Source of the DNA: a virus | Taxonomy: Duplodnaviria; Heunggongvirae; Uroviricota; Caudoviricetes | Strand: one strand, 5' to 3' | DNA length: 64,000 nucleotides | IMG/VR virus record: IMGVR_UViG_2700989400_000004 | Span: 1-64,000 of that record | In this document: in pieces, positions 1 through 64,000 of the stretch | How the letters are laid out: each line of letters begins with the position of its first letter | Position numbering within the stretch: position 1 is the first letter of the stretch | Translations under genes and position numbers: made by a program | The notes under the pieces: generated by a model | What the model was told of the DNA's origin: nothing | The model's database searches: none | The model's input: only the letters and a program-made list of their open reading frames with translations

Positions 1-201
1 TCATCGTCTCGGTTTGTCCGGTTTCCGCCACTGATACGGCCTCACAACATCATGCTGGTGGCGTTCCTGTTGCAGCACAACGGAAACAGGCACTGAACAC
101 CTGTTAATTTTGCTTCGTGGCGGCTTGATTCCGGTAATGCTGCGGATCATCTCCAGCAAATCGGCTTCGGTGATGGTCATGGCTTTCCTGTCAGCACTCA
201 T
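1..201 (-). CDS. hypothetical small protein
   Basis: Complete 66-codon ORF with stop at 1-3; internal ATG (MTITEADLL) preceded by GGAAAG; no motif recognised. Confidence 0.25.
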   Translation of the reverse strand: MSADRKAMTITEADLLEMIRSITGIKPPRSKINRCSVPVSVVLQQERHQHDVVRPYQWRKPDKPRR

Positions 202-229
202 ATCACATTAATACGTTCATTACGATGGA

Positions 230-814
230 TTATCCCGTTTTAGTGACTAACCATTGCAGAATAACGATAATTAAATATGTTAATGTACCAGTTCCAAGAA
301 GTATTAATAATTGATAACAACGTAGAGCAATATTACTAATCGATTTTTGCATTACGATATTCACTAACTCAGCCACACACTCTTTAGATCTTATCGATAG
401 AATGCTTGGAACTTCTCTATTTATTGATAATATTTCACATTGAATAGACTCACCTGGTGCGAGGCTTTCAAGCCTGATAATATAGCGACCATCCTTTTCA
501 ATATTTTCTTCAACATGGTGGACAGGCCAAAAATTAATATGCATTGGCTTATAGTTAAAAACCAATGATATATTAGTAGCACTTTCTCGCCCTTCATTAA
601 CAAGAATAATCGATCGTGTATACACCAATTGTGAGTTAGATATTACTTCACCACTGGTGTCCCGTAATGGTTCATGAACAAGAAAAGTAAATCCATGCTG
701 ATAACCATAGGATAACTTTGCCTTGCTTTTAAATCTGTTATTCAGCATCCATGTAAAAATAGCAATAAAAAAAGAAAATATTTCTTTCCCATAAAGACTA
801 AAAAAACTCATCAC
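230..814 (-). CDS. hypothetical membrane protein with hydrophobic segments at both termini
   Basis: 194 aa ORF in markedly AT-rich DNA; hydrophobic N- and C-terminal stretches; no family recognised. Confidence 0.45.
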   Translation of the reverse strand: MMSFFSLYGKEIFSFFIAIFTWMLNNRFKSKAKLSYGYQHGFTFLVHEPLRDTSGEVISNSQLVYTRSIILVNEGRESATNISLVFNYKPMHINFWPVHHVEENIEKDGRYIIRLESLAPGESIQCEILSINREVPSILSIRSKECVAELVNIVMQKSISNIALRCYQLLILLGTGTLTYLIIVILQWLVTKTG

Positions 815-929
815 AAACTTCCCTCAGTAACCTGATTCTGTTGTTAAAGTTACCAGCACTATAGTCATTCATTCACATTGCGACAAGAAGGTTACAGCAC
901 GCTCAATCACACCTCAGAAAATCTTAGAG

Positions 930-1146
930 AAGGTTGACACACTTGACACTTTTCCGCGAAAAACCTTAACAAAACTTAGCATTTCTAAGCATGGCAACTT
1001 GACACTTTTCGCGATTTTTTCTGCTTTTTGATGTGGCAAACATGGCGCAAGACCAGTAATGACGGGGCTTACAGCGAGGTTGACACTTTTTCGTGTTCAG
1101 AGTGTAAAGTGTCAACCTTGCAAGCTGCTCAACTTGACACTTTTTG
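930..1146. repeat. cluster of TTGACAC(TTTT) repeats: five direct copies plus one inverted
   Basis: Direct copies near 933, 943, 999, 1080 and 1134; inverted GTGTCAA at 1110; seen directly in sequence. Confidence 0.6.
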
Positions 1147-1152
1147 CGGCCG

Positions 1153-1695
1153 TTAATGACCTGTTTTCTCCCATTCAGCCAGGGCGTTTAGTCCTGCCTC
1201 GCTCCATGATTCAAGTTCATCAGGATAATCACCTGCAACATAGCAGAGTTCACAGCGCAGCATACGAATTGCCAGCCTGGCATTACCCCGCAAATTGTAT
1301 TGTTCAAAGTAATGCTGTCCTTCATCATCCTCAAGGCAGATAGCACCATCATCAAGAAAGTGTGCTTCCCAGCCTAATTCCCCGGCTGCATCCTGCACAC
1401 ACTGCTTTATGTCATCGTCCGTTACTGGCGCAGGAATTTTACCGTCTCTGTCCCTGACAGCTTTCCAGAACTCGCCCCACGTCATTTCCAGCGTTCTCTC
1501 AGGCCACATTTCAGAAACAGTGTCTTTTCCCTGTGATGGTGGGCTGTTTCGCCACTCTGTCGCCTCCATATCAATTTTTTTACCCGACATGACCACCTCG
1601 CCTTTCTCGATCCAGTCGTAAACTGTCTGGCGGCTTACACCTTTGTATTTGGCGTATTCGGCTTTACTCATCAACATGTGGCTCACCTCATGCAT
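1153..1695 (-). CDS. helix-turn-helix DNA-binding protein (Nu1/excisionase-like N-terminal HTH)
   Basis: N-terminal MSKAEYAKYKGVSRQTVYDWIEKGEV resembles winged-HTH of small-terminase/excisionase-type proteins; start uncertain. Confidence 0.45.
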   Translation of the reverse strand: MHEVSHMLMSKAEYAKYKGVSRQTVYDWIEKGEVVMSGKKIDMEATEWRNSPPSQGKDTVSEMWPERTLEMTWGEFWKAVRDRDGKIPAPVTDDDIKQCVQDAAGELGWEAHFLDDGAICLEDDEGQHYFEQYNLRGNARLAIRMLRCELCYVAGDYPDELESWSEAGLNALAEWEKTGH

Positions 1696-1776
1696 ATACG
1701 ATAAACATTCACTTCATGCGAAAAAGGAATTCGTTGTGGGTATGGCGGAGAGGGGCAATCACCGCCCCTTGCGGAT

Positions 1777-2049
1777 TCAGTTACGCCAGGATGGCTGGCT
1801 AAGCGTGGTTTTCATTACATCGTTGACGACCTGTTTTACGATTTCTGTGTTGGCAGTCGTGCTTTCAACATCAACAAAACCATAATCGCCAATTTCCACC
1901 GTCAGAGATTCCAGTTTTTTCCCCAGCGCGTCTGGCAACTCTCCACTGAACCGGTGCTGAAGATTTTCCACCAGCAACGCCCTGAATGCCTCGCTGTTCT
2001 CTTTTTTCTGCCATAGCTGGCGTTTATCCACTCTGATATTTAATTTCAC
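1777..2049 (-). CDS. hypothetical acidic protein
   Basis: 90 aa ORF; start overlaps stop of upstream small gene (ATGA). Confidence 0.35.
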   Translation of the reverse strand: MKLNIRVDKRQLWQKKENSEAFRALLVENLQHRFSGELPDALGKKLESLTVEIGDYGFVDVESTTANTEIVKQVVNDVMKTTLSQPSWRN

Positions 2050-2213
2050 AGTCTCACCTCTTTAAGTGCCTTATCCATCAGTTGCCGGGCTATAACATGA
2101 ATTGACGGTGCCACACCAAGCACAGATTTCTGACGCTCTTCGTCCTGGATGCGTTGCAGGGCTTCGATCTGCCTCCGGGAAAGTAAAACTGGCTTTACTC
2201 CGTGATTTTTCAT
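2046..2213 (-). CDS. small ribbon-helix-helix-like protein
   Basis: 55 aa from internal ATG; beta-strand then two helices pattern (KPVLLS / RRQIEALQRI / APSIHVIARQLM). Confidence 0.35.
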   Translation of the reverse strand: MKNHGVKPVLLSRRQIEALQRIQDEERQKSVLGVAPSIHVIARQLMDKALKEVRL

Positions 2214-2302
2214 GATGATCCCTTCTGAATGACAATAATTGCAATTATTGCAATTATTGAAATGATACCAGAGACAATTGCAATAAATGAAACGAAAAGC
2301 AT
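2210..2302 (-). CDS. small hydrophobic peptide (30 aa)
   Basis: MLFVSFIAIVSGIISIIAIIAIIVIQKGSS; AAGGTTGG Shine-Dalgarno upstream; stop overlaps next start. Confidence 0.25.
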   Translation of the reverse strand: MLFVSFIAIVSGIISIIAIIAIIVIQKGSS

Positions 2303-2491
2303 CAATAAACCAACCTTCGGCACTGAATGCTCTGATTTTTCTGCAAAGGTATGGCAGATGTTGGTGCATGCAAACATAAAGGCAATAGCAGAAGAAGCTG
2401 CGGGGAGTGAAAAGGGGAAGTTTTTATAAATACACGATTGTCGCCTCACTGCAGGTTAACAGCCACAAGCTCCATGATAATAACTTGTTAA

Positions 2492-2815
2492 TTATTTCAT
2501 CAGATTTTTCATTATTTGCGCGATTGAGTACACAAGCAAAAACTCGGCAGCCGCAAGAGTATAAAAAACATAAATTCGCTTAGCCCACCGACGATGAAAG
2601 AACTCCTCAGCATGGCCGGATGTTCGAGATACAAGCCATGCACCTACTGCACACAGAGCAGGTGCAATGAGCACAGTTATAAACCAGATTGTGATGCCCA
2701 TCCCATGCCTACTGATAATAGCCATTGGTATTGCAAAAATGAATGTTAGAGCAGCATTAGCTAATAGAATATCTTTTAAAGTATTTTCAATTAGTTTTGC
2801 TAGATTATCTTTCAT
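2492..2815 (-). CDS. hypothetical multi-pass membrane protein
   Basis: 107 aa, several hydrophobic helices, AT-rich. Confidence 0.4.
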   Translation of the reverse strand: MKDNLAKLIENTLKDILLANAALTFIFAIPMAIISRHGMGITIWFITVLIAPALCAVGAWLVSRTSGHAEEFFHRRWAKRIYVFYTLAAAEFLLVYSIAQIMKNLMK

Positions 2816-2844
2816 CTAATCCCCCACGTTGAACATTAATATAT

Positions 2845-2865
2845 AAAAGCCCCTTACTAAGGGGC
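2845..2865 (-). terminator. rho-independent terminator after lipoprotein gene
   Basis: GCCCCTTA/TAAGGGGC stem followed by T-tract on minus strand. Confidence 0.55.
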
Positions 2866-2879
2866 TTTGCACGGATTGT

Positions 2880-4022
2880 TTAAAGGGAACTTTTTTTCGC
2901 CCCTTCAATTTCTGCCTGACAAATTTCGTCATTTGTAAATGAGTACTGCAGATAGACATATCCCTGAGTGGAATTGTTCGCTCTGGCCTCAATAGATATA
3001 GTATCAATATTGTTTTTTAATGGTATTTCTTTTGTTCCCTTCCATGTGGCAGATAAGAAGCGTTCTTTTTTGTTTAGCCCCCTCATCCAGTCCTGAGGAT
3101 CTTTCCAAATTGAACCAGCCAGCAAAAAGTCTGTAGTATCAGCCTTTCCATACAGAGAACTTAAAGAATTACTCAATTCTTCAAACTTTGATTTAAGAGC
3201 CAATCCATAGCTATCAGTATCAATATTTTTTCCTAAAGCCCGTATTTGACATAAACCAGCTTTCGGGGAGATCAGCAAACCATACATTTCAAAATCTGCG
3301 TTTTGCTTCGGTAATTTATCAGAAGTATACAGATTCACACTGTCTGGTAGTGGCTTGAGCTTAGCACCGATCATATCTTCGATGTTTTTCTGTGTAAGAC
3401 CGGCTTCTAAGCCAAACGGACCATCCGCTGGCGGGAGTAAAGGAAGTTGCTCTTGGGAATTTTTGGCTGTTACTTCCGTTTCAGTACTGTTTTTTGCGTC
3501 ATTAGCTTGTACTGATGCCAGCTTAACTTCAGCGAGGCCATACTTGGCTGTGAGGTACTTTTGCTGCAACATTGCCATGGTCTGCTCTTCAGTGGCAACA
3601 GTAGATAATTTTAGTACCTTTATCAGACCACCACTATACTGACGAGCATCAGCTTTGGCTTCGTTGATTTTTGCATCTAAGCTGTCAATTTCAGTTTTAA
3701 TTGAAGCCGCAAGCTCAGGATCAGGTTTTACTCCAGATACAACAACATCAATTTTGGCACCTGATTCAATAGCATTAATACGCTGTTCCAAAAGCGCTTT
3801 ATTAGTTCCTAATATTTCCAGTCTTGCTGTTGTCAGATTTTTTATCAACCCACCAGAAAACTGCTGGTCAACTTCCTTAGCTGCTGATATTTCACCTTCC
3901 GTTTGCGACAGTTCAGCTTTAAGAGCAGCTACTTCCTGTTTCTGTTCTGGAGTTAACTCTTCTGGCCCACATCCGGTTAACATTACTATACCGACTAATG
4001 TTGCAATTAAAGTTTTATTCAT
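2880..4022 (-). CDS. lipoprotein with repeated QxxSGGLIK motif
   Basis: Signal peptide plus lipobox LTGC; 380 aa; two copies of (Q/R)Q(F/Y)SGGLIK. Confidence 0.6.
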   Translation of the reverse strand: MNKTLIATLVGIVMLTGCGPEELTPEQKQEVAALKAELSQTEGEISAAKEVDQQFSGGLIKNLTTARLEILGTNKALLEQRINAIESGAKIDVVVSGVKPDPELAASIKTEIDSLDAKINEAKADARQYSGGLIKVLKLSTVATEEQTMAMLQQKYLTAKYGLAEVKLASVQANDAKNSTETEVTAKNSQEQLPLLPPADGPFGLEAGLTQKNIEDMIGAKLKPLPDSVNLYTSDKLPKQNADFEMYGLLISPKAGLCQIRALGKNIDTDSYGLALKSKFEELSNSLSSLYGKADTTDFLLAGSIWKDPQDWMRGLNKKERFLSATWKGTKEIPLKNNIDTISIEARANNSTQGYVYLQYSFTNDEICQAEIEGAKKSSL

Positions 4023-4156
4023 ATCCCTATTCCAAATGAAAATATTCAGATTAATCTTATCAGGAACCCAGATGCAATTGAATATTCATCTGCTCAGCAA
4101 CGTAGTAGATTTCCTCAGAAAGCATCAACAAAAAACCAAGAGAATCCCATCCTCTG

Positions 4157-4444
4157 TTACTGACTACAATTGTTCTTTTTTTGGTATTTCCTGAATGCCT
4201 CACCATTGGGCTGATGTAATCCCATCCCGGCATGTGCCCGGCTGATGGTTTCGCGCATCTCCCCGAAATTATCCTGCCTTGCTGGTGGGCGTGCTGCCTT
4301 GTGGATACATTCCGCGCGACGTTTTGCCGCCTGTTCCCGTGCCTTGTCATCATTCGCCAGCATGATGACCTCAGCCCACCGCGCCGCCGCTCTCCGGTAC
4401 AGTCCACGCGCTTCCAGTGCTTCCGCTTTGCTGTCGTGAATCAT
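4157..4444 (-). CDS. PerC family transcriptional activator
   Basis: 95 aa; N-terminal MIHDSKAEALEARGLYRRAAARWAEV typical of PerC-like proteins of P4-like elements. Confidence 0.6.
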   Translation of the reverse strand: MIHDSKAEALEARGLYRRAAARWAEVIMLANDDKAREQAAKRRAECIHKAARPPARQDNFGEMRETISRAHAGMGLHQPNGEAFRKYQKKNNCSQ

Positions 4445-4998
4445 GCGCCTGTTTTCTCCCTGGCTGCCCGGCGCTGGCGTTTGCGCTTCTCATTCAGCGC
4501 CATCAGCCGCATTTCTGCCTCGTTCTGTTTCTGTGGTGTCACCTCGCCGCACGGCTGGCCTTTCAGGTCATAGCGCACCCCACCAGCCATTAAGGCGCGG
4601 TAATAGCGCGGACACTGCGCATAAGATGCCAGCGTCGCACGTAATGCCCCTGGACCGAATGCCAGCCCCCTGACGGCGATATCCTGCATCAGGTCGTCGA
4701 ATATCCCCACCTTAAGTGGCTTCGGTGCTTCCCGGCTGAATAATTCAGGCCACAACTCAGTGAGACGGTTAACGCGCCTGCGGTTTTTGCGCTGGCGTTT
4801 GGTCATATGCCGCCACGGTGTCGCCCCTGTGGGCTTCTGCTGCGCTTTCTGGTTACCGGGCATCACTTTATGTGCCGATGTGGTTTTATCCTGCTTCTGT
4901 GCCGCCTGCGTCGTTTTCTGCGGCGTGCCGTAAATACCTTTCGGTTTTCTGTTAATGGTCAGTTTTGTCATGCTCTGCCCCATCATTGTTGCCGTCAT
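4441..4998 (-). CDS. ProQ/FinO-domain RNA chaperone-like protein
   Basis: LKVGIFDDL, RATLASYAQCPRYYRAL and RYDLKGQPCGEV align with the ProQ N-terminal domain (LKIGIFQDL, RSALRLYTSSWRYLYGV, RVDLDGNPCGEL). Confidence 0.6.
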   Translation of the reverse strand: MTATMMGQSMTKLTINRKPKGIYGTPQKTTQAAQKQDKTTSAHKVMPGNQKAQQKPTGATPWRHMTKRQRKNRRRVNRLTELWPELFSREAPKPLKVGIFDDLMQDIAVRGLAFGPGALRATLASYAQCPRYYRALMAGGVRYDLKGQPCGEVTPQKQNEAEMRLMALNEKRKRQRRAAREKTGA

Positions 4999-5149
4999 AT
5001 CGGCACGTAAAAATAAAACAGTCTCATTGTCAGTTACCTGTCAGCTTTTATGCCTTTTCCGGGTGGGATGGCTGACAGTAGTCAATCGTAATACAAAATT
5101 TGAACAACCTTTTTTTCTGTACTCTATAAGGCGTAAAAAAACATTTTTT

Positions 5150-5430
5150 ACCGGGATATCGGGATATAAACAAAAAAACCCCATTTATTTCATAGCGTTA
5201 TGTGATTTTTCATATCCCGCCATATCCCGGTAAGTTTTTTTTTGCTTATGCATCAATAAGATATTGCGGGATACATTCCGGGATACGGTTATTTTGTTTG
5301 TTTTACAACCACTCGTAAACCTAAATACCGGGATACGGCGGGATACAGCGGGATACGACAACAACACATAAATAACTGATATTTATGCAATATATTTTTC
5401 ATATCCCGATATCCCGCATATCCCGCGATT
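5150..5430. repeat. iteron cluster, about 12 copies of CGGGATA in both orientations (putative satellite replication origin)
   Basis: AT-rich 300 bp immediately 3' of the primase gene; direct and inverted CGGGATA/TATCCCG groups near 5152, 5210, 5265, 5330 and 5400. Confidence 0.6.
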
Positions 5431-5457
5431 TTTGACCCTCTGCGAGCGTAGGTTGTG

Positions 5458-7590
5458 CTATTCGTCTTCTGCCTGATCAATCAGCACGATAAATCGCTGC
5501 TGTGTTCCGTTAATCTTCACTGTTTTCGATGTCCAGCGACCAGGTTCTGCACAAACCAGCATTCCGGCTTCTTCCAGCGCCTGACACCCAAAGTTCCTGG
5601 ATATACCGCATAAAATTTCGCTATCAAACACTGACGGGATAATGTGATATTCGGGTTTTCCATCCTCACGCTTACCGCTGACAAGATAGCCTGCAAGATT
5701 GCTTATACGGGATGCATAGTGGTTATCCATATCCCCATTGCTTTTCCCGTAGGTATAAGGCTGAAAACGACTCAGGGCATGGCGCTGAATAAAGTCACGG
5801 GCGCGACTGATGACCTGATATTTTTCCCGGTTTTCCAGCCCGAAATCCTGTAGCCAGTCATCAAAAGCCCGTTGCGTTGCTTCCCGGCATTCTTCAGCTG
5901 TCCAGCCAGTAATTGCGGTGGCAAGCTCTCCGGCTGCATCCAGCATGGCGAATCGCGATGCCACTCGCCTTACCTGTGACGAGGCATTTTCAGGCAGATT
6001 TCCCAGCCAGGCATTTTCTTTATCTGAAGTGGTGTTGATAGCCAGCTCCTTGTGAGCGGATAACCAGCGCACCCACTCACGTCCCGCAGCGCCACAATAA
6101 TTTGATGAAAGTCGCTTTATGGCCCTGGCATGTTGATCACCATCGTCATAACCGTTAAACACCGTTGTATCGGTAAAGGGAATGCTTAGCAGTCGCACCA
6201 GTTGCCCTGCCTTTGGGGCAATTCCCCCTTTTAACAGGAAGGTTTCAAAATCTTCTTCTCCGGTGCTTAGTGCCGCTATTTTCCAGCGCATTACCGCACG
6301 ATTACCGCCGTCCTTGCGCCCCTGAATCCTGCCCACACCGTTAAACAGGCTGTAGGCGGATTGCGCAATGTCATTAACCCTTCCTCCCTGACCAATTTCA
6401 TCAATAGGGATAAAACCGTCATTACGTGCAGCTGCTTCCACTGTCAGCCCGTGCCGGGTGGCATCCCACGAGAGTTTAAGCATTTCAGGGTCGCCATAAA
6501 GGCTGGTGGCGGCCTCCACAGTCGTGGTTTTCCCCGCTGACGACTGCGCGAAAAGATGAATACCAAAACAACTACCACCCACAAGGGAATTTAGCGGGGC
6601 TGCCAGCCCGACCAGCACCCCAAGCATCATTGAGTGATTGCCACGCATCAGAGAAGCAACATTATTTCGCCATTCATGCACCGTGCCCCTGACAATATAG
6701 CCTTTGATGGCGGCAGATCCGCCGCAGAATGCTACGGGACGGTCAGGCACACCAATCACCTCGCCATCAGGCATAACATAGGCTCCACAATGCCAACCTG
6801 CTGTTGATGTGACCTCCCACACCGTGCGATCTCCATGACGTTGCAGGTATTCCGCCAGTTTGTTCAGTAAATGGGCACTGGTAGTGATTGCAACTCCCCG
6901 CCCACGTAATCGCGCCCATCCTGCGGGCATACCGATTTCATTGCGCGGCATCGCTTCGTAAATAATTTTTTGTGTCCCTTCCGGGATCATTTCAATGATC
7001 AGATACGCTTCCCTTCCGTCGTTACCAATACCTGCCGTGCGCATCCGGTCACTCAGCCAGGTTTCTTTATAATTCATCTCCTCTGCCCTGGTGTTGGGGA
7101 TTGGCTCGATATACCAGAGCGCCCCGTCTTTTTCGGTAATATGCGGTTTCATGGGGTCTGTTTTACCGGGTGATCCACCAGCTATTCCGATTCCTTCAGG
7201 AATGGTTTCCCCGCGCTCTGTCTGTTCGCGGATCCGTTGCAGGTAGTCGCGCCAGTTCTCCGGCTCCCGGTCGGTGATGCCTTTGTATAATTTCGCATCC
7301 TGTACGCCAGCCAGCGCCAGCTTTTCAGCGATAGCATTGATCTGGATTGGCTCTATCTCCCCCGCGATATAAACACGCGCAAAGCGGCGCTCATCGTCGA
7401 TAATGCGGATATTAGCCAGATCTGCCAGTTGCGTTGGCCCCAGGTAAACAGGTGGCACGTTATCGCCGTGTTTTCGTCCTTCGCTTTCAATCCAGTGTTG
7501 AGCATGGGCGTAAGCATCCGTCCCGGCAAAAATGATTACCTCGGTGAATTTATCCTTTGGCTGATATTTTAAATTCGGTGCGTTTTTCAC
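5458..7590 (-). CDS. primase/helicase replication protein (Toprim plus NTPase, P4 alpha-like)
   Basis: 710 aa; Walker A-like AQSSAGKTT; domain order typical of satellite primase-helicases. Confidence 0.8.
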   Translation of the reverse strand: MKNAPNLKYQPKDKFTEVIIFAGTDAYAHAQHWIESEGRKHGDNVPPVYLGPTQLADLANIRIIDDERRFARVYIAGEIEPIQINAIAEKLALAGVQDAKLYKGITDREPENWRDYLQRIREQTERGETIPEGIGIAGGSPGKTDPMKPHITEKDGALWYIEPIPNTRAEEMNYKETWLSDRMRTAGIGNDGREAYLIIEMIPEGTQKIIYEAMPRNEIGMPAGWARLRGRGVAITTSAHLLNKLAEYLQRHGDRTVWEVTSTAGWHCGAYVMPDGEVIGVPDRPVAFCGGSAAIKGYIVRGTVHEWRNNVASLMRGNHSMMLGVLVGLAAPLNSLVGGSCFGIHLFAQSSAGKTTTVEAATSLYGDPEMLKLSWDATRHGLTVEAAARNDGFIPIDEIGQGGRVNDIAQSAYSLFNGVGRIQGRKDGGNRAVMRWKIAALSTGEEDFETFLLKGGIAPKAGQLVRLLSIPFTDTTVFNGYDDGDQHARAIKRLSSNYCGAAGREWVRWLSAHKELAINTTSDKENAWLGNLPENASSQVRRVASRFAMLDAAGELATAITGWTAEECREATQRAFDDWLQDFGLENREKYQVISRARDFIQRHALSRFQPYTYGKSNGDMDNHYASRISNLAGYLVSGKREDGKPEYHIIPSVFDSEILCGISRNFGCQALEEAGMLVCAEPGRWTSKTVKINGTQQRFIVLIDQAEDE

Positions 7591-7877
7591 TTCTTACCTC
7601 CCGCAACCAACATTGCCCGGATTTTTTTAATATTCGAGGCTGCACGTCTTGCCACCGCCAATTGTTTGTTTTCCACCAGAATAAAATCACGCTCAAACTG
7701 ACGGCGCGGCATTACGCAGTCATATTCGTAAGCCTCACGGCGGTAGGTGATATTGCCTGGCGTAACGTGACGAATAACCACTCGTCCCCCACGTCTGGTG
7801 TCGCGGTAAATATCGCCAGAGCGAATTGCAGACCGAGAGAGGCCGCTGGCAGTAAAGCCAGAATTTTTCTTTTTCAT
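7587..7877 (-). CDS. hypothetical basic protein
   Basis: 96 aa ORF in operon with 4-nt overlaps. Confidence 0.4.
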   Translation of the reverse strand: MKKKNSGFTASGLSRSAIRSGDIYRDTRRGGRVVIRHVTPGNITYRREAYEYDCVMPRRQFERDFILVENKQLAVARRAASNIKKIRAMLVAGGKK

Positions 7878-7881
7878 GGTT

Positions 7882-8082
7882 TTATTTTCCTGTCAGCAGT
7901 TCCGGTTTTATTCCTGCACGAATACATAGTTCAGAAAAGCCTTCTACCGTACTTACAATTTCATTATTTCGCAGTCGGCATTGTGATTTCACTTTCCCTT
8001 TATCCAGGTAAACCAGTACGCGCCCGGTGAAATCATCTGGCACATTCAGGGTAATTGTCATTGTTGCTGGCTGATTACCCAT
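7882..8082 (-). CDS. hypothetical protein, one copy of FTGR...FSEL domain
   Basis: 66 aa; paralogous to the repeated domain in 8075..8440. Confidence 0.4.
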   Translation of the reverse strand: MGNQPATMTITLNVPDDFTGRVLVYLDKGKVKSQCRLRNNEIVSTVEGFSELCIRAGIKPELLTGK

Positions 8083-8440
8083 GACTTCCCCCCTGAATGA
8101 TCCGGTAATCGCAACGGGTCAGCAGTTCGCTAAATTCCGGCAGTGTTCCGAAACAGCAATCATCACGCAGCCGTTCGCGGGATACCTCGACGCCGTTTTC
8201 GTAGTGACTCACCATGCGTCCGGTAAAATGCAGATCATCATCGTGATGGTTCGTTAACGGCTTAATAAGTCGCGCACGTTCTGCCAGTTCCAGCAATGCT
8301 TCAACGCTTCCGGCAATTGCACCATCCGGCAGGTGATAATTACTTACCACGCGTCCATTCTCCACGTTAACCAGTAGCTGCTCGGTGAATTTCTCACGAA
8401 ACTGAATGCTGTTAAGGTCAGAAATTGACAGGTTATGCAT
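8075..8440 (-). CDS. hypothetical protein with two tandem FTGR...FSEL-type repeats
   Basis: 121 aa; internal duplication visible by eye. Confidence 0.45.
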   Translation of the reverse strand: MHNLSISDLNSIQFREKFTEQLLVNVENGRVVSNYHLPDGAIAGSVEALLELAERARLIKPLTNHHDDDLHFTGRMVSHYENGVEVSRERLRDDCCFGTLPEFSELLTRCDYRIIQGGSHG

Positions 8441-8798
8441 GGTGCACCTCCTGGCGAATACGGGCAGCGAATACCATCACGCAGCCATCAGGAGATTGCT
8501 GACGCGCTTCCTGTTCGCTGGTGGCCTCGATGTGAATTACGCGCGGTTGTGCTGTGCTCAGGGCGATAAAACGCCAGATAAAATTGTTCTCGCATTTCTG
8601 AATAAACAGCGTGTTTTCTTCGCGCCCTTTCCATGTTGCCGAGATATAGCCCATGTCATTGAGCATCTCGCAGGCATCAACCAGCGTATCAGCGGCTACG
8701 TGTACAGTGTTTTTACCGTCAGCTATGCAATCACGGTGCACCGCCAGGAAGGTGTATATAAATTTAGGGTGAGTTTGGGTATGCTGTGTTCCAGCCAT
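8433..8798 (-). CDS. hypothetical protein, first gene of leftward operon
   Basis: ATG at 8798 with GAGGT Shine-Dalgarno; 121 aa; same frame remains open upstream to 10019. Confidence 0.5.
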   Translation of the reverse strand: MAGTQHTQTHPKFIYTFLAVHRDCIADGKNTVHVAADTLVDACEMLNDMGYISATWKGREENTLFIQKCENNFIWRFIALSTAQPRVIHIEATSEQEARQQSPDGCVMVFAARIRQEVHHA

Positions 8799-8863
8799 AA
8801 TCGTTACCTCGTTTAACGGTTTGGTTAGACGCCCTGCATGTGTGCCACCACTGCGGGGCGTTG

Positions 8864-8898
8864 CTGTATATACACCACAATCATTAGTGTATATACAG
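8864..8898. promoter_or_regulatory. operator-like perfect inverted repeat CTGTATATACAC-N11-GTGTATATACAG
   Basis: 12-bp perfect arms seen directly; lies between divergent 8433..8798 (-) and 8989..9294 (+). Confidence 0.6.
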
Positions 8899-8988
8899 AT
8901 TAGATTTAAGTGTGCTACAGTGTCAAGTGTTTTATCAACACACCTTTTGGTGTAATGTGTACACACCTCAAAATAACCGGACATTCTG

Positions 8989-9294
8989 ATGGCAACAGGA
9001 AACATCAACAGCAGATCGCAAATGAAAAATATCCGCTTCCCCCATGATGTAATCGAGGAAATGGAAAATTCGAAAACGGAAGGGGAAACAATAGCCGCTT
9101 TCGTGATTACAGCCGTTCGCGGTGAAATCGCCCGCCGCCAGGCAGAAGGAAGCGGAGAAAATCCCCTGGTTTCTTCGCTCGATGCACTGGCGCAGGTGGA
9201 AAAAATCGGTGTCAAAGCAGCCGAGGAGATCGGGCAACTCGTCACCGTCGCGCGTGAAGAACTCCAGCGGCGCAAGGCCAAAGAACAGGAGTAA
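8989..9294 (+). CDS. putative Arc/Mnt-like ribbon-helix-helix regulator
   Basis: KNIRFPHDVIEEMEN...AAFVITAVRGEIARR resembles the Arc repressor fold pattern; conflicts with a long open frame on the opposite strand. Confidence 0.35.
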   Translation: MATGNINSRSQMKNIRFPHDVIEEMENSKTEGETIAAFVITAVRGEIARRQAEGSGENPLVSSLDALAQVEKIGVKAAEEIGQLVTVAREELQRRKAKEQE

Positions 9295-10011
9295 CCATCA
9301 CCAGCGCCGTGGTGTGAGGAACTACGGTGCATCGTTTTACAGGGCAGCGCCATGACCAACAAAGAATCAACCAATACACCATCACCGGCACGGAAAAGAC
9401 AGCGCAGAAAGATAGCGTACGAGCATGAGTCAGACAGATTCGCGCCCTGTGCGTTTATCCTTGAGAAATTCCTTAAAGAGTACAGGCGCACAAAAATGGG
9501 GTCGCATACCTGGAAAACATCGCGGCATGGCGATGTTAAAGAGCAGGAATAGCCCACCAGCAAGCCAGCATATTCACCATAATGACCCTCAGTTAAACCT
9601 AGAGTCATTGGTGCAAAGCTGACACATTGCCCACCAGCCGCAAATGTGGCATTGTTGGTGATGCGTTCAAGTATGTAGCTTTTCCACTGGCGGCTCTCTG
9701 CGGTCGCCTTTGTTTTATCCAGAACGAAATCAGACATCAGATTGATCAGCACCTGGCGACCTGACAAAATCGCATCAGTCGCGCCACCAGCAGTATTTTT
9801 TGCTTTCCGGACAGCTTGGCCAACTGCATTTTGCAGCAAAATATTCTGCATTTCTGGCTTACTGTGATAACAGTGATCAGCGCCTTCACTCTGTACGACC
9901 ACAACGCTATAATCTGCCTCGTAGACAGTAAGCAATATGGCGCAGTAAGCGACTTGTTCACAAAGGCGCTCCGGCAACGGGGCGCTTTTTCTTTTTGTAA
10001 CGGTCAGAGCA

Positions 10012-10812
10012 TTACACATGGCTGTTTTCCTCCATGCGACGGGCTAACCAACGCTGCGAAAGACGAATTAATTCAGCTTTCCGCTGGTGGTAGTCCTGGC
10101 CTAACTCAATCAGCGTGATATTGCTCTGCTCAAGGTAAGAAAGATGCTCAAGCTGCAACGTGCTCATGTGGTCGCGTGGTTCGCCTGTGATGCCGTTCGC
10201 CTGCGCCCACTGTTTTGCAGTCATGCCACCCAGCACGATACGCGCCAGCATATTGGCTTCCGTGGTGTAGTGGTGCTGTAGAGTGTTTTTACCCAGCTCA
10301 GCCCGGTACGCCTCCAGCGCGGCACACATTGGCTTAAAGTAGCTGGCAACTGTGATACGGGCTTTCAGTTCCCGGCGTAACACTGCGGAACGCACTGGCG
10401 CTACCTTGTGTAGCTCCTCCTCGCATTTGATAAAGTACTGACGAACGGCGCGGCCCTGTTCGGTGCGTTCGACCATCGCCAGTTCTTTCGCCATGTTCAC
10501 TGTGATGATGTACTCAAGAGCTGTTTGCTGGCGAGATTTTGCGCTCACCGGATCGGGTCGGCTCAAATATTCAACAACCTCATAATCCACGCCTTCCGTG
10601 AACCCGTATTCTTCAATGCGCCCCTTGATCCACGAACGGAAAACGCGCCCTACACCTAACGCCTTATGTAACGCTCTGGCGCTAACAATAGTGGTTTCAC
10701 GCCCACCAATAACGCCGGAAATAACCGGAATAATTTCAGCGAAATTTTGCAGATTCTGTTTTTCAGGCCGAACGAAGCCCCGCCCCTGTACAGGCGTATA
10801 TCCAGTATTCAT
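10012..10812 (-). CDS. phage antirepressor-like protein (Bro-N/AntA-type N-terminus)
   Basis: N-terminal IIPVISGVIGGRETTIVSARALHKALGV...EYGFTEGVDYEV. Confidence 0.6.
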   Translation of the reverse strand: MNTGYTPVQGRGFVRPEKQNLQNFAEIIPVISGVIGGRETTIVSARALHKALGVGRVFRSWIKGRIEEYGFTEGVDYEVVEYLSRPDPVSAKSRQQTALEYIITVNMAKELAMVERTEQGRAVRQYFIKCEEELHKVAPVRSAVLRRELKARITVASYFKPMCAALEAYRAELGKNTLQHHYTTEANMLARIVLGGMTAKQWAQANGITGEPRDHMSTLQLEHLSYLEQSNITLIELGQDYHQRKAELIRLSQRWLARRMEENSHV

Positions 10813-10864
10813 GGTTAAATCTCTGTATTAGTGGATGGGAGGCGGCTGTGTGCCGCCAGCCTGA

Positions 10865-11053
10865 TTAGTGAACTGCCTCGCGGCTGTCCTTCCATGCCAG
10901 AACTTCGGATAAAGACCAGCCAACGGAACGACCACCGAGTTTACGCCGTGATGGGAATTGTCCGGCTTTTTCCAGGCGGTAGCGGCATGAACGGCTCAGG
11001 CCTGTAAGTTGCTGACATTCTTTTTCACGTATAAAGCGATCTGTGCTTAACAC
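10865..11053 (-). CDS. alpA: AlpA family transcriptional regulator
   Basis: 62 aa; LTGLSRSCRYRLEKAGQFPSRRKLGGRSVGWSLSEVLAW is the AlpA-type HTH signature. Confidence 0.75.
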   Translation of the reverse strand: MLSTDRFIREKECQQLTGLSRSCRYRLEKAGQFPSRRKLGGRSVGWSLSEVLAWKDSREAVH

Positions 11054-11416
11054 AATTCCCCCTTTGTTGTTTCTTAAAGAGTCATTGGGTGGATTATTGG
11101 GTTGGGTCGGATTGTGTCAGGGTGTTTATGGAATGGCAAACACTGGTGGCGGTCGTTTTACAGAAGTGGGGTAATGAGAATAAAAACTTTTTTAATTCAT
11201 TGTGATGCAGTAGCGTAAAATTCTGTTTTTACGCCCTTTTTTACATGCTTTTAAGAGTGATTCGCCAATGTACAAAAAGCCAGTAAAACGACTGAAAATC
11301 AACTTTTTAGGGTGTCGGTCAGATGATAATCAAGTTTGTTCCAGATTGTTCGCCGTTGTTCGTCGTGGTGTCTCGTTGTTTCACGTTGTGTCCGTTCTGA
11401 AAAATCGCGAAAAAAA

Positions 11417-12667
11417 TTATATTTCTCTGGCTATTGGCAGTGTGGTTACGTTTTCGTGAGCACCTGCCAGTATCTCTAATCGCTCTGTCCACATATCCAG
11501 CGCGTTACGTTTCGCATCAATATAGCGGGAGTGGTTATAGACTCGTTGCATCCCTGGCATCTGGTGGGCGGTAAGTTGCTCGACAATATGCGGATCCACG
11601 CCTAAATCGTTCAGCATCGTGGTAAACGTGCGCCGTATATCGTGCAGGGACCAGTGAGGATGGTTTAATTTTTTGTGCGTAAATCTGCCGTATTGTGACA
11701 CGCTGGCTTCCTGTTTCAGTTCTCCGAGTAATAACCCTGTGTGCCTGTTCTGCTCCACCAGTTGCGTGACGAACGGCAAAATGCTTTCCGGTATTGGCCT
11801 GAATATGGCGACCTTCGTTTTGCTGTGTTCTTTCGGTACCGTCCAGAGCATTTCCTTAAAATCCCACTCCCTGATCTCCGACAGCCTCAGTTCTCCAGTT
11901 CGGCAGCCAAACACAATCAGGAGGCGGATTAGCGCGCTGTAGTAGGGCGGGAATATTTTTTTATCCAGCGCCTGTAATAATTCGCCCAGTTCTTTGTTAC
12001 TAAGCACGCGTTCGCTTATGCCTGGCTTTTTGCCAACGTCCACCACGTTGAGATCATCCAGAACGTTACTGACTGCGTAGCGACGTTTTCGGCAGAACTT
12101 AAGCGCCTGTTTACACGCCTGCATCATGTGACCAGACGTTACAGGGGATTTTTTGCGTATCCGGTCAAAACAGGCCAGCCAGTGACGTAACTCGCATTTA
12201 TCCAGTGGCATATTGCCAATATGCTGTATGACGTGATTATTCAGGCGGCTGTTCAGGGAGACGTAATCGACACGGTTTTCCTTTACGTGCATTTCCAGCC
12301 AGTAGCTGATCGCATCACCCACCGTTACCGGCTTTAGTGCTTCCTGTATGGAGTAATTAAGCTCATGGCGTGGATTTTTTCCTTCTGCCAGCCATGCGCG
12401 ACACTGTGCCGCTTTTTCCCTGGCTGCTTTCAGGCTCAGATCAGGATAATTTCCCAGCTTCAGGCGTTCCGGTGATACCAGGCGTCCAGCTCCTGCCCTG
12501 TAGGTGAAATACCAGGTTAACAAGCCGCTGGTGGAATGCCTGACGCTCAGGTTTCCACCGTCATTAAGAAATGTGGTTTTTGGGGCTGGTGTGCCGTTGA
12601 TTTTTCTTAGCTGTGTATCGCTCAGTTTGTTAAGTGCTCTGCTCATAATTTTGAATCCGGTCATCAC
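11417..12667 (-). CDS. int: tyrosine-type site-specific integrase (P4-like)
   Basis: 416 aa; N-terminal arm-binding-like domain and C-terminal catalytic region (HxxR...Y); start uncertain. Confidence 0.85.
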   Translation of the reverse strand: MMTGFKIMSRALNKLSDTQLRKINGTPAPKTTFLNDGGNLSVRHSTSGLLTWYFTYRAGAGRLVSPERLKLGNYPDLSLKAAREKAAQCRAWLAEGKNPRHELNYSIQEALKPVTVGDAISYWLEMHVKENRVDYVSLNSRLNNHVIQHIGNMPLDKCELRHWLACFDRIRKKSPVTSGHMMQACKQALKFCRKRRYAVSNVLDDLNVVDVGKKPGISERVLSNKELGELLQALDKKIFPPYYSALIRLLIVFGCRTGELRLSEIREWDFKEMLWTVPKEHSKTKVAIFRPIPESILPFVTQLVEQNRHTGLLLGELKQEASVSQYGRFTHKKLNHPHWSLHDIRRTFTTMLNDLGVDPHIVEQLTAHQMPGMQRVYNHSRYIDAKRNALDMWTERLEILAGAHENVTTLPIAREI

Positions 12668-12668
12668 A

Positions 12669-12692
12669 ATTAACTACACCATTAACTACACC
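12669..12692. repeat. tandem 12-bp direct repeat ATTAACTACACC x2 next to int start
   Basis: Seen directly; candidate arm-type or regulatory site. Confidence 0.5.
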
Positions 12693-12910
12693 GATCATTG
12701 CACAAGGGGGTACAACGTGGAACAAATTGGAACAAGAAAAATTGCAATGAGTTTAAAAATCAAAAACATAATGAACAACGTGGCACATTATGAAACAGCA
12801 AAAAACACTAATTTATAAAATCACGATATTAATAATGTAACTTATATTTTCGTGAAATCTGTCACTGAAGAAAATTGGCAACTAAAGGTTAAAACCGTTA
12901 TAACACAGTC

Positions 12911-13005
12911 ACCGGCGCAGAGGAGACAATGCCGGATTTAAGACGCGGATGCACTGCTGTGTGTACTGTAGAGTCTGGCGGATGTCGACAGACTCTATTT
13001 TTTTA
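12911..13005 (+). ncRNA. mcaS: McaS (IsrA) small regulatory RNA
   Basis: Matches recalled McaS sequence ACCGGCGCAGAGGAGACAAUGCCGGAUUUAAGACGCGGAUG..., ends in a GAGTCTG...CAGACTC hairpin plus U-tract, convergent with abgR as in K-12. Confidence 0.7.
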
Positions 13006-13012
13006 TGCAGTT

Positions 13013-13921
13013 TTAACTTTGCAGATAGCCGCATTCTCGCCGGAATTGCGTGATTAATGACGCGGTCAGTGGTGTCTGGCGACTATCACGCCGCTGAATC
13101 AAATAATAGGCCGCTTTCGGTAAAATTTCGCTAACCGGCAACATCACCAGCCCCTGTCCGTGCAAGGGATCGCAGCCCATTTCTTCAGGCAGTATGCTGA
13201 GAAAATCGCTTTTTGCCACCAGACTGATACAGGCTGAGAACGTCTCGCAGACTACACCGACCTGTGGCGTTTGCGCCTGATCGTCAAGCAATTCACTCAA
13301 CTGTTTGTAGTAGCTGCCGTGTGGCGTCGGCATTGTCCAGCTGTAATCCAGTAACTGTTTGATCGAACGGGCACCAATGGCGGGGTGTCCCGGGCGGCAA
13401 AAGATCGCGAATTGCTTTTCCAGTAATTTCTCAAAAGTAAATTCGTGGTCGTACGGTCCCTGATAATAGGTATTGATGGTGAAATCCAATTCTCCCTGAC
13501 GCAATTCATTAATCATCGACACCAGTTGCCCTTCCATAATGCGTACTTTTACCTGCGGATGCTGCTGATGAAAACGAGATATGACAGCTGGCATCAGACT
13601 GCGGGAAATACTGGCCCCCATGCCGATATTAATCTGCCCTGCCAGTTGCCCTTGTCGTTGGCGAATATCCTCTTGGGCTGCGCGCAGTTCTTCAAGAATA
13701 AGACTGGCGTGCTGATAAAAACTTTCACCGGCATCAGTTAACGTCACGCCTTTACTACGGCGAAAAAAGAGTTGCGCCGCTAATCCTTCTTCCAGCTCCT
13801 GAATAGATTTACTCAGTGCCGGTTGCGACATATTCAACATTCGGCTCGCTCCGCGAATGCTGCCCTGACGAGCCACTTCAACAAAAGCACGAATTTGATG
13901 AATTTTTACCTGAAAAGCCAT
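13013..13921 (-). CDS. abgR: LysR-family regulator AbgR
   Basis: 302 aa LysR-type HTH plus substrate domain; divergent from abgAB-abgT. Confidence 0.9.
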   Translation of the reverse strand: MAFQVKIHQIRAFVEVARQGSIRGASRMLNMSQPALSKSIQELEEGLAAQLFFRRSKGVTLTDAGESFYQHASLILEELRAAQEDIRQRQGQLAGQINIGMGASISRSLMPAVISRFHQQHPQVKVRIMEGQLVSMINELRQGELDFTINTYYQGPYDHEFTFEKLLEKQFAIFCRPGHPAIGARSIKQLLDYSWTMPTPHGSYYKQLSELLDDQAQTPQVGVVCETFSACISLVAKSDFLSILPEEMGCDPLHGQGLVMLPVSEILPKAAYYLIQRRDSRQTPLTASLITQFRRECGYLQS

Positions 13922-14096
13922 GACGCCACCGATAACCGTTATTTATCAGACCAAAGAAACTGGCATCTACTTTAATGCAGATGATTGTGTCAGGGTAATT
14001 TATGAACGGTTAAAACTGTGAAAAATCAGTTAGTGATAAGTAAAAACTATCGCTACGTGAACCGGGTCACACTTTTTACTGATGACGGGAAAGGTT

Positions 14097-15407
14097 ATGG
14101 AGTCTTTGAATCAATTTGTTAATTCGCTTGCCCCAAAATTATCGCACTGGCGACGTGATTTTCATCACTATGCAGAGTCTGGCTGGGTGGAATTCCGCAC
14201 TGCCACCCTTGTTGCGGAAGAATTGCAGCAGCTCGGCTATTCACTGGCGCTGGGCCGCGAAGTAGTTAATGAAAGTAGCCGGATGGGACTACCTGATGAA
14301 CTCACTCTACAACGCGAATTCGAGCGCGCTCGTCAACAGGGTGCGCTAGCACAATGGATTGCGGTTTTTGAAGGTGGTTTCACTGGTATCGTCGCCACCC
14401 TGGATACCGGTCGCCCCGGTCCGGTGATGGCTTTCCGTGTCGATATGGACGCGCTGGATCTCAGTGAAGAGCAGGATGTCAGCCATCGCCCCTACCGCGA
14501 CGGTTTTGCGTCATGTAACGCCGGAATGATGCATGCCTGTGGTCATGATGGACATACCGCCATTGGGCTTGGGCTGGCGCATACCCTTAAACAATTCGAG
14601 TCCGGACTACATGGCGTCATCAAACTGATTTTTCAGCCTGCAGAGGAAGGTACGCGTGGCGCGCGGGCGATGGTCGATGCAGGTGTCGTAGATGATGTTG
14701 ATTATTTTACTGCCGTGCACATTGGCACTGGCGTACCTGCGGGCACCGTGGTGTGCGGCAGTGATAATTTTATGGCAACCACCAAATTTGACGCGCACTT
14801 CACCGGTACCGCCGCTCACGCAGGCGCAAAACCAGAAGACGGTCACAATGCCTTGTTGGCGGCAGCACAAGCCACTCTTGCACTGCATGCAATCGCCCCG
14901 CACAGCGAAGGAGCTTCCAGAGTAAACGTGGGCGTTATGCAGGCAGGAAGCGGTCGTAACGTTGTTCCTGCCTCGGCGTTGCTGAAAGTGGAAACACGCG
15001 GGGCCAGCGACGTCATTAATCAATATGTTTTTGACCGTGCACAACAAGCGATTCAGGGCGCAGCAACCATGTATGGTGTCGGCGTTGAAACTCGTCTGAT
15101 GGGTGCAGCTACCGCCAGTTCTCCTTCGCCGCAATGGGTCGCATGGTTGCAAAGTCAGGCGGCTCAGGTCGCGGGGGTCAATCAGGCCATTGAACGTGTT
15201 GAAGCGCCTGCGGGTTCCGAAGATGCCACATTAATGATGGCCCGCGTGCAGCAACATCAAGGGCAAGCCTCCTACGTGGTGTTTGGCACACAGCTGGCGG
15301 CAGGTCATCACAACGAAAAATTCGATTTTGACGAGCAGGTTCTCGCTATTGCCGTCGAAACGCTGGCGCGCACCGCGCTCAATTTTCCCTGGACGCGAGG
15401 TATCTGA
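14097..15407 (+). CDS. abgA: p-aminobenzoyl-glutamate hydrolase subunit A (M20 peptidase)
   Basis: 436 aa from MESLNQ start; M20 family metal-binding motifs. Confidence 0.9.
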   Translation: MESLNQFVNSLAPKLSHWRRDFHHYAESGWVEFRTATLVAEELQQLGYSLALGREVVNESSRMGLPDELTLQREFERARQQGALAQWIAVFEGGFTGIVATLDTGRPGPVMAFRVDMDALDLSEEQDVSHRPYRDGFASCNAGMMHACGHDGHTAIGLGLAHTLKQFESGLHGVIKLIFQPAEEGTRGARAMVDAGVVDDVDYFTAVHIGTGVPAGTVVCGSDNFMATTKFDAHFTGTAAHAGAKPEDGHNALLAAAQATLALHAIAPHSEGASRVNVGVMQAGSGRNVVPASALLKVETRGASDVINQYVFDRAQQAIQGAATMYGVGVETRLMGAATASSPSPQWVAWLQSQAAQVAGVNQAIERVEAPAGSEDATLMMARVQQHQGQASYVVFGTQLAAGHHNEKFDFDEQVLAIAVETLARTALNFPWTRGI

Positions 15408-16852
15408 TGCAGGAAATCTATCGTTTTATCGACGATGCGATTGAAGCCGATCGCCAACGTTATACCGATATTGCCGATCAAATCTGGGATCATCCAGAAA
15501 CACGTTTTGAAGAGTTCTGGTCAGCGGAGCATCTGGCTTCGGCGCTGGAATCTGCAGGCTTCACCGTTACCCGCAACGTAGGCAATATCCCAAATGCCTT
15601 TATTGCTTCGTTTGGTCAAGGCAAACCGGTTATCGCCCTGCTGGGAGAATATGACGCCCTGGCAGGTTTAAGTCAGCAAGCAGGTTGCGCGCAACCTACA
15701 TCCGTGACGCCCGGTGAAAATGGTCACGGTTGCGGACACAATTTGCTGGGAACCGCCGCCTTTGCCGCTGCAATAGCCGTCAAGAAATGGCTGGAACAAT
15801 ATGGGCAAGGCGGCACAGTGCGCTTTTATGGTTGTCCTGGCGAAGAAGGCGGCTCGGGTAAAACGTTCATGGTCCGCGAGGGGGTATTTGATGATGTGGA
15901 TGCGGCACTCACCTGGCACCCGGAAGCCTTTGCCGGTATGTTCAATACACGCACGCTGGCAAACATTCAGGCATCATGGCGCTTTAAAGGGATCGCAGCA
16001 CATGCCGCGAATTCCCCTCATTTGGGACGCAGCGCCCTTGATGCCGTAACGTTGATGACCACTGGCACCAACTTCCTCAACGAACATATTATTGAAAAAG
16101 CGCGCGTACACTATGCCATCACAGATAGCGGCGGGATCTCGCCCAACGTGGTCCAGGCGCAGGCAGAAGTGCTTTATCTTATCCGTGCCCCCGAAATGAC
16201 CGACGTGCAGCATATTTATGATCGGGTCGCCAAAATCGCCGAATGTGCGGCATTGATGACCGAAACCACGGTTGAATGCCGCTTCGACAAAGCCTGTTCC
16301 AGTTATCTCCCGAATCGCACCTTAGAAAATGCCATGTACCATGCCCTATCCCATTTTGGTACCCCGGAATGGAACTCCGAAGAACTGGCTTTTGCGAAAC
16401 AAATTCAGGCTACGCTCACCCCCAACGATCGGCAAAACAGTCTGAATAATATCGCCGCAACCGGTGGCGAAAACGGCAAGGTTTTTGCACTACGTCATCG
16501 TGAAACGGTACTGGCGAATGAGGTCGCTCCATATGCCGCCACCGATAACGTGCTTGCGGCATCGACTGATGTCGGCGACGTCAGTTGGAAACTGCCTGTT
16601 GCCCAGTGTTTCAGCCCCTGTTTTGCCGTCGGTACACCGCTACATACGTGGCAACTGGTTAGCCAGGGGCGAACATCTATTGCTCATAAAGGAATGCTGC
16701 TGGCGGCGAAAACTATGGCAGCAACCACAGTCAATCTCTTCATTGATTCAGGGCTATTGCAAGAATGCCAACAAGAGCATCAGCAAGTTACGGACACGCA
16801 ACCGTATCACTGCCCTATCCCGAAAAACGTGACACCGTCACCTTTAAAATAA
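15407..16852 (+). CDS. abgB: p-aminobenzoyl-glutamate hydrolase subunit B (M20 peptidase)
   Basis: 481 aa; start overlaps abgA stop. Confidence 0.9.
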   Translation: MQEIYRFIDDAIEADRQRYTDIADQIWDHPETRFEEFWSAEHLASALESAGFTVTRNVGNIPNAFIASFGQGKPVIALLGEYDALAGLSQQAGCAQPTSVTPGENGHGCGHNLLGTAAFAAAIAVKKWLEQYGQGGTVRFYGCPGEEGGSGKTFMVREGVFDDVDAALTWHPEAFAGMFNTRTLANIQASWRFKGIAAHAANSPHLGRSALDAVTLMTTGTNFLNEHIIEKARVHYAITDSGGISPNVVQAQAEVLYLIRAPEMTDVQHIYDRVAKIAECAALMTETTVECRFDKACSSYLPNRTLENAMYHALSHFGTPEWNSEELAFAKQIQATLTPNDRQNSLNNIAATGGENGKVFALRHRETVLANEVAPYAATDNVLAASTDVGDVSWKLPVAQCFSPCFAVGTPLHTWQLVSQGRTSIAHKGMLLAAKTMAATTVNLFIDSGLLQECQQEHQQVTDTQPYHCPIPKNVTPSPLK

Positions 16853-16888
16853 CAACAACAACGCAAACACAACAACCGAGGAATGCCC

Positions 16889-18334
16889 ATGAGTATGTCA
16901 TCCATACCGTCGTCCTCCCAATCCGGGAAGCTCTATGGCTGGGTCGAAAGAATTGGTAACAAGGTTCCCCATCCTTTTTTGCTCTTTATCTATTTGATAA
17001 TCGTACTCATGGTGACGACGGCAATTTTGTCAGCCTTTGGCGTCAGTGCGAAAAACCCGACCGATGGTACGCCGGTGGTGGTGAAAAACCTGCTCAGTGT
17101 GGAAGGATTACACTGGTTTTTACCCAATGTGATTAAAAACTTTAGCGGTTTTGCTCCACTTGGAGCGATCCTGGCGCTGGTTTTAGGTGCCGGCCTAGCG
17201 GAGCGCGTCGGCTTACTGCCAGCGCTAATGGTTAAAATGGCATCGCATGTTAATGCCCGCTACGCCAGTTATATGGTGCTGTTTATTGCTTTTTTCAGCC
17301 ACATTTCTTCCGATGCGGCGTTAGTGATCATGCCACCGATGGGTGCGCTGATTTTTCTGGCGGTGGGCAGGCATCCAGTTGCAGGTTTACTGGCTGCCAT
17401 TGCAGGCGTAGGTTGCGGCTTTACGGCTAATTTACTGATTGTCACAACCGACGTGTTGCTGTCGGGGATCAGCACGGAAGCGGCGGCTGCGTTCAATCCG
17501 CAAATGCACGTCAGTGTAATTGATAACTGGTATTTTATGGCCAGCTCCGTAGTCGTACTGACGATTGTTGGCGGCCTGATAACCGACAAAATCATCGAGC
17601 CACGATTAGGTCAATGGCAGGGAAACAGCGATGAGAAACTGCAGACATTGACCGAAAGTCAGCGTTTTGGTTTACGCATAGCAGGTGTCGTATCGCTACT
17701 TTTTATTGCTGCGATCGCGCTGATGGTGATCCCGGAAAACGGGATATTGCGCGATCCGATTAATCACACCGTGATGCCATCACCCTTTATTAAAGGTATC
17801 GTGCCACTGATCATTCTTTTTTTCTTTGTTGTCTCGCTGGCTTATGGCATCGCTACCCGCACAATTCGACGTCAGGCGGATTTACCGCATTTAATGATTG
17901 AACCGATGAAAGAGATGGCGGGATTTATCGTGATGGTTTTTCCCCTCGCCCAATTTGTCGCCATGTTTAACTGGAGCAACATGGGGAAATTCATCGCCGT
18001 GGGGCTGACCGATATACTTGAAAGTTCAGGGCTTAGCGGCATCCCGGCGTTTGTCGGTCTGGCGTTGCTTTCCTCTTTCTTATGCATGTTTATTGCCAGC
18101 GGTTCCGCAATCTGGTCGATTCTGGCCCCCATTTTCGTACCAATGTTTATGCTACTTGGCTTTCACCCGGCATTTGCGCAAATCCTCTTTCGTATTGCCG
18201 ACTCATCCGTATTGCCTTTAGCGCCGGTATCTCCTTTTGTTCCACTGTTTCTTGGATTCCTGCAACGCTACAAACCAGACGCAAAACTGGGTACTTACTA
18301 TTCGTTAGTCTTGCCCTATCCGCTTATCTTTTGA
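16889..18334 (+). CDS. abgT: p-aminobenzoyl-glutamate transporter AbgT, apparently C-terminally shortened
   Basis: Polytopic AbgT-family protein; 481 aa from MSMSS start versus about 508 aa recalled for K-12; prophage DNA begins right after the stop. Confidence 0.85.
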   Translation: MSMSSIPSSSQSGKLYGWVERIGNKVPHPFLLFIYLIIVLMVTTAILSAFGVSAKNPTDGTPVVVKNLLSVEGLHWFLPNVIKNFSGFAPLGAILALVLGAGLAERVGLLPALMVKMASHVNARYASYMVLFIAFFSHISSDAALVIMPPMGALIFLAVGRHPVAGLLAAIAGVGCGFTANLLIVTTDVLLSGISTEAAAAFNPQMHVSVIDNWYFMASSVVVLTIVGGLITDKIIEPRLGQWQGNSDEKLQTLTESQRFGLRIAGVVSLLFIAAIALMVIPENGILRDPINHTVMPSPFIKGIVPLIILFFFVVSLAYGIATRTIRRQADLPHLMIEPMKEMAGFIVMVFPLAQFVAMFNWSNMGKFIAVGLTDILESSGLSGIPAFVGLALLSSFLCMFIASGSAIWSILAPIFVPMFMLLGFHPAFAQILFRIADSSVLPLAPVSPFVPLFLGFLQRYKPDAKLGTYYSLVLPYPLIF

Positions 18335-18432
18335 ATGGGTAGTTTATTGTAAAATATATTTATATTCAATGCGTTATGTTTTATTTTTGATTTTGATTTA
18401 TCAATTTGGTCACTATTTGGTACACAAAAAGA

Positions 18433-18452
18433 AACGAGGCGTTAGCCTCGTT
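18433..18452 (-). terminator. rho-independent terminator after tail fiber gene
   Basis: AACGAGGC/GCCTCGTT stem, T-rich run on minus strand. Confidence 0.5.
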
Positions 18453-18483
18453 TCGCGCGGCGATGTTCTTCGCACATCACCTT

Positions 18484-20568
18484 TTACTCTTCGCTTCCGG
18501 TCAACTGCTTAACAAGCGCAACCAGTTCGCTTACCTGATTTTCAAGCGCGGTAATGCGTGCATCTTGAGTAACTATGGCTATATCTTGATCCTTACATAC
18601 TCTGACGAGATATCCAACGATGCCGGAGTAATTAACACCCAAAACAATTTTTTCACCAGTAAGCACGGTGCCGTCACTTGTCGGTCCTGGCATCTCTTTT
18701 GTTATTGTTACTTCGCGAACTACTTGCGGCAATATCTTTTGCCATTCCTGTGCTATAACACCAGCGCACGCCCTATTATCACCAATAAAATTGAATGTAT
18801 ATCCGTTAACGTGCTGCAATAATTTTCTGGCCTCCTGTATTTCCATAATATTTTCTTTTTCATTTATATCTGATGTTTGTGTTAATTCTGAGCAGGAGAC
18901 TTTACCGGATGTGAAGATATCTGCGGTTGATGTTATTTTTTGTGAGAAGTTGGCTGTTGCTGTTACGTTCATTTTTCCAGCAAATACAGCGTTGGAGTCC
19001 GACTGAAGTTTTGTTTTTGCTCTTACTGTACCTGCGGTTATTGTTGTTGGCGATGATAACTGCTCCGCATAGGATTGCGCATTGGCTTCTGATTCTGCGG
19101 CTGCGGCTGCTGCTGCTGCTGCGTTTTCCGCTTCAGATGTTGCGGTGGCGGCACGCTCTTCAGCCAGCACGCTGTAACCCTCTGCAGCGTCTCTCGCGGC
19201 TATGGCTTCATCCCGCGCGCTGGTCGCTGTGTTAGCGGCGCTGGTCGCGGCGGTCGCGGCACTGGTAATGGTAGCCGCCTGTTCAGTTGCAGTGGTTGCC
19301 TGCGCCACTGCTTCATCGCGGGCCGCTTCAGTGGCGGTCTGCGCGGTCTGTGCCGCTTCTGCGGCTTGGGTGGCGGCGGTTGCTTTTTGGGTTGCTGTAT
19401 TTACGGCGGCTGATATCTTCGATTCGTCTATAGCAATACTACTAGCGCTTGCTTCCGCTGCTTCTGCGGCGGTTTCTGCGTCGTTTTTATGCTCAAGCGC
19501 TGCGGCGGCGGCAGTGGTTGCCTCATTCGCTTTTTGGGTCGCTGTGTTAGCGGCGCTGGTCGCGGCGGTCGCGGCACTGGTAATGGTAGCCGCCTGTTCA
19601 GTTGCAGTGGTTGCCTGCGCCACTGCTTCATCGCGGGCCGCTTCAGTGGCGGTCTGCGCGGTCTGTGCCGCTTCTGCGGCTTGGGTGGCGGCGGTTGCTT
19701 TTGCTGCCAGTTCTTTTTCATCGATAGCGATATTAGCGGCGGTTGTTTCTGCTGCTGCGGCTGCGGCTTCGGATTTCTCCGCTTCTTCCTTCGCATACAT
19801 GCGCAATTCATAAACAGCGGCACGATCTGCCGCTACGGCTTCGGCATCTGTATTGGCTGCTGCGGCGGCTTGGGTGGCGGCTGACGCCTGTTCAGTTGCT
19901 ACTGTTGCTCGTTCAGTTGCGACGACTGCTCTCGCGGTAGCTTCGTCGCGTGCTGCTTCGGTAGCAGTCTGCGCGGTCTGTGCGGCGGTGGCGGCATTGG
20001 TGGCGGTAGTAGCTTGTTCGGTCGCTACGGTTGCCTGTGTGGCGGCGGTGGCGGCTTGTTCACCAGCCAGCACGCTGTAACCTTCTGCGGCATCTTTCGC
20101 GGCAATAGCTTCATGCCGCGCGGCGGCGGTTGTTTCAACGTCTGCGGCGGTGGCGGCGGCGTTGGCGGTTGATTGCGCTGTTTCTGCCTGAATAGCGGTT
20201 AACAGTGCTTCTACCTGCGCGGCATCACCATAATTTTTCCAGTATTCAACGGCGGCATAGATCTCTGATTCCTGCCCGGTGAAATAGCGTAATGCTTCCG
20301 CTACGTCTTGCGCCAGCCCGTCAACTGAGATCGAATCGCACAGTAAAATACTGTAAGCAGTACCCGCCGGAATATCCGGTGATGCTGCCGGGGTTATAGA
20401 TAATTCCGTTTCACTGACAATTTCAGTGATGGAAAAGATCTGAATAGGGTCGCTTTTTACAATAACTGTGCACCCCACGCGGATCATGGATAAGGGTGCT
20501 TTAAAATTTGTACCCGTCCCGGTCAGCGTGTTACCGGATACGGCAATACTTCCAATGGTGTAGATCAT
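18484..20568 (-). CDS. side tail fiber protein with Ala/Thr-rich tandem repeats and C-terminal intramolecular-chaperone (S74-like) domain
   Basis: 694 aa; repeated ATQKATAATQAAEAAQTAQTATEAARDEA units; C-terminal SDINEKENI autoproteolysis-type motif. Confidence 0.7.
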   Translation of the reverse strand: MIYTIGSIAVSGNTLTGTGTNFKAPLSMIRVGCTVIVKSDPIQIFSITEIVSETELSITPAASPDIPAGTAYSILLCDSISVDGLAQDVAEALRYFTGQESEIYAAVEYWKNYGDAAQVEALLTAIQAETAQSTANAAATAADVETTAAARHEAIAAKDAAEGYSVLAGEQAATAATQATVATEQATTATNAATAAQTAQTATEAARDEATARAVVATERATVATEQASAATQAAAAANTDAEAVAADRAAVYELRMYAKEEAEKSEAAAAAAETTAANIAIDEKELAAKATAATQAAEAAQTAQTATEAARDEAVAQATTATEQAATITSAATAATSAANTATQKANEATTAAAAALEHKNDAETAAEAAEASASSIAIDESKISAAVNTATQKATAATQAAEAAQTAQTATEAARDEAVAQATTATEQAATITSAATAATSAANTATSARDEAIAARDAAEGYSVLAEERAATATSEAENAAAAAAAAAESEANAQSYAEQLSSPTTITAGTVRAKTKLQSDSNAVFAGKMNVTATANFSQKITSTADIFTSGKVSCSELTQTSDINEKENIMEIQEARKLLQHVNGYTFNFIGDNRACAGVIAQEWQKILPQVVREVTITKEMPGPTSDGTVLTGEKIVLGVNYSGIVGYLVRVCKDQDIAIVTQDARITALENQVSELVALVKQLTGSEE
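19226..19706. repeat. in-frame tandem duplication (315-bp period) inside tail fiber gene
   Basis: Near-identical about 165-bp segments at 19226-19392 and 19541-19706. Confidence 0.7.
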
Positions 20569-20608
20569 CGCAATGACTCCATTATGTTAATTAACGGAAT
20601 AATTCTAC

Positions 20609-20651
20609 CATTTTGTGATCTGCGTTGCATTTTATGCTTGCACAAAATGTA
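20609..20651. promoter_or_regulatory. palindromic element CATTTTGTG-N25-CACAAAATG upstream of tail fiber gene
   Basis: Perfect 9-bp inverted repeat enclosing TTTTGTGATCTGCGT; related copies upstream of L, tape measure and M. Confidence 0.5.
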
Positions 20652-20753
20652 TTTATTGATTTATGCCAATACAATAAATCATTTACAGTGAATGTAACTT
20701 GCCACAATTTATGATGTAAATTATTGGCGTAAAAATAAAAACAATGCATAAAA

Positions 20754-20771
20754 ACGGGGCTTATGCCCCGT
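20754..20771. terminator. bidirectional hairpin terminator between J and tail fiber
   Basis: ACGGGGC TTAT GCCCCGT flanked by T-tracts on both strands. Confidence 0.5.
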
Positions 20772-20778
20772 TTTATTT

Positions 20779-23700
20779 TTATGCTGTAGTTGATGCGCTA
20801 AATGATCCTGTTCCTCTTGATACTAGCATTGTCGGAGAATACAAAGCCATACAATATGAGTAGCCTTCTGATGCTGATGTTTGTGGGCAATATATTTCCC
20901 CGGTAATCCTTGATGTTGTTAAACCAGAAAAAGCGCATTGCACTGTTAATGTGCATCCACCATAAGGTACGTAGTATTGAATTGTTTTACTTTGACCTCC
21001 GCAACTAAACGTTACGTTATAAGTTGATCTATATTCACCAGATGTCAATGTAATCGTTGCCATAAGCATAACTGATTTCGTCAATGCACTGGTTGTGCTG
21101 TCGTTATATGTGATGGTTGCTTTATAACTTCCGTTATACCCAAGTACTCGATCTGGACCAACACCCATGTTAGCAACGTCACCAACAAATGATGTGGCTT
21201 CAACTACTCCCTTAAATTTACCGTCAGTTGCGTTAATAGTACCATTAAACACCCCAGAATTAGCGTATACCGTGCCGCGTACTGTTACGTTATTAAATTC
21301 AGCGTTACCATTCTTATTAATCATCCACCCGGCGGAACCGGAAACATAATTGGATGATTGGATTTGCTGCGCAATTTTTGCGGTAGTAATCGATGCGTCT
21401 TTAATAAACGCTTCGCGCACATACATTGCACCATTCGTAACATAGAAAGGTGTCGTATATGTGCCGTTTGCCGCCGTCATTAACACAAAGCGGTCAACAA
21501 GGAAAATGCACTGCGATTGTGTGCTTGTGCCGCTGCCAGTCAGGCCAAGCGAGATACCGGAAAAATATTTCATTCCGTTACTGTCTGCGGCGATCTTAAC
21601 GCTCCACGTTGCCGACATGTCTGATTCAAGGCTGGTGATAGCGGTTTTGTTTTCCTCAATTGATACTGATTGCCCCTCAATTGACGCCGTGATACTTTCG
21701 ATCTGTGTGGCGGTCGATTCCTGGTAAGACGTAAACGCTTCGCTCCACTCCGTAATCGACGCCTCGTTTGCTTCCAGTGATGCGCTAATCTGCGCAAACT
21801 GTGTAGCGTTGGCTTGTTCATGTGTGGCTAATGCCTGATCCACGCTGCTGATCGCTGATGAGATATCGCCGTCTACTTTCGCCTCAAGGTTATTGATGGA
21901 TTCAGCCGTGGATGATTCCAGATCGGTGATTGTCTGGTTGATCTCCGTTAAGCTGGCCTGGATATCCTCGTTTACCTGGCTTTCCAGTTTTTCGATTGAT
22001 TGGCTTGTTGAGCTTTCAAGCGTCGCGATGGTCTGCTGTAGTTCGGTTACGTTAGCGCTGATTTCGTCATTAACCTTGCTTTCAAGCGTGGTAAGCGCCT
22101 GCGCGGTCGCTTCCTTCTCTGTAGCAATAACTGAATCAATGCGCTCGATTTCCGCCTTCGTTTCTGCTTTCTGGTTTTTATATTGCGCCGTTAACGTGGT
22201 GCGGGTGCTGGTGTTAGCCAATGAGTTATTCATAAGCGCAATGGCTGCGTTTTGCAGGCTGGCGCGGGTCTGCATTAGCTCGTTTTCTTGCTCCGTCAAT
22301 TCTACGCTGATTTCGTTAATCTGGCTTTCATGCTCCCCGATCCCGTCCTCGTTGTTTTTTACACGTTCTTCCAGATCGGCGGTTGACTCCTTCAGGTCGG
22401 TAACAGCCTGGTCAATGTCTACCGTGGTTTGTTTCAGTTCTTCCACGTCACCCATTAAACCGCCTGTTACTTCGCCTATGGAGTCCTTGATCATGTTCTG
22501 GAATTGCTCGCCTTCCATAACTTCATTCAGCACGGCGTCTGTAATTTCCTCGAAGTTTTCGGAAGGTTTACCGCTGGCTTCGATAAAGTCAGATACACCG
22601 AAAGCGTTTTTTGTGCGCACGTAAACGTAATACGTATGGCCCGTTGCCATACCGCCGAAGGTCCATTGATACCCGCGCCCGGTGAATTGCGCTGATGTTG
22701 TTACCTGGCTGAAGTCAGTGATCTGGTTTTCTCCGGCATAATAGAATTCGTAACTGGTATCGGTCGTTAGCGTGGTGCTGCTGATCGGGTAAACAGTCGC
22801 CTGGAAAACACCTGGCACCCAATTAACGCCGACCGGGGCCGCTGGCGCACCAATCACCAGATCTACAATACTTTCCGCCCCCTTCATGCCAGTGTCATTA
22901 CGCCCGCGAATACCCAACGTGTAATTCCCTGCGTCGAGGCCATAAAATTCATAACGGTAATTCGTGGTTTCATAACTTGCCACCACGCGCCCGTCTGCGT
23001 TATATACGCGGATTTCGAAGGTCAGGGGATGCGTTGTTGTCTGCGTCTCCCAGGTGGCGCGGCATTGAACCGTTTCTGACCCAACGTTTACCACTTTCAA
23101 ATTTTCGATGTTCGGGACACGGAAGTGATTTAGCGTGTCGCTACTGATTTCGAAGATTGCGCCTTCATCGACTACCGCCTGTTTGTTCGGGTCGTGCTGC
23201 GCGGCTTCGATGGTGTATACGCTGTTATTTTCGGTTTCGGCTACGCTGGTGATCCGGCATAAAACGGGTTTTGCTGCTTCAGTGGATACAGCGAAAACGG
23301 TCCCGTTACGAATCCACGCCGGGGCCGCCGCTAAGGTGATCTCATTTCCATTCACCCCGGTGATCTGGTGTTTTTTAAATTTGCCATCACTATCGAGCAA
23401 GCTGATGGTGTCGCCTGCGGTGATGTATTCTGAATCAACCTTATCGACCGTTATCACCTTGCCATTGTTCGCCACGATACGACCGCCTAAACGAGCGCCC
23501 GCGCGGTTATTGTCGAGGATCTCGATGATATCCCCTGGTGTAAAGTGAATCGCGTCACGGGCCATTTTAAACGTGAATTTTGACGGCTCGCGTTTTGCTG
23601 TTTCTATCAGCCACTTGCCCGCGCGGTACGCTTGCCCGCGTGATGTGCACCCGAACGCCTCTAACGTGGTTTCGTTGTAACCATCACGGGCGATCAGTTC

Positions 23701-24960
23701 ATCGTCTGCTACATACTCTTTTGATTGCTCCCAGCCGTTCTTCGGGTCAGTCCAAGATACGATCACGGCGTTATAACATTCCGCACGGGCGATACTTGAA
23801 CGAGTAAACGCGCCATCAACGACATTTGCATTTGTAATAGTGGCGATCGGATCTTGTGGCGCATCGATCATCACCGTAAGGCGTTGTCCGTCCCATAGCG
23901 CCATACCTCTGAACATCCCGGCGATATTGTCCAGTAAGTCGCGGGCGCTCATCTGCTCTGTAATGTACGCATTAAGCGTAACGCGCGGCTCAAGGCCGCC
24001 GTAACCATCATTGACTAACTGGTCGCAGTATTGGGAAAGCGTATATAATGCGCCGTCATCAACATCAATATAGCCAGCATGACGGGCAAGGCCAAAACGC
24101 TCGTTTTTAACCAGATAACGGAAGATCCAAGCGGGGTTATTAGTGTACGCCTGCTTGAAGCCGCCAAGCCATAATCCTGAGTAAGTGCGCGTTTCCGGGT
24201 TGTAGTTATCAGGGATATCAACAATCAGCCCGCGGAGGTGATAAGTGCGGGTAGGCGTGTCAGCGTACTGATCATGGTCGATCACTGCGCCAGCTATAGC
24301 CGTGTGAGGGTAAGATAGGTTATCGTCGATAATTTCACTGTAACTATTCCATCGTGTATTGTTGTTCAATAAATCGCCAGTGCTATCGGGTGTAATACGA
24401 CGAACCCGAATATCGAACGGGCTTTCACTAGGTGCGCAAATAATATGAGACTCAAGATATTCACCGCTAATTTTACCGGTAATAGAAACGGCTTTAACAG
24501 GCGTCCATATCGTTGATGATGATGGTTTTACGTCAATCATCATCATAACGGTTGAATTGTATTGATTCCCTTCATCATCGCTTTCTACAAGAACATCCAC
24601 CCCAACATTCAACCTGACTCGCGTCACGTTGGGATCGGATACAGTGCGAACTAACGGGGTGTCGTGTGTTACCTCGGTGTTAACCATAACGGTCGATTCA
24701 ATAGCATTAAAACCATTGATCGGCGATTGGTTAAGTGTACCAGGACGCCAGGCGACACTAACGCCGGGGATACTGACATGACCCGCAGTATCCGTAATAG
24801 GTGTATCATTAAGCATCACGCAGTTCAACGGCGCGGCAGCATTAACCGGACCGTAGATCGGGCCTTCACTCAATATATCTAATACGCGATAAAACTGTTT
24901 ATGATACAAATTGTCATTAAGTAAATCTGGTGTGCTACCGCCACCACCACCACCGCCCAT
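20779..24960 (-). CDS. host specificity (central tail fiber) protein, lambda J-like
   Basis: 1393 aa; size, position after I/K/L and N-terminal conservation; divergent coiled-coil-rich C-terminal half. Confidence 0.8.
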   Translation of the reverse strand: MGGGGGGGSTPDLLNDNLYHKQFYRVLDILSEGPIYGPVNAAAPLNCVMLNDTPITDTAGHVSIPGVSVAWRPGTLNQSPINGFNAIESTVMVNTEVTHDTPLVRTVSDPNVTRVRLNVGVDVLVESDDEGNQYNSTVMMMIDVKPSSSTIWTPVKAVSITGKISGEYLESHIICAPSESPFDIRVRRITPDSTGDLLNNNTRWNSYSEIIDDNLSYPHTAIAGAVIDHDQYADTPTRTYHLRGLIVDIPDNYNPETRTYSGLWLGGFKQAYTNNPAWIFRYLVKNERFGLARHAGYIDVDDGALYTLSQYCDQLVNDGYGGLEPRVTLNAYITEQMSARDLLDNIAGMFRGMALWDGQRLTVMIDAPQDPIATITNANVVDGAFTRSSIARAECYNAVIVSWTDPKNGWEQSKEYVADDELIARDGYNETTLEAFGCTSRGQAYRAGKWLIETAKREPSKFTFKMARDAIHFTPGDIIEILDNNRAGARLGGRIVANNGKVITVDKVDSEYITAGDTISLLDSDGKFKKHQITGVNGNEITLAAAPAWIRNGTVFAVSTEAAKPVLCRITSVAETENNSVYTIEAAQHDPNKQAVVDEGAIFEISSDTLNHFRVPNIENLKVVNVGSETVQCRATWETQTTTHPLTFEIRVYNADGRVVASYETTNYRYEFYGLDAGNYTLGIRGRNDTGMKGAESIVDLVIGAPAAPVGVNWVPGVFQATVYPISSTTLTTDTSYEFYYAGENQITDFSQVTTSAQFTGRGYQWTFGGMATGHTYYVYVRTKNAFGVSDFIEASGKPSENFEEITDAVLNEVMEGEQFQNMIKDSIGEVTGGLMGDVEELKQTTVDIDQAVTDLKESTADLEERVKNNEDGIGEHESQINEISVELTEQENELMQTRASLQNAAIALMNNSLANTSTRTTLTAQYKNQKAETKAEIERIDSVIATEKEATAQALTTLESKVNDEISANVTELQQTIATLESSTSQSIEKLESQVNEDIQASLTEINQTITDLESSTAESINNLEAKVDGDISSAISSVDQALATHEQANATQFAQISASLEANEASITEWSEAFTSYQESTATQIESITASIEGQSVSIEENKTAITSLESDMSATWSVKIAADSNGMKYFSGISLGLTGSGTSTQSQCIFLVDRFVLMTAANGTYTTPFYVTNGAMYVREAFIKDASITTAKIAQQIQSSNYVSGSAGWMINKNGNAEFNNVTVRGTVYANSGVFNGTINATDGKFKGVVEATSFVGDVANMGVGPDRVLGYNGSYKATITYNDSTTSALTKSVMLMATITLTSGEYRSTYNVTFSCGGQSKTIQYYVPYGGCTLTVQCAFSGLTTSRITGEIYCPQTSASEGYSYCMALYSPTMLVSRGTGSFSASTTA

Positions 24961-24973
24961 AGTAACCCCCTTA

Positions 24974-25456
24974 TTAACTTACAACATCTAAGGCGTCTTT
25001 ATTATTGGTTGTGTCAATACCCAGGGAACCAACATTTGACCCTATTTTCATTTCACCCAATAAGATTGGAACGGGTCGCCCCTGGCCTACTCTGTTTTCT
25101 ACACTGGTGTAAGTGTTATTAGTGATGCGCCCATCCTGCGCACTTTCTGCTGATGTTTGCGGCTTCATGTTGCGATACATATAAATAGAATAAGCGACGC
25201 TCGCCACCGTAAGGCCAACCAAAAGCCAACCAACAAGACCAATCCCAGCTACCCCGCCCTCGATTAACGGCGCGATAATAATTGTCGTTCCGTCTGGATA
25301 TTTGTTATTAACAGCCACTACGCAATTTTTTTCATCACAATCCCTTCCTGCGATCCGCAATCGTAATGGCGTACCTAAAAATGCTCGCTTAAAATCCTGA
25401 TTTTGTGCAACCAGCAAGCGAAGTCCCTGCGCTGGTGTTTCGACATTTAGACACAT
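24974..25456 (-). CDS. tail assembly protein, lambda I-like
   Basis: Position and size; hydrophobic central segment; start from internal ATG. Confidence 0.65.
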   Translation of the reverse strand: MCLNVETPAQGLRLLVAQNQDFKRAFLGTPLRLRIAGRDCDEKNCVVAVNNKYPDGTTIIIAPLIEGGVAGIGLVGWLLVGLTVASVAYSIYMYRNMKPQTSAESAQDGRITNNTYTSVENRVGQGRPVPILLGEMKIGSNVGSLGIDTTNNKDALDVVS

Positions 25457-26178
25457 TTTGCTGTAATATCTTCGGAAATTGCCCGTAAATCTAAATCTGA
25501 GCATTTGTTATACCTCCATACTGAATGCATTTGCTTGATATACGCGGGGCGCATTTGCTCTCTACGACTTAACAAACCAGCGATATCGTGATGTAAAATA
25601 GTGTTATTGCCTAAATAAACCATTGCGTGGCACGGATCAGCGCCTTTAAACGGCTGCCTGATGATCACGTCCCCCGGCTGAATACTTTGCGCGTCAACCT
25701 GGAAAAACCCGTTTAACGGCAAGTTTTTTAAATACAGGTTTTCACCACGTAACCACCACCCATCAACGCTTTCGAAGTCAGGCAGATCCACACCGCAAAG
25801 GTGATAAGCATCCCGAAAAAGCGTGTAACAATCAGTTGTCCCGTATATGAATTTTCGGCCTAACAGGTGCGCCACCGGACGGAATTTTCTAATCTTCCCG
25901 CCGGAGTATAAGAACCACGGCAGCCCGGAAATAACTTGCCGTTGTCGATCTATTGCCGACAACACCGGAACATCATCAACGTGAGAGTGAAAAACGGCAG
26001 TTATAACTCCTAACTCGTCCGCCTTGATGTAATCGTCCGGCGAGATTTTGAAACTGTTGCGCGGCGTTTCTGACACGTTAGCGCACGGGTAAAAATACTC
26101 GTTATCTACTACTAATCCGCAGACTTCCTCAAACGGGTGAGCGGCGGCATAACGAGACATTAAATCTTCCATCACCAT
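25447..26178 (-). CDS. tail assembly protein, lambda K-like (MPN/JAB plus NlpC/P60-type)
   Basis: Start MVMEDLM with AGGGTGA Shine-Dalgarno; HSHxD-like metal-binding region. Confidence 0.7.
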   Translation of the reverse strand: MVMEDLMSRYAAAHPFEEVCGLVVDNEYFYPCANVSETPRNSFKISPDDYIKADELGVITAVFHSHVDDVPVLSAIDRQRQVISGLPWFLYSGGKIRKFRPVAHLLGRKFIYGTTDCYTLFRDAYHLCGVDLPDFESVDGWWLRGENLYLKNLPLNGFFQVDAQSIQPGDVIIRQPFKGADPCHAMVYLGNNTILHHDIAGLLSRREQMRPAYIKQMHSVWRYNKCSDLDLRAISEDITAKCV

Positions 26179-26180
26179 AA

Positions 26181-26885
26181 TCACCCTACCTTGCTGGAAC
26201 CAGGGAAACAGGCGATCGGTAGCGCTGCTGGACGCGGGAAACGTAAACGACAACCGCTTAGGCGGTGACTGCATCTATCTAAATTCAGATCATTGGTTGG
26301 TACATCCTTATCAGTAGCCACCGGACCGCCAGAATACATACATCCATCGCCCCTATATTGCCATTGACAAACATCCGCCAGGATAGTCCGGCCTGGGATA
26401 ATCGCTTTATCTGCGTCAATCGGCGTTGATAACTCATACTGAACCTGATCTGCTGTTTCTTCTGCCATTGCTTCAATGACGTAAAAAGATACAGCCTCAA
26501 TAGATGGATCTGCGTCTGGATTGCCGTTAGGGAAGTTAACGGCGTCCAGGTATTTAACCTCCACCTGGCGGCGCGTAACCTTCATTCCTCTAAGGTCGTT
26601 GAAATCGTTATTCATCCCCGTAATGAGTCCGCCGATATTGGCTACAGCCATTTGAGGACGTGAATAAACGCCCTCGTTTTTCATTTCGAAGCCAGTAGCC
26701 TCGATCGGGTAGCTGTTGTAAGTTAATCCCTTCCAGATAACCGGGCCGTAATAGCCATTCGCGCCGGAATGGAAGCGGATAACCTCGCCACCCAGGGGCG
26801 ACAAGTCCAGTTCGAACAAGTCAATCACCGCGCCCACACCAGCGTCCACGGAATCAATAATCATCTCTGTAGGTATATTGCGCAT
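26181..26885 (-). CDS. minor tail protein, lambda L-like
   Basis: Start MRNIPTEMII with AAGGTGA Shine-Dalgarno; position before K. Confidence 0.75.
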   Translation of the reverse strand: MRNIPTEMIIDSVDAGVGAVIDLFELDLSPLGGEVIRFHSGANGYYGPVIWKGLTYNSYPIEATGFEMKNEGVYSRPQMAVANIGGLITGMNNDFNDLRGMKVTRRQVEVKYLDAVNFPNGNPDADPSIEAVSFYVIEAMAEETADQVQYELSTPIDADKAIIPGRTILADVCQWQYRGDGCMYSGGPVATDKDVPTNDLNLDRCSHRLSGCRLRFPRPAALPIACFPGSSKVG

Positions 26886-26900
26886 TTTCTCACCTTCTGA

Positions 26901-26938
26901 TTTTGTGATCTGCGTCACGCTAAATCATACCAAAATGG
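26901..26938. promoter_or_regulatory. conserved TTTTGTGATCTGCGT...CAAAATG element upstream of L
   Basis: 15/15 identical core to the stf-upstream copy. Confidence 0.5.
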
Positions 26939-27014
26939 ATTGATCGCGGTTTATACAATATGTATATTTTACTCAAACGGAAGCACAGTTAACAAAATGG
27001 CGCGGAGGTGTGAG

Positions 27015-27170
27015 ATGGCTGATAAGGTGTGGAGGTTGAAGGTATTCCTGTCAGGTGGCAGGGAAATGACTGTAGCTCTGTATAAAGACGAAGGCGAGGC
27101 ACTGACTGACGCGCTATTACTCACTGAAGACGAACGCGTTTTGGGGTACAGAATCGAACCTGTCAAATGA
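27015..27170 (+). CDS. small hypothetical protein (antisense cassette)
   Basis: 51 aa with GGAGG Shine-Dalgarno. Confidence 0.3.
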   Translation: MADKVWRLKVFLSGGREMTVALYKDEGEALTDALLLTEDERVLGYRIEPVK

Positions 27171-27182
27171 GAGGTTAACGAA

Positions 27183-27530
27183 ATGCAAAAATATAGTCTT
27201 GATGTGTGGTTAAGTGGTTGCAAGGAGTGTTTCGGATTATTTGATAGCGAAGAGGCAGCTTTGGAAGAAGGAAGGATTCTTGAATGTAGTTTAGGCCATC
27301 CAGTGAAATATGCCGCTAATCCGGTGCAGATAATTGATGAGGTGGAAAACATGAACCCGAAAGATATTAACTTTAACGTCAATGTTGAATTTGCTGATTC
27401 TATGGATCAGTCTTGCCCTGGTGAAATACACGTAAAAGGTTTCCCGGCAGACGACATGAAAGCGAAACATGAATACGAAAAAGCGGCGAAAGATTTCTGC
27501 ATCGACAATCTGAGCGCGTTTAATAAATAA
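27183..27530 (+). CDS. hypothetical protein (antisense cassette)
   Basis: 115 aa ORF on strand opposite to tail operon. Confidence 0.45.
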   Translation: MQKYSLDVWLSGCKECFGLFDSEEAALEEGRILECSLGHPVKYAANPVQIIDEVENMNPKDINFNVNVEFADSMDQSCPGEIHVKGFPADDMKAKHEYEKAAKDFCIDNLSAFNK

Positions 27531-27539
27531 GGCGGCAAT

Positions 27540-27788
27540 ATGGCGCGGCGTAATCACGGGGATTATGTGTACACGTTGAAACAAGCCGCCCGCCTTATTG
27601 GCTATCATGAGCATGAATTTATTGATTTGCTGATTGAGCGCGGGATTCTGTACCAGGTTTGTTTAACGTTGTACCCAAAAGCTAAATACCTACAGGAAAA
27701 ATTATTCATCATCATGACGGATGAAAACCAAGTTAATCATTCATTCGTCACTGACAGGGGCGTTAATTATCTGCGTGATAACTTATAG
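27540..27788 (+). CDS. hypothetical protein (antisense cassette)
   Basis: 82 aa; tightly spaced after previous ORF. Confidence 0.4.
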   Translation: MARRNHGDYVYTLKQAARLIGYHEHEFIDLLIERGILYQVCLTLYPKAKYLQEKLFIIMTDENQVNHSFVTDRGVNYLRDNL

Positions 27789-27880
27789 GCGGTAATTATG
27801 GATGAAGTAATCGAAAATGTTTTGGTAGTGGCTGGCGCGATTGCCATCGTTTATGCCTTTCTGAATTAATGGGGTGAATC

Positions 27881-28018
27881 ATGAAAATTGAAGTTTTAGC
27901 ACTAATAGCAATGGGCTTGATAGTATTTGGCGTGCACGCTGCGGATTGGGACTGGTGCGCAATAGCTGAGAACATGGCGCACGCTCACCCAATAGGCTTG
28001 ATGCACATGAACTTCTAA
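27881..28018 (+). CDS. small protein with signal-peptide-like N-terminus
   Basis: 45 aa MKIEVLALIAMGLIVFGVHAADWDW... Confidence 0.25.
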   Translation: MKIEVLALIAMGLIVFGVHAADWDWCAIAENMAHAHPIGLMHMNF

Positions 28019-28022
28019 CACG

Positions 28023-28044
28023 AAAAACCCCGCTTCGGCGGGGT
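28023..28044 (-). terminator. hairpin terminator
   Basis: CCCCGC ttcg GCGGGG with T-tract on minus strand. Confidence 0.45.
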
Positions 28045-28062
28045 GTTATAGGTAGGTGAGAC

Positions 28063-28239
28063 ATGAAAGAAGGTGTGACTTATCAGCATGTGTATACATT
28101 TGAAATTTACCGCATATGTGATGGTTATGTTGAAGAGTATAAAATCTTCCCCCGTGGATACTGGAAGAGAGTTAAGATTTCTGTAAGGTTATTAAAGAAA
28201 ATGTTTAAAAGAGGATTAATTCAAGAAATTGATTTTTAG
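28063..28239 (+). CDS. small hypothetical protein
   Basis: 58 aa, followed by strong hairpin. Confidence 0.3.
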   Translation: MKEGVTYQHVYTFEIYRICDGYVEEYKIFPRGYWKRVKISVRLLKKMFKRGLIQEIDF

Positions 28240-28243
28240 TAAA

Positions 28244-28278
28244 CAATAAGGGGGTTACCCCCCTTATTGTTTTATTTG
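28244..28278 (+). terminator. rho-independent terminator (bidirectional)
   Basis: CAATAAGGGGG/CCCCCTTATTG stem plus T-tract. Confidence 0.55.
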
Positions 28279-28359
28279 TCGTGACGACTTTCTATTTCAT
28301 AGATGATCGCCATTCCTACCGCGATAATAAATACCATTACCAAGCCATCAACCAGCATA

Positions 28360-28545
28360 TTAAACGCCCTCAATCAAGAATAAATATTCCTTCCCTTCGT
28401 AAGATCTGCATCCCACATACCCGTCGCCGTAGTCATGCAGATACCAGGTGTTCCCCTTATCACTCACCACTGTGAGATTATCGATCTGGTAGTCTTCGAA
28501 TAGCGTAAATGATTCATCGCCAGTCTTAACGCACATCCCGTACAT
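28360..28545 (-). CDS. hypothetical small protein
   Basis: 61 aa ORF between M-like gene and antisense cassette. Confidence 0.3.
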   Translation of the reverse strand: MYGMCVKTGDESFTLFEDYQIDNLTVVSDKGNTWYLHDYGDGYVGCRSYEGKEYLFLIEGV

Positions 28546-28555
28546 ATTGCCCCCT

Positions 28556-28909
28556 TTAATTCATCACTTGCTCAAACATCGCGGTTAGCGTGAATACGGG
28601 GCCATCCTTCGTCATGTTCCATTTTCGGCAGACAAAAAGCCTTTGCACTCCATCCATCGACGGCGACCAGTAAAACGCCTCGACCGCGCCGCGCGCCCGT
28701 AAAAACGCCTCCGCCTGGATCGCTGGATTGCCAGCGTCACCGCATCCGGCGCTCGACCCCTTAAAAACCACGCTGTAATCGTCGAGCAAGGGATTAATCC
28801 CTTTAACCTGGCGTTGCTCATAGCCATCACCCAGCTTGACGACCGACACGTTCGGCTCCCTGGTTACGCTGTAGCTACGCTGCGGCGTCCAGGTAAACAC
28901 TTCCGGCAT
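28556..28909 (-). CDS. minor tail protein, lambda M-like
   Basis: 117 aa, position after tape measure. Confidence 0.5.
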   Translation of the reverse strand: MPEVFTWTPQRSYSVTREPNVSVVKLGDGYEQRQVKGINPLLDDYSVVFKGSSAGCGDAGNPAIQAEAFLRARGAVEAFYWSPSMDGVQRLFVCRKWNMTKDGPVFTLTAMFEQVMN

Positions 28910-28927
28910 AATTCCCCCTATAAATTA

Positions 28928-28971
28928 CATTTTGTATACATCTTTACGCGCTTCTACGCGAAAAATGAGAA
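28928..28971. promoter_or_regulatory. CATTTTGTA plus CGCGTA-N4-CGCGTA element upstream of M
   Basis: TACGCG direct repeat also present upstream of portal (42121-42140). Confidence 0.4.
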
Positions 28972-29078
28972 CTTCATCACAAGAATTATAACCAGTTTAC
29001 AAAATGGCTTCACACAGGACGCAACAAGATGTATACAGAAAGCAAGAAGAAAAGCAGTACCAACAAAGGAGGCCCAAG

Positions 29079-29246
29079 ATGAAACGCAACGATAAACACT
29101 ACGCGGTCGTAATGCTTAATAACGCATTTGAACAAGTAGAAGTGGCGATCGTTAAAGGCTTTGATGATGCATTCAAAATGGGCCAGTTCTACATGAACGT
29201 GAAGGAAAACGAATACCGGGATTTCTACCTGAAAGCGGTCAACTAA
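29079..29246 (+). CDS. small hypothetical protein (antisense cassette 2)
   Basis: 55 aa with AAGGAGG Shine-Dalgarno. Confidence 0.35.
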   Translation: MKRNDKHYAVVMLNNAFEQVEVAIVKGFDDAFKMGQFYMNVKENEYRDFYLKAVN

Positions 29247-29263
29247 GGATGATGGGGTGAGCT

Positions 29264-29518
29264 ATGAAACTGGTAGCGATTGATAAAAATTTGAAGGTAC
29301 AGAAAAACGCGCAGGACCGGATCATCAAAAAGGGTAAGGCTTTATTAAATGCTTTCCTGAAAAAAGAAGCTCACCCCAAAAAGTTACGCGATGGTTACGG
29401 TTATAAATTTGATATCAACCCCGATTGGCGGTTATTCAGCGATGATTTGAAGGTGTGGTTAATTATCGAGCATCATTATTATAATGTTAAATGTGGGGTT
29501 AAGGGGGCGCATAAATGA
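29264..29518 (+). CDS. hypothetical protein (antisense cassette 2)
   Basis: 84 aa; translationally coupled to following short ORFs. Confidence 0.4.
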   Translation: MKLVAIDKNLKVQKNAQDRIIKKGKALLNAFLKKEAHPKKLRDGYGYKFDINPDWRLFSDDLKVWLIIEHHYYNVKCGVKGAHK

Positions 29519-29752
29519 GATGGCGTGAATTACATAGCTACGGCATCCGGTTTTCCCTGGTTGTCCTGAAAGATTGGTTTAATCGCCAGGTGGCAAACGA
29601 TGCGTTAATCCCGTTTGCTGATAACAAGCCTTATAAGCGCGATGGGGTGAGATATGGAAGATGATAAATTTACATGGCGGGAGATCTGGAATATTTGGCA
29701 GGTAATTTTCGGAAGGGGATATATTGCGCGGAATGGTCGATTGTAGAGGTAA

Positions 29753-29935
29753 ATGATGATTATTCATGAAACGGAAGAATGTCGGCGGATTAATCTTAGT
29801 ATTGAGTATGACGAAAGATTATGGCTTGAAAGCGACTGCGAAATAATCGTAATAGACAAAAAGCAAGCCGCCGAACTGATAAGCGCATTACAGCTTTATG
29901 TAAACAACGAATTTAAAAATGACGAAGTTGAATAA
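29753..29935 (+). CDS. hypothetical protein (antisense cassette 2)
   Basis: 60 aa, followed by hairpin plus T-tract. Confidence 0.35.
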   Translation: MMIIHETEECRRINLSIEYDERLWLESDCEIIVIDKKQAAELISALQLYVNNEFKNDEVE

Positions 29936-29941
29936 AGAAAA

Positions 29942-29976
29942 CCCCCAGCTTTCGCCGGGGGTATTATTTTATTTTT
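29942..29976 (+). terminator. rho-independent terminator
   Basis: CCCCCAGC tttc GCCGGGGG then T-rich run. Confidence 0.5.
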
Positions 29977-32854
29977 TGCGCGGTTGTAACATGCCACCGG
30001 GGCGTGTGCTTTGTTCCCTAACTACCCCCATAGCCACGCGTTTCATTGTGTCTTCAAGTCTGCGGCTATCCTCATCACTAAAACCGTTTGTCGTTTGAAC
30101 GGTAATACTAACAGGCATGTTGATGCTGCCACCACCGCCCAAGTCGCGGTTAGGAGTAATACGCCCACCTTCACCGGGGATTATGTACTGTTTCCCGCCA
30201 GTAGTGGTAAACAGCTCCGGTTTACCGTGCTCACCAACCCTATAAAGATTGCCGCCATTAACCGCACCGCCGTTGTAGCGTCCGCCACCGAAAATGGACG
30301 TCGCCAGCGACATGATTGCAGACAATGCCGCCGCACCAGCCGCCGCCCAGCTACCGCCAGTTGCCGCCGCCGTCGCCGCCGCCGCCGGGGCCGCCGCCGC
30401 TGCAATCTGACCTTGCGCCGCTACCGCGCCCGCCGTGGTGCTGGCTTGCGTTGCCTTGCTCTGACTTTCCATCATGATTTGGTCGGCTATCCAGTTTGCT
30501 GCAATCTGAGATAAGCGGTTGCCTACCGTGCCGAGAATGTTGCTACCCAGGTTAGCAAACATCTCGCTTAGGGATTGTGTGCCGTTGAGCAATCCGGTAA
30601 TGGCGTTACCCATGCCGCTTGTTAAGCCGTTGACGCAATCGCCGATAAGCGCGTTAGTGTCGCTTTGCGCTTGCCATTGCTCCCACTTAAGCGCGGTTAG
30701 CTGTTGTTCATAGGCTAACTCTTCCATTTTCAATTGGGCCTGTGTAGCGCCTAAATCAGTGAGCATTTGCTTTCTGATAGTCCATTCATTTTGCAACTGC
30801 TGAATAGGGTCTACCTGGCCTTTTTTCTTGTCTTCATCAGAAACAAGGCTATCCCATTTGGCTTGTTGTTCTTCCTCGCGTAGCTGTTTCAGCGTGTCAG
30901 ACAACGCCTTGCTTGCGCCCTCCTTCGCGGCTGTATATTCCAGATAAGTGATCTTACCTTGCTTGTACGCTGCATCCAGGGCTTTTTGTTCTTCGCCAAG
31001 TTTACGCATAGCGGCGGCGTCTTTGTTGTACTGGTCGGAAATATTTAAGCCTTCATCGCCTAACTTATCCCAATCGGATTTTTTCGACTTCTTGCCCTTC
31101 CCGTCCTTGCCGCCACTGCCACCGCTGCCGCTTCCCGTTCCGGTTGGTTTCGGCGGAACATATGTACCATTAATACGGGCTTGTGCTTCGTCGGCTTTCT
31201 CGTTGGCTTTTTCAAGGTTTTTATTAGCCGTGTCTAACTTACCTTCTAAGGTCTTCTGAGTATCCCCGGCGACACCTAGCGCCGCTTTTGCAGGTCCGGC
31301 AATTTCTGGATCATCACTCTGCGCTAATTTTTCCAGGATGGCGCGGTTTTTCACCATGCGATCCAGTTCGGCTTTTGCCTTCCGGGCGTTTTCCTCAATG
31401 TCTTTGAGTTGTTTGTTTATCTCAATCAAAGCCGCTTCCAGTTCATTTTTGCTCATATCGTCGAACGACATAGCCAATTCGTCGATTTTGGCTTTTGCGT
31501 TGGCGGCTTTCTCTTCAGTGCTTTCCATGTTAAGGATAAGCGTACCCAGGCAGATCGCAGCGGTCATGATTGCGCCAGCGGGGCCACCAAGTAACCCTAA
31601 CGCGCCATTGAAGATCCGCATCCCGATGCTGGCGGCTTTTGCTGCTGTACCGGACGCAACGATTGCCGCGTTAGCCGTGGTGGCAGCGGTGCGCATAGTC
31701 GTGTAAGCGGCGGCGGTTTGCGCTTGCGCTACACGGAGGCGAGCAAGCGCGGCGGTGTGGGCGTTTGTACCCTGCGCGGCCTGGTAGTGGGCGCGGGCCT
31801 CCCCTTCTGCCTGCAATGCTGCTTTAAGTCCGGCGGCGGCTGTGTGTAGCTGCTGGCGTGCCAGGTTGGCTTCTGCTGCTGCCTGCTGCGCGGCGGCCTG
31901 TGCTGCTTTCTGGTTGGCGGCTGCCAGCCGGATGTTTTCCGCCGTTGCCTGGATGATGCCACCTAACGCCCGTCCACCCATTACAGCACCAAGTGCAATG
32001 GCGGAGGCGGTTACAACGTCCAGGTTTTCAGATAGGGTGATCAGCGTGCTGTTAAACGCGTTAATCCCGCTACGGATCACAGAGTTTTCACCAAAATACT
32101 TAGTCGCGTTGTTGGTGGCAACTGTGAAGGCATCCGACATAGTGATCGCCATATTGTCGAACTCTTTATCTACTTCGGACTTCATCGCCCGGACCGCTGC
32201 GATAATTATATCTTTCGTGATCTTGCCGTCCTTCGCCATTTCACGCAATGCGGTACTGGATACGCCCATTGATTTTGCGATACCTTCCGCCAGGCGTGGC
32301 GCGTTCTCCATTACGCTATTGAATTCATCGCCGCGCAATTCACCAGATCCCAAGGCCTGGGCCAATTGTCTGATCCCGCCTTCCATTTCGCTTGCGGATG
32401 CGCCGGACACCTGAAAGGATTTGTTAATCGTTTCCACGATGCTTGCCAGGTCACGCCCGCTTAGTCCGCTGTCACGCGTTGCGCGTTCCAATTTGGAGTA
32501 AAGCGCGGCGGTCGCATCCAGTGGTGACATTGATTTCTGTGCGGCCTTAAAAACCCGGTTTGTAACTTCTTCCAGTGATTCATTTGACCGGACGGAGTTA
32601 ACCAGCTTGTTGTTTACTTCTTGCCAGGCGTTGGCGTACTCAATGATCTTTCTTGTCACCAATGCCGCACCAACCGCGCGGGCAACCGTGGATAGGCTCG
32701 CCAGGGATTTACTTGCCTTATCAGCGGCGGTGTCTACCCGTTGCAGGTCTTTTTCCATCGCTCCGGTTGCCTTGTCTACTTCTTTCTGTGCAACCAGTAG
32801 CGATCCGGTTTTGGCGTCGATCGTGTATTCAATCGCGCCTACATTTTTAGCCAT
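29969..32854 (-). CDS. tail tape measure protein
   Basis: About 960 aa, coiled-coil rich, Gly/Ala-rich C-terminal region; start MAKNVGAIEY with GGAG Shine-Dalgarno. Confidence 0.85.
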   Translation of the reverse strand: MAKNVGAIEYTIDAKTGSLLVAQKEVDKATGAMEKDLQRVDTAADKASKSLASLSTVARAVGAALVTRKIIEYANAWQEVNNKLVNSVRSNESLEEVTNRVFKAAQKSMSPLDATAALYSKLERATRDSGLSGRDLASIVETINKSFQVSGASASEMEGGIRQLAQALGSGELRGDEFNSVMENAPRLAEGIAKSMGVSSTALREMAKDGKITKDIIIAAVRAMKSEVDKEFDNMAITMSDAFTVATNNATKYFGENSVIRSGINAFNSTLITLSENLDVVTASAIALGAVMGGRALGGIIQATAENIRLAAANQKAAQAAAQQAAAEANLARQQLHTAAAGLKAALQAEGEARAHYQAAQGTNAHTAALARLRVAQAQTAAAYTTMRTAATTANAAIVASGTAAKAASIGMRIFNGALGLLGGPAGAIMTAAICLGTLILNMESTEEKAANAKAKIDELAMSFDDMSKNELEAALIEINKQLKDIEENARKAKAELDRMVKNRAILEKLAQSDDPEIAGPAKAALGVAGDTQKTLEGKLDTANKNLEKANEKADEAQARINGTYVPPKPTGTGSGSGGSGGKDGKGKKSKKSDWDKLGDEGLNISDQYNKDAAAMRKLGEEQKALDAAYKQGKITYLEYTAAKEGASKALSDTLKQLREEEQQAKWDSLVSDEDKKKGQVDPIQQLQNEWTIRKQMLTDLGATQAQLKMEELAYEQQLTALKWEQWQAQSDTNALIGDCVNGLTSGMGNAITGLLNGTQSLSEMFANLGSNILGTVGNRLSQIAANWIADQIMMESQSKATQASTTAGAVAAQGQIAAAAAPAAAATAAATGGSWAAAGAAALSAIMSLATSIFGGGRYNGGAVNGGNLYRVGEHGKPELFTTTGGKQYIIPGEGGRITPNRDLGGGGSINMPVSITVQTTNGFSDEDSRRLEDTMKRVAMGVVREQSTRPGGMLQPRKK

Positions 32855-32869
32855 AGCGTTGATCTCCGT

Positions 32870-32930
32870 TTTTGTGATCTGTGTAACTATTTTATACAAA
32901 ATGGCTTTGCTTTAACGACTCCATTTTGTA
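32870..32930. promoter_or_regulatory. conserved TTTTGTGATCTGTGT element plus 10-bp inverted repeat TACAAAATGG/CCATTTTGTA upstream of tape measure
   Basis: Seen directly. Confidence 0.5.
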
Positions 32931-32984
32931 TAAAGAAGCCATAGGGAATAGGTAGTTAAACAAACAAGTTAAGTGGGGTGGGTT

Positions 32985-33167
32985 ATGAACGTATACGAAG
33001 CCATCAGAAATATTAGAAATATCGAGAAAAATGTAGGTAACGAGGCGGCGCAAGAAGAATGCAAAATGTACATGAAGAAGCTACCACGCCGTGAACAATT
33101 TGTTTTGGGTGGCCCTAGCCTAGCGATGGAATTCGCAAGATTAAGAAAAGAAATGCTCAATAACTAA
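32985..33167 (+). CDS. small hypothetical protein
   Basis: 60 aa with GGGGTGG Shine-Dalgarno. Confidence 0.3.
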   Translation: MNVYEAIRNIRNIEKNVGNEAAQEECKMYMKKLPRREQFVLGGPSLAMEFARLRKEMLNN

Positions 33168-33185
33168 TATTTAACTGGGTGAAAC

Positions 33186-33923
33186 ATGAAAAACGTAATT
33201 AAAGCGGCTCTTATTGGTGTTATGGCTTTCGGTCTTGTAGGTTGCGCACCTTCATATTCAGAGCAAGTAAAAGCAATAGAAAAAGGCGTGCTAATGCTGG
33301 ATAAAACGGGGGTTAACAAGGATGCATGGAAAGTAAAAGCAGATGATTATGTCGCCGATTGCAACAACCTTAAGAGATACAAAGGAAAAACAGGTGAAAC
33401 CGCCGTACTATTATGCGAACTAATCATCAAAGAAGATGAACTAACAGAAAGCGGACTATATACAAGCGCGGCTAACCTCGGCGTCGATATAGCGGGCCTT
33501 TATGATGTACTAAGTAATAAAAATTCAGCCGCTGCATTATCAGCCGAACGTGTAGCAAAACTTGTGATAAGTGCTAATAAGTCAGCATTTCGCAATAGAC
33601 AACAAGTTATAGAAAATGAATGCCGCGGCTTTATGGATAAAAACTTTAAAGGCTGGAGTGAGTTAAACCCTATAGATGACGAAATTTATAATAATTGCCG
33701 GAATGCCGCAATGTTCTCTGATGAAAGCAAAAACAGAATGGGGAGCATAATTTCTACAACGCTCGCATATAGAGTAAGACACCTCGATCAAAAAACAAAA
33801 ACAAATGTATTAACTAACGCATTCATAGCAGTTCAGGCAGGCTGGAGTATAGGGAATGGATATCACGCCGTAAAACCGACTCCGGCAGAACTACAAGCGA
33901 TTGCGCTACGCGATGCAAAGTGA
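33186..33923 (+). CDS. lipoprotein (moron, antisense to tail operon)
   Basis: Signal peptide plus lipobox LVGC; 245 aa; own terminator. Confidence 0.6.
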   Translation: MKNVIKAALIGVMAFGLVGCAPSYSEQVKAIEKGVLMLDKTGVNKDAWKVKADDYVADCNNLKRYKGKTGETAVLLCELIIKEDELTESGLYTSAANLGVDIAGLYDVLSNKNSAAALSAERVAKLVISANKSAFRNRQQVIENECRGFMDKNFKGWSELNPIDDEIYNNCRNAAMFSDESKNRMGSIISTTLAYRVRHLDQKTKTNVLTNAFIAVQAGWSIGNGYHAVKPTPAELQAIALRDAK

Positions 33924-33930
33924 CACAAAC

Positions 33931-33956
33931 GCCCGGTTAATTCCGGGCTTTTTTCT
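33931..33956 (+). terminator. rho-independent terminator
   Basis: GCCCGG ttaatt CCGGGC followed by TTTTTT. Confidence 0.6.
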
Positions 33957-34629
33957 GTTTTAATTTTTTCATTCTTTCCAGTGCCTTTCTTGCGGCCTGC
34001 ATCCCATCGTCATAAGCCTTTTTATCTATGGCGGCATCTGGTCGTCTTTTCTCGTTTTTCGCTTCTGGCGGCGTTTTAGCGCGTACAGCGGCCCTATATC
34101 CGGTCATGGTCATGGCCCATGCTTCTGATTCAGATAATCCCAGGTGAGCAACGGCGGAATAAACGTAATCAAGAACATCGAACGTTGATTTATATTCCCC
34201 TTCCTGCTTATCAGTTTGTTGTTTGCTGCCGGGAATATCACCGATTAAACCGTGGTACATGCAATGCTGCGCCAGCGTGATGACGTCCTGAGTTGGCAGC
34301 AAGCCAGGGCGTAAACGTAATTTACCCGCCGGAGTAAATCTACATTCGCCCACCAGCGGCCCTATTTCGCTTTCTGCGCATGATTTCAGGATGTGTATAG
34401 ACGTTTGCACCAGTTCACCATAACACCGCGCCAAAACCCGTTTACGAAGCTCTGGATCGGTAGGGAAGATCTTCGGATACCTTCCACCATGAACAATGGC
34501 AAAGTAGCGCACCAGTTCGGAATCATCACCGATCCGCGCCATAGCTGCGAAGGATGGATTAAATATATATGCGCGACCATCAACCTTAATTTCAAATTGT
34601 CCAGTTCGAACATGAATCATAATCATCAC
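33937..34629 (-). CDS. putative tail assembly chaperone
   Basis: Position between tail tube and tape measure; 230 aa. Confidence 0.4.
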   Translation of the reverse strand: MMIMIHVRTGQFEIKVDGRAYIFNPSFAAMARIGDDSELVRYFAIVHGGRYPKIFPTDPELRKRVLARCYGELVQTSIHILKSCAESEIGPLVGECRFTPAGKLRLRPGLLPTQDVITLAQHCMYHGLIGDIPGSKQQTDKQEGEYKSTFDVLDYVYSAVAHLGLSESEAWAMTMTGYRAAVRAKTPPEAKNEKRRPDAAIDKKAYDDGMQAARKALERMKKLKQKKARN

Positions 34630-34665
34630 CCTAAAAGAAAGGGGCCGTTTGGCCCCGTTGCGTTG

Positions 34666-35178
34666 TTATTCGACTGGTGTCTCTTGTTCAGTTCCGGCGT
34701 CTTCCTCTGCCGGGAGATCATCGACGGTTACTTGTCCGGCGCTGGAACATTCGATCGACCAGGTGCAAGCGTCATCATGCGGATCGTCTTCCTCAAAGTT
34801 GGTGCAAAGGAATGGACCCTCGGTCACGTCCACCGGGGAAACCATTTTCAACCACACATAAGGCTGTCCACCAGTGGCTTCGCCTGGATTAATGGTATGA
34901 CGTTTCAATGCCTTCTGGTTGTAGATCTCTTCGGTACGGGATACGCCATCACCGGAGAAAGAAACAGATTTGTAAGTTACCAATGATTCCTTAGTGTAAT
35001 CAGCGGATTTGTCAGCGGTGGCATCTGCGACTTCCCATTCGACGGAAAGCGTTTTACCGCGCATCATGCCAAGCTCTAAATAATCTTCATCCGCTGGCTT
35101 CGCGTTAGGGCAAGCAATAGCGAAAAACACCGCGACGTCGCGCCCTGTGAATGCGCCTTTCTGGCAAGTTGTAGACAT
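34666..35178 (-). CDS. putative major tail (tube) protein
   Basis: 170 aa; position in structural operon. Confidence 0.45.
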   Translation of the reverse strand: MSTTCQKGAFTGRDVAVFFAIACPNAKPADEDYLELGMMRGKTLSVEWEVADATADKSADYTKESLVTYKSVSFSGDGVSRTEEIYNQKALKRHTINPGEATGGQPYVWLKMVSPVDVTEGPFLCTNFEEDDPHDDACTWSIECSSAGQVTVDDLPAEEDAGTEQETPVE

Positions 35179-35191
35179 ATTCTTTTACCTC

Positions 35192-35578
35192 TTATCTAGA
35201 TATTATGGTTTGGAAAGCTACTGTGAATATATAGCGCCCTTCCTTCGTCATGATCGCCGGAATAGCACCAGTTGGTTTCATGTGAATAATTTTATCAGTT
35301 TTAAATTCAGTTAACATACTTTGCCGGATAGCATCGGCAAGGTCTTCCACTTCACTGATATTTTCATCATTGCGCGCGGAAATAACCAAGATGCGGAAAT
35401 AATCGCGGGTGATGGCTTCTTCCCCCGCCGCGCCGCCGTTTTGCTGGATAACGATATAACGGGCGTTATTTGTATCCGGGCGCTCATTCCAGAAACGGGC
35501 CTGCAAAATATAACCTTCATCATAGCCGTGGGACTGAATCCAACCCCTTATATTGTCGTAGACTTCGCTGCGTTTCAT
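35192..35578 (-). CDS. putative tail terminator/head-tail joining protein
   Basis: 128 aa; position. Confidence 0.4.
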   Translation of the reverse strand: MKRSEVYDNIRGWIQSHGYDEGYILQARFWNERPDTNNARYIVIQQNGGAAGEEAITRDYFRILVISARNDENISEVEDLADAIRQSMLTEFKTDKIIHMKPTGAIPAIMTKEGRYIFTVAFQTIISR

Positions 35579-36009
35579 ATTTGATAACCTCGCTCAATCT
35601 CTCGCGTAATTTCTCCTAAGTTTTCGTCAATGCCTTTGCGCAAGAATTCCGGCTCCGCGTTTGGATCCCAATATTCACCATTCCCCGTGCCGCCGCCGAA
35701 CTCCACCCCGTCACTAGTGCGCCCGAAGTTTTCGCGCGGCTGGCCTTTTAATTTACCCGGCATATCGTGCACCCATTCCGCATAGCGGGCCGTATATCCT
35801 AAGCGCAATTGCATTCCGGCGGGCGTGTTATCAATTTCCTGATATTGGCTATTGATTAAAAAACTGGTATCCACTGGCGTTAATAATGCCGCATATCCGC
35901 CGCCAATCATGCCTACACGCCATAAAACTTCGGCGGTTTTCTTATCGGCTATCTCTTTTAATTCTTGCTTTATACGCTCGCGTACACGCTTAACACCCTT
36001 AATAGGCAT
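35575..36009 (-). CDS. putative tail completion protein (HK97 gp10-like)
   Basis: 144 aa; position; 4-nt overlaps. Confidence 0.4.
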   Translation of the reverse strand: MPIKGVKRVRERIKQELKEIADKKTAEVLWRVGMIGGGYAALLTPVDTSFLINSQYQEIDNTPAGMQLRLGYTARYAEWVHDMPGKLKGQPRENFGRTSDGVEFGGGTGNGEYWDPNAEPEFLRKGIDENLGEITREIERGYQI

Positions 36010-36020
36010 AGAAAACCCCT

Positions 36021-36407
36021 TTAATATTTACTTTGCACGCTGTTACCTGTAATGATTTTATAATCCGGCGTGTCGTTAAACATGCTCATATCCCATTCAA
36101 CCACGCCTGAGATCTCATTCGCGCCAGCCTCAAGCGGATCAGAAAAAGCCGTGGTGTCACCTGGTGCAATCATCCACCCTTTCCGGGGCCGCTCCACTGG
36201 TTGCAGGTTGTAAAGCAGTTCGGTAAATATGACGTAACTGACATCGGTTTCACTCCCGCGCTCGTCTTCGTCTTTCCCTTCCGTCGCTGTCCAGGCGCAA
36301 TCAATCAGGTAAGGTTGCCCGTATACCTTCGAATTATTCCAATCGTCATAGGTTACGGGGTAAATGGTGGCTAACGCCTTATAACTAAATCGCGCGATCT
36401 TACTCAT
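36021..36407 (-). CDS. putative head closure protein
   Basis: 128 aa; position. Confidence 0.4.
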   Translation of the reverse strand: MSKIARFSYKALATIYPVTYDDWNNSKVYGQPYLIDCAWTATEGKDEDERGSETDVSYVIFTELLYNLQPVERPRKGWMIAPGDTTAFSDPLEAGANEISGVVEWDMSMFNDTPDYKIITGNSVQSKY

Positions 36408-36591
36408 AACCGTAACTCCATTTAATGACCTTCGGATGTGTTTTCGCCACGCGCGGGCAAAGAATTACCCATTGACCAGCATCATTGAGATAGGCGGCAA
36501 CCTGTCGCCCGGTGTCAGTCTTCACCCACACGCGGGTAAATAGCTTCGGTAATACAGGGTCCGGTAACGTTAGGTCGTTCCACATAGTCAC
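36400..36591 (-). CDS. hypothetical small structural-module protein
   Basis: 63 aa, overlaps neighbours. Confidence 0.3.
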   Translation of the reverse strand: MTMWNDLTLPDPVLPKLFTRVWVKTDTGRQVAAYLNDAGQWVILCPRVAKTHPKVIKWSYGYE

Positions 36592-36974
36592 ATCCTCCCG
36601 CTCTTACCAATCCAGATCCCGGCGTGCGCGGTGGCTTCAGGATCTGCCGGAATCAGTTCGGCTGTGCAATGGTACTTGTCAACGGAATAAAGCAACGTCC
36701 GCGCCGCTTTCAGTTTCTTGTTGAAATCGACATAGCGGTAGGACTGGCTTGCACCGTTCGGCCCTGTCTGTGAGGAAATATATTTATTCGCCTGCGTGAG
36801 TCCTAACAGGCCGATCAGATAAAGTTGTATTAGCGTTGCAGTGGAGGCTGGATAGTTGGCATCAAGACATTCATTAACGCTATTTGCCTGCTCCACCAGC
36901 AAAGATAAGATAATGTCCGGCAGGTCAATACCCTAGCTTTCAAGATATCCCCGCGCCTGTTCTGTCGTAACCAT
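36588..36974 (-). pseudogene. head-tail connector gene interrupted by in-frame amber (TAG) at codon 14
   Basis: ATG at 36974 with GGAG Shine-Dalgarno; MVTTEQARGYLES-TAG-GIDLPDIILSLLVEQ...; frame otherwise open to 36588. Confidence 0.45.
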
Positions 36975-36992
36975 TTTGTTTGCTCCACATAC

Positions 36993-37020
36993 AAAAAAAA
37001 TCCCCGGCATCGCGCCGGGG
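36993..37020 (-). terminator. rho-independent terminator after major capsid gene
   Basis: CCCCGGCGCGATGCCGGGG hairpin followed by T8 on minus strand. Confidence 0.6.
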
Positions 37021-37040
37021 AGTTACAGGAAACATTCAGA

Positions 37041-38090
37041 TTAATTGTGACCGTAAACGACACCGGAACGGCCCAGCATGTCGGAAGTGATTTGTAAACC
37101 TTCAGCCGACATAATGCGGAAGTTGTAGTTATCGGTCGGCATAAAGCGCGGCAGCGGTACTACACCAGTAGTCATACCGATCAGCGGGGTGACTACATCC
37201 TTGCGGCGCTGATAACCCAGGATCTCATTACCTTTCAGTGCGAAGGTCTGAGTAATTTCACCGACCGGGGCGAAAGGTTTGATAACATCCAGGACGCTAC
37301 CAACGATTGCACCGTTAACGATGTGCGGACGTGCCAGGTTAGCCATAATTTCAGGCGATACCCACAGACGATCATACTTAGCAACGAAGTTATTACGTGC
37401 CAGTACGCCGAACTCGCCAATGGTGAAGAAGTCGATCAGGTCTTCAAAGCCTGCGGTAGTCAGATCAATAGTCAGAGTAAGCTGTTGGGTGTTTTTGTGG
37501 TTTTTCATGCCCATTGCTTTATGACCATCGACAACGATACGCTCGTTACCGTTCAGGTAGAAGTCAACGCGTGCTTTGTTGAATTTTTTCAGTTTCAGGC
37601 GCTGGCTGTCCAGTGCAAGGTCAATCCCTACGGTATTCAGACCAGCGGCATGACGCCAGTTAACACCGTAACCCGCTGCGAACATCGGGATCGGGTCGCC
37701 ATCGCTGCCGTATTCGGTGTGGTCGAAACCGTGTGGTACTTGACCGTCCATAGACATTACGACTTCATCGTTAATGTCGCCTGCTACGCTGTACATTTTC
37801 AGCGTTTTACCGATAGGTAGCACGGTTTGTACAGCCATCAAGTCATTCACGATTTCAATACCGATCTCTTCGGTATTCAGTTCGATGATCTGGTTATCAA
37901 TTTCTTTCCAGAATTCCTTCTCGAAGCCGCCAACGGCGTTACAAGCCAGCATTTCAGCGGTCATGTTTGCTTTGTTAGCTGCAATCATGGCGTTATGCTG
38001 ATCGTTGAAGATGTTACGTTGCGCCCACAGTTCAGCCCAATGTGCCTGAAGGCGGCTATTAGCGGCTAAATTTTCTTTAGTAAAGTACAT
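37041..38090 (-). CDS. major capsid protein
   Basis: 349 aa; position after decoration/scaffold genes; strong terminator downstream. Confidence 0.7.
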   Translation of the reverse strand: MYFTKENLAANSRLQAHWAELWAQRNIFNDQHNAMIAANKANMTAEMLACNAVGGFEKEFWKEIDNQIIELNTEEIGIEIVNDLMAVQTVLPIGKTLKMYSVAGDINDEVVMSMDGQVPHGFDHTEYGSDGDPIPMFAAGYGVNWRHAAGLNTVGIDLALDSQRLKLKKFNKARVDFYLNGNERIVVDGHKAMGMKNHKNTQQLTLTIDLTTAGFEDLIDFFTIGEFGVLARNNFVAKYDRLWVSPEIMANLARPHIVNGAIVGSVLDVIKPFAPVGEITQTFALKGNEILGYQRRKDVVTPLIGMTTGVVPLPRFMPTDNYNFRIMSAEGLQITSDMLGRSGVVYGHN

Positions 38091-38108
38091 GTTTTTCCCC
38101 TTCTAAAA

Positions 38109-38480
38109 TTAAGCGACGCGGACGCGGACAAAATCAACGTCTTCTAAGGTGACGTTTTCCTGGCAGAAAGCTACGGTTACTTCGCCCAGCTTGATAGCCT
38201 GGTCTTTCACGTATTCACCAGCATCAAGGCGCATTGCGAACTCGCGACCTTCTTCCACGTAGTCAGCTACAACGGTTTCACCTGCTGCGATAGCATCGCC
38301 AATACCCTTACCTTCATGATATGCAGGGTTAACGATATACAGGCGGCCTGTTGCGTCGGTAGCGTTCATAAATACGCCATCAACCAGGGAAACCAGTTTA
38401 CCCGGTAAAACTTCCTCGCCTGCTGCGTAGGTTTCGGTAATGGATTTACCGTCAATATTTACACGACGAAAACGAAACAT
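38109..38480 (-). CDS. putative head decoration/cement protein
   Basis: 123 aa directly upstream of capsid gene. Confidence 0.4.
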   Translation of the reverse strand: MFRFRRVNIDGKSITETYAAGEEVLPGKLVSLVDGVFMNATDATGRLYIVNPAYHEGKGIGDAIAAGETVVADYVEEGREFAMRLDAGEYVKDQAIKLGEVTVAFCQENVTLEDVDFVRVRVA

Positions 38481-38496
38481 TGCGATCCCCTCTTAA

Positions 38497-39831
38497 TTAG
38501 AAATAGGTGTTAAAGTCTGGTACTTCGCCTTTTTTGCCTTCTTCAGCGGCATTGGTTGCCAGCGGCGCGGCTTTGCCCAGGTTTTTAAACATTTCTTCTA
38601 ACGCTTCACCACTCAAAGCATTAGCAACAATTTCGCCGTGAACTTTCATTACTGCGGCGCGTTTTTCTGCTTCTTTTTTATTTGCGTTTGCTGCGATCTC
38701 TTCTTTGATCGCTTTCTGGTTGGTCTGCAATTCTTCTACGCTTGCCTGTACTGGTTTTAATGCTTCCGCTACTGCATTAGCGATATTAGCGGCTAAGCCT
38801 TCGTTAATTTCTTTTACCAGATCGGCGCGTTCTTCAGGTGTTAAAGGCATATCGATTTCCTCTTTTTTATTAGCCTGGATTTTTTCTTTCAGGATAAACA
38901 AATCGGATAGGTGTTCGGCGAATTGAGTAAACCAGGATTTCGAATCCTCGTTAGTTTGCAGTTCGCCATCATTGAGAATTATTTTACCAGTCTGTTTTTT
39001 GTATGTGCAAACTTGAGCAATTTCACGTTGTTTTGCTTCATGATATACACCATCAACCAGGATGCCACCATCATAAGCACAATAAACATAGCTTACTTGT
39101 TCGTCATTGAAGTCATGAATATAAACATAGTCGGCGTCTTTATGTTTTTCTTGGAGCGCTGCGTAAAGCATTTTCTCTGTGGCACGATAGCTACCCTCCA
39201 TCATCGCTTTTTGTGTCAGCGGTCTGGCGGTTGCGGTATTAACCATCAGGCCAACCCCTTGTTCCGGGGATGCAGCGGGCGGCTCATGCAGTAAAATAGC
39301 GTCATGGTCGATCGACATAATTTTAACAACGCTGTCAGCACCCTGGGCTTTCATCTCTTCAGTAGCTGGCATACGTTGACGATATACGGCGACGGATGAC
39401 CAGATCGGCTCTTTGCTTTCGCCTTTCTCCAGTGCTTCCAGTCGGCTTAATAATTCGCGACCTTGTTCTGAATGGCTGGCGGTTTCCACGTCTACCCATT
39501 TTTCCACATAAACACGATTGCCGCGTAATTCAACGTTTCTGTTCCACGCTCCACAAAAACCCGTATTCAATCCTTCCGGGCTAAATGCGGATACAAATTT
39601 ACCGTCCACGGTAGGATGACCCAGCGGGGCAAGCGTTCCCTCCAGCGACTGGTAATTAGCGATAATTTCAGCTTCCGGGTAATATTCACGATTCATAACG
39701 ATGTTAAAGGGTAACGTGTAGGAAGGGACGACAATATGCTCTCTCCCGTTATACGTTTCCCGGCGGATTGTATTAGCGGTTAATTTGGTATTAACCTGAA
39801 TCAATTCTTTAGTCACGGTTTCTACTCCCAA
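38497..39831 (-). CDS. putative scaffolding protein
   Basis: 444 aa; coiled-coil Lys/Glu/Ala-rich C-terminal third. Confidence 0.45.
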   Translation of the reverse strand: MGVETVTKELIQVNTKLTANTIRRETYNGREHIVVPSYTLPFNIVMNREYYPEAEIIANYQSLEGTLAPLGHPTVDGKFVSAFSPEGLNTGFCGAWNRNVELRGNRVYVEKWVDVETASHSEQGRELLSRLEALEKGESKEPIWSSVAVYRQRMPATEEMKAQGADSVVKIMSIDHDAILLHEPPAASPEQGVGLMVNTATARPLTQKAMMEGSYRATEKMLYAALQEKHKDADYVYIHDFNDEQVSYVYCAYDGGILVDGVYHEAKQREIAQVCTYKKQTGKIILNDGELQTNEDSKSWFTQFAEHLSDLFILKEKIQANKKEEIDMPLTPEERADLVKEINEGLAANIANAVAEALKPVQASVEELQTNQKAIKEEIAANANKKEAEKRAAVMKVHGEIVANALSGEALEEMFKNLGKAAPLATNAAEEGKKGEVPDFNTYF

Positions 39832-40772
39832 TCTTCGCCATATTTAGCGTGCGCAACCTTATAGTTTTCTTGCGCCCGTTGTTTGATTCGGTTGTTTAAT
39901 ATATTACCGTCTTCATCCACCAATACGGTAATTGTGGTACATTTACAGTTAATGGAATTGGGGGAAATACTCCACCATTCGCGCTGTTGTTCGATGGTAT
40001 AAGTTTTCCCGTGTCGCTGTGCGTGAGTTAGGCGCGTCGTCGGTGATAATGCCGAAATATGCATTTGCATAGTGCGCAGATTAAATTCTTCTATTGCCGC
40101 TTCAGCTTCATCCATACGCGCTGTGCGTAACGCTGTGCATATTTCCGTTCGGGCAATACGTTTGCACCTGTATAGCGGCAATTGCGTTTCCTGCTGCAAT
40201 GTGCGCGCTATTTCCAGTGGATTTAAACCACGGGCCATCCCTTCGGTTAATCGCCGGGCCATATCCTTCTTGATCTGTGCTGTTAGCCCGCGCATTTCCT
40301 CAAATACACGGGTACGAACAAGGATCAGGCGCGTGCGGTAGGCTGTGCTGCTTAATACGTCCGCCACTTCAGGATAAGCCCTGGCATATGTGACCGACTG
40401 GTTAGCCAGGTTAGCATGTTCTTGTGACGTCCCGCGCTGATAAGCGACCTTCACATAGTTTTGCCAAAACCAAAATGAGTCAGGATCAGATAGTTCGAAT
40501 ATTTCATCAATCATCCCACCAGCATCATCAAGCAATGTTTGCAGTTCGTCCATGTATATTTGGAAGGTGTATTTCTTATTCAGTGACTTTTGCGCGGGTA
40601 TCTTGTCCAGGATGTCGATATAAGGTTGCGCCACTTTCTTTAAGCACGCCTTAAACCGCTTATCAGCCCCCGACCGTAACTTACCTGTCATGGTCGGGTC
40701 TTCGGTATTACTTGGCATTATTGCGGACGGCGGAATCTTTTTGATTATTTTCTTTATCTTCATCTTCATCAT
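39822..40772 (-). CDS. head morphogenesis protein (SPP1 gp7 / Mu F-like)
   Basis: Position after portal; start uncertain among three ATGs. Confidence 0.5.
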   Translation of the reverse strand: MMKMKIKKIIKKIPPSAIMPSNTEDPTMTGKLRSGADKRFKACLKKVAQPYIDILDKIPAQKSLNKKYTFQIYMDELQTLLDDAGGMIDEIFELSDPDSFWFWQNYVKVAYQRGTSQEHANLANQSVTYARAYPEVADVLSSTAYRTRLILVRTRVFEEMRGLTAQIKKDMARRLTEGMARGLNPLEIARTLQQETQLPLYRCKRIARTEICTALRTARMDEAEAAIEEFNLRTMQMHISALSPTTRLTHAQRHGKTYTIEQQREWWSISPNSINCKCTTITVLVDEDGNILNNRIKQRAQENYKVAHAKYGEDWE

Positions 40773-42111
40773 CCCCGTCTTTCTCTTCTTCCAGTTCTAC
40801 TTCCTGCGTTGGCCCTTCATATCCGGCAGCTTCGCGGATCTCTTCACCGTCGAATATTTGCTCCCCGGTGGCTAAGCACGCCTGATTGATTTGCGCCATC
40901 TTATGGGCCGCTTCCAGCATTTCAGCCTTAGTCATGGCGTTTAGGTCGTCCCATATCACTGATATGTCGGCAGGCATTGCAATCAAGCGAAGGTCAGCCA
41001 GCTTGCGGAATAGATCCTCAAGCTCCCCGCCGATTTCCTCGCGTCGGGTCATACAGCGATTGTTGAAATAGCGTAGATCTTCGGTTGATGCGCGTTCACC
41101 CTGCTGATTGCCAACCAGGATACGCGTCGGGATGTCGATACCAGCGGCTGCGGTTTGCAGGTTGACGTCATAGGTTGCAGTCGGATCAGGAACGGTTGTT
41201 ACCAGTGGATTGACGGTAGCGCCTTGTAACGCCATCATCACATCATTACCCTTATTGATTTCAGCGGTGGCCTCATTGAACTTCTCGCGTAGCTCTGTGA
41301 CGTCGCAATCATAGGTTGCAGCCAGGGACCGGAAATCAATCTCTTTATCGAACGAGATAGCCAGTTGACGCGCTGCGTTTTTCAGGAATGACTCACCGCT
41401 ACCACCTTCCACTTTCTCCAGTGAAACAAAGGCGTTGTAGGACGGCTCAAGAAAGGCTATGGCGTCTTCAGAATAGTCCCCGAAGATAAAAACCCGGTCT
41501 GCGTGAATCTTCCTGTTTACGGTCTTCCCGTTAATGCGTTCTTTGTACTCCCACCAGGTAGGCAGGCCATAGTTCGGCTCATCTGGATCTGCTTCGAAGT
41601 CTTTCGGTGTTAATGCACCAGCCCACACAGGCGTAAACTTCTCGATCGCTGTTCCCTTAGTTACGGGCTTATCCCACGGTTGGTTATCTTTGACGTGGAT
41701 TAATAGTCCGGCATAACGACCGATGAGGCGGCGACGGTCGCATTCTGAGATAGTGCGCCAAAAACGATTATCAAATTGCTTTTTAATCGCCTTTTCCCAG
41801 GGTGTTTCTTTTTCGGCGCGTTCATCTTCCGTCCCCTCGATGATAACCGGGGATGTGCGCCAGCAAGTGGTAATTATCTTTTCGATGGCCCCGTGAGCGA
41901 TGCCACCGCGACGGTACAGCTTATATAAATCGGTGTAGGTGATTTCTTCTTTGAATCCGTATTCACTCCATGCTGCGTTACGTTTCGCATCAATACCCAT
42001 TGAGAATGGATGCGCGGCAGCATAGCGGGTCATGGCTGCATGACGTTGTGATAATGCAGCATTGACCGCCAATTCAAGGTTTGAAGGCATAATGTTTACT
42101 CCTGAATACAT
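40708..42111 (-). CDS. portal protein
   Basis: 467 aa; acidic C-terminal tail; position after large terminase. Confidence 0.75.
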   Translation of the reverse strand: MYSGVNIMPSNLELAVNAALSQRHAAMTRYAAAHPFSMGIDAKRNAAWSEYGFKEEITYTDLYKLYRRGGIAHGAIEKIITTCWRTSPVIIEGTEDERAEKETPWEKAIKKQFDNRFWRTISECDRRRLIGRYAGLLIHVKDNQPWDKPVTKGTAIEKFTPVWAGALTPKDFEADPDEPNYGLPTWWEYKERINGKTVNRKIHADRVFIFGDYSEDAIAFLEPSYNAFVSLEKVEGGSGESFLKNAARQLAISFDKEIDFRSLAATYDCDVTELREKFNEATAEINKGNDVMMALQGATVNPLVTTVPDPTATYDVNLQTAAAGIDIPTRILVGNQQGERASTEDLRYFNNRCMTRREEIGGELEDLFRKLADLRLIAMPADISVIWDDLNAMTKAEMLEAAHKMAQINQACLATGEQIFDGEEIREAAGYEGPTQEVELEEEKDGDDEDEDKENNQKDSAVRNNAK

Positions 42112-42167
42112 GTTTACGCGTTGCTACGCGGAAAATAGAAAAATTCGTGAGGATTGTGAGGCAGATT

Positions 42168-43652
42168 TTAAAATCCGCGTAGGCGCTTGGGTAACATAAG
42201 GCCCATCGCCTGGGGTTGGCTCAATTCAGTGATACCCCACACCATCGCGTCGAGTCGGTCCGGGGATTTTTTAGCGGTAGCTGGCACGTATTCCATCATT
42301 TGATTTTCCAGCATGTACAGGCTGCCTGTGTGGGCCACCCTTCCTTGTGCATACAGTGCTGATATTGGCTCGGCGCGGGCGAATTTACCCTTGCTTGCGT
42401 GCACCTTAACAATGCGGCCCTTGAATCCGGCGTTACGTAGCGTGGCCTCTGCCATTTCGCCGCCCTGGTTGGTTTCGATAACTATCGCGTCAGCTTCATG
42501 GATGTTGTAAGCGTTCATTGAGGCTTGCGCCCATTCGTTAGGAGACATGCGGCCTGAGTAGTCACCGTCTACAGAATACTGAGCGTGCTTACCGCCACCA
42601 TAAGCGGAACACGCCACGATCCCGGTTTCGTCAGACTCATCAGATGATGTTGTTGCCGGGTCGATTGCTATCACCGTGCGGATCTTGTCCTGCGTTATCT
42701 GCATCCGGTGCGCGGCGGTTATCATCACTTCCGACCACAATGCGCCCTCTTGATCGAACTTGCGCGGACGCTGCATATATTGAGCTTCGAATGTTCGGCG
42801 ATGTGATTTAAGAGTTGATTCATCTTTATCACTATGCTTATGCAACCATAGCCAGCCGTCCGGCAGGTTGTGAGGAACAGGAATAGCGAATTCGTTTTCC
42901 GGGTATAGATCCCAATAGTCAAGACTGTTGTCGATCTTCACTGGCAGGCAAAGGTGATGCCATTTCTCACCACTACCGCCACGTAACAGGTAGCCGGACA
43001 AATCATCGTAGTGGATGCGCTGCATAATGACGATAACTGGCGTTGTTTGCACAGCCAGACGTGAAGCAAGCGTATCGTTGTAGTTGGTGTTAACTTTATT
43101 CCGCATCACATCAGAGTAAGCGTCAGCGGGCTTTAATGGGTCGTCGATAATCATCGCGCCGTTAAAGCCTGGCTCCATGTAACCAGCACGAAAACCCGTA
43201 ATCTGACCGTGTGACGATGCGGCATATACCCCGCCGCCATATTCCGTCCACCACATTGATTTGGAATTGGCGTCATTACGGATCCTCATGGGCCATAATT
43301 TCTGGTACTCCTGCGAACAAATCATGTTTCTGACTGTCGAGGAATTGAGTAACGCAAGATTGTCAGAATAGGAAACGTGAAGAAATCGTGTGCGGGGACT
43401 TATTGCGAGGGACCGCGCCATCATGTTGATTGTTGCGATCGCGGTTTTACCATACCCTGGGGGAATGTTAATGATGAGGCGGGTAATTTCACCATTAATA
43501 ACACGTTGTAGCGCATCATGGATGGCTATTTGATGGCCTGATATTAACATCTTCGCGCCGTTTGCCTGCTTGTAGAAATAACGGTTGAAGAACAGGCCAT
43601 CGTTTTCGCATTTTGACTGAATAACCTCTTCTTTGATGGTCAACATAATCAC
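42168..43652 (-). CDS. terminase large subunit
   Basis: 494 aa; Walker A PPGYGKT; C-terminal nuclease-type acidic residues. Confidence 0.85.
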   Translation of the reverse strand: MIMLTIKEEVIQSKCENDGLFFNRYFYKQANGAKMLISGHQIAIHDALQRVINGEITRLIINIPPGYGKTAIATINMMARSLAISPRTRFLHVSYSDNLALLNSSTVRNMICSQEYQKLWPMRIRNDANSKSMWWTEYGGGVYAASSHGQITGFRAGYMEPGFNGAMIIDDPLKPADAYSDVMRNKVNTNYNDTLASRLAVQTTPVIVIMQRIHYDDLSGYLLRGGSGEKWHHLCLPVKIDNSLDYWDLYPENEFAIPVPHNLPDGWLWLHKHSDKDESTLKSHRRTFEAQYMQRPRKFDQEGALWSEVMITAAHRMQITQDKIRTVIAIDPATTSSDESDETGIVACSAYGGGKHAQYSVDGDYSGRMSPNEWAQASMNAYNIHEADAIVIETNQGGEMAEATLRNAGFKGRIVKVHASKGKFARAEPISALYAQGRVAHTGSLYMLENQMMEYVPATAKKSPDRLDAMVWGITELSQPQAMGLMLPKRLRGF

Positions 43653-44134
43653 ACCTCATTTTCTACTTCCTGGACGATGCGGGCGATCTCTTCTTTCGTG
43701 ATTTCAATCTGGACGGGCGCTTCTTCCTTGTTGCCGACGATCTCCTGTGTGACGCGTTCGCCGTATTTGCGCGACTGAAGTTTTGCCAGTAGCCACTTGC
43801 GCGTTTCAATCATTAGTTGGTGGCGTCGCAACTGATCTTTATCTGCGTTCTCTGCTGCATCAGCCAGATCGATGATTTCATCAGCCAATACCTCGAAGCC
43901 GATCTCCTTCGCGCGCGCGTACATGATCGAGAATTCCGGTACATCCCTAAACCATTTCAGGATTGTTGAACGGGTAGGCATACCAGGCATTTTCGAAATT
44001 TTATTAATACTCTGACCATCCGCCACCAGTTCACATATTTCTAACGCTTTTTCTTCTGTATAACCATGCGGACGGCCCACCCTTTTTGCGGCTGGCCTTT
44101 TATCGTCAGCTTTTGCCTTTTTAGTGCGGACCAT
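43649..44134 (-). CDS. terminase small subunit (HTH)
   Basis: 161 aa; N-terminal HTH; 4-nt overlap with large subunit. Confidence 0.6.
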   Translation of the reverse strand: MVRTKKAKADDKRPAAKRVGRPHGYTEEKALEICELVADGQSINKISKMPGMPTRSTILKWFRDVPEFSIMYARAKEIGFEVLADEIIDLADAAENADKDQLRRHQLMIETRKWLLAKLQSRKYGERVTQEIVGNKEEAPVQIEITKEEIARIVQEVENEV

Positions 44135-44224
44135 AATTCACCTCTCAATATCTAATGATGATATATACGCAACCCACACAACTTGCGCAGTATGTTAAAA
44201 CTTCCAACCAGTCGAATAGCTCTT

Positions 44225-45082
44225 TCATTGTTTACCCTTGAATCTCTGTTTTGCTTCTTTGTAAATAAGCCCGGTAATCATTACGATCACGTATACGCAT
44301 AACAGTAACGCGGCAATAAGCACGCATGAGCAAACTAAGAACATTAACAGATCGATGAATTCAAACATAATTATCCCTTTACGTAATCGAAAACGCCCAG
44401 ATAATAATGACGATAGCCAAAACCATATAGATAAAATCTGACTCTCTCATCTTTTTAACCCTCGATAAAAATCAACGGCAATAACTACAACTACAGCCAC
44501 CAGCAATAGCATTTCATATGCGTTCATTGACACTACCTATAACCAGACCAATGATTATGATTATGGCGACAATGCCTAACATCATTCCGCACATAATCGC
44601 CAGTAATTCGAATATATCCATACTGTCACCTATGGGCGATCTCTGAACATCGCATAGAAAAACCATATAACAATCGCCAGAATAACCAGCGGTATTAACT
44701 CATAGAATGGGCCGTACATAAATTCACCTATACAACATTCTTCCACCAGAAATAGATAATGACGGCGACCAACGACCACCAGATGAGATCGTAAATATTC
44801 ATGGTGAATACCTTTAGCTTTCAATGAATATCATGATCGCCAGCCATACAGCGACGCAGGCAGAAAGGATAATGAGCTGGTCAATCATATTGTCACCCAT
44901 CTAATATTTGCTCTTTACGGTTATCAGTACGGCGATAACAAAGCCAACCAGAAATATAGATATACCTATTAATCCGGCGATGGTGCTATCGTCCATAATC
45001 AACCTACGGGCCATTTTGGGGAAAACATTACAATCGCAGTTGCAGCCGCGCCGATAAATACACCTAGCAGGAAAGTAAACAT
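44225..45082 (-). other. tandem array of nine tiny hydrophobic peptide ORFs (22-47 aa each)
   Basis: Individual ORFs 44999..45082, 44901..44996, 44814..44900, 44728..44802, 44630..44719, 44514..44621, 44447..44527, 44379..44450, 44225..44368; most have Shine-Dalgarno or overlapping stop/start; no longer ORF on either strand. Confidence 0.45.
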
Positions 45083-45084
45083 AA

Positions 45085-45627
45085 TCACCCCCGTTTAAAG
45101 CTCATAACGCGCGGCACAAGCGCTTCTTTTGCTTTCGGCTTACGTTTGCCTTTCTTCGCGGTTTTTTCTTCTTCCTTCGGCTGTTCTGCCTGTTCTAATG
45201 CCTGCTCAACGACTTCAGCCGCCTGCATTGCTGCAACCTGTGCTTCGTTTGATTCTGCCAGGATAGGGAAAAATGCATCAAAGATGCGGCCTACCATGTA
45301 AGCGTAAGTCTCATTCGCCGGATGAGATGGATCAGTGGTAGCCACGACGCCTACATCGCTTAAAACGTGAAATGTCGTGTGCGCCGCTTCATGTACCAGC
45401 GTTCCTAACTCATTGTCGAATACTGCGATCACGTAGAAGTTACCGCCTTTCTCACCAGTGCAAGTAAGCGTCAATCCTCCTGCCAGTTCGAAATCAGGCT
45501 CAATTGGAATTCCTGCCTTTTCGCAAAATTCATAAAACATCTCGCGGGTCGGGCAAAAGAAAACGGTTGTATGCTCAAAGAGCGGTACTTTGAATTGAGG
45601 CAATTTAATGCCTTTAGCCTTAGCCAT
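45085..45627 (-). CDS. hypothetical protein with HEAAH (HExxH) motif
   Basis: 180 aa; LVHEAAHTTFHVL; Lys-rich C-terminus. Confidence 0.4.
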   Translation of the reverse strand: MAKAKGIKLPQFKVPLFEHTTVFFCPTREMFYEFCEKAGIPIEPDFELAGGLTLTCTGEKGGNFYVIAVFDNELGTLVHEAAHTTFHVLSDVGVVATTDPSHPANETYAYMVGRIFDAFFPILAESNEAQVAAMQAAEVVEQALEQAEQPKEEEKTAKKGKRKPKAKEALVPRVMSFKRG

Positions 45628-45912
45628 CAGAATAATCTCCTATTCTGAAAAATATAACCCCCGCAAAACTCGACACCGCAGGGAGTGAAAACAGCTATAA
45701 AACACTGAAAACGGCGCTTCATCAGTACCGTTTCCAGAATTTTATAAAATTGGTGAATGGCGCTTTCTTCTACCCAGGTAGCGCCGACCTGTCAATGGGA
45801 TGGATGATCCGGTATTACGTGTTTTCGACTATTCCGCCGTCGCTCGCGGGAAGGATTGGCCCGGTTATGGCTGGCTGGCAGAAACGGCGACACGTCCACG
45901 CACTGCCTGTAT

Positions 45913-46215
45913 TTACTCCGCGATCTTACCGATCTTGCTCATCTTCCACTCGTTCCCATGATGGCAATTACATGGCTTGTGTATTGACCGGACTGTTTCG
46001 AATTTCTCATTAATGATGTATGCCTCCGCATGTTCAGGAATATCCACCGTCGCCCAGCCGCCGTGCTCGTCCAGTACGCCCTTAACCTTCATTTGATATT
46101 TGCCAAAAACGTTTTCTTTTATTACGGAAAATGAAGGTGATAACTCAAAGTAATCCTCACTTTCTTTTAAAATTGTGTCGGTATGTTCTTTAACAATTAA
46201 TTTCAGGAATAGCAT
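45913..46215 (-). CDS. hypothetical protein
   Basis: 100 aa ORF after spanin genes. Confidence 0.35.
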   Translation of the reverse strand: MLFLKLIVKEHTDTILKESEDYFELSPSFSVIKENVFGKYQMKVKGVLDEHGGWATVDIPEHAEAYIINEKFETVRSIHKPCNCHHGNEWKMSKIGKIAE

Positions 46216-46224
46216 AATCTACCT

Positions 46225-46707
46225 CTATTTCTGTCTTGTGCATTGTGTTCGTATGTAGTTTTGTAGTTCAGTTATTTTTGCATCTTTCTGTGCTAACCCT
46301 TCTCTGAGGGATAGATAATTTGATTGAGCGCTGGCAGTAGGTCTACAGGTGGCTCCATCAATGCGGCCGGTGGTTCCGGCGGGATCGGACACTCGCACAG
46401 GTATTGCGTTGACGTGCAACCGGATAGCACCGCTATCAATACCAGCACGCAGATCAGCAATGTCGGACCTGATAGCTTTAATTTCATCGTGATACCTCTT
46501 ATCAAGTTTTGACAGTTCGGCGTTTCGCTCCTTCATTTGCTGTATGGTGTTACTCGCTGTTTTTAATGCGCCTTGCGTCGTCGTTAGTTCTTCCTGTAAG
46601 CGCGTTACAGCTCCCTGTGTCTGACATAGTGCAGCGGTAAGCCCGACGATAATGCAAACAACCACGGCGATGATTAACGCCTTTATCTTGTCCACGTTTC
46701 CCCCCAT
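46225..46707 (-). CDS. i-spanin (Rz-like)
   Basis: N-terminal TM then coiled-coil periplasmic domain; follows endolysin. Confidence 0.6.
46293..46487 (-). CDS. o-spanin (Rz1-like lipoprotein) embedded in Rz
   Basis: Lipobox LSGC, Pro-rich; embedded in +1 frame of Rz. Confidence 0.55.
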   Translation of the reverse strand: MKLKLSGPTLLICVLVLIAVLSGCTSTQYLCECPIPPEPPAALMEPPVDLLPALNQIIYPSEKG

Positions 46708-47174
46708 TCACAAACGGCATATTCAACATCACGGCGGTTAATTAACCCTTGCCATTTCTGACCACCAGCATAAATCCAGCGTTTAAGCTGTGCGCACGCT
46801 TCTGATTTCTTGCCGTCATTGAGTAGTTTTAATAAGGTTGATGTTTTGAAGTTGGTAGCGCCTACGTTATAGGCGAACGAGTAAAGCGCGGCGCGGGTAA
46901 AGTCGGAGATTTCTACCTTGATATAAGGGTCAATAGCTTTCGCCACCTTGTGAAGATCTTTATTAAGCAATGCCTCACATTCTGCCGGGGTGTAAGTCTT
47001 GCCTAGCATAATGTCTTTTCCGGTGTGACCTGCGCATACGGTCCAGACACCAATAACATCACGGTATGGCTTGTATTCCACGCCCTCCAGCGGTTTAATC
47101 ATCACGGCAGCAATTGCTATTGCCCCACCCGCCGCAGCCGCCAGAATCTGGCGTTTTAGCGTTTTGCTAATCAT
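46683..47174 (-). CDS. SAR endolysin (phage lysozyme)
   Basis: 163 aa; N-terminal signal-anchor-release-type hydrophobic segment followed by lysozyme-like domain. Confidence 0.75.
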
Positions 47175-47440
47175 AACTTATTCATCTCCAGGTTGTGCCT
47201 TTCCTGTTCGCGCTTGTTCTCCTGTCGCTTGTAGTACCAATTAACCGCGAATGTGCCTATCGTGCACCCGATACCAACTATCACGGCTATGTCATTCAGG
47301 GATAAACCGCCAATTATGGTTGTCAGAATACCAGCTACATAGCTTGCGGCCTCCCTTGTTCGCGTGATTAACGTGGCGATCATTAATACCCCCAACAAAA
47401 CAAAAACCCGGCGCGGGGCCGGGTGGATACAATTTCGCAT
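47171..47440 (-). CDS. holin
   Basis: 89 aa, two hydrophobic helices, charged C-terminus, immediately upstream of endolysin. Confidence 0.55.
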
Positions 47441-47502
47441 TGTTAGGAAATATTTTAATCCGTTTGTTTAATCCATACAAATATGGCTTACATCTTCCTT
47501 TC

Positions 47503-47676
47503 TATAAGGTCGTTATCCAGTAATAAACGCATGTTATCGCGACGCATACTACTTACTTTCCAATACTGGTCACTTAGTGTCTTTATGAAAATTTTGTCAC
47601 CTTTTACCATATATGCAATCGAGTGATATTTATGGATATATACACCATCTTCGATCTCATTCATAAATCACCAACC
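47503..47676 (-). CDS. hypothetical small protein
   Basis: 57 aa; ATGA overlap with upstream ORF. Confidence 0.3.
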
Positions 47677-47858
47677 TTAATCCAGAATCCGCGCTTAATC
47701 GCCCTGATGATAACTTTTGTTGTCCCACGGAAAGGCGGTTCAATCCACGGCTCAAACTTATAAAGTCGCGTCAAAACGTGTTCACCCTCAAGGCGATAAT
47801 AAGCGCGTGTAATCAACGATTGATATACGCCGTCATATTTATGGTCGCTATTTCTCAT
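47661..47858 (-). CDS. hypothetical small protein
   Basis: Q-to-lysis island ORF. Confidence 0.3.
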   Translation of the reverse strand: MRNSDHKYDGVYQSLITRAYYRLEGEHVLTRLYKFEPWIEPPFRGTTKVIIRAIKRGFWIKVGDL

Positions 47859-48051
47859 TTTTGCGTTCCTTAATGGCTCTTTTGATCTGCGTGCGCGTGG
47901 CATCGACGAGAGCGATAAACACCGCTATAGGCCAAAAAGGGATGAGCCCTCCACGGTCGAGATCGTTACTTGTGATGAAACAAGCCATCAGGATAGCGCC
48001 AGCGATATAAAGGAGAACTACCGCCAGGATAAGCAATTCAATCATTCTCAC
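47848..48051 (-). CDS. hypothetical membrane protein
   Basis: 67 aa, two hydrophobic helices. Confidence 0.35.
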   Translation of the reverse strand: MRMIELLILAVVLLYIAGAILMACFITSNDLDRGGLIPFWPIAVFIALVDATRTQIKRAIKERKNEK

Positions 48052-48154
48052 CCCCTAAGCGTTGATATATTTCCTCTGCATCCTCCCCGCGCTCAAAGCA
48101 AAAGTTTTCAAATAGCCGCCAGTATTCAGCAAACGCTGATAAATTAGTCATTGT

Positions 48155-48508
48155 TTATTCTCCTTCGTAAAAAGTCGTCACCAGTTCGGCATCAATTAAG
48201 GTGTTATGTTCTACCCAAACCCCGTGGCGCATTGCGAAAGCTATCTCACCAGCTATTTTTCGCCACATAGGAATAGATTCATCAAAATATGTTTTTTCCA
48301 ATTCCTCATTGTATGTCAATTCGCAAAACCGACCACGATTAACATCTTCAATCACGCGGGAGTACTCGCCATCAAACCTACTAACTCCGCGCCATAGTTT
48401 GATCACAACCATAATTAAACTCCGTTTGATGGGGCCATCCGGCCCCGTGGTAAATTTATATTCGTTACAAGTTGTGCGGCAAAACATCCGGTCAAAATAG
48501 CTTTCCAT
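48155..48508 (-). CDS. hypothetical protein
   Basis: 117 aa island ORF. Confidence 0.35.
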   Translation of the reverse strand: MESYFDRMFCRTTCNEYKFTTGPDGPIKRSLIMVVIKLWRGVSRFDGEYSRVIEDVNRGRFCELTYNEELEKTYFDESIPMWRKIAGEIAFAMRHGVWVEHNTLIDAELVTTFYEGE

Positions 48509-48759
48509 CAGAAAACCCCTTTATAATCGACCGTGTATTTCGCTATCAGGTTCCAATCGCAATAATTAAGCATGTCGCGCGGTTGCCAGCCTTTCATGCC
48601 AACCGCCCGCCGCGCAGCGTGGCGGCGATAATCGTCATTAAGATCCGCAATGCACCACGGCTGGAGTACAAACATATAATTGGCCTCATTAATCAGGATA
48701 GCTACCCGTTTCCCTGTTGCCTTATCTTTTGCCCTGAAATAATTCACTTTCACTTTCAT
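48508..48759 (-). CDS. hypothetical protein
   Basis: 83 aa island ORF. Confidence 0.35.
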   Translation of the reverse strand: MKVKVNYFRAKDKATGKRVAILINEANYMFVLQPWCIADLNDDYRRHAARRAVGMKGWQPRDMLNYCDWNLIAKYTVDYKGVF

Positions 48760-48971
48760 TTTAATACCTCGTCGATCAGCATTTCTTCTTCCAGGTTAGC
48801 CGGACGTTTACGGAATATCCCGGCGAAGACAAGATCTTCCAGTAGGTCTTTGCGCTTAAATAACCATTCCTTCATTATTACCCCGTCATCGCTGCGATAT
48901 ACGACGCCGTTTTTCAGAAAATAAAAAGTATGGGTATTCGTCTGAAGGTATAAGTCTTCGTAAACGTCCAT
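48756..48971 (-). CDS. hypothetical protein
   Basis: 71 aa island ORF. Confidence 0.3.
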   Translation of the reverse strand: MDVYEDLYLQTNTHTFYFLKNGVVYRSDDGVIMKEWLFKRKDLLEDLVFAGIFRKRPANLEEEMLIDEVLK

Positions 48972-48975
48972 GATA

Positions 48976-49203
48976 TTAACCCTCGACTACTTGCAGCCCA
49001 CGCCCCTTGTCGCCCACGAAGTCGCCCAAGCTGAACGTGTACGACCACGCCGGATTGATATAATTTTCATCAGCACCGTGAGCAATAAGGTCTTTACCCA
49101 AAATGACGCAGGTCACATCATCAGAGTGAATAACGTCTACCGTTTCACCGACTACGCGTTTTAATGACGGGTATCCGTGATCGTGCAAAAACTTAACCTT
49201 CAT
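48976..49203 (-). CDS. hypothetical protein (N-terminus duplicated at 49385-49452)
   Basis: 75 aa; MKVKFLHDHGYPS start region repeated nearly identically 260 bp upstream. Confidence 0.35.
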   Translation of the reverse strand: MKVKFLHDHGYPSLKRVVGETVDVIHSDDVTCVILGKDLIAHGADENYINPAWSYTFSLGDFVGDKGRGLQVVEG

Positions 49204-49375
49204 TATCCACCCCGTCTTTTTTGATTATTTTTCGAATCCCTTCAAAAATTTCCACGCTTGAGCTATCTATAATCATTTTTACATGTGGGTTATAGCGTTC
49301 CGATAGGTATTTTTGTATGTTTTCAATAGATTTAATAAACATCCGATCTTCATCTTTAGTAAAATTACTGTTCAT
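49193..49375 (-). CDS. hypothetical protein
   Basis: 60 aa island ORF. Confidence 0.3.
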   Translation of the reverse strand: MNSNFTKDEDRMFIKSIENIQKYLSERYNPHVKMIIDSSSVEIFEGIRKIIKKDGVDNEG

Positions 49376-49451
49376 AATTCAATCTCCTAGCGGTCAATGC
49401 TTATTAAAAAATTCAATGATGGGTAGCCGTGATCGTGCAAGAATTTAACTT

Positions 49452-49739
49452 TCATATTTCTTTCTCTTGTAAGACCAACAATACCGCCAGCATTTCCCCG
49501 TCATGTAATGGGTCTGGAATAGCAAAAAATATGTCGCTGTTTCTGTCCGGCACTACAACGCGCATATTTCCTTGTTTGTCTTCATGAACAAACCACGGCT
49601 TTTCGTGTGGCTCAAACATACCAAAAAGCAATTTAAGATCTATTTCTTCGCCCTTCGTGAATAACGATACATCCGTTGTGGCGATAACTAACGCTTTCTT
49701 GTCTGCCATTTTCTTCGCTCTCATTACTCTGTATCCCAT
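49452..49739 (-). CDS. hypothetical protein
   Basis: 95 aa island ORF. Confidence 0.35.
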   Translation of the reverse strand: MGYRVMRAKKMADKKALVIATTDVSLFTKGEEIDLKLLFGMFEPHEKPWFVHEDKQGNMRVVVPDRNSDIFFAIPDPLHDGEMLAVLLVLQEKEI

Positions 49740-49954
49740 CGTTCAATACTGATTAAAAAGTCCCGGATAGCGTGGCGCTCGTCTCGCGTAGGTTTGCGCT
49801 TCCGGTAAATTTTAAAATCAAACCATTCTTTTTCTTGTTCGAAATCCAGATCGTAAGCAAGCGCCTCAATATATCCGCATTCGTGATACTGGTACGCTAC
49901 GCCAGCACGAACAAAAAAGCGGGTTTTATCCCGCTTATGCTCATAGATACGCAT
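49724..49954 (-). CDS. hypothetical protein
   Basis: 76 aa island ORF. Confidence 0.3.
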   Translation of the reverse strand: MRIYEHKRDKTRFFVRAGVAYQYHECGYIEALAYDLDFEQEKEWFDFKIYRKRKPTRDERHAIRDFLISIERWDTE

Positions 49955-49964
49955 ATTTCCCCCG

Positions 49965-50195
49965 CTATGCAGTCGTGTAGCTGTCTACTAACTTCTCATC
50001 CTTCATTCTGGCAAGCTGGCTAATATTCATCGTGTAGCCGCCATCAGAGAAAAGCCACTCCGCCGCCTTGCGACGAAAAGTAGTATCATCATGGTTGCGC
50101 GTCCATGTGGCGATCACCACGCGCTTTCCGTCAGTGGCAAACATAGATAATTCATTATCAACTACGTCGATAGCCTGCCAGATTTTTAGCTCCAT
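49965..50195 (-). CDS. hypothetical protein
   Basis: 76 aa island ORF. Confidence 0.3.
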   Translation of the reverse strand: MELKIWQAIDVVDNELSMFATDGKRVVIATWTRNHDDTTFRRKAAEWLFSDGGYTMNISQLARMKDEKLVDSYTTA

Positions 50196-50551
50196 GATTT
50201 ATCCCCGTAAATTTTGAATAATTCCTGTGCTTCCTGATCTTCGAATAACTTCATATGCAGATCATGCAGGCGTCGCATTGTGCGGAAGCGTGGTCTGAAT
50301 TCTTGACTTCGTTTAATGCATTTACCACCTATTGAGTAAATATGTCCGTATGAATACCATCTGTTACCTACCCAAATTTGATATTCTTCACCATCATAGT
50401 TAATTTTGATTGTAAACTCGTCAACCTCCATTATTAATCCTTTATCGAGGATATCATTTAACATATCATCCCATTCTTTGAGAAATGGCTGTTGATAGAA
50501 ACCGAAAAGTGTATTTGCAGCGTGGCAAAGGTAATCAAGGATTATTTGCAT
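50186..50551 (-). CDS. hypothetical protein
   Basis: 121 aa island ORF. Confidence 0.35.
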   Translation of the reverse strand: MQIILDYLCHAANTLFGFYQQPFLKEWDDMLNDILDKGLIMEVDEFTIKINYDGEEYQIWVGNRWYSYGHIYSIGGKCIKRSQEFRPRFRTMRRLHDLHMKLFEDQEAQELFKIYGDKSWS

Positions 50552-50555
50552 ATTA

Positions 50556-50774
50556 TCACCACATCATATAGTAAACGTTATCATCAGCTAATGCGTCGGC
50601 GTCTTCCTGCGTCATGTGCCGCGCTTCCAGAAAGAAATCATCATCATGCCATTCACTAACAAGCATACGCGCCCATTTACGGCGGCGTCGCTTATTGCGT
50701 CGCAGATCATCAAAAGCCATTAATGCTTTGTCGTATGCCCTTACAAGGCGCTTACGGTTACTTTTCATTTTCAC
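50556..50774 (-). CDS. hypothetical basic protein
   Basis: 72 aa, Arg/Lys-rich. Confidence 0.3.
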   Translation of the reverse strand: MKMKSNRKRLVRAYDKALMAFDDLRRNKRRRRKWARMLVSEWHDDDFFLEARHMTQEDADALADDNVYYMMW

Positions 50775-51069
50775 CTCTCAACATCCAATTTCTGTCACAT
50801 TTAATTGCGAATACCTTAACAGGATCAGGGCCGAATAATGGATGAGTGATAGTTTTTACTTCGTACCCAAAATAAGGAAGGTTAATAATCCTGTGTTTTT
50901 CGTGGTTGGCAGGGTATCCCCATTTAATAATCAGGCGTTCATATTCCCGCCCTTCAAGACGTTTACGCCAATAGTCATTATAAAGCCGGTATTCCTCCAC
51001 CTTCTTTCCAGTCCATATGGCGTGAAAGTATTCACCTTTCAGATTCAAATGTAGGTCTTTACTTGCCAT
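50758..51069 (-). CDS. hypothetical protein
   Basis: 103 aa island ORF. Confidence 0.35.
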   Translation of the reverse strand: MASKDLHLNLKGEYFHAIWTGKKVEEYRLYNDYWRKRLEGREYERLIIKWGYPANHEKHRIINLPYFGYEVKTITHPLFGPDPVKVFAIKCDRNWMLRGENEK

Positions 51070-51331
51070 CGCTATGATCCTGTAAACAGTCGTTATAGCC
51101 TTCTATATATCCGGTTAATCCGGTGTTACTCACTGACCATTCAGCCGTCCGGCGCTTGATGGCCTCGTCCATCGTGATTTCACCTTTGCGATGACATCCG
51201 GCATCAATATAGCGGTTAACAACCGAAGATAGCCGCCCGCGTAGCTGTTGTGTTCCGGCGTAATATCGGGCCGTATCCGCAAGCTCGTTAATCAACTGGC
51301 GGTAAATATGTTCTTTTAATTTAGGCTTCAT
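51059..51331 (-). CDS. hypothetical protein
   Basis: About 90 aa from internal ATG. Confidence 0.3.
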   Translation of the reverse strand: MKPKLKEHIYRQLINELADTARYYAGTQQLRGRLSSVVNRYIDAGCHRKGEITMDEAIKRRTAEWSVSNTGLTGYIEGYNDCLQDHSDGK

Positions 51332-51521
51332 TATCGTCACCCCGCTTGTAAATTTTGACAGGCTTAATAGGGATGGCGGGCAATTCGCCTTCATTTAATG
51401 CGCTTGCCATACCCAATATTAAACGCGCTTCCGCACCAGTGACTTTCTTACACCATGCGCCGCCTTTTTTATCTTGAAATAAGATAACAGCAAACTGATC
51501 GTTTATTTCCAGCTTATCCAT
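51321..51521 (-). CDS. hypothetical small protein immediately downstream of Q
   Basis: 66 aa; may instead be leader of late transcript. Confidence 0.25.
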   Translation of the reverse strand: MDKLEINDQFAVILFQDKKGGAWCKKVTGAEARLILGMASALNEGELPAIPIKPVKIYKRGDDNEA

Positions 51522-52249
51522 TATTCACCCCGTGTAACTCGTTTAATTTCGCTTTCAGCGCGGGCCTCTTCTTTGAATAGCTCAGCTATGGCGTCTTCAT
51601 AGAAAACCCGGTATTTCTTCCACCATGTTGATCGGCTTACCGGAAAAACAAGCTGATTAACCGCCTGCCGGACGAGATCTACAGGGAAACGCGAGTACCC
51701 GCGCCCGCCGCAATGCTGGCACGTTTTGAATACTGGCATTTCCGCCGCTTCGCTGGCTGTTTTATCCGGTACTTCGCCGCGCCCCTTGCACCGCTGGCAA
51801 TGGTTTTTAACGTAGCCTTTGCCGCCGCACCGTGCGCAAATTGTTGATGTGTATTCGCATTCATGGTGAGGTAAAAGCCCGTTACCGCCGCACTTAGGGC
51901 AAACTTTTTCGGTCGCCGCACTCTGGCAATAATCCCGAAACGCGAAAACGGCAACAAGAATAATAAGTCCATTGCGCTGATCCTCGTTTAACTCCATCAC
52001 GTATTCGTAATCTTTTGCCATCGATTTTAAGCGGTCTATAAGCAACGACACGGCTTTATTTTTTTCAGCTTGCGATAGCTCCATCTTTCCCAAAAAAGCG
52101 CTATAACCCAGTGTTACGCGCGATTGCGCCATACCCGCAGCGGTTAGCGCATCCGTTGTATTAAGCGCATCCGGGGACGTGCCCCGGCTTTCATCTGATA
52201 ATCGCGGTGATTTGGGAAAGTGGAATTTCAGAATGGATTCTAAATTCAT
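51521..52249 (-). CDS. late-gene antitermination protein Q (lambda Q family)
   Basis: N-terminal MNLESILKFHFPKSPRLSDE...AAGMAQS closely parallels recalled lambda Q N-terminus; CxxC zinc-binding pairs. Confidence 0.75.
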   Translation of the reverse strand: MNLESILKFHFPKSPRLSDESRGTSPDALNTTDALTAAGMAQSRVTLGYSAFLGKMELSQAEKNKAVSLLIDRLKSMAKDYEYVMELNEDQRNGLIILVAVFAFRDYCQSAATEKVCPKCGGNGLLPHHECEYTSTICARCGGKGYVKNHCQRCKGRGEVPDKTASEAAEMPVFKTCQHCGGRGYSRFPVDLVRQAVNQLVFPVSRSTWWKKYRVFYEDAIAELFKEEARAESEIKRVTRGE

Positions 52250-52464
52250 TATTTGCCCCCGTAACGCGCTGCCAGTCGTTTACGATCAGAAATAGACTGG
52301 ACTAACTTTCTCTCAAGCTCTTTCAGTGCTAGCAATTCGCGCATGTGAAAAGCCTGGATTTGTCGGACCGTCTCTAAATCATGCTCGTCGCGCTGAATAC
52401 CTATTTGCAGATCTTTAATTTCGTTTTTCATTGTCACCCCACATATTAGTCGCGTATTCGTCAA
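52249..52464 (-). CDS. hypothetical small protein
   Basis: 71 aa between RusA and Q. Confidence 0.3.
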   Translation of the reverse strand: MTNTRLICGVTMKNEIKDLQIGIQRDEHDLETVRQIQAFHMRELLALKELERKLVQSISDRKRLAARYGGK

Positions 52465-52834
52465 TATCCGGTAGTAGGTCGCCGCGTTCGCGGATCTTAA
52501 TAAACAAGCGCCCGCCTTTTACCTTCCGGCAGCGGACAATTTTTATTGAGTCGATTTGCCCGTCATCCTTCCAGAATCCGGCATAAGTAAGGCTGTCAAA
52601 AAGGCATTTAGGGATATTGTCCAGATCTCTGATCCGGTTATCCGGCGGCGCGGCATAAATGGCGATTGCCAGTCGGCAAGATAGGTTAATGTTTAAATTT
52701 AATAGCTCGATGATGTCTCTTACTTGTTCCCTGTATTCCTTCCCCACTTTGCTGATATAGTGAAAACCGCGCGAATGTCGGTAATAGCGGTTATTCGACG
52801 GCGGGTAAGGCAGGCTAAAAGAATATTCATTCAT
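52415..52834 (-). CDS. rusA: Holliday junction resolvase RusA
   Basis: SLPYPPSNNRYYRHSRG...RDLDNIPKCLFDSLTYAGFWKDDGQI matches recalled RusA signature. Confidence 0.8.
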   Translation of the reverse strand: MNEYSFSLPYPPSNNRYYRHSRGFHYISKVGKEYREQVRDIIELLNLNINLSCRLAIAIYAAPPDNRIRDLDNIPKCLFDSLTYAGFWKDDGQIDSIKIVRCRKVKGGRLFIKIRERGDLLPDIDEYATNMWGDNEKRN

Positions 52835-53436
52835 GCTGCCTTTCTCCTTAAGGCGTCCAATTTAGCCTGATAGATGTTTATTAGCTCCTTACATTCTGCG
52901 ATCGTCCATTTATGCGTATCATTGTTGTTTTCCAGTGCTACCACCCTTGCGAGGCCAATTTTTCGAATCAGTGCCGGGCGATACCCTCCTATGTTTCCGT
53001 CTAATGTCTGGTTGCAGTGCCTGCATTGTTTATGGCAATTATCCTCGTTAAAGCGAAGGTGTCCTGCGGCGGCAACCGTCCTGTAATGGCCCGCATCCCA
53101 CCCGCATTGCTCACCGTAGTAAGTCCCGCAGGATATACACGGCAAGCGCGCGTCACGTTCGCGGATATAGGCGTTGAATACGTTTTGAACTTGCTTGATC
53201 CAGTAGCTGCGCGGATTTAACTGTTTCCGCTTCCGGTTGCGTTCTTCCCGCTGGCTATCGCGGCGTTTCTTCCGTTCCATCGCCTTCATAGCCTTTTCAC
53301 GGTCGCGGCATAGCTGATCAAACTTCAGTTCTTCCAGACATTCATCGCTGCACCACGTCTGATTGTGATATTTAGGCTCAAAAAAAACGCCGCAGCACTT
53401 GCAACGGCGTCTTATGGGTTTTTTAGGGTTTTGCAT
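52831..53436 (-). CDS. NinG/Rap-like recombination protein
   Basis: Cys-rich N-terminus and HYRTVAAAGHLRFNE...CHKQCRHCN; start at internal ATG. Confidence 0.6.
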   Translation of the reverse strand: MQNPKKPIRRRCKCCGVFFEPKYHNQTWCSDECLEELKFDQLCRDREKAMKAMERKKRRDSQREERNRKRKQLNPRSYWIKQVQNVFNAYIRERDARLPCISCGTYYGEQCGWDAGHYRTVAAAGHLRFNEDNCHKQCRHCNQTLDGNIGGYRPALIRKIGLARVVALENNNDTHKWTIAECKELINIYQAKLDALRRKAA

Positions 53437-53790
53437 AAAATCCACCCCAATTATTTTCGATTTTCGATTTCGTTCGGCTTTGCGGCGGCTCCGGCCCTTA
53501 GCCAATGATCTACGCATTTGTTGCACTCGTTACAGTCTCCTTTGTTTGGGTTACACAAATTGCACATTGCCCGCATTACGCATTCGCGCTCGTAGTCGTC
53601 ATGCCACGCATACCTGTCATCGTTCATAATTTGATCTCCTTCTGTTAGGCGATGTGTTTCCGCATTTCAGCGGGGCCGGATTTTTAAAGAGCATTTCGTT
53701 TGATTGCAGTATACAAAATGGATGCACCTGGACAAAGTAAAAAGCGCCATTATGTGACGCTAATCACACAATGACGCCATTTTGTAAACT

Positions 53791-54555
53791 TTAGTCCGGT
53801 AAAACGCGGTTAAGCGTCGTCCGCGTGATGGCCCGGTCGTTAGCCAGGAATACAGCACGGGCGAAGCCGCGCGGCGTTAGTGAGCGGATCATCTTAGTGC
53901 GCTTCGACTTTCCGCCTAACTTCGCGTGCTGCTTACTGTCTTCCCATTCATCCGGCATTGGTACAGGCCGGAATAGCGGCTGCTTAAATCCATTCCCACA
54001 CCAAATACATGTTTTCTTCGTGTAGGCGTCGCGGGCGGCGATGTATTCCGGGAAAGCGGGATGTTTATCATCTTCCGGCAGGTAGCCACCATAAGCGCAC
54101 GGATTGAAGATAAAATCCGGTTTACGCCATAACGTTGATAGTGCGCCTACCGGATTTTCTACCATCCACGGCACGTTATACATATTCGCCAGTTTTTCTA
54201 CCAGTTTTGCGTTATGCGCCGCCTTCACCTGGAAGTCAGGGTCTTTTTTCCGTTTATCAGCGAACCAGCGAGCGCCTGAAACGGCGAGATTGTCGCATGG
54301 AGGAAAGCCCAGGATAATGTCAGGATCTGGATATACAGACAATTCAGGGGAGAACATTACCAGGAAATGGCTATCAATCCAGACATTGACATATTCAATA
54401 TTGGGATGAATTATTTTTACCCCGTCATAATCCCCGTGATTAGCGCCGTCATAGTTGAAGCAATAACATTTATAACCAGCGTCCGCCCAATCTTTAACGG
54501 CGTACCCGCTGCCGTCATATAGCGACCACACCACCCAATTTCTAAGCCCGCTCAT
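53791..54555 (-). CDS. putative DNA (cytosine-5)-methyltransferase-like protein
   Basis: Motif I-like SLYDGSGYA, motif IV-like GFPPCDNLAVSG, motif VI-like MVENPVG; short (254 aa). Confidence 0.5.
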   Translation of the reverse strand: MSGLRNWVVWSLYDGSGYAVKDWADAGYKCYCFNYDGANHGDYDGVKIIHPNIEYVNVWIDSHFLVMFSPELSVYPDPDIILGFPPCDNLAVSGARWFADKRKKDPDFQVKAAHNAKLVEKLANMYNVPWMVENPVGALSTLWRKPDFIFNPCAYGGYLPEDDKHPAFPEYIAARDAYTKKTCIWCGNGFKQPLFRPVPMPDEWEDSKQHAKLGGKSKRTKMIRSLTPRGFARAVFLANDRAITRTTLNRVLPD

Positions 54556-55055
54556 TTTCTACCCTCAAACGTGAAATAGCGGCGCATGATGATAGTAATC
54601 ACCGTTACCGCTGCCATTTTTGAGATAAATTGCATAGCTGATATTTCCGGCATAAATGCCATAAACGATAGCGTTGGGAAAATTAACGCATCACCTATGG
54701 CGGACGCTATATTTGCAGGCCATCGTTTTGAATCAAAGTCACCAGGCAAAACCCGGTAAACGCCGCCAGAAATAAGCGCACCGGAAACAACCGCGACAAA
54801 TGACGCGATCGCCACCATTCCGGCATCGTAATTTATCAGCACAGTGATTGCGCCAGCGGCGGCGCATGTTGTAGCCGACCATTTCAGGCCGCCGTCATAT
54901 AACAGGAAGTCACGGATCATCATATTGACACACACAGCGGCTACCGTGGTGATCGGAATTACCCACGGGCCGCAATGGTTAACAATAAGATTGATGATCA
55001 CGAAAACGGCGACATAAACGCAGGCTAATAACCTGTCAATTGTCACCCTTTCCAT
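54552..55055 (-). CDS. integral membrane protein (possible VUT/YhhQ-like fold, weak)
   Basis: About 167 aa, multiple hydrophobic helices. Confidence 0.4.
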   Translation of the reverse strand: MERVTIDRLLACVYVAVFVIINLIVNHCGPWVIPITTVAAVCVNMMIRDFLLYDGGLKWSATTCAAAGAITVLINYDAGMVAIASFVAVVSGALISGGVYRVLPGDFDSKRWPANIASAIGDALIFPTLSFMAFMPEISAMQFISKMAAVTVITIIMRRYFTFEGRK

Positions 55056-55557
55056 TTTTATGATACCCCGCCGCGCGTAATAGTGATTCGTTGTCAAACT
55101 TCACATCAAGCCGATTAATAATCTCACCACCGTTAAACATCACAGTTGGGATTGTCCCTGGTGCAATAGATGGCTCTGGTCCAGCAAGATCAGCAAAAGT
55201 TTTCTTCAATCCACCGATAGGGAGATCAAAAACGCCCTGTTTTTTCTTTTGTTCTTCCTCCCGCTCCGTTAATATTTGCTCCGCTTTTAGCGCGTTGTAG
55301 CTAATCAAATCAATTAGCGTGTCTGTCGGATCGCTATTATTGCTCAAAATAGCTTCTAATCGCGCCTCCTTGAGACAAATTAGTAGATCCCATACATCAA
55401 GCGGGGTTAAATTTGCCCCCTTCTTAGCGTTGTAAATAGCGGCTATTTTTGGCGCTGATTTTTCCTCTTTTTTGTCGTATCCGTTTTGCTTACCTCTTTG
55501 CTCTATGGTTTCCGCCGCAAGTCTCAATAAATCTGTTGCCTTAGTCATTATTTGCAC
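55036..55557 (-). CDS. hypothetical protein
   Basis: 173 aa between Dam and membrane protein. Confidence 0.4.
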   Translation of the reverse strand: MQIMTKATDLLRLAAETIEQRGKQNGYDKKEEKSAPKIAAIYNAKKGANLTPLDVWDLLICLKEARLEAILSNNSDPTDTLIDLISYNALKAEQILTEREEEQKKKQGVFDLPIGGLKKTFADLAGPEPSIAPGTIPTVMFNGGEIINRLDVKFDNESLLRAAGYHKNGKGDN

Positions 55558-56029
55558 CTCTTGCGTATAGCTCTTTACGTGTTATCTGCGTGAAAATACA
55601 TTCATGTTTGCACCGTGGATGCCAGATCAAGAACAAGCTCCCTTTATTGTTTCCGCTTGCTGGCTTACCCGTCGCAGCATTAATAAACGCCAGCCGCCCG
55701 CGCGTGATTAAGCGACATTCGCTTGCCGTCTCCAGGCCGTTCATAAACCAGTTAACAGAGATATCAGCGGGCAACAACATTACACAGCCAATATGATTTC
55801 GGTGATGTTCCATCGCTGCCTTATCTACGAATGGCCCCGGATTCGAATATGGCGGATTAAGCCAGACATATTCACCAGGCATTGCTACCGCTCCCCACGG
55901 ATAATGGAGTGTGTCCATCTCTTCGGTTATATATCGCGGAACTAATGCGTTTGCCTTGTTTGCCGCCACATCCGCGACGAATTCGAATTCACGGTCCATT
56001 CCTCTAAAACGGGTTTTGGCGTTTGCCAT
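55541..56029 (-). CDS. phage-type DNA N-6-adenine methyltransferase (Dam family)
   Basis: VWLNPPYS catalytic motif and GCVMLLPADISVNWF...GRLAF. Confidence 0.7.
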   Translation of the reverse strand: MANAKTRFRGMDREFEFVADVAANKANALVPRYITEEMDTLHYPWGAVAMPGEYVWLNPPYSNPGPFVDKAAMEHHRNHIGCVMLLPADISVNWFMNGLETASECRLITRGRLAFINAATGKPASGNNKGSLFLIWHPRCKHECIFTQITRKELYARGANND

Positions 56030-56088
56030 AAGTCCTTTATTTCTTTTGGCGTATGGCTTCCGCCGTAATCATTTTTCATTACGCCCCC

Positions 56089-56436
56089 TTAGAAATAATC
56101 CTGATCTGCTCCCCAGCGGTTATTCAGATATCCCACCAACCACACAAAACGCTCAATACTGATTAGCGGGGCGACCTTGCGATAATGCTTATCTAATATC
56201 AGCCGCGTGGCTTTATCGCTATATCCGTTTCTTTCTACCTCTGCTTTGCAGGCAGAAAGCGCCGCGCGTGCGGCAGTTTTTACGGCGTTGAATTGCGGCT
56301 CTGACAGGTTGAATAAAGCCATATAATCACCACGGATCATCTCAATAAGTCGAGGCCACCCAGAAAAAACCCACGAAAACACTAAAAGCGAATAGCACGC
56401 GTATACCCAAAAGCAATTCCGCCCACGACTGAACAT
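56089..56436 (-). CDS. hypothetical protein
   Basis: ORF in early leftward operon; start uncertain. Confidence 0.3.
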   Translation of the reverse strand: MFSRGRNCFWVYACYSLLVFSWVFSGWPRLIEMIRGDYMALFNLSEPQFNAVKTAARAALSACKAEVERNGYSDKATRLILDKHYRKVAPLISIERFVWLVGYLNNRWGADQDYF

Positions 56437-56563
56437 CAGGAAGCGACCATGTGATAAACATTGCGCCGACGATCAGGACGGCAATAACAACGGCGCACGC
56501 CAGGAAAAATAAAAGCGCGGCTGAAAGCCACGCCCCAAAAAAGTGAAACACTTCTCTTAACAT
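56342..56563 (-). CDS. hypothetical membrane protein
   Basis: 73 aa, two hydrophobic helices. Confidence 0.3.
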   Translation of the reverse strand: MLREVFHFFGAWLSAALLFFLACAVVIAVLIVGAMFITWSLPDVQSWAELLLGIRVLFAFSVFVGFFWVASTY

Positions 56564-56767
56564 TTAAACGTCCTCAATTACCCCGCCTTTCACGCGTTCT
56601 TTAATATCCCATACGTGAGGCTTACACATTTCTTGATAATAGTGATCCGGCCTGCTGCCGAAATACCATTTGCCATCCATATAAAAATAAACGCCCGAAA
56701 AATTACCAGGTGCGGCCTTTGTTGCTGCTTCTGGAATTTTCCATTCTCTGTAGTGTTTAAACTTCAT
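56564..56767 (-). CDS. hypothetical protein
   Basis: 67 aa. Confidence 0.3.
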   Translation of the reverse strand: MKFKHYREWKIPEAATKAAPGNFSGVYFYMDGKWYFGSRPDHYYQEMCKPHVWDIKERVKGGVIEDV

Positions 56768-56960
56768 ACATTAACACCGCCTTTTTAAGTTCGCTTAATT
56801 CAAAGTGCATCAAGCGAAAATGCTGTACACCGCCAACAATACTGACCTGATAAATATCACCAACGCAGTTATAGTAATAACAACCCAATTGACCGATTCC
56901 GGCTAATTTAGCGTTATCCGGTATCATGTATTCGCCAACCTTTTTCATATTCAGCCTCAC
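56757..56960 (-). CDS. hypothetical protein
   Basis: 67 aa. Confidence 0.3.
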   Translation of the reverse strand: MRLNMKKVGEYMIPDNAKLAGIGQLGCYYYNCVGDIYQVSIVGGVQHFRLMHFELSELKKAVLMYEV

Positions 56961-57058
56961 AAATATTTTTCAATCACCCAGCGGAGAAACAAACCAACCG
57001 CCACGATCCCCCAGCAACAAACCATGAAGTAAAACTCGGCCTCATTCGCACTCATTCC

Positions 57059-57545
57059 TTACCTCCCGTGGTTTTCATGATACCCGTACTCGATTTCAGC
57101 TTTACGCCTCGCTTCGATCGCTTCATCTATGCTATCTGAGTAGCATAGATATTTTTTCTTTCCGTCAACGGTAATATAAGATCTCCATTTCTGAGTTAAT
57201 TTATCCCAATAAACACCCGTGCATCCAGAAGTGTTATTTTTCTGCTTAGCTCTATTCTTTGCGTTTTCCTGTCTCGTCACTATTCGAAGGTTATCAAGCC
57301 TATTATTAAGGCGATTATGTCTATATGGTCTATTTGATAGCCTTCCGGGATTGGGCCGTTGTGCATCTCCCATATTATCCTGTGAACGCAATACCTTTTC
57401 CCGCAAAACATAAACCCCTGTACCCACCCTCATACAGAGTACTCCCTGCTACGTCTCCGGCTTTAACCCTGAAACCAGTAGGTTTCTTCCAAATTAGATT
57501 GACTCCGTCGTAATAAAACCACTCTCGCCAGTCAATAGCGTCCAT
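57059..57545 (-). pseudogene. HNH homing endonuclease (HNH plus AP2-like domain) disrupted by two frameshifts
   Basis: Frame 1 MDAIDW...GYRGLCFAGK; frame 3 RYCVHRIIWEMHNGPIPEGYQIDHID; frame 2 NRLNNRLDNLRIVTRQEN...GVYWDK...EEAIEARRKAEIEYG; shifts near GGAAAAGG and GACATAATC. Confidence 0.6.
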
Positions 57546-57635
57546 TGTGTTTTCCCTCTTCCCAAGCGAAATACCCGACAAAACCAACCAGAACAATCAA
57601 CCAGCAAGCCAGGATTAAATCAATCAGCCACATGA

Positions 57636-57875
57636 TTAAGCCTCCATAACCGCGTAATCGAAGCGCCCTAAATACATCTCGATGCCGATCATCTCGACGC
57701 CCTGGACGTCCGCGCCCCATACAGTTACGTGATAAGCGTCCTCCCGCCATTGTTCATGGCTTAGCACTTCGTTTGCTGGATATTTCCGCCCCGCGACGTA
57801 AGCGCCCGGACCTACGCCACCTTCTACGCAATACAGCATGATCTGGTTTTCCATATCGCACCTCGTTAATAGCAA
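57636..57875 (-). CDS. hypothetical protein
   Basis: 79 aa ORF; start uncertain. Confidence 0.3.
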   Translation of the reverse strand: MLLTRCDMENQIMLYCVEGGVGPGAYVAGRKYPANEVLSHEQWREDAYHVTVWGADVQGVEMIGIEMYLGRFDYAVMEA

Positions 57876-58048
57876 ACTGCGTACATACAGATCCCGTTGT
57901 TAAAGGCTTTGATGATCATGTCGATGACCATGTAAACGAGCATTACAGCCGCCGCTGGGACAAGGATCGCGAATAGTCCGCCTAACGTGCGCTCAATAAT
58001 GAAATGCGGGTTTACTTTGCTTTTGTGGTTACGTTCAAAGTTTGTCAT
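57866..58048 (-). CDS. hypothetical small membrane protein
   Basis: 60 aa, hydrophobic. Confidence 0.3.
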   Translation of the reverse strand: MTNFERNHKSKVNPHFIIERTLGGLFAILVPAAAVMLVYMVIDMIIKAFNNGICMYAVCY

Positions 58049-58147
58049 CTTCCCGCCCTCCGTGCTGTATACCTTTCGACTTCAGTTTACAAAACGGATA
58101 CAGCGGGACAATACAAAATGTATATTTATGTGATCGGTATCACGCGA

Positions 58148-58768
58148 TTAATGCAGTACACGTTTTTCCGGGTGAGGCATTGGCTGTGCACGTTTCCGCG
58201 CTTCATTCAGCACTGACGCCACCGCCCGGACGCCAAAATCATTAGCCCGCATATCATTGCCGACCATCTCGCCATAAATAAGCGGCATAAATTGCCTTGC
58301 GTTATCCTCGATGTGTCCATTTTCAACCGCTTTCTGAAGTACGCCAGCCTCAAGGATATCGCGCATCAGTTCACGGATTGTATATAATGAAGCACTACCC
58401 ATCGCCCCTTCGCCCAGCGGGACAATCACCGCGCTACCATATGCAAGCGGATCCAGTTCTTCCGGTACTGGTACACGTCCAAAATCTTCTTCCATGCGTT
58501 TTACGAAAGTAAGGCAGAAGACGTAACGCGCTACCGATGTTTTCTCTTCCGCATTCAAAGATACGTAATCGCGCATTGACGCATCCATTACAAGATCAGC
58601 AATTTGTAGCGCCAGGTTTAAATCCCCGTCATACACGCCCGCGTCCATATCTTTAATGACTTCGTGGTAGTTCTTTGTTTCCACTTCATGAAAACATGCG
58701 TCCTCTGTGTAGCGAGTGATTAACATGCCTTCGCTGCCAAGTGAATAAGCTGTTTTGATGTCGTTCAT
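58148..58768 (-). CDS. hypothetical protein
   Basis: About 206 aa from internal ATG. Confidence 0.4.
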   Translation of the reverse strand: MNDIKTAYSLGSEGMLITRYTEDACFHEVETKNYHEVIKDMDAGVYDGDLNLALQIADLVMDASMRDYVSLNAEEKTSVARYVFCLTFVKRMEEDFGRVPVPEELDPLAYGSAVIVPLGEGAMGSASLYTIRELMRDILEAGVLQKAVENGHIEDNARQFMPLIYGEMVGNDMRANDFGVRAVASVLNEARKRAQPMPHPEKRVLH

Positions 58769-58779
58769 GATATTTATCC

Positions 58780-59112
58780 TTATAACGGGTGATGCCATCG
58801 CATTTCAGTTTCTGAATTAAACGGGATACCTTCGCTTGAAAGGAATAAATCACGCTCCCGTTTCAGTTCTTCCGGGCTTATTTCTATTTCATCAATCTGA
58901 CCGAACGATCCCGGCATCATTCTTTTTAAATCAGATAGCGGACGCATAAGGCCGCAACCGCGTAACAGCATATCGACCGCGAATTGTCTACGTCCGGCGG
59001 CGTCATTAAAGCGCCGTGCCCAGGGCACAACCACGATCCGGCGTTCGAATTCGATAAATAGTGATAGCTTGTTTGTTTCGCTATCATATGCTTTATGGAA
59101 TTTAATTTTCAT
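58780..59112 (-). CDS. hypothetical protein
   Basis: 110 aa. Confidence 0.35.
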   Translation of the reverse strand: MKIKFHKAYDSETNKLSLFIEFERRIVVVPWARRFNDAAGRRQFAVDMLLRGCGLMRPLSDLKRMMPGSFGQIDEIEISPEELKRERDLFLSSEGIPFNSETEMRWHHPL

Positions 59113-59293
59113 TTAACACCTCGACGTATTGCTCAAGATGCCATTTACCCACCTCGTCGTCTTCTTCATCAAATAATGTTACTTGACCCCCTGGCCCGAA
59201 AGAAAAGGCAGCGACAATAAATTTATAGCCATACCACGTGCGGATCTTTTCGCCGCCTTTCAGGTCTTTAACTTTCACTAATTTTATAGCCAT
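59102..59293 (-). CDS. hypothetical protein
   Basis: 63 aa. Confidence 0.3.
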   Translation of the reverse strand: MAIKLVKVKDLKGGEKIRTWYGYKFIVAAFSFGPGGQVTLFDEEDDEVGKWHLEQYVEVLNEN

Positions 59294-59559
59294 ACGCCAA
59301 ACATCCCATTCAATCCGGCGAACAACTGCCGCCAGTGGTCTTCAACATAAGCCCGGAAAGGCTTAACGCGAACATTGCGGGCCTTCAGCGTGATACTGTC
59401 AAAATAACGCGGCTCGATCAGCGTACCATCAAGGTATTGAACGAGGATCGGGCGCTCAAAGTCGCTACATGTTTTATTCAGCACGACCAGACCGGGGTCA
59501 CTACGATATGCGGGCAAAACAACGAGATCACCCGCCTTTGCATCCCATAACATCATCAC
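59284..59559 (-). CDS. hypothetical protein
   Basis: 91 aa. Confidence 0.35.
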   Translation of the reverse strand: MMMLWDAKAGDLVVLPAYRSDPGLVVLNKTCSDFERPILVQYLDGTLIEPRYFDSITLKARNVRVKPFRAYVEDHWRQLFAGLNGMFGVWL

Positions 59560-59675
59560 ATCACCCCTTTACCAATAAGGCCAATCACCGCCGCCAGTGC
59601 GCCACAAAAGACAACCGTAAACAGGAAGCAAATAACGCAAAACGCGACCGTTACAATATCCTTACTGACTTTCAT
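59559..59675 (-). CDS. small hydrophobic peptide (38 aa)
   Basis: MKVSKDIVTVAFCVICFLFTVVFCGALAAVIGLIGKGVM. Confidence 0.3.
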
Positions 59676-59683
59676 AATTAGCC

Positions 59684-59797
59684 TCACATATTAGTAATCA
59701 GTTTGATGATCGCCACCGTAATATAAAGCGATACGCTGAGATACAGCACCGCCACCGCTACCGCCGCCAGCAATGCGGCAATTTTTGCGAGATTCAT
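59684..59797 (-). CDS. small hydrophobic peptide (37 aa)
   Basis: MNLAKIAALLAAVAVAVLYLSVSLYITVAIIKLITNM with GGAGGG Shine-Dalgarno. Confidence 0.35.
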   Translation of the reverse strand: MNLAKIAALLAAVAVAVLYLSVSLYITVAIIKLITNM

Positions 59798-60246
59798 TTG
59801 CCACCCTCCGCTATGAATTTATCAAGCCATTTATTATTCGCCAGGCGTTCGGCATCTTCGCCAAATGATTTACGGTCGCTTAATTCCTGGCGCGTTGGAA
59901 AATTCCAGTGGTCATGCCAACCCGCAGACGTTTCGAATTCATATAAGCCGCCGCTAAAAGTAACAAGCTCGTCAGCACCGTCGGGTATTTCTTTATCGAC
60001 TTCTTTATCTTCGATCATGATTGACACCTCATTAATCGTTAATAACCTGGCCCATACGCCCGCGATATTTGCGCATACGTGGATCGACATATTCAGGCCA
60101 ATGCATATCCTGTTTTCTTTGCAGTGGGTAAAAACTTGCCTGCCAGTTGTCGAACCATATTTGCTTTGCGTACAGGTCACTAAATCTTTTCGCCATCCGT
60201 TCAGCCGAACTACCAGCAATAAAAAACCCGCGATCGATTTGATCAC
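59794..60246 (-). CDS. hypothetical protein
   Basis: ORF; start uncertain. Confidence 0.3.
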   Translation of the reverse strand: MIKSIAGFLLLVVRLNGWRKDLVTCTQSKYGSTTGRQVFTHCKENRICIGLNMSIHVCANIAGVWARLLTINEVSIMIEDKEVDKEIPDGADELVTFSGGLYEFETSAGWHDHWNFPTRQELSDRKSFGEDAERLANNKWLDKFIAEGGK

Positions 60247-60376
60247 GGGCTTCTTTCAATACTTGCTCTTTTGTTCGTGGTGGCGGCGGCGGTTTTAAAT
60301 AATCGCCCATCACTAACCTATCGATTCTAAAACGGGATATCTGGATCGAAATCATCCGGCGGCGGATAGTTTCCAT
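60032..60376 (-). CDS. hypothetical protein
   Basis: ORF with polyproline stretch; start uncertain. Confidence 0.3.
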   Translation of the reverse strand: METIRRRMISIQISRFRIDRLVMGDYLKPPPPPRTKEQVLKEARDQIDRGFFIAGSSAERMAKRFSDLYAKQIWFDNWQASFYPLQRKQDMHWPEYVDPRMRKYRGRMGQVIND

Positions 60377-60740
60377 TATTGTTTTGCGGTTGCGCTTTCT
60401 GCTGCTGGCCTTGCTGCTGGCCCTGTTGGTTAACGTTCATGAATTCAAACTCACTAACCACCACTTCTACCGCAGTCCCCTTCGTGCCGTCATTCCGGTC
60501 ATATTGCCGAACATCCAGGCGACCGCTTACAACAATTTTTCCACCCTTGCGGATATGTGGCGCTAATTTTTCCGCACGCTCACCAAATACCAGACAAGTG
60601 ATCCACATTACCCGCTTATTATCACCGTAGCCATTCGTTACAGCTAACGGGAAGTTACCGATCGCTTTACCGTTTTGCGTGTAGCGGACTTCCATGTCAT
60701 TTCCGATATTCCCGCCCAGCGTAATTGAATTTAAACTCAT
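60327..60740 (-). CDS. ssb: single-stranded DNA-binding protein
   Basis: OB-fold N-terminal region, Gln/Gly-rich linker, acidic C-terminal DDFDPDIPF tail. Confidence 0.85.
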   Translation of the reverse strand: MSLNSITLGGNIGNDMEVRYTQNGKAIGNFPLAVTNGYGDNKRVMWITCLVFGERAEKLAPHIRKGGKIVVSGRLDVRQYDRNDGTKGTAVEVVVSEFEFMNVNQQGQQQGQQQKAQPQNNNGNYPPPDDFDPDIPF

Positions 60741-61381
60741 TAACCCATCTCCCCGTTAAGCTCTGATTTTCTGATCTGGTATACGTCGCTTGCTTTCTGT
60801 CGTTGCTCTGAATTTTCAGGTAATAACTTCCAGCATTTAGCAAAAATATCTTTAAGCGCTTTTTCGTCCGGCGCTTTCGATGCTGCATCACAGAAACGCG
60901 CTAATACTTCATCAGGATTTGGCGGCGCTTTCGGCTGCTGTGGTTGTTGTTTTGGCGGGTTTTTCTGCTGTCGCGGCTGTTGTCCTGTCTGCTTAGCGTA
61001 AGCATCAGTATCTAAATCTTTCGCGTCATCAATACAGAACAAGCCGTTTAAAGCATATTTTCGCGCGTAACTTGATGTCGCCCCTGTTAACTGGCCCGCC
61101 GTCATGCCCTTTTGCTCTTTTTCCTCCCTGGCGAACGCAGTAGCTGAGATTGAATCTTCACCGTCGCTTAGTGTCGCCGTAGCTTTCACATAATAGCGAT
61201 CACCAATCAGGACAATTTCATCACTAACCATTAATGTGACGTTTTGAAGCAGTGGCTTGACAGCCTCTAAAATATCCTCAGCCGACCTATAGCTATAGCC
61301 ACCGAATTTATTGTATTGCCCTTTTGGCGCGTTCAGTGTTTGCTGAATCGTCCACAGTTTTTTGTGTAACTCTGTTTTCAC
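60740..61381 (-). CDS. putative single-strand annealing protein (Erf-like)
   Basis: 213 aa; position next to ssb; Gln/Pro-rich C-terminal linker. Confidence 0.5.
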   Translation of the reverse strand: MKTELHKKLWTIQQTLNAPKGQYNKFGGYSYRSAEDILEAVKPLLQNVTLMVSDEIVLIGDRYYVKATATLSDGEDSISATAFAREEKEQKGMTAGQLTGATSSYARKYALNGLFCIDDAKDLDTDAYAKQTGQQPRQQKNPPKQQPQQPKAPPNPDEVLARFCDAASKAPDEKALKDIFAKCWKLLPENSEQRQKASDVYQIRKSELNGEMG

Positions 61382-61530
61382 TATTTGATCTCCTTCGCTG
61401 TTAACACTACGTATAAGGCTTTATTCGCGGCGCTCCACATTTCGGCATCGTGAAGCATTTCCGCTACTGCCAGTTTGAATTGAAGCGCCTGAATAACCAT
61501 AATGTCACCTCCGATTGTATACATTTTGTA

Positions 61531-61821
61531 TTAATGGTATCGAACTTTATCTAACGGGATCTCCCAAAGCTGGCGCGGCTGCGTTGCGTGGAAGTAGTTG
61601 CCGCTTTCATTTTCCTGATACCATTTTGTCGCGCCCTTGCGACGTTCTTTAACGCTATTTGATTTGCATCTTTCCTCATTTGCAAAGCGAATAGCTTTTT
61701 CCACTTTATCAATCTTCTGTATGTGCGGGCCTTCGTCTTGTTCGGCTGCCCGCTTCATCCGGCGGCGCTTCCGTGCATTTAATTTGCTCTCACAGTTACC
61801 GTAAATGATCTTCGCATTCAT
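61531..61821 (-). CDS. putative N-like antitermination protein (arginine-rich motif)
   Basis: NARKRRRMKRAAEQ near N-terminus resembles N-protein arginine-rich motifs; first gene downstream of repressor. Confidence 0.4.
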   Translation of the reverse strand: MNAKIIYGNCESKLNARKRRRMKRAAEQDEGPHIQKIDKVEKAIRFANEERCKSNSVKERRKGATKWYQENESGNYFHATQPRQLWEIPLDKVRYH

Positions 61822-62266
61822 AATCTTTTCTCCTTAGTTAAAATCATGTTTGCTACATTTCAGTAGCGACCAGATTGTTAAAGAGAATGGCTTAACATCG
61901 TTCAACTAATCCCGCAATCATCGCCGTTTCCGGTGTGACACCACTCAATCCAAGTGATCTGACTCGTCGCCTTGCGTGCGGTTTCGTGGGGGATGTAACG
62001 CTTTAAACACCCCATGCGCCTTGTTATCAGTGCCGCTTTCGGTCCCACATCGGGGAGTTACTCCACGGTTGACAAGGTGTTAAGCCTGATTTTTAAAGTG
62101 CCTGGAAGGTGTTTTTGTTTCCTGTCTCCTTCCTTTGACTCGCAATATACGCCCTGTGATATGTCGAGTCAATCCATTTTGTATACTTTTTTAAAATATT
62201 TTCTATCTCATTGATATTTAAATGATAAAACCCGTTCTCGGTTTACATTTTGGTGCTTTCTGGGCA

Positions 62267-62289
62267 AAGAAAAGCCGCCATCCGGCGGC
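62267..62289 (-). terminator. rho-independent terminator after repressor gene
   Basis: GCCGCC atcc GGCGGC with T-tract on minus strand. Confidence 0.55.
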
Positions 62290-62295
62290 TAATGT

Positions 62296-62943
62296 TTATG
62301 GCAGATTTACGATCTTCGCGTCCACCACCACGCCAATAATTTTTGATTCAGGATTTAGCGGGATTGGTGGATACAACGGATTAAGCGAACGTAAAAGCCT
62401 TTGACCTCCATCAATAATCAACTGTTTAAACGTCGGCGTTTGCCCTTCCTCCAATTGGGCTATAACCAGTTTGCCGTCAATAGCTGGCGCGTGTGGATCA
62501 ACAAGTATCATCGTTCCCGCCGGGATGCTCAATCCTTGCGGCGCGTTCATCGATTCACCTTTTGCAACCAGCCAATAACTATCATCCGAACAAATCACGC
62601 TAGTGTTAACGTGCGGTAATGATGCGCGTTTTGCTTCTTCCATGTAGTTTCCTGCGTCTTTCCAGTCAATCACCGGATAACGCCCTACGTCGAGCGGTGG
62701 CGCTCCCGGCAGTGTATTAGAAAGTGAATCATCAATAACCATCCCATCATGTGTGACCGTAAACTGCCGACGACCAAGCGCCCGCATGATCCGCGCAATA
62801 TCTTCCAGGTTAGGCTCACGACGACCATTTAGCCAGTGTGATAAGCCGCCCTTTGTGATCCCCATGAGATCCGCCAATGAATCCTGGCTCATACCTTGCG
62901 CCCGCATGAGTTGTTTAGCTAAGTCATACCATTTTGTTTTCAT
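62296..62943 (-). CDS. cI-like repressor (HTH plus S24 LexA-like peptidase domain)
   Basis: N-terminal HTH; C-terminal GESM (Ser) and K dyad typical of LexA/cI autocleavage domain. Confidence 0.8.
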   Translation of the reverse strand: MKTKWYDLAKQLMRAQGMSQDSLADLMGITKGGLSHWLNGRREPNLEDIARIMRALGRRQFTVTHDGMVIDDSLSNTLPGAPPLDVGRYPVIDWKDAGNYMEEAKRASLPHVNTSVICSDDSYWLVAKGESMNAPQGLSIPAGTMILVDPHAPAIDGKLVIAQLEEGQTPTFKQLIIDGGQRLLRSLNPLYPPIPLNPESKIIGVVVDAKIVNLP

Positions 62944-63028
62944 GTCGCTACCCTATCGCCCTAAAAAGTTTGATGCAAGTCACAAAATGTATTTTTCAAG
63001 TCTTGACCTAAAAACGCCATTCTGTAAA

Positions 63029-63067
63029 CTTGCAGACAAGGTAAAGCCAGACTTGCAAGGATGCAAG
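63029..63067. promoter_or_regulatory. operator-like repeats in divergent immunity promoter region
   Basis: ACTTGCAGACAAGG and CTTGCA agga TGCAAG palindrome between repressor and rightward genes. Confidence 0.4.
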
Positions 63068-63250
63068 AAAAAAGATAAGGGAATAGCACAAAAAGGCGCA
63101 TACCTTAAAAGCTCTTTAAAAACCCGGTGTCGCTGCGAAGCGAAAAACAAATATCACGCAACGGCGGGATCTGTTGAGCGGTCAATCACTGCTATCTAAT
63201 GCTAATGGGATACCCGCCCGCGCGTTCATTTTAACCATAGGAGAAAAATC

Positions 63251-63506
63251 AATGAGTATGCACATGATGACTGAAGCCTGGAAAGTGGAACTTAACAGCC
63301 CGATTCAAAAACTTGTCTTAATGGCTTTGGCTGAAAAGGCGGATAACCGCCGCCACGCCAGGGTGTCACACCAAGAAATCGCAAAAATGTGTGAACTTCC
63401 TGTAAATACGGTAATGGTTGCTATCGACGGATTAACGCACAAAGGATTTATTTGTAACCCTTACCCGGTAAATGACGTTTACCTGGTAATGCTGCCGGAG
63501 GAATGA
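63251..63506 (+). CDS. small DNA-binding regulator (Cro/CII-position)
   Basis: 85 aa with AGGAGA Shine-Dalgarno; first gene of rightward operon. Confidence 0.45.
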
Positions 63507-63509
63507 TCC

Positions 63510-64000
63510 ATGAAGTGGTTTAAGCATGATAGCGATGCGAACCGCGATGAAAAACTTCAAAACGTTTTGCTCGATTATGGTCTGGAAGGATACGGTCTTT
63601 ATTGGTACTGCCTCGAACTAATCACTTATGACGTAGATCAGCATAATCTCACTTTCGACCTTCGACATGACGCGAGAATCATCGCGCGAAATGTCGGTTC
63701 GACTGAAAAACGTGTAGAAGAAATGATGAAATACTTCATCGAAATTGGTTTATTTGAATGTTCTCAAGGCCATATAACATGCTTAAAGTTATTGAAAAGG
63801 CTGGACCAATCAATGACTTCTAAGAGTGGTTACAGAGCTGCTATAAATGCAGCAAAAGAACAATTCAAATTAGAAAAGTTAATCAACCCAACGCCAAAAG
63901 GTCATGATAGGGTCATGACCGGGTCATGGCAGGGTCATGAATTAGAATTAGAAGAAGAATTAGAAGAAGAAATAGAAAAAGATATATACACTTCGTGTAT
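63510..64000 (+). CDS. replication initiation/replisome organizer protein (partial, continues past window)
   Basis: GGAGG Shine-Dalgarno; N-terminal MKWFKHDSDANRDEKL typical of phage replisome-organizer N-domains; contains iterons. Confidence 0.6.
   Translation, partial: MKWFKHDSDANRDEKLQNVLLDYGLEGYGLYWYCLELITYDVDQHNLTFDLRHDARIIARNVGSTEKRVEEMMKYFIEIGLFECSQGHITCLKLLKRLDQSMTSKSGYRAAINAAKEQFKLEKLINPTPKGHDRVMTGSWQGHELELEEELEEEIEKDIYTSC
63900..63940 (+). repeat. four direct GGTCATG(A) iterons at about 11-bp spacing inside replication gene (putative ori)
   Basis: Copies at 63900, 63911, 63922 and 63933. Confidence 0.55.

Follow-up and report, generated by a model that had tools for sequence, protein, structure and literature searches.

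Positions 53791-56029 of the window, as we term the whole 64,000-nucleotide stretch analysed, hold four collinear minus-strand ORFs, each overlapping the next. We consider it an even bet that these are independently mobile accessory genes, comprising protective methylases and an orphan base importer, which share one transcript and do not form an obligate four-part machine. Each gene has many homologues and dN/dS across the four, compared with mEp021 and MagusPhagus, is 0.03–0.35; therefore these are real genes and the four-gene block recognised in the preliminary description stands. The block belongs to a temperate phage of the mEp021 group (mEpimmI) integrated in E. coli. The region is 84–91% identical at the nucleotide level to MagusPhagus and six mEp phages, and the block has matches in other mEpimmI phage records and in 35 complete E. 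coli genomes. Moreover, it is already annotated, as gp30–33 of mEp021 and in the MagusPhagus record; its content is that of routine phage accessory genes, deposited in GenBank already. A membrane protein in such a block was initially thought unusual, which for this lineage it is not. The suggestion that the prophage carries orphan phage methylase genes is borne out by a Dam gene and a minimal C5-methylase-like gene.

The genes are ordered Ipe, Dam, DUF6378 protein, VUT/QPTR-type transporter and minimal C5-cytosine methylase, followed by a terminator and nutR2, NinF, NinG, RusA and Q. The mEp021 record shows the identical annotated order, terminators included. There, as in the mEpimmI group (PMC11893012), gp29–gp33 (MH706966) and their flanks read Ipe, Dam, hypothetical protein, 6-TM membrane protein, putative cytosine methyltransferase, terminator and NinF/NinG/RusA/Q. 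The window copy differs from mEp021 in its nucleotide sequence (84–91% identity) and in a frameshifted Dam gene, whilst the VUT proteins are 98% identical. Directly upstream, and in the same transcription unit according to the mEp021 annotation and PMC11893012, lies an Ipe homologue of 77 aa (56089..56322, minus strand; 91% identical to mEp021 Ipe). At the other end an intrinsic-terminator-like hairpin (53743..53778, minus strand), with a 16-bp stem and then a T run, directly follows the methylase stop codon and corresponds to TERM_4/t4 of mEp021. Beyond it a boxB-like hairpin, CCGCTGAAATGCGG, at about 53659-53672 occupies the site of nutR2, which in mEpimmI phages is located downstream of the methylase gene (PMC11893012). 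A scan of the block for internal promoters gave none above shuffled expectation. As part of the same evenly weighted explanation, we place the block in the distal section of a delayed-early, N-antiterminated operon. At 1 kb upstream lies a gene for an HNH endonuclease, broken up across three frames.

By transitive homology and predicted fold, the membrane protein falls within the VUT/YhhQ/QPTR family, whose members transport queuosine precursors, and is one of its short representatives. Its gene (54552..55055, minus strand) shares 20 nt with the DUF6378 gene and probably starts at ATG 55055, giving a product of 167 aa that matches its homologues in length, rather than at TTG 55097. Alone, the protein has no Pfam match at E≤0.01, Vut_1 included, and no NCBIfam match at E≤1. 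A phmmer search against 1.84 billion representatives returned 145 matches, and 69 of 72 aligned remote homologues match Pfam Vut_1 (PF02592; best E=5e-15). Using a profile of the window homologues, hhalign gave 97.7% for CAjan gp41 and 93.5% for E. coli K-12 YhhQ (RefSeq; E=2.4e-7, 143 columns). The protein had been described as polytopic, and its predicted structure is indeed an all-helical S-component-type fold: the AlphaFold model (pLDDT 94.7) is a complete ECF-S-component-like transporter, whereas modelling from the single sequence gave an unusable pLDDT of 44.9. The residues invariant in the family are kept (N22, G29, R48, D49, S85, N115, D122, F126, F131, Q142 and K146). Several other family positions, conserved but less strictly so, carry the substitutions D44N, H52L, D96S and W55G, and the substrate may therefore differ.

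The preQ0/preQ1 importer YhhQ of E. coli (QPTR, COG1738/PF02592) shares its family with the window protein, but has 221 aa and longer loops, whereas the window protein has 167 aa and falls below the Pfam threshold by itself. CAjan gp41, the YhhQ/QPTR 'preQ0 transporter' of Queuovirinae (PMC7544227, PMC6884629), is another short phage VUT protein (159 aa) that can be aligned from end to end with the window-homologue profile, although pairwise BLASTP similarity to the window protein is undetectable. Moreover, gp41 lies within a folE-queD-queC-queE-dpdA cluster, whereas the window has no such genes. Hutinet et al. found that phage YhhQ homologues are not tied to any particular phage group (PMC7544227, PMC6884629), and deletion of CAjan yhhQ left DNA modification unchanged (same sources). 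E. coli YhhQ is reported to take preQ0 and preQ1 and the Chlamydia protein to take queuine, and substrate shifts are documented within QPTR (PMC11130926). In published mEp021/mEpimmI annotations no QPTR link is drawn, the transporter being entered only as a 'hypothetical protein' or a 'putative membrane protein'. This protein, from a phage group described as gut-prevalent, can now be named a QPTR/YhhQ-family transporter homologue. Purifying selection on its gene is strong: at dS values reaching 0.28, dN/dS is ~0.03, lower than for the other three genes. The exact protein is found on 209 contigs, its 90% cluster has 723 member sequences, and the ORF is intact both in mEp-group phage records (96–99% amino-acid identity) and in a diverged relative, L004 (54%).

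Elsewhere, the VUT gene adjoins that of DpdA, a DNA-guanine transglycosylase, in 8/8 isolate lineages and in 33 of 39 IMG/VR viral loci, the latter found with a 12-sequence alignment. Two-gene VUT-DpdA cassettes occur in Peatvirus PEAT2, Obolenskvirus AB3P2, several Drexlerviridae (Opt-719, LHE71, Phc), RCIP0319, Tbat1_6 and ECO111 5-P. Their VUT proteins are 28–35% identical to the window protein and equal to it in length, and their VUT genes likewise overlap an enzyme neighbour. This partner is a DpdA-like transglycosylase of 243–275 aa in the cassettes, whereas in the window it is the C5-methylase-like gene and there is no DpdA. Searches by tblastn with four DpdA queries returned only noise. 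With --max, an HMM built from seven short DpdA proteins recovered none in the window, in positions 1-53205 of the 54396-bp MagusPhagus genome, in the mEp021 block or in L004; the same HMM detects locus L008 at 4.7e-49. No TGT domain was found by Pfam in seven MagusPhagus ORFs (six of them >180 aa) and three window ORFs, and DpdA is absent from the MagusPhagus annotation. Similarly, preQ0-synthesis genes were found neither in the 64-kb window nor in 98% of the MagusPhagus genome, and none is annotated in MagusPhagus or in the mEp021 region examined. We found nothing in the literature on DpdA-less phage VUT proteins.

The VUT clade at ≥46% identity (the window, P0009 and P0134) is without DpdA in every contig seen, and in the next clade (≤35% identity) DpdA adjoins. 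This pattern is what would be expected had the DpdA partner been lost and the transporter homologue re-purposed, with another substrate, such as some other vitamin-like compound, or a non-transport role, such as membrane-acting host takeover or exclusion. The four substitutions noted above, the shortfall of the window protein itself against Vut_1 at E≤0.01 and the documented substrate shifts of QPTR (PMC11130926) point the same way. However, every residue that is invariant or ≥94% conserved in the 72 aligned homologues is kept, the confidently predicted fold is that of a complete S-component-like transporter, and the dN/dS of 0.03 indicates that the ancestral architecture is maintained. We therefore regard re-purposing as possible, though a good deal less probable than retention of an orphan importer among independent accessory genes.

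The gene that takes the place of DpdA (53791..54555, minus strand) encodes a 254-aa minimal C5-cytosine-methyltransferase-like protein (phrog_757, E=5e-88), its start overlapping the VUT stop by 4 nt. Judged by its motifs and homologues (2351 in the family), the protein is a member of a large family of phage-encoded minimal cytosine methylases. Such enzymes are abundant in Drexlerviridae and Dhillonvirus (PMC8594841). Motifs I (DGSG), IV (FPPC), VI (ENP(V)) and IX/X (RSLTPRGFARAV..AN) are all present. In an alignment of 21 sequences, P85, P86 and C87 of motif IV are invariant, as is motif VI, E133-N134-P135-V136. By inspection of the alignment, motif I reads (Y/F)DGSG with G15 and S16 invariant and G17 ≥90% conserved, and motif IX/X, IRSLTPRGFA.AV..AN, is invariant or almost so. 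Thus the PC motif on which the protein was first called C5-methylase-like is sound, Cys87 of FPPC being invariant, but the supposed ENV motif is really E-N-P-V. Relatives in phrog_757 such as HK578 gp32 are 54–65% identical and share all of the invariant motif residues, whereas the core members of 227–231 aa lack the C-terminal extension of 20–25 aa found in the window protein. The window protein has no match to PF00145 (Pfam DNA_methylase) at E≤1, whilst 8/21 aligned family members do match (best E=1.3e-6). The family profile matches DNMT3B/M.HaeIII over motifs I–IV, at E=0.16–0.5, and hhalign against E. coli Dcm, which is insensitive with a single sequence as target, aligned motif IV alone at 1.2% probability. 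A PDB search with the single methylase-like sequence gave nothing meaningful, only Kirbac noise. The gene has a dN/dS of 0.04–0.08.

The gene between Dam and VUT (55036..55548, minus strand), its start overlapping the Dam stop by 8 nt, had been listed as a 173-aa unknown. We place its real start at ATG 55548, giving 170 aa, and the product belongs to a named family, DUF6378 (PF19905, E=2e-7; 31.6–33.5 bits against a cutoff of 27.1, residues 10–93), although that family is indeed without an assigned function. A conserved N-terminal domain of ~98 aa is followed by a variable C-terminal tail of ~70 aa, which is missing in L004, and dN/dS is 0.25–0.35. The protein has no detectable similarity to enzymes: a single-sequence PDB search returned Kirbac noise and a profile search nothing credible. 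We found nothing in the literature on the function of DUF6378. Comparison with the DUF550 protein of Tbat1_6, a family which we take to be MazG-like pyrophosphohydrolases, showed no relationship, nor did comparison with gp39 and gp40 of the CAjan cluster. The PHROG label 'phosphofructokinase' is without support for this protein. A Klebsiella phage 'phosphofructokinase'/DUF6378 gene, located at ~31 kb, is not part of a Queuovirinae deazaguanine cluster, its neighbours being dUTPase and head genes.

The block had also been proposed to be a DNA-modification or anti-restriction module with a transport or sensing component. Nothing points to a sensing function. The transport part gains from the membrane protein belonging to the VUT family, found elsewhere beside DpdA, but there is no DpdA here and each of the four genes occurs elsewhere without the other three. 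The short methylase is not beside VUT in 4/4 other phages examined that carry its family (HK578, LHE71, Phc and IMG/VR locus L046); HK578 gp26 and gp28, tested as VUT, gave no match. There are 215 phage records with DUF6378, and in Dhillonvirus, for instance, it is found without VUT. In the closest other VUT lineage (L005, 46% identity), VUT is adjoined by none of its three companions, and the VUT neighbours tested for DUF6378 gave no match; amongst the 39 IMG/VR VUT loci DUF6378 is found in 0, the short methylase in 1 and Dam in 1. The evidence, then, does not support placing the four genes under one module.

Nonetheless, the whole block is kept in L004 at 54–65% amino-acid identity, and the retention of four overlapping genes there is more conservation than pure hitch-hiking would give. 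Moreover, short C5 methylase, Dam and DUF6378 genes occur together again in unrelated phages, lying within 3 kb in Dhillonvirus HK578 and being found also in a Faecalibacterium phage (PMC13432834). These observations, with the tight gene overlaps, would fit one integrated DNA-modification or anti-restriction system in which the transporter supplies an exogenous base or cofactor to the methylase-like and/or DUF6378 protein, for insertion into phage DNA or use upon it, independently of DpdA. So would the identity of the usual VUT neighbour, a base-modifying enzyme whose slot is taken here by the C5-methylase-like gene with its 4-nt overlap, and a viral contig (L028) in which VUT lies beside a single stop-to-stop ORF matching both DpdA and T1-type Dam. 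However, the methylase-like protein keeps canonical C5-methyltransferase catalytic motifs, and C5-methylase chemistry exchanges no bases. In addition, VUT does not accompany its 2351-member family in the other phages that were examined, the sensitive searches recovered no transglycosylase, DUF6378 resembles no enzyme detectably, and Dam can evidently be dispensed with, a frameshift being present in at least 18 contigs. We therefore consider a new, integrated modification system unlikely. A more speculative proposal, which we hold to be very unlikely, is that a VUT/QPTR clade of DpdA-less temperate enterobacterial phages (mEpimmI and relatives) was recruited to a new transglycosylase-independent pathway, in which a 7-deazaguanine-like base or cofactor, once imported, would serve with the adjacent C5-methylase-like enzyme and/or the DUF6378 protein in modifying phage DNA or host tRNA. 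Strong purifying selection on VUT, translational coupling to the methylase-like gene and the break from the near-universal VUT-DpdA pairing are facts compatible with it.

If, as we prefer, these are independently mobile accessory genes, both methylases would act as orphan enzymes on phage DNA in lytic replication, methylating adenine at GATC-type sites and C5 of cytosine at another motif, and this methylation would blunt host restriction. The membrane protein may, like its relatives, bring in a 7-deazaguanine-type base (preQ0, preQ1 or queuine) as a small secondary importer. With the phage lacking a transglycosylase, the imported base would feed host enzymes only (Tgt, yielding queuosine in tRNA) or serve some other use. 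E. coli can make preQ0 de novo and has its own YhhQ, and a further importer is therefore without obvious benefit. The His/Asn/Asp/Tyr codons of the prophage are not NAU-enriched, the NAU fraction of NAY being 0.52 versus 0.59 in the flanking 20 kb, and thus give no support for a role in queuosine-tRNA tuning. The window VUT gene is an exception to a strong adjacency rule, yet is tightly selected. With mEp021, which can be cultivated on E. coli K-12, specialists in 7-deazaguanine and queuosine biology have an inexpensive system for testing what a phage may gain from queuosine-precursor import without DNA insertion.

Lastly, the Dam gene (55541..56079, minus strand) is a T1-type phage N6-adenine methyltransferase gene whose frame is broken by the loss of 1 nt from a T run: at 56006-56009 the window has T4, one T fewer than the T5 of MagusPhagus and mEp021. 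Its assignment, made earlier from the NPPY motif, is upheld by profile scores above the curated cutoffs (PF05869, E=1.7e-41, 142 bits against 28.1; TIGR01712, 110.4 bits against 97.05), and NPPY is shared with this family. However, the 162-aa ORF (55541-56029) on which it was based is an artefact of the frameshift, and unlike in T1-type Dam the reading frame is not intact. We assign the true start to ATG 56079, not 56029. The frame breaks after codon 24, leaving a 45-aa N-terminal ORF (55942-56079) that retains the conserved DxWxTP segment ('DLWQTP'), now cut off from the rest. Residues 1–8 of the 162-aa ORF are read out of frame and are spurious, and this ORF represents only the downstream part of what in intact homologues is a protein of 178 aa. 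Thus both genes of the supposed methylase pair are present, but the Dam arm is probably dead in this prophage. The Dam frameshift and the split HNH gene indicate that this prophage copy is accumulating lesions. Together with the missing DpdA, they could be taken to mean that the transporter gene and the block are what is left of a VUT-DpdA(-Dam) cassette present in an ancestor, now decaying and without function. We think this most improbable, since VUT, at dS values of up to 0.28, has a lower dN/dS than its three companions, remains an intact ORF from the mEp-group records to L004, and has 723 members in its 90% cluster. The identical frameshifted form of Dam occurs in at least 18 contigs, and its recurrence is a caution against presuming that the 'orphan methylases' of prophages are active.

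Four mutually overlapping genes occupy positions 53791-56079 on the minus strand and encode, in order, a Dam-type methylase, a DUF6378 protein, a membrane protein of the VUT family and a C5-methylase-like protein. The overlaps are 8 nt (Dam stop and DUF6378 start), 20 nt (DUF6378 and membrane-protein genes) and 4 nt (membrane-protein stop and methylase-like start). The preliminary description was right that two methylase genes bracket a membrane protein and a further gene; the Dam gene is broken, however, and the given gene starts had to be adjusted. Directly downstream of the methylase gene lies a strong terminator-like hairpin (53778..53743, minus strand), and beyond it a boxB-like stem-loop, CCGC-TGAAAT-GCGG (about 53659-53672, minus strand), at the place of nutR2, the third, extra nut site that mEpimmI phages carry just 3′ of the methylase gene (PMC11893012). 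Past the hairpin follow NinF-like, NinG, RusA and Q genes. Immediately upstream of Dam is a 77-aa homolog of mEp021 Ipe (56089-56322, minus strand; 91% identical), where the mechanically called ORF is 115 aa and the real gene is shorter. In mEp021, Ipe is the 'inducer of pleiotropic effects' and is tied to the haemolytic phenotype of lysogens.

Six mEp phages and Escherichia phage MagusPhagus share 84-91% nucleotide identity with the region, and among 5426 complete E. coli genomes, 35 contain prophages matching it. In the mEp021 record the counterparts are annotated as a putative N6-adenine methyltransferase (gp30, Dam), a hypothetical protein (gp31, DUF6378), a putative membrane protein with 6 TM segments (gp32, VUT) and a putative cytosine methyltransferase (gp33, methylase-like), with predicted terminators flanking gp30-gp33 on both sides. 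The window proteins also occur exactly on a 247-kb E. coli contig at NCBI. Given this synteny, the identity to mEp phages, the prophage matches and the exact proteins elsewhere, the block is a known, recurrent part of an already described temperate phage group, and its components belong to known kinds. In L004, a diverged relative of the block, a Lar-type restriction-alleviation gene (9188-9415) lies just past the Q gene and adds a further anti-restriction function to this part of the operon.

The most probable start of the membrane protein is ATG 55055, giving 167 aa, which matches the length of its homologs. By itself it has no Pfam or NCBIfam match and falls only into PHROG 4899, a family without assigned function. 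Searching 1.84 billion representatives exhaustively with phmmer returned 145 homologs. Of these, 72 were aligned, and 69 of the 72 hit Pfam Vut_1 (PF02592), which covers the queuosine-precursor transporters of the YhhQ/QPTR family. A profile of the homologs aligns end to end with CAjan gp41, a 'putative preQ0 transporter' (97.7%), and it also aligns with E. coli K-12 YhhQ from RefSeq (93.5%, E=2.4e-7). The window protein retains the invariant VUT residues, and several less conserved positions are substituted. The QPTR protein of E. coli imports preQ0/preQ1, and that of Chlamydia imports queuine (PMC11130926). Among the 145 representatives, 27 are long (230-340 aa; P0149, P0160, P0165, P0173, P0174, P0190, P0218, P0228, P0257, P0264 and others). 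Ten of these were scanned: nine have a C-terminal extension of ~130-180 aa past Vut_1 with no Pfam match, P0149 carries DUF5020, and none of the ten matches the DpdA-like HMM.

Elsewhere, VUT has a regular partner. A tblastn search of 50,697 phage records found VUT in 21, comprising 7 of the mEp group and 14 others (28-35% identity). In all eight other lineages fetched (PEAT2, Opt-719, AB3P2, LHE71, Phc, RCIP0319, Tbat1_6 and ECO111 5-P) it directly adjoins a gene for a 243-275-aa relative of the DNA-guanine transglycosylase DpdA, annotated in two of them as 'queuine tRNA-ribosyltransferase'. The similarity of this short family to CAjan DpdA reaches E=1e-5. These genes score below Pfam TGT detection; those abutting VUT at six of the viral loci are annotated 'hypothetical protein' (L019 4549-5292; L021 5492-6319; L022 5464-6285; L023 5474-6301; L024 5507-6247; L025 about 5456-6256). 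They occur in several Drexlerviridae and other siphophages. In the surrounding 8-10 kb that were fetched, no preQ0 synthesis genes turned up, and VUT with the short DpdA-like gene is a minimal transporter-plus-transglycosylase cassette. In IMG/VR, a DpdA-like ORF adjoins the VUT ORF at 33 of 39 loci; of all 39, none has DUF6378, 1 has the short methylase and 1 has Dam. At most three of the six exceptions offer possible leads: L038 and L056, with a neighbouring ORF bearing a DpdA-like DSGAF/DTGAF motif, and L064, where the neighbour is QueC/PAPS-reductase-like. At one IMG/VR locus (L028 5986-7841), the ORF that follows VUT (6324-7841, from stop to stop) has matches to DpdA-like (2e-90) as well as T1-type Dam (3e-56) proteins. 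It represents a DpdA-Dam fusion or else two neighbouring genes that share a frame.

The suggested link between the membrane protein and DNA modification holds for its transport family in other phages, but here the key enzyme is absent. DpdA was undetected by tblastn and an unfiltered DpdA HMM in the 64-kb window, 98% of the MagusPhagus genome, the mEp021 block and L004; the same HMM picked up a DpdA fragment beside a 35%-identical VUT (E=4.7e-49). The VUT lineage at 46% identity (L005-L007), which also comes from a temperate element, likewise lacks DpdA. Simple decay of the VUT gene is contradicted by the selection data: its dN/dS is 0.03 against mEp021 and MagusPhagus, the lowest among the four genes, and the exact protein is present on 209 contigs. 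By default, an importer without DpdA would feed host Tgt and queuosine-tRNA. Codon usage lends no support to such a role, and E. coli already encodes YhhQ, which counts against the need for a phage importer. The main rival is that the transporter has changed substrate or role. The main interest lies in a transporter that is without DpdA yet strongly conserved, in a group of coliphages that is cultivable and prevalent in the gut.

The methylase-like protein belongs to PHROG 757 (E=5e-88), which comprises 2351 short phage proteins. Of the two C5-methylase motifs first reported, PC is present (FPPC), while the supposed ENV reads ENPV. Motif I, PC, ENP and the IX/X residues are invariant in the family, Pfam DNA_methylase hits come from 8 of 21 members, and the family profile weakly matches DNMT3B and M.HaeIII; on this sequence evidence the protein can be classed as a predicted divergent, minimal C5 methylase. 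What had been listed as a 173-aa unknown starts at ATG 55548, is 170 aa long and contains Pfam DUF6378, with a conserved N-terminal domain of 98 aa and a variable tail that is missing in L004. Searches found no tie between this protein and any known fold or enzyme. The label 'phosphofructokinase', widely applied to DUF6378 phage proteins through PHROGs (474 and 1167), finds no support in these results. A 192-aa Klebsiella phage protein (L013 5701-6279) has only the DUF6378 domain and an N-terminal half without assignment.

A short C5 methylase, a PF05869 Dam and DUF6378 also lie within about 3 kb, without VUT, in the virulent Dhillonvirus HK578 (L015 1683-4543). The same trio, again without VUT, falls within five consecutive genes (57-61) of the Firmicute phage FP01 of Faecalibacterium (PMC13432834). 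The three genes may recur together only because all of them reside in replication and early modules. The block is best read as a delayed-early accessory operon of independently mobile parts, which would combine two orphan, predicted protective methylases, the DUF6378 protein and a predicted orphan QPTR-type importer. That the four genes instead form a single integrated, transglycosylase-independent modification system would fit their tight coupling and the synteny held at 54-65% identity, but has no positive biochemical logic and is very improbable.

Of this accessory operon, the Dam gene is real, but the 162-aa ORF at 55541-56029, initially taken as the whole gene, is only its downstream part. 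An alignment to MagusPhagus and mEp021 shows the window gene short of one T from a T5 run (T run 56006-56009); its true extent is 55541-56079 on the minus strand, from ATG 56079. Intact homologs are 178 aa long, the conserved N-terminal segment DLWQTP falls in a separate 45-aa ORF, and the 162-aa ORF opens with eight out-of-frame residues. The frameshift is probably real and not a one-off sequencing error, since independent data sets supply at least 18 contigs with the 162-aa form, a diverged allele (MADAETCF...) among them. This Dam copy is probably inactive. Among other members of the Dam cluster, the N-terminus is fused or rearranged (P0396, P0405, P0408), and in these prophages this end of Dam seems to be disrupted repeatedly. 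One kb upstream of Dam is an HNH_3 homing-endonuclease pseudogene in three reading frames (57059-57596, minus strand), by annotation apparently missing at the same position in MagusPhagus and mEp021. ORF 57280-57411 holds HNH_3 profile positions 2-25 and ORF 57059-57433 holds positions 26-45, and at least two frameshifts are present. With this split gene besides the broken Dam, lesions are therefore accumulating in this prophage copy.

Follow-up and report, generated by a model that had tools for sequence, protein, structure and literature searches.

Genes in which an HNH nuclease domain is followed by an AP2 domain form a recognised class of homing endonucleases (PMC5714182; PMC10448857), and members from phages, cyanobacteria and protists are attributed to Magnani et al. 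(2004), as cited in PMC10448857 and PMC5714182. The gene studied here can be compared with two well-described systems. I-HmuI of Bacillus phage SPO1 (1U3E; group 2 HNH_3 / zf-His_Me_endon, PMC5714182) has the same N-terminal beta-strand region and beta-beta-alpha-metal HNH domain, with the nuclease joined to a separate DNA-binding module. However, the I-HmuI gene lies within a group I intron and its product ends in a helix-turn-helix, whereas our gene is free-standing, ends in an AP2 domain and is inactivated, and the two share about 23% identity. The IPA-HNH homing endonuclease genes of phage ICP1 are similar in carrying the HNH part N-terminally and the AP2 part C-terminally, and in standing free between phage genes at boundaries of mosaic exchange; one of them, gp115-gp116, has been inactivated by a frameshift that cuts its HNH part off from its AP2 part (PMC10448857). 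The ICP1 genes are too divergent to match Pfam HNH_3 and belong to a lytic vibriophage, while the gene described here matches HNH_3 strongly and resides in a temperate lambdoid prophage of E. coli.

The 64,000-nt stretch of viral DNA that was analysed (the window) contains a single HNH_3 locus, on the minus strand at 57059..57545, which we interpret, with a probability of roughly three in four, as a real and recently inactivated free-standing HNH-AP2 homing endonuclease gene (HEG), now a pseudogene, in a lambdoid prophage. Letter for letter, the window agrees with contig LIVK01000004.1 from the E. coli draft assembly GCA_001420135.1. Positions 1-18332 are E. coli chromosome, consisting of an integrative island and then abgR-abgA-abgB-abgT, and are 99.83% identical to strain 442/2; from about 18333 on follows the prophage, 46 kb long, inserted in the 3' end of abgT and otherwise intact. 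Related prophages in CP044314 and CP076272 occupy the same abgT location. Within the prophage, the HNH gene belongs to the early operon, in which the gene order runs repressor, erf, ssb, many small ORFs, HNH, dam, ninG, rusA, Q, lysis genes, terminase, head and tail.

Some features of the insertion region can be recorded alongside. The abgT ORF (16883..18334) encodes 483 aa in the window against 508 aa when intact, and homology to the prophage-free 442/2 stops at 18332; in CP044314, the abgT beside the related prophage is labelled an incomplete pseudogene by RefSeq. A separate integrative island adjoins abgR at about 1-12667. According to the annotation of the 99.8%-identical CP076282, the genes of this island include a tyrosine integrase, an HTH regulator, an AntA/AntB antirepressor, and Icd-like, DUF927, DUF4222, ProQ/FinO and PerC-family genes, and the element looks like a phage satellite or a P4/PICI-like element.

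The ends of the pseudogene are exact, with the ATG at 57545-57543 and the TAA at 57061-57059, giving 487 nt from ATG to TAA compared with 489 nt in the intact allele. Between them, three successive frames encode MDAIDW...GYRGL, then (F)CGKRYCVHRIIWEMHNGPIPEGYQIDHID, and then (H)NRLNNRLDNLRIVTRQEN...HENHGR followed by the stop; read from 57545 down to 57059, the open segments contain MDAIDWREWFYYDGVNLIWKKPTGFRVKAGDVAGSTLYEGGYRGL..., ...FCGKRYCVHRIIWEMHNGPIPEGYQIDHID... and ...HNRLNNRLDNLRIVTRQENAKNRAKQKNNTSGCTGVYWDKLTQKWRSYITVDGKKKYLCYSDSIDEAIEARRKAEIEYGYHENHGR with the stop codon. The first segment (57411..57545, minus strand) keeps the native frame from the start codon through codons 1-45 and corresponds to the N-terminal beta-strand region, which aligns with the N-terminus of I-HmuI. 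The second (57320..57404, minus strand; FCGKRYCVHRIIWEMHNGPIPEGYQIDHI(D)) holds the first half of HNH_3, that is Pfam positions 2-25 with the invariant Asp73-His74. The third (57059..57319, minus strand; HNRLNNRLDNLRIVTRQEN) holds the second half of the HNH motif with the invariant N86 and N98, followed by the AP2-like domain and the native stop. In tblastn searches with six homologues, collinear matches in frames -3, -2 and -1 appeared at this locus only, with summed E values of 2e-85 for the intact allele and of 1e-33 to 1e-41 for relatives at 50-59% identity, so the three-frame match is far above chance. The coordinates and the three-frame layout given by the original prediction, which had been made from the letters and their open reading frames, were thus right.

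The inactivation can be read off against an intact allele, WP_311021365.1 (162 aa), encoded in another E. coli draft genome, GCA_031702445.1 (locus L003), and found by an exact-sequence look-up in which the 56-aa N-terminal fragment clusters with the 162-aa protein. The two genes share the insertion site, occupying the same prophage position, and are 98.4% identical at the nucleotide level; over 489 nt they differ by 6 substitutions and by two gaps of a single base each, and the window copy is accordingly 2 nt shorter. Frame disruption relative to a near-identical intact allele thereby supports the claim of an HNH-AP2 endonuclease gene disabled by two net one-base deletions. Adding 2 nt in silico yields a 162-aa ORF that differs from WP_311021365.1 by four amino-acid changes (I4V, Y38G, G40D and C46F, written from window to intact allele) and one silent site, the substitutions falling in five codons, four of them non-synonymous. 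Apart from the second lesion, the 3' 350 nt of the window copy equal the intact allele, and the inactivation should therefore be recent.

The first lesion lies at 57405..57410, where the plus strand reads AAAACA against A7 in the intact allele; on the coding strand the intact allele has TTTATTTTTTTGC, with its T7 run, and the window TTTATGTTTTGC, so that T7 has become TGTTTT through a net loss of one base and one substitution (T>G, F46C), shifting the frame at codon 46-47. The original prediction had put this shift in the A-run GGAAAAGG (plus strand, 57394-57401), but that run is the same in the intact allele and the true position is 4-9 nt upstream of it in gene orientation. As the lesion precedes GGAAAAGG, the CFAGK of the earlier reading stems from the shifted frame, where the native protein has FFCGK. 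The second lesion, between 57319 and 57320 on the minus strand, was placed correctly, between GA and CATAATC: one base has been lost, changing coding GATCAT to GACAT, with no homopolymer at the site. Placing lesion 1 in an A5 run (GGAAAA(A)GG), or taking lesion 2 for a change of CC>C, is excluded by the intact allele. Since both lesions are one-base losses, they do not compensate each other, and since the first precedes the catalytic domain and the second lies inside it, no ORF can encode a complete HNH domain.

The family assignment of the ancestral gene rests on several comparisons. The intact allele scores 84.8 bits against Pfam HNH_3 (PF13392), well above the gathering cut-off of 24.8, and its assignment in PHROGs is phrog_99, 'HNH endonuclease'. 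Residues 53-96 of the intact protein make up the HNH_3 (His-Me finger) catalytic domain, which spans 57257..57390 on the minus strand and is broken by lesion 2; this lesion divides the profile between positions 25 and 26 and sets Asp73-His74 apart from Asn86 and Asn98; in the window, accordingly, one ORF matches positions 2-25 (47 bits) and a different ORF matches positions 26-45 (24.4 bits). D73, H74, N86 and N98 are invariant across 62 homologues and all four are still encoded in the window, yet no single polypeptide of the window copy carries the D-H...N...N set, because D73-H74 are read in frame 2 but N86/N98 are read in frame 3. Judged by its sequence, the ancestral gene is a member of the HNH_3 / His-Me finger family, and the present copy is no longer able to make the domain.

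A profile built from the 62 homologues matches I-HmuI (1U3E) in the PDB over residues 2-108 (E=8e-10) and, over residues ~101-151, plant AP2 domains (WRI1, E=1e-3; TEM1, E=5e-3). The AlphaFold2 model of the intact allele has a pLDDT of 91.5, and in a Foldseek search against the PDB I-HmuI 1u3e ranked first (probability 0.99, E=4e-3). The predicted AP2-fold DNA-binding domain (57080..57232, minus strand; residues ~105-155) consists of three beta strands and a helix, modelled as strands 112-115, 120-127 and 130-137 and helix 140-153, and superposes on AtERF1 1gcc, WRI1 7wq5 and TEM1 7et4 with an rmsd of 1.4-1.5 A over 39-48 columns (probability 0.99-1.00). The intact allele scores 14.4-15 bits against Pfam AP2 (PF00847) and does not reach its gathering score of 33.3; precomputed PF00847 matches are present on some homologues. 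The label HNH-AP2 is justified by the fold and profile evidence, even though the Pfam AP2 threshold is unmet. The ancestral gene was a free-standing, I-HmuI-like HNH_3 plus AP2 homing endonuclease gene, whose endonuclease activity and target we infer from the described members of the class.

Among other explanations, the one that deserves most weight is that the gene is intact in the real strain and that the two missing bases are errors of sequencing or assembly, which we consider unlikely. The source is a 2015 draft assembly, and a literature search on its accession for the sequencing platform returned no paper. Lesion 1 sits in a 7-nt homopolymer, three one-base deletions (two in HNH, one in Dam) fall within 1.5 kb and could reflect a locally poor assembly, and the HNH fragments occur in no independent assembly: database entries with a contig all trace to LIVK01000004.1, and the 104-aa annotated fragment (P0004, UniParc) has no contig on record and forms a 90%-identity cluster of that one entry. 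Against this, no homopolymer surrounds lesion 2, and a miscalled run length would not by itself explain lesion 1, in which a deletion is combined with a transversion. Moreover, comparison of window 1-18332 with the 99.83%-identical finished genome 442/2 gave 26 mismatches, one 5-nt repeat indel and zero single-base indels, over a stretch that holds 124 homopolymers of at least 5 nt, 14 of them at least 7 nt. The sole indel, at window 11096, is one 5-nt unit of a TTGGG-type repeat near the island antA/antB. The suggestion of homopolymer sequencing errors, which the original prediction had offered as an alternative to decay, thus fits poorly, with one lesion outside a homopolymer, the other complex, and no length errors in 124 runs. 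Likewise, when 78 CDS of a related prophage are compared with the window, frame breaks are confined to two of them, HNH and Dam, and all other prophage genes with relatives are in single frames.

The Dam lesion also bears on this question. The frameshifted gene for the Dam N6-adenine methyltransferase (PF05869; 55541..56079, minus strand) lies 1 kb from the HNH gene, its lesion at 56006-56009 on the plus strand (coding T5>T4). One ORF of 45 aa covers Pfam positions 1-21, and a second of 162 aa, opening with an out-of-frame ATG (MANAKTR...), covers positions 19-167. The 162-aa product is found, residue for residue, in the independent Logan assembly SRR33511316, whose HNH site is empty, and two more allelic backgrounds have a frameshift-type Dam of 162 aa: MADAETC..., known from 16 contigs, and another MANAKTR... 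allele. Because the Dam deletion recurs in an independent assembly, the assembly is not generally unreliable in the HNH-Dam stretch, which argues indirectly for a real HNH pseudogene as well. The sequences further suggest, from synonymous differences in the native LWQTPKPV frame, that the Dam lesion may be recurrent or spreading, possibly through slippage at the T-run.

That the only two frameshifted genes, HNH and Dam, both encode products acting on host DNA could be read in another way, in which host-level selection in lysogens repeatedly silences leaky, genotoxic DNA enzymes of prophages, or in which short homopolymers act as phase-variable switches, and the AP2-only ORF might be kept as a DNA-binding protein. 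We regard this as improbable. On the preferred reading of a recently inactivated pseudogene, the decay could be a neutral loss in a repressed prophage that meets no HEG-less partner, or could result from selection against a leaky nuclease.

How the gene came to its site can be followed from prophages that lack it. Relative to these empty-site prophages, the window carries an insert of ~0.5 kb (57035..57536, minus strand) that replaces 4-8 nt of the empty site; the insert is present in the window and L003 and absent, with flush flanks, in loci L001, L002, L007, L008 and L010. The empty site, with flanks joined directly, is thereby visible in five related prophages (CP076272, CP044314, STEC308, UMNK88 and SRR33511316_46 of the Logan assembly), for instance at CP076272 1492100-1492250 and in SRR33511316_46 around ...ACACAATGGACGCTGAAAT..., and this bears out the proposal that the gene is a mobile insert at a former target. 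The HEG start codon and the next two codons (ATGGACGCT, 57537-57545) are part of the shared flank. An upstream hydrophobic ORF of 33 aa (MWLIDLILACWLIVLVGFVGYFAWEEGKHNGRY; 57532..57633, minus strand), whose cluster has 12 members in the protein collection (11 others, of 32 aa), ends in a stop that overlaps the HEG start codon. A downstream hydrophobic ORF of 32 aa (MSANEAEFYFMVCCWGIVAVGLFLRWVIEKYL; 56957..57055, minus strand) begins in empty sites at ATGGACGCT, which is now the HEG start, and in the window it has received from the insert a new Shine-Dalgarno sequence and ATG (AGGTAAGGAATG) and a new N-terminus. In the empty sites the two tiny hydrophobic ORFs overlap at ...AATGGACGCTGA..., and the overlap of these 32-33 aa mini-ORFs by ATGGACGCTGA suggests that they may be translationally coupled; the two look unannotated and may encode small membrane peptides.

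Lying between two small ORFs with a start and a stop codon of its own, the gene is embedded in neither an intron nor an intein; an Rfam scan of 56000-58500 at E<=1 returned neither an intron nor any other RNA. The signature of an intron-less homing site, for which the original prediction had proposed to search the neighbouring genes, is consequently inapplicable to this free-standing gene, around which no Rfam family was found. Phage nuclease genes in general lie at mosaic boundaries (PMC10448857), and the same pattern is seen here: the HEG is 98-100% identical between its two carriers and the 300 nt just downstream are 69-88% identical, so that a mosaic boundary falls at the HEG 3' end. These same 300 nt are 89-99% identical to the HEG-less L001 and L007. 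The element is thus more conserved than its flanks and adjoins a recombination boundary (n=2 carriers). Co-conversion of flanks, considered as evidence for homing, was rejected: the flanks of the two carriers are no more alike than background, and the claim is therefore limited to a mosaic boundary. With n=2 carriers, homing and ordinary mosaic recombination look the same as means of spread, and homing is what we infer.

Further HNH genes are present in related genomes. L003 holds a second HNH_3 gene (9429-10489 in GCA_031702445.1; 165 aa, ~50% identical, unrelated site) in tandem just upstream, which makes a two-HEG island there, and this second insert is missing from the window (junction ~57636-57672). 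Related prophages have 2-3 HNH_3 genes each, at differing positions. Genes that are ~55-59% identical, in E. coli prophages and in phages mEp515, LPST10 and VLCpiS13b, have the full-length architecture in common with ours but occupy other genomic sites. The HRIIWEMHNGPIPEGYQIDHID core (window 57320-57393) shares 86% of its nucleotides with a paralogous HNH gene located elsewhere in the related prophage of CP076272 (L001 10814-10887), and the rest of the window HEG is much more diverged from that paralogue; HEG paralogues could perhaps recombine through this core.

The element is rare, and it is dead in one lysogen. Megablast found the HEG in none of 5,426 complete E. coli genomes, 35 of them with a related prophage, and in none of 50,697 phage records, the matches in both searches being confined to the flanks. 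An exact pattern across lesion 2, with 0 or 1 base allowed, gave no match in metagenome, viral and GTDB-representative contigs, so the census of alleles is limited to two genomes, the window and GCA_031702445.1, which is the only other genome known to hold the gene and holds it intact. The nearest full-length protein besides WP_311021365.1 is 59% identical, in a search of 5.8 billion clusters in which the intact allele itself is unlisted, belonging as it does to the cluster of the fragment. Decay after fixation, as first suggested for this locus, is therefore unsupported: the HEG is rare rather than fixed, being absent from all 5,426 complete genomes and from the three contig collections.

By analogy with its relatives, the C-terminal AP2 domain and N-terminal beta-strand region of the intact enzyme would together bind a long asymmetric site that lies, in HEG-less relatives, at or near the empty junction, and the beta-beta-alpha-metal HNH domain (Asp73-His74, Asn86 and Asn98) would nick or cut near the bound site. 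Recombinational repair from an HEG-carrying genome, during co-infection or an encounter of prophage and phage, would then copy the ~0.5 kb cassette into the junction of the two overlapping tiny ORFs, where the cassette would take over the start codon of the downstream ORF and give that ORF a new ribosome-binding site and ATG. Subsequently, two independent one-base losses would have occurred in the window lysogen. In a repressed prophage without an HEG-less partner nothing would maintain the nuclease and its leaky expression could be harmful, so that decay by frameshift would be expected.

A remnant of the gene might have been put to new use, with the 3' ORF (57059..57433, 124 aa), or its 104-aa form from an internal ATG, serving as a nuclease-dead AP2 regulator or blocker. 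Nothing of the AP2 domain has been lost from this ORF, which still ends at the native stop; each of the two possible start codons follows a plausible SD-like motif (GGAG at a distance of 8 nt, AGGA at 4 nt), and AP2 or HEG DNA-binding domains have been recruited elsewhere, some as repressors, e.g., CapR, CasPRs and plant AP2 factors. However, the allele was seen once, its truncated form bears no sign of conservation or spread, the N-terminus would consist of 19-39 out-of-frame residues, and the 3' part has no nucleotide difference from the intact allele, which leaves too little time for any selection to be visible; we find such exaptation very improbable. That the gene still functions, whether by programmed ribosomal frameshifting at both lesions or as a split enzyme of several subunits, is scarcely credible, since nothing specific speaks for it beyond three collinear segments that are each open, while two one-base losses need two successive +1 shifts at sites not known as shifty, the intact allele and >200 homologues are single ORFs, and lesion 2 halves the 46-residue HNH motif.

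Loss by frameshift is an ordinary and well-precedented fate for homing endonuclease genes, and the window copy, read as a recently inactivated pseudogene, is a dead member of a well-known class. Its significance is mostly one of annotation: the locus, of which a 43-aa fragment carries the RefSeq name 'HNH endonuclease signature motif containing protein', should be entered as a single HNH-AP2 pseudogene in place of three small ORFs. Beyond that, the intact, dead and empty alleles, resolved to the nucleotide, provide a clean small example of the life cycle of a homing endonuclease in a temperate phage, and the trio is a ready substrate for specificity tests of an uncharacterised HNH-AP2 enzyme. 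The gene also adds one more data point for nuclease genes at mosaic boundaries between phages.
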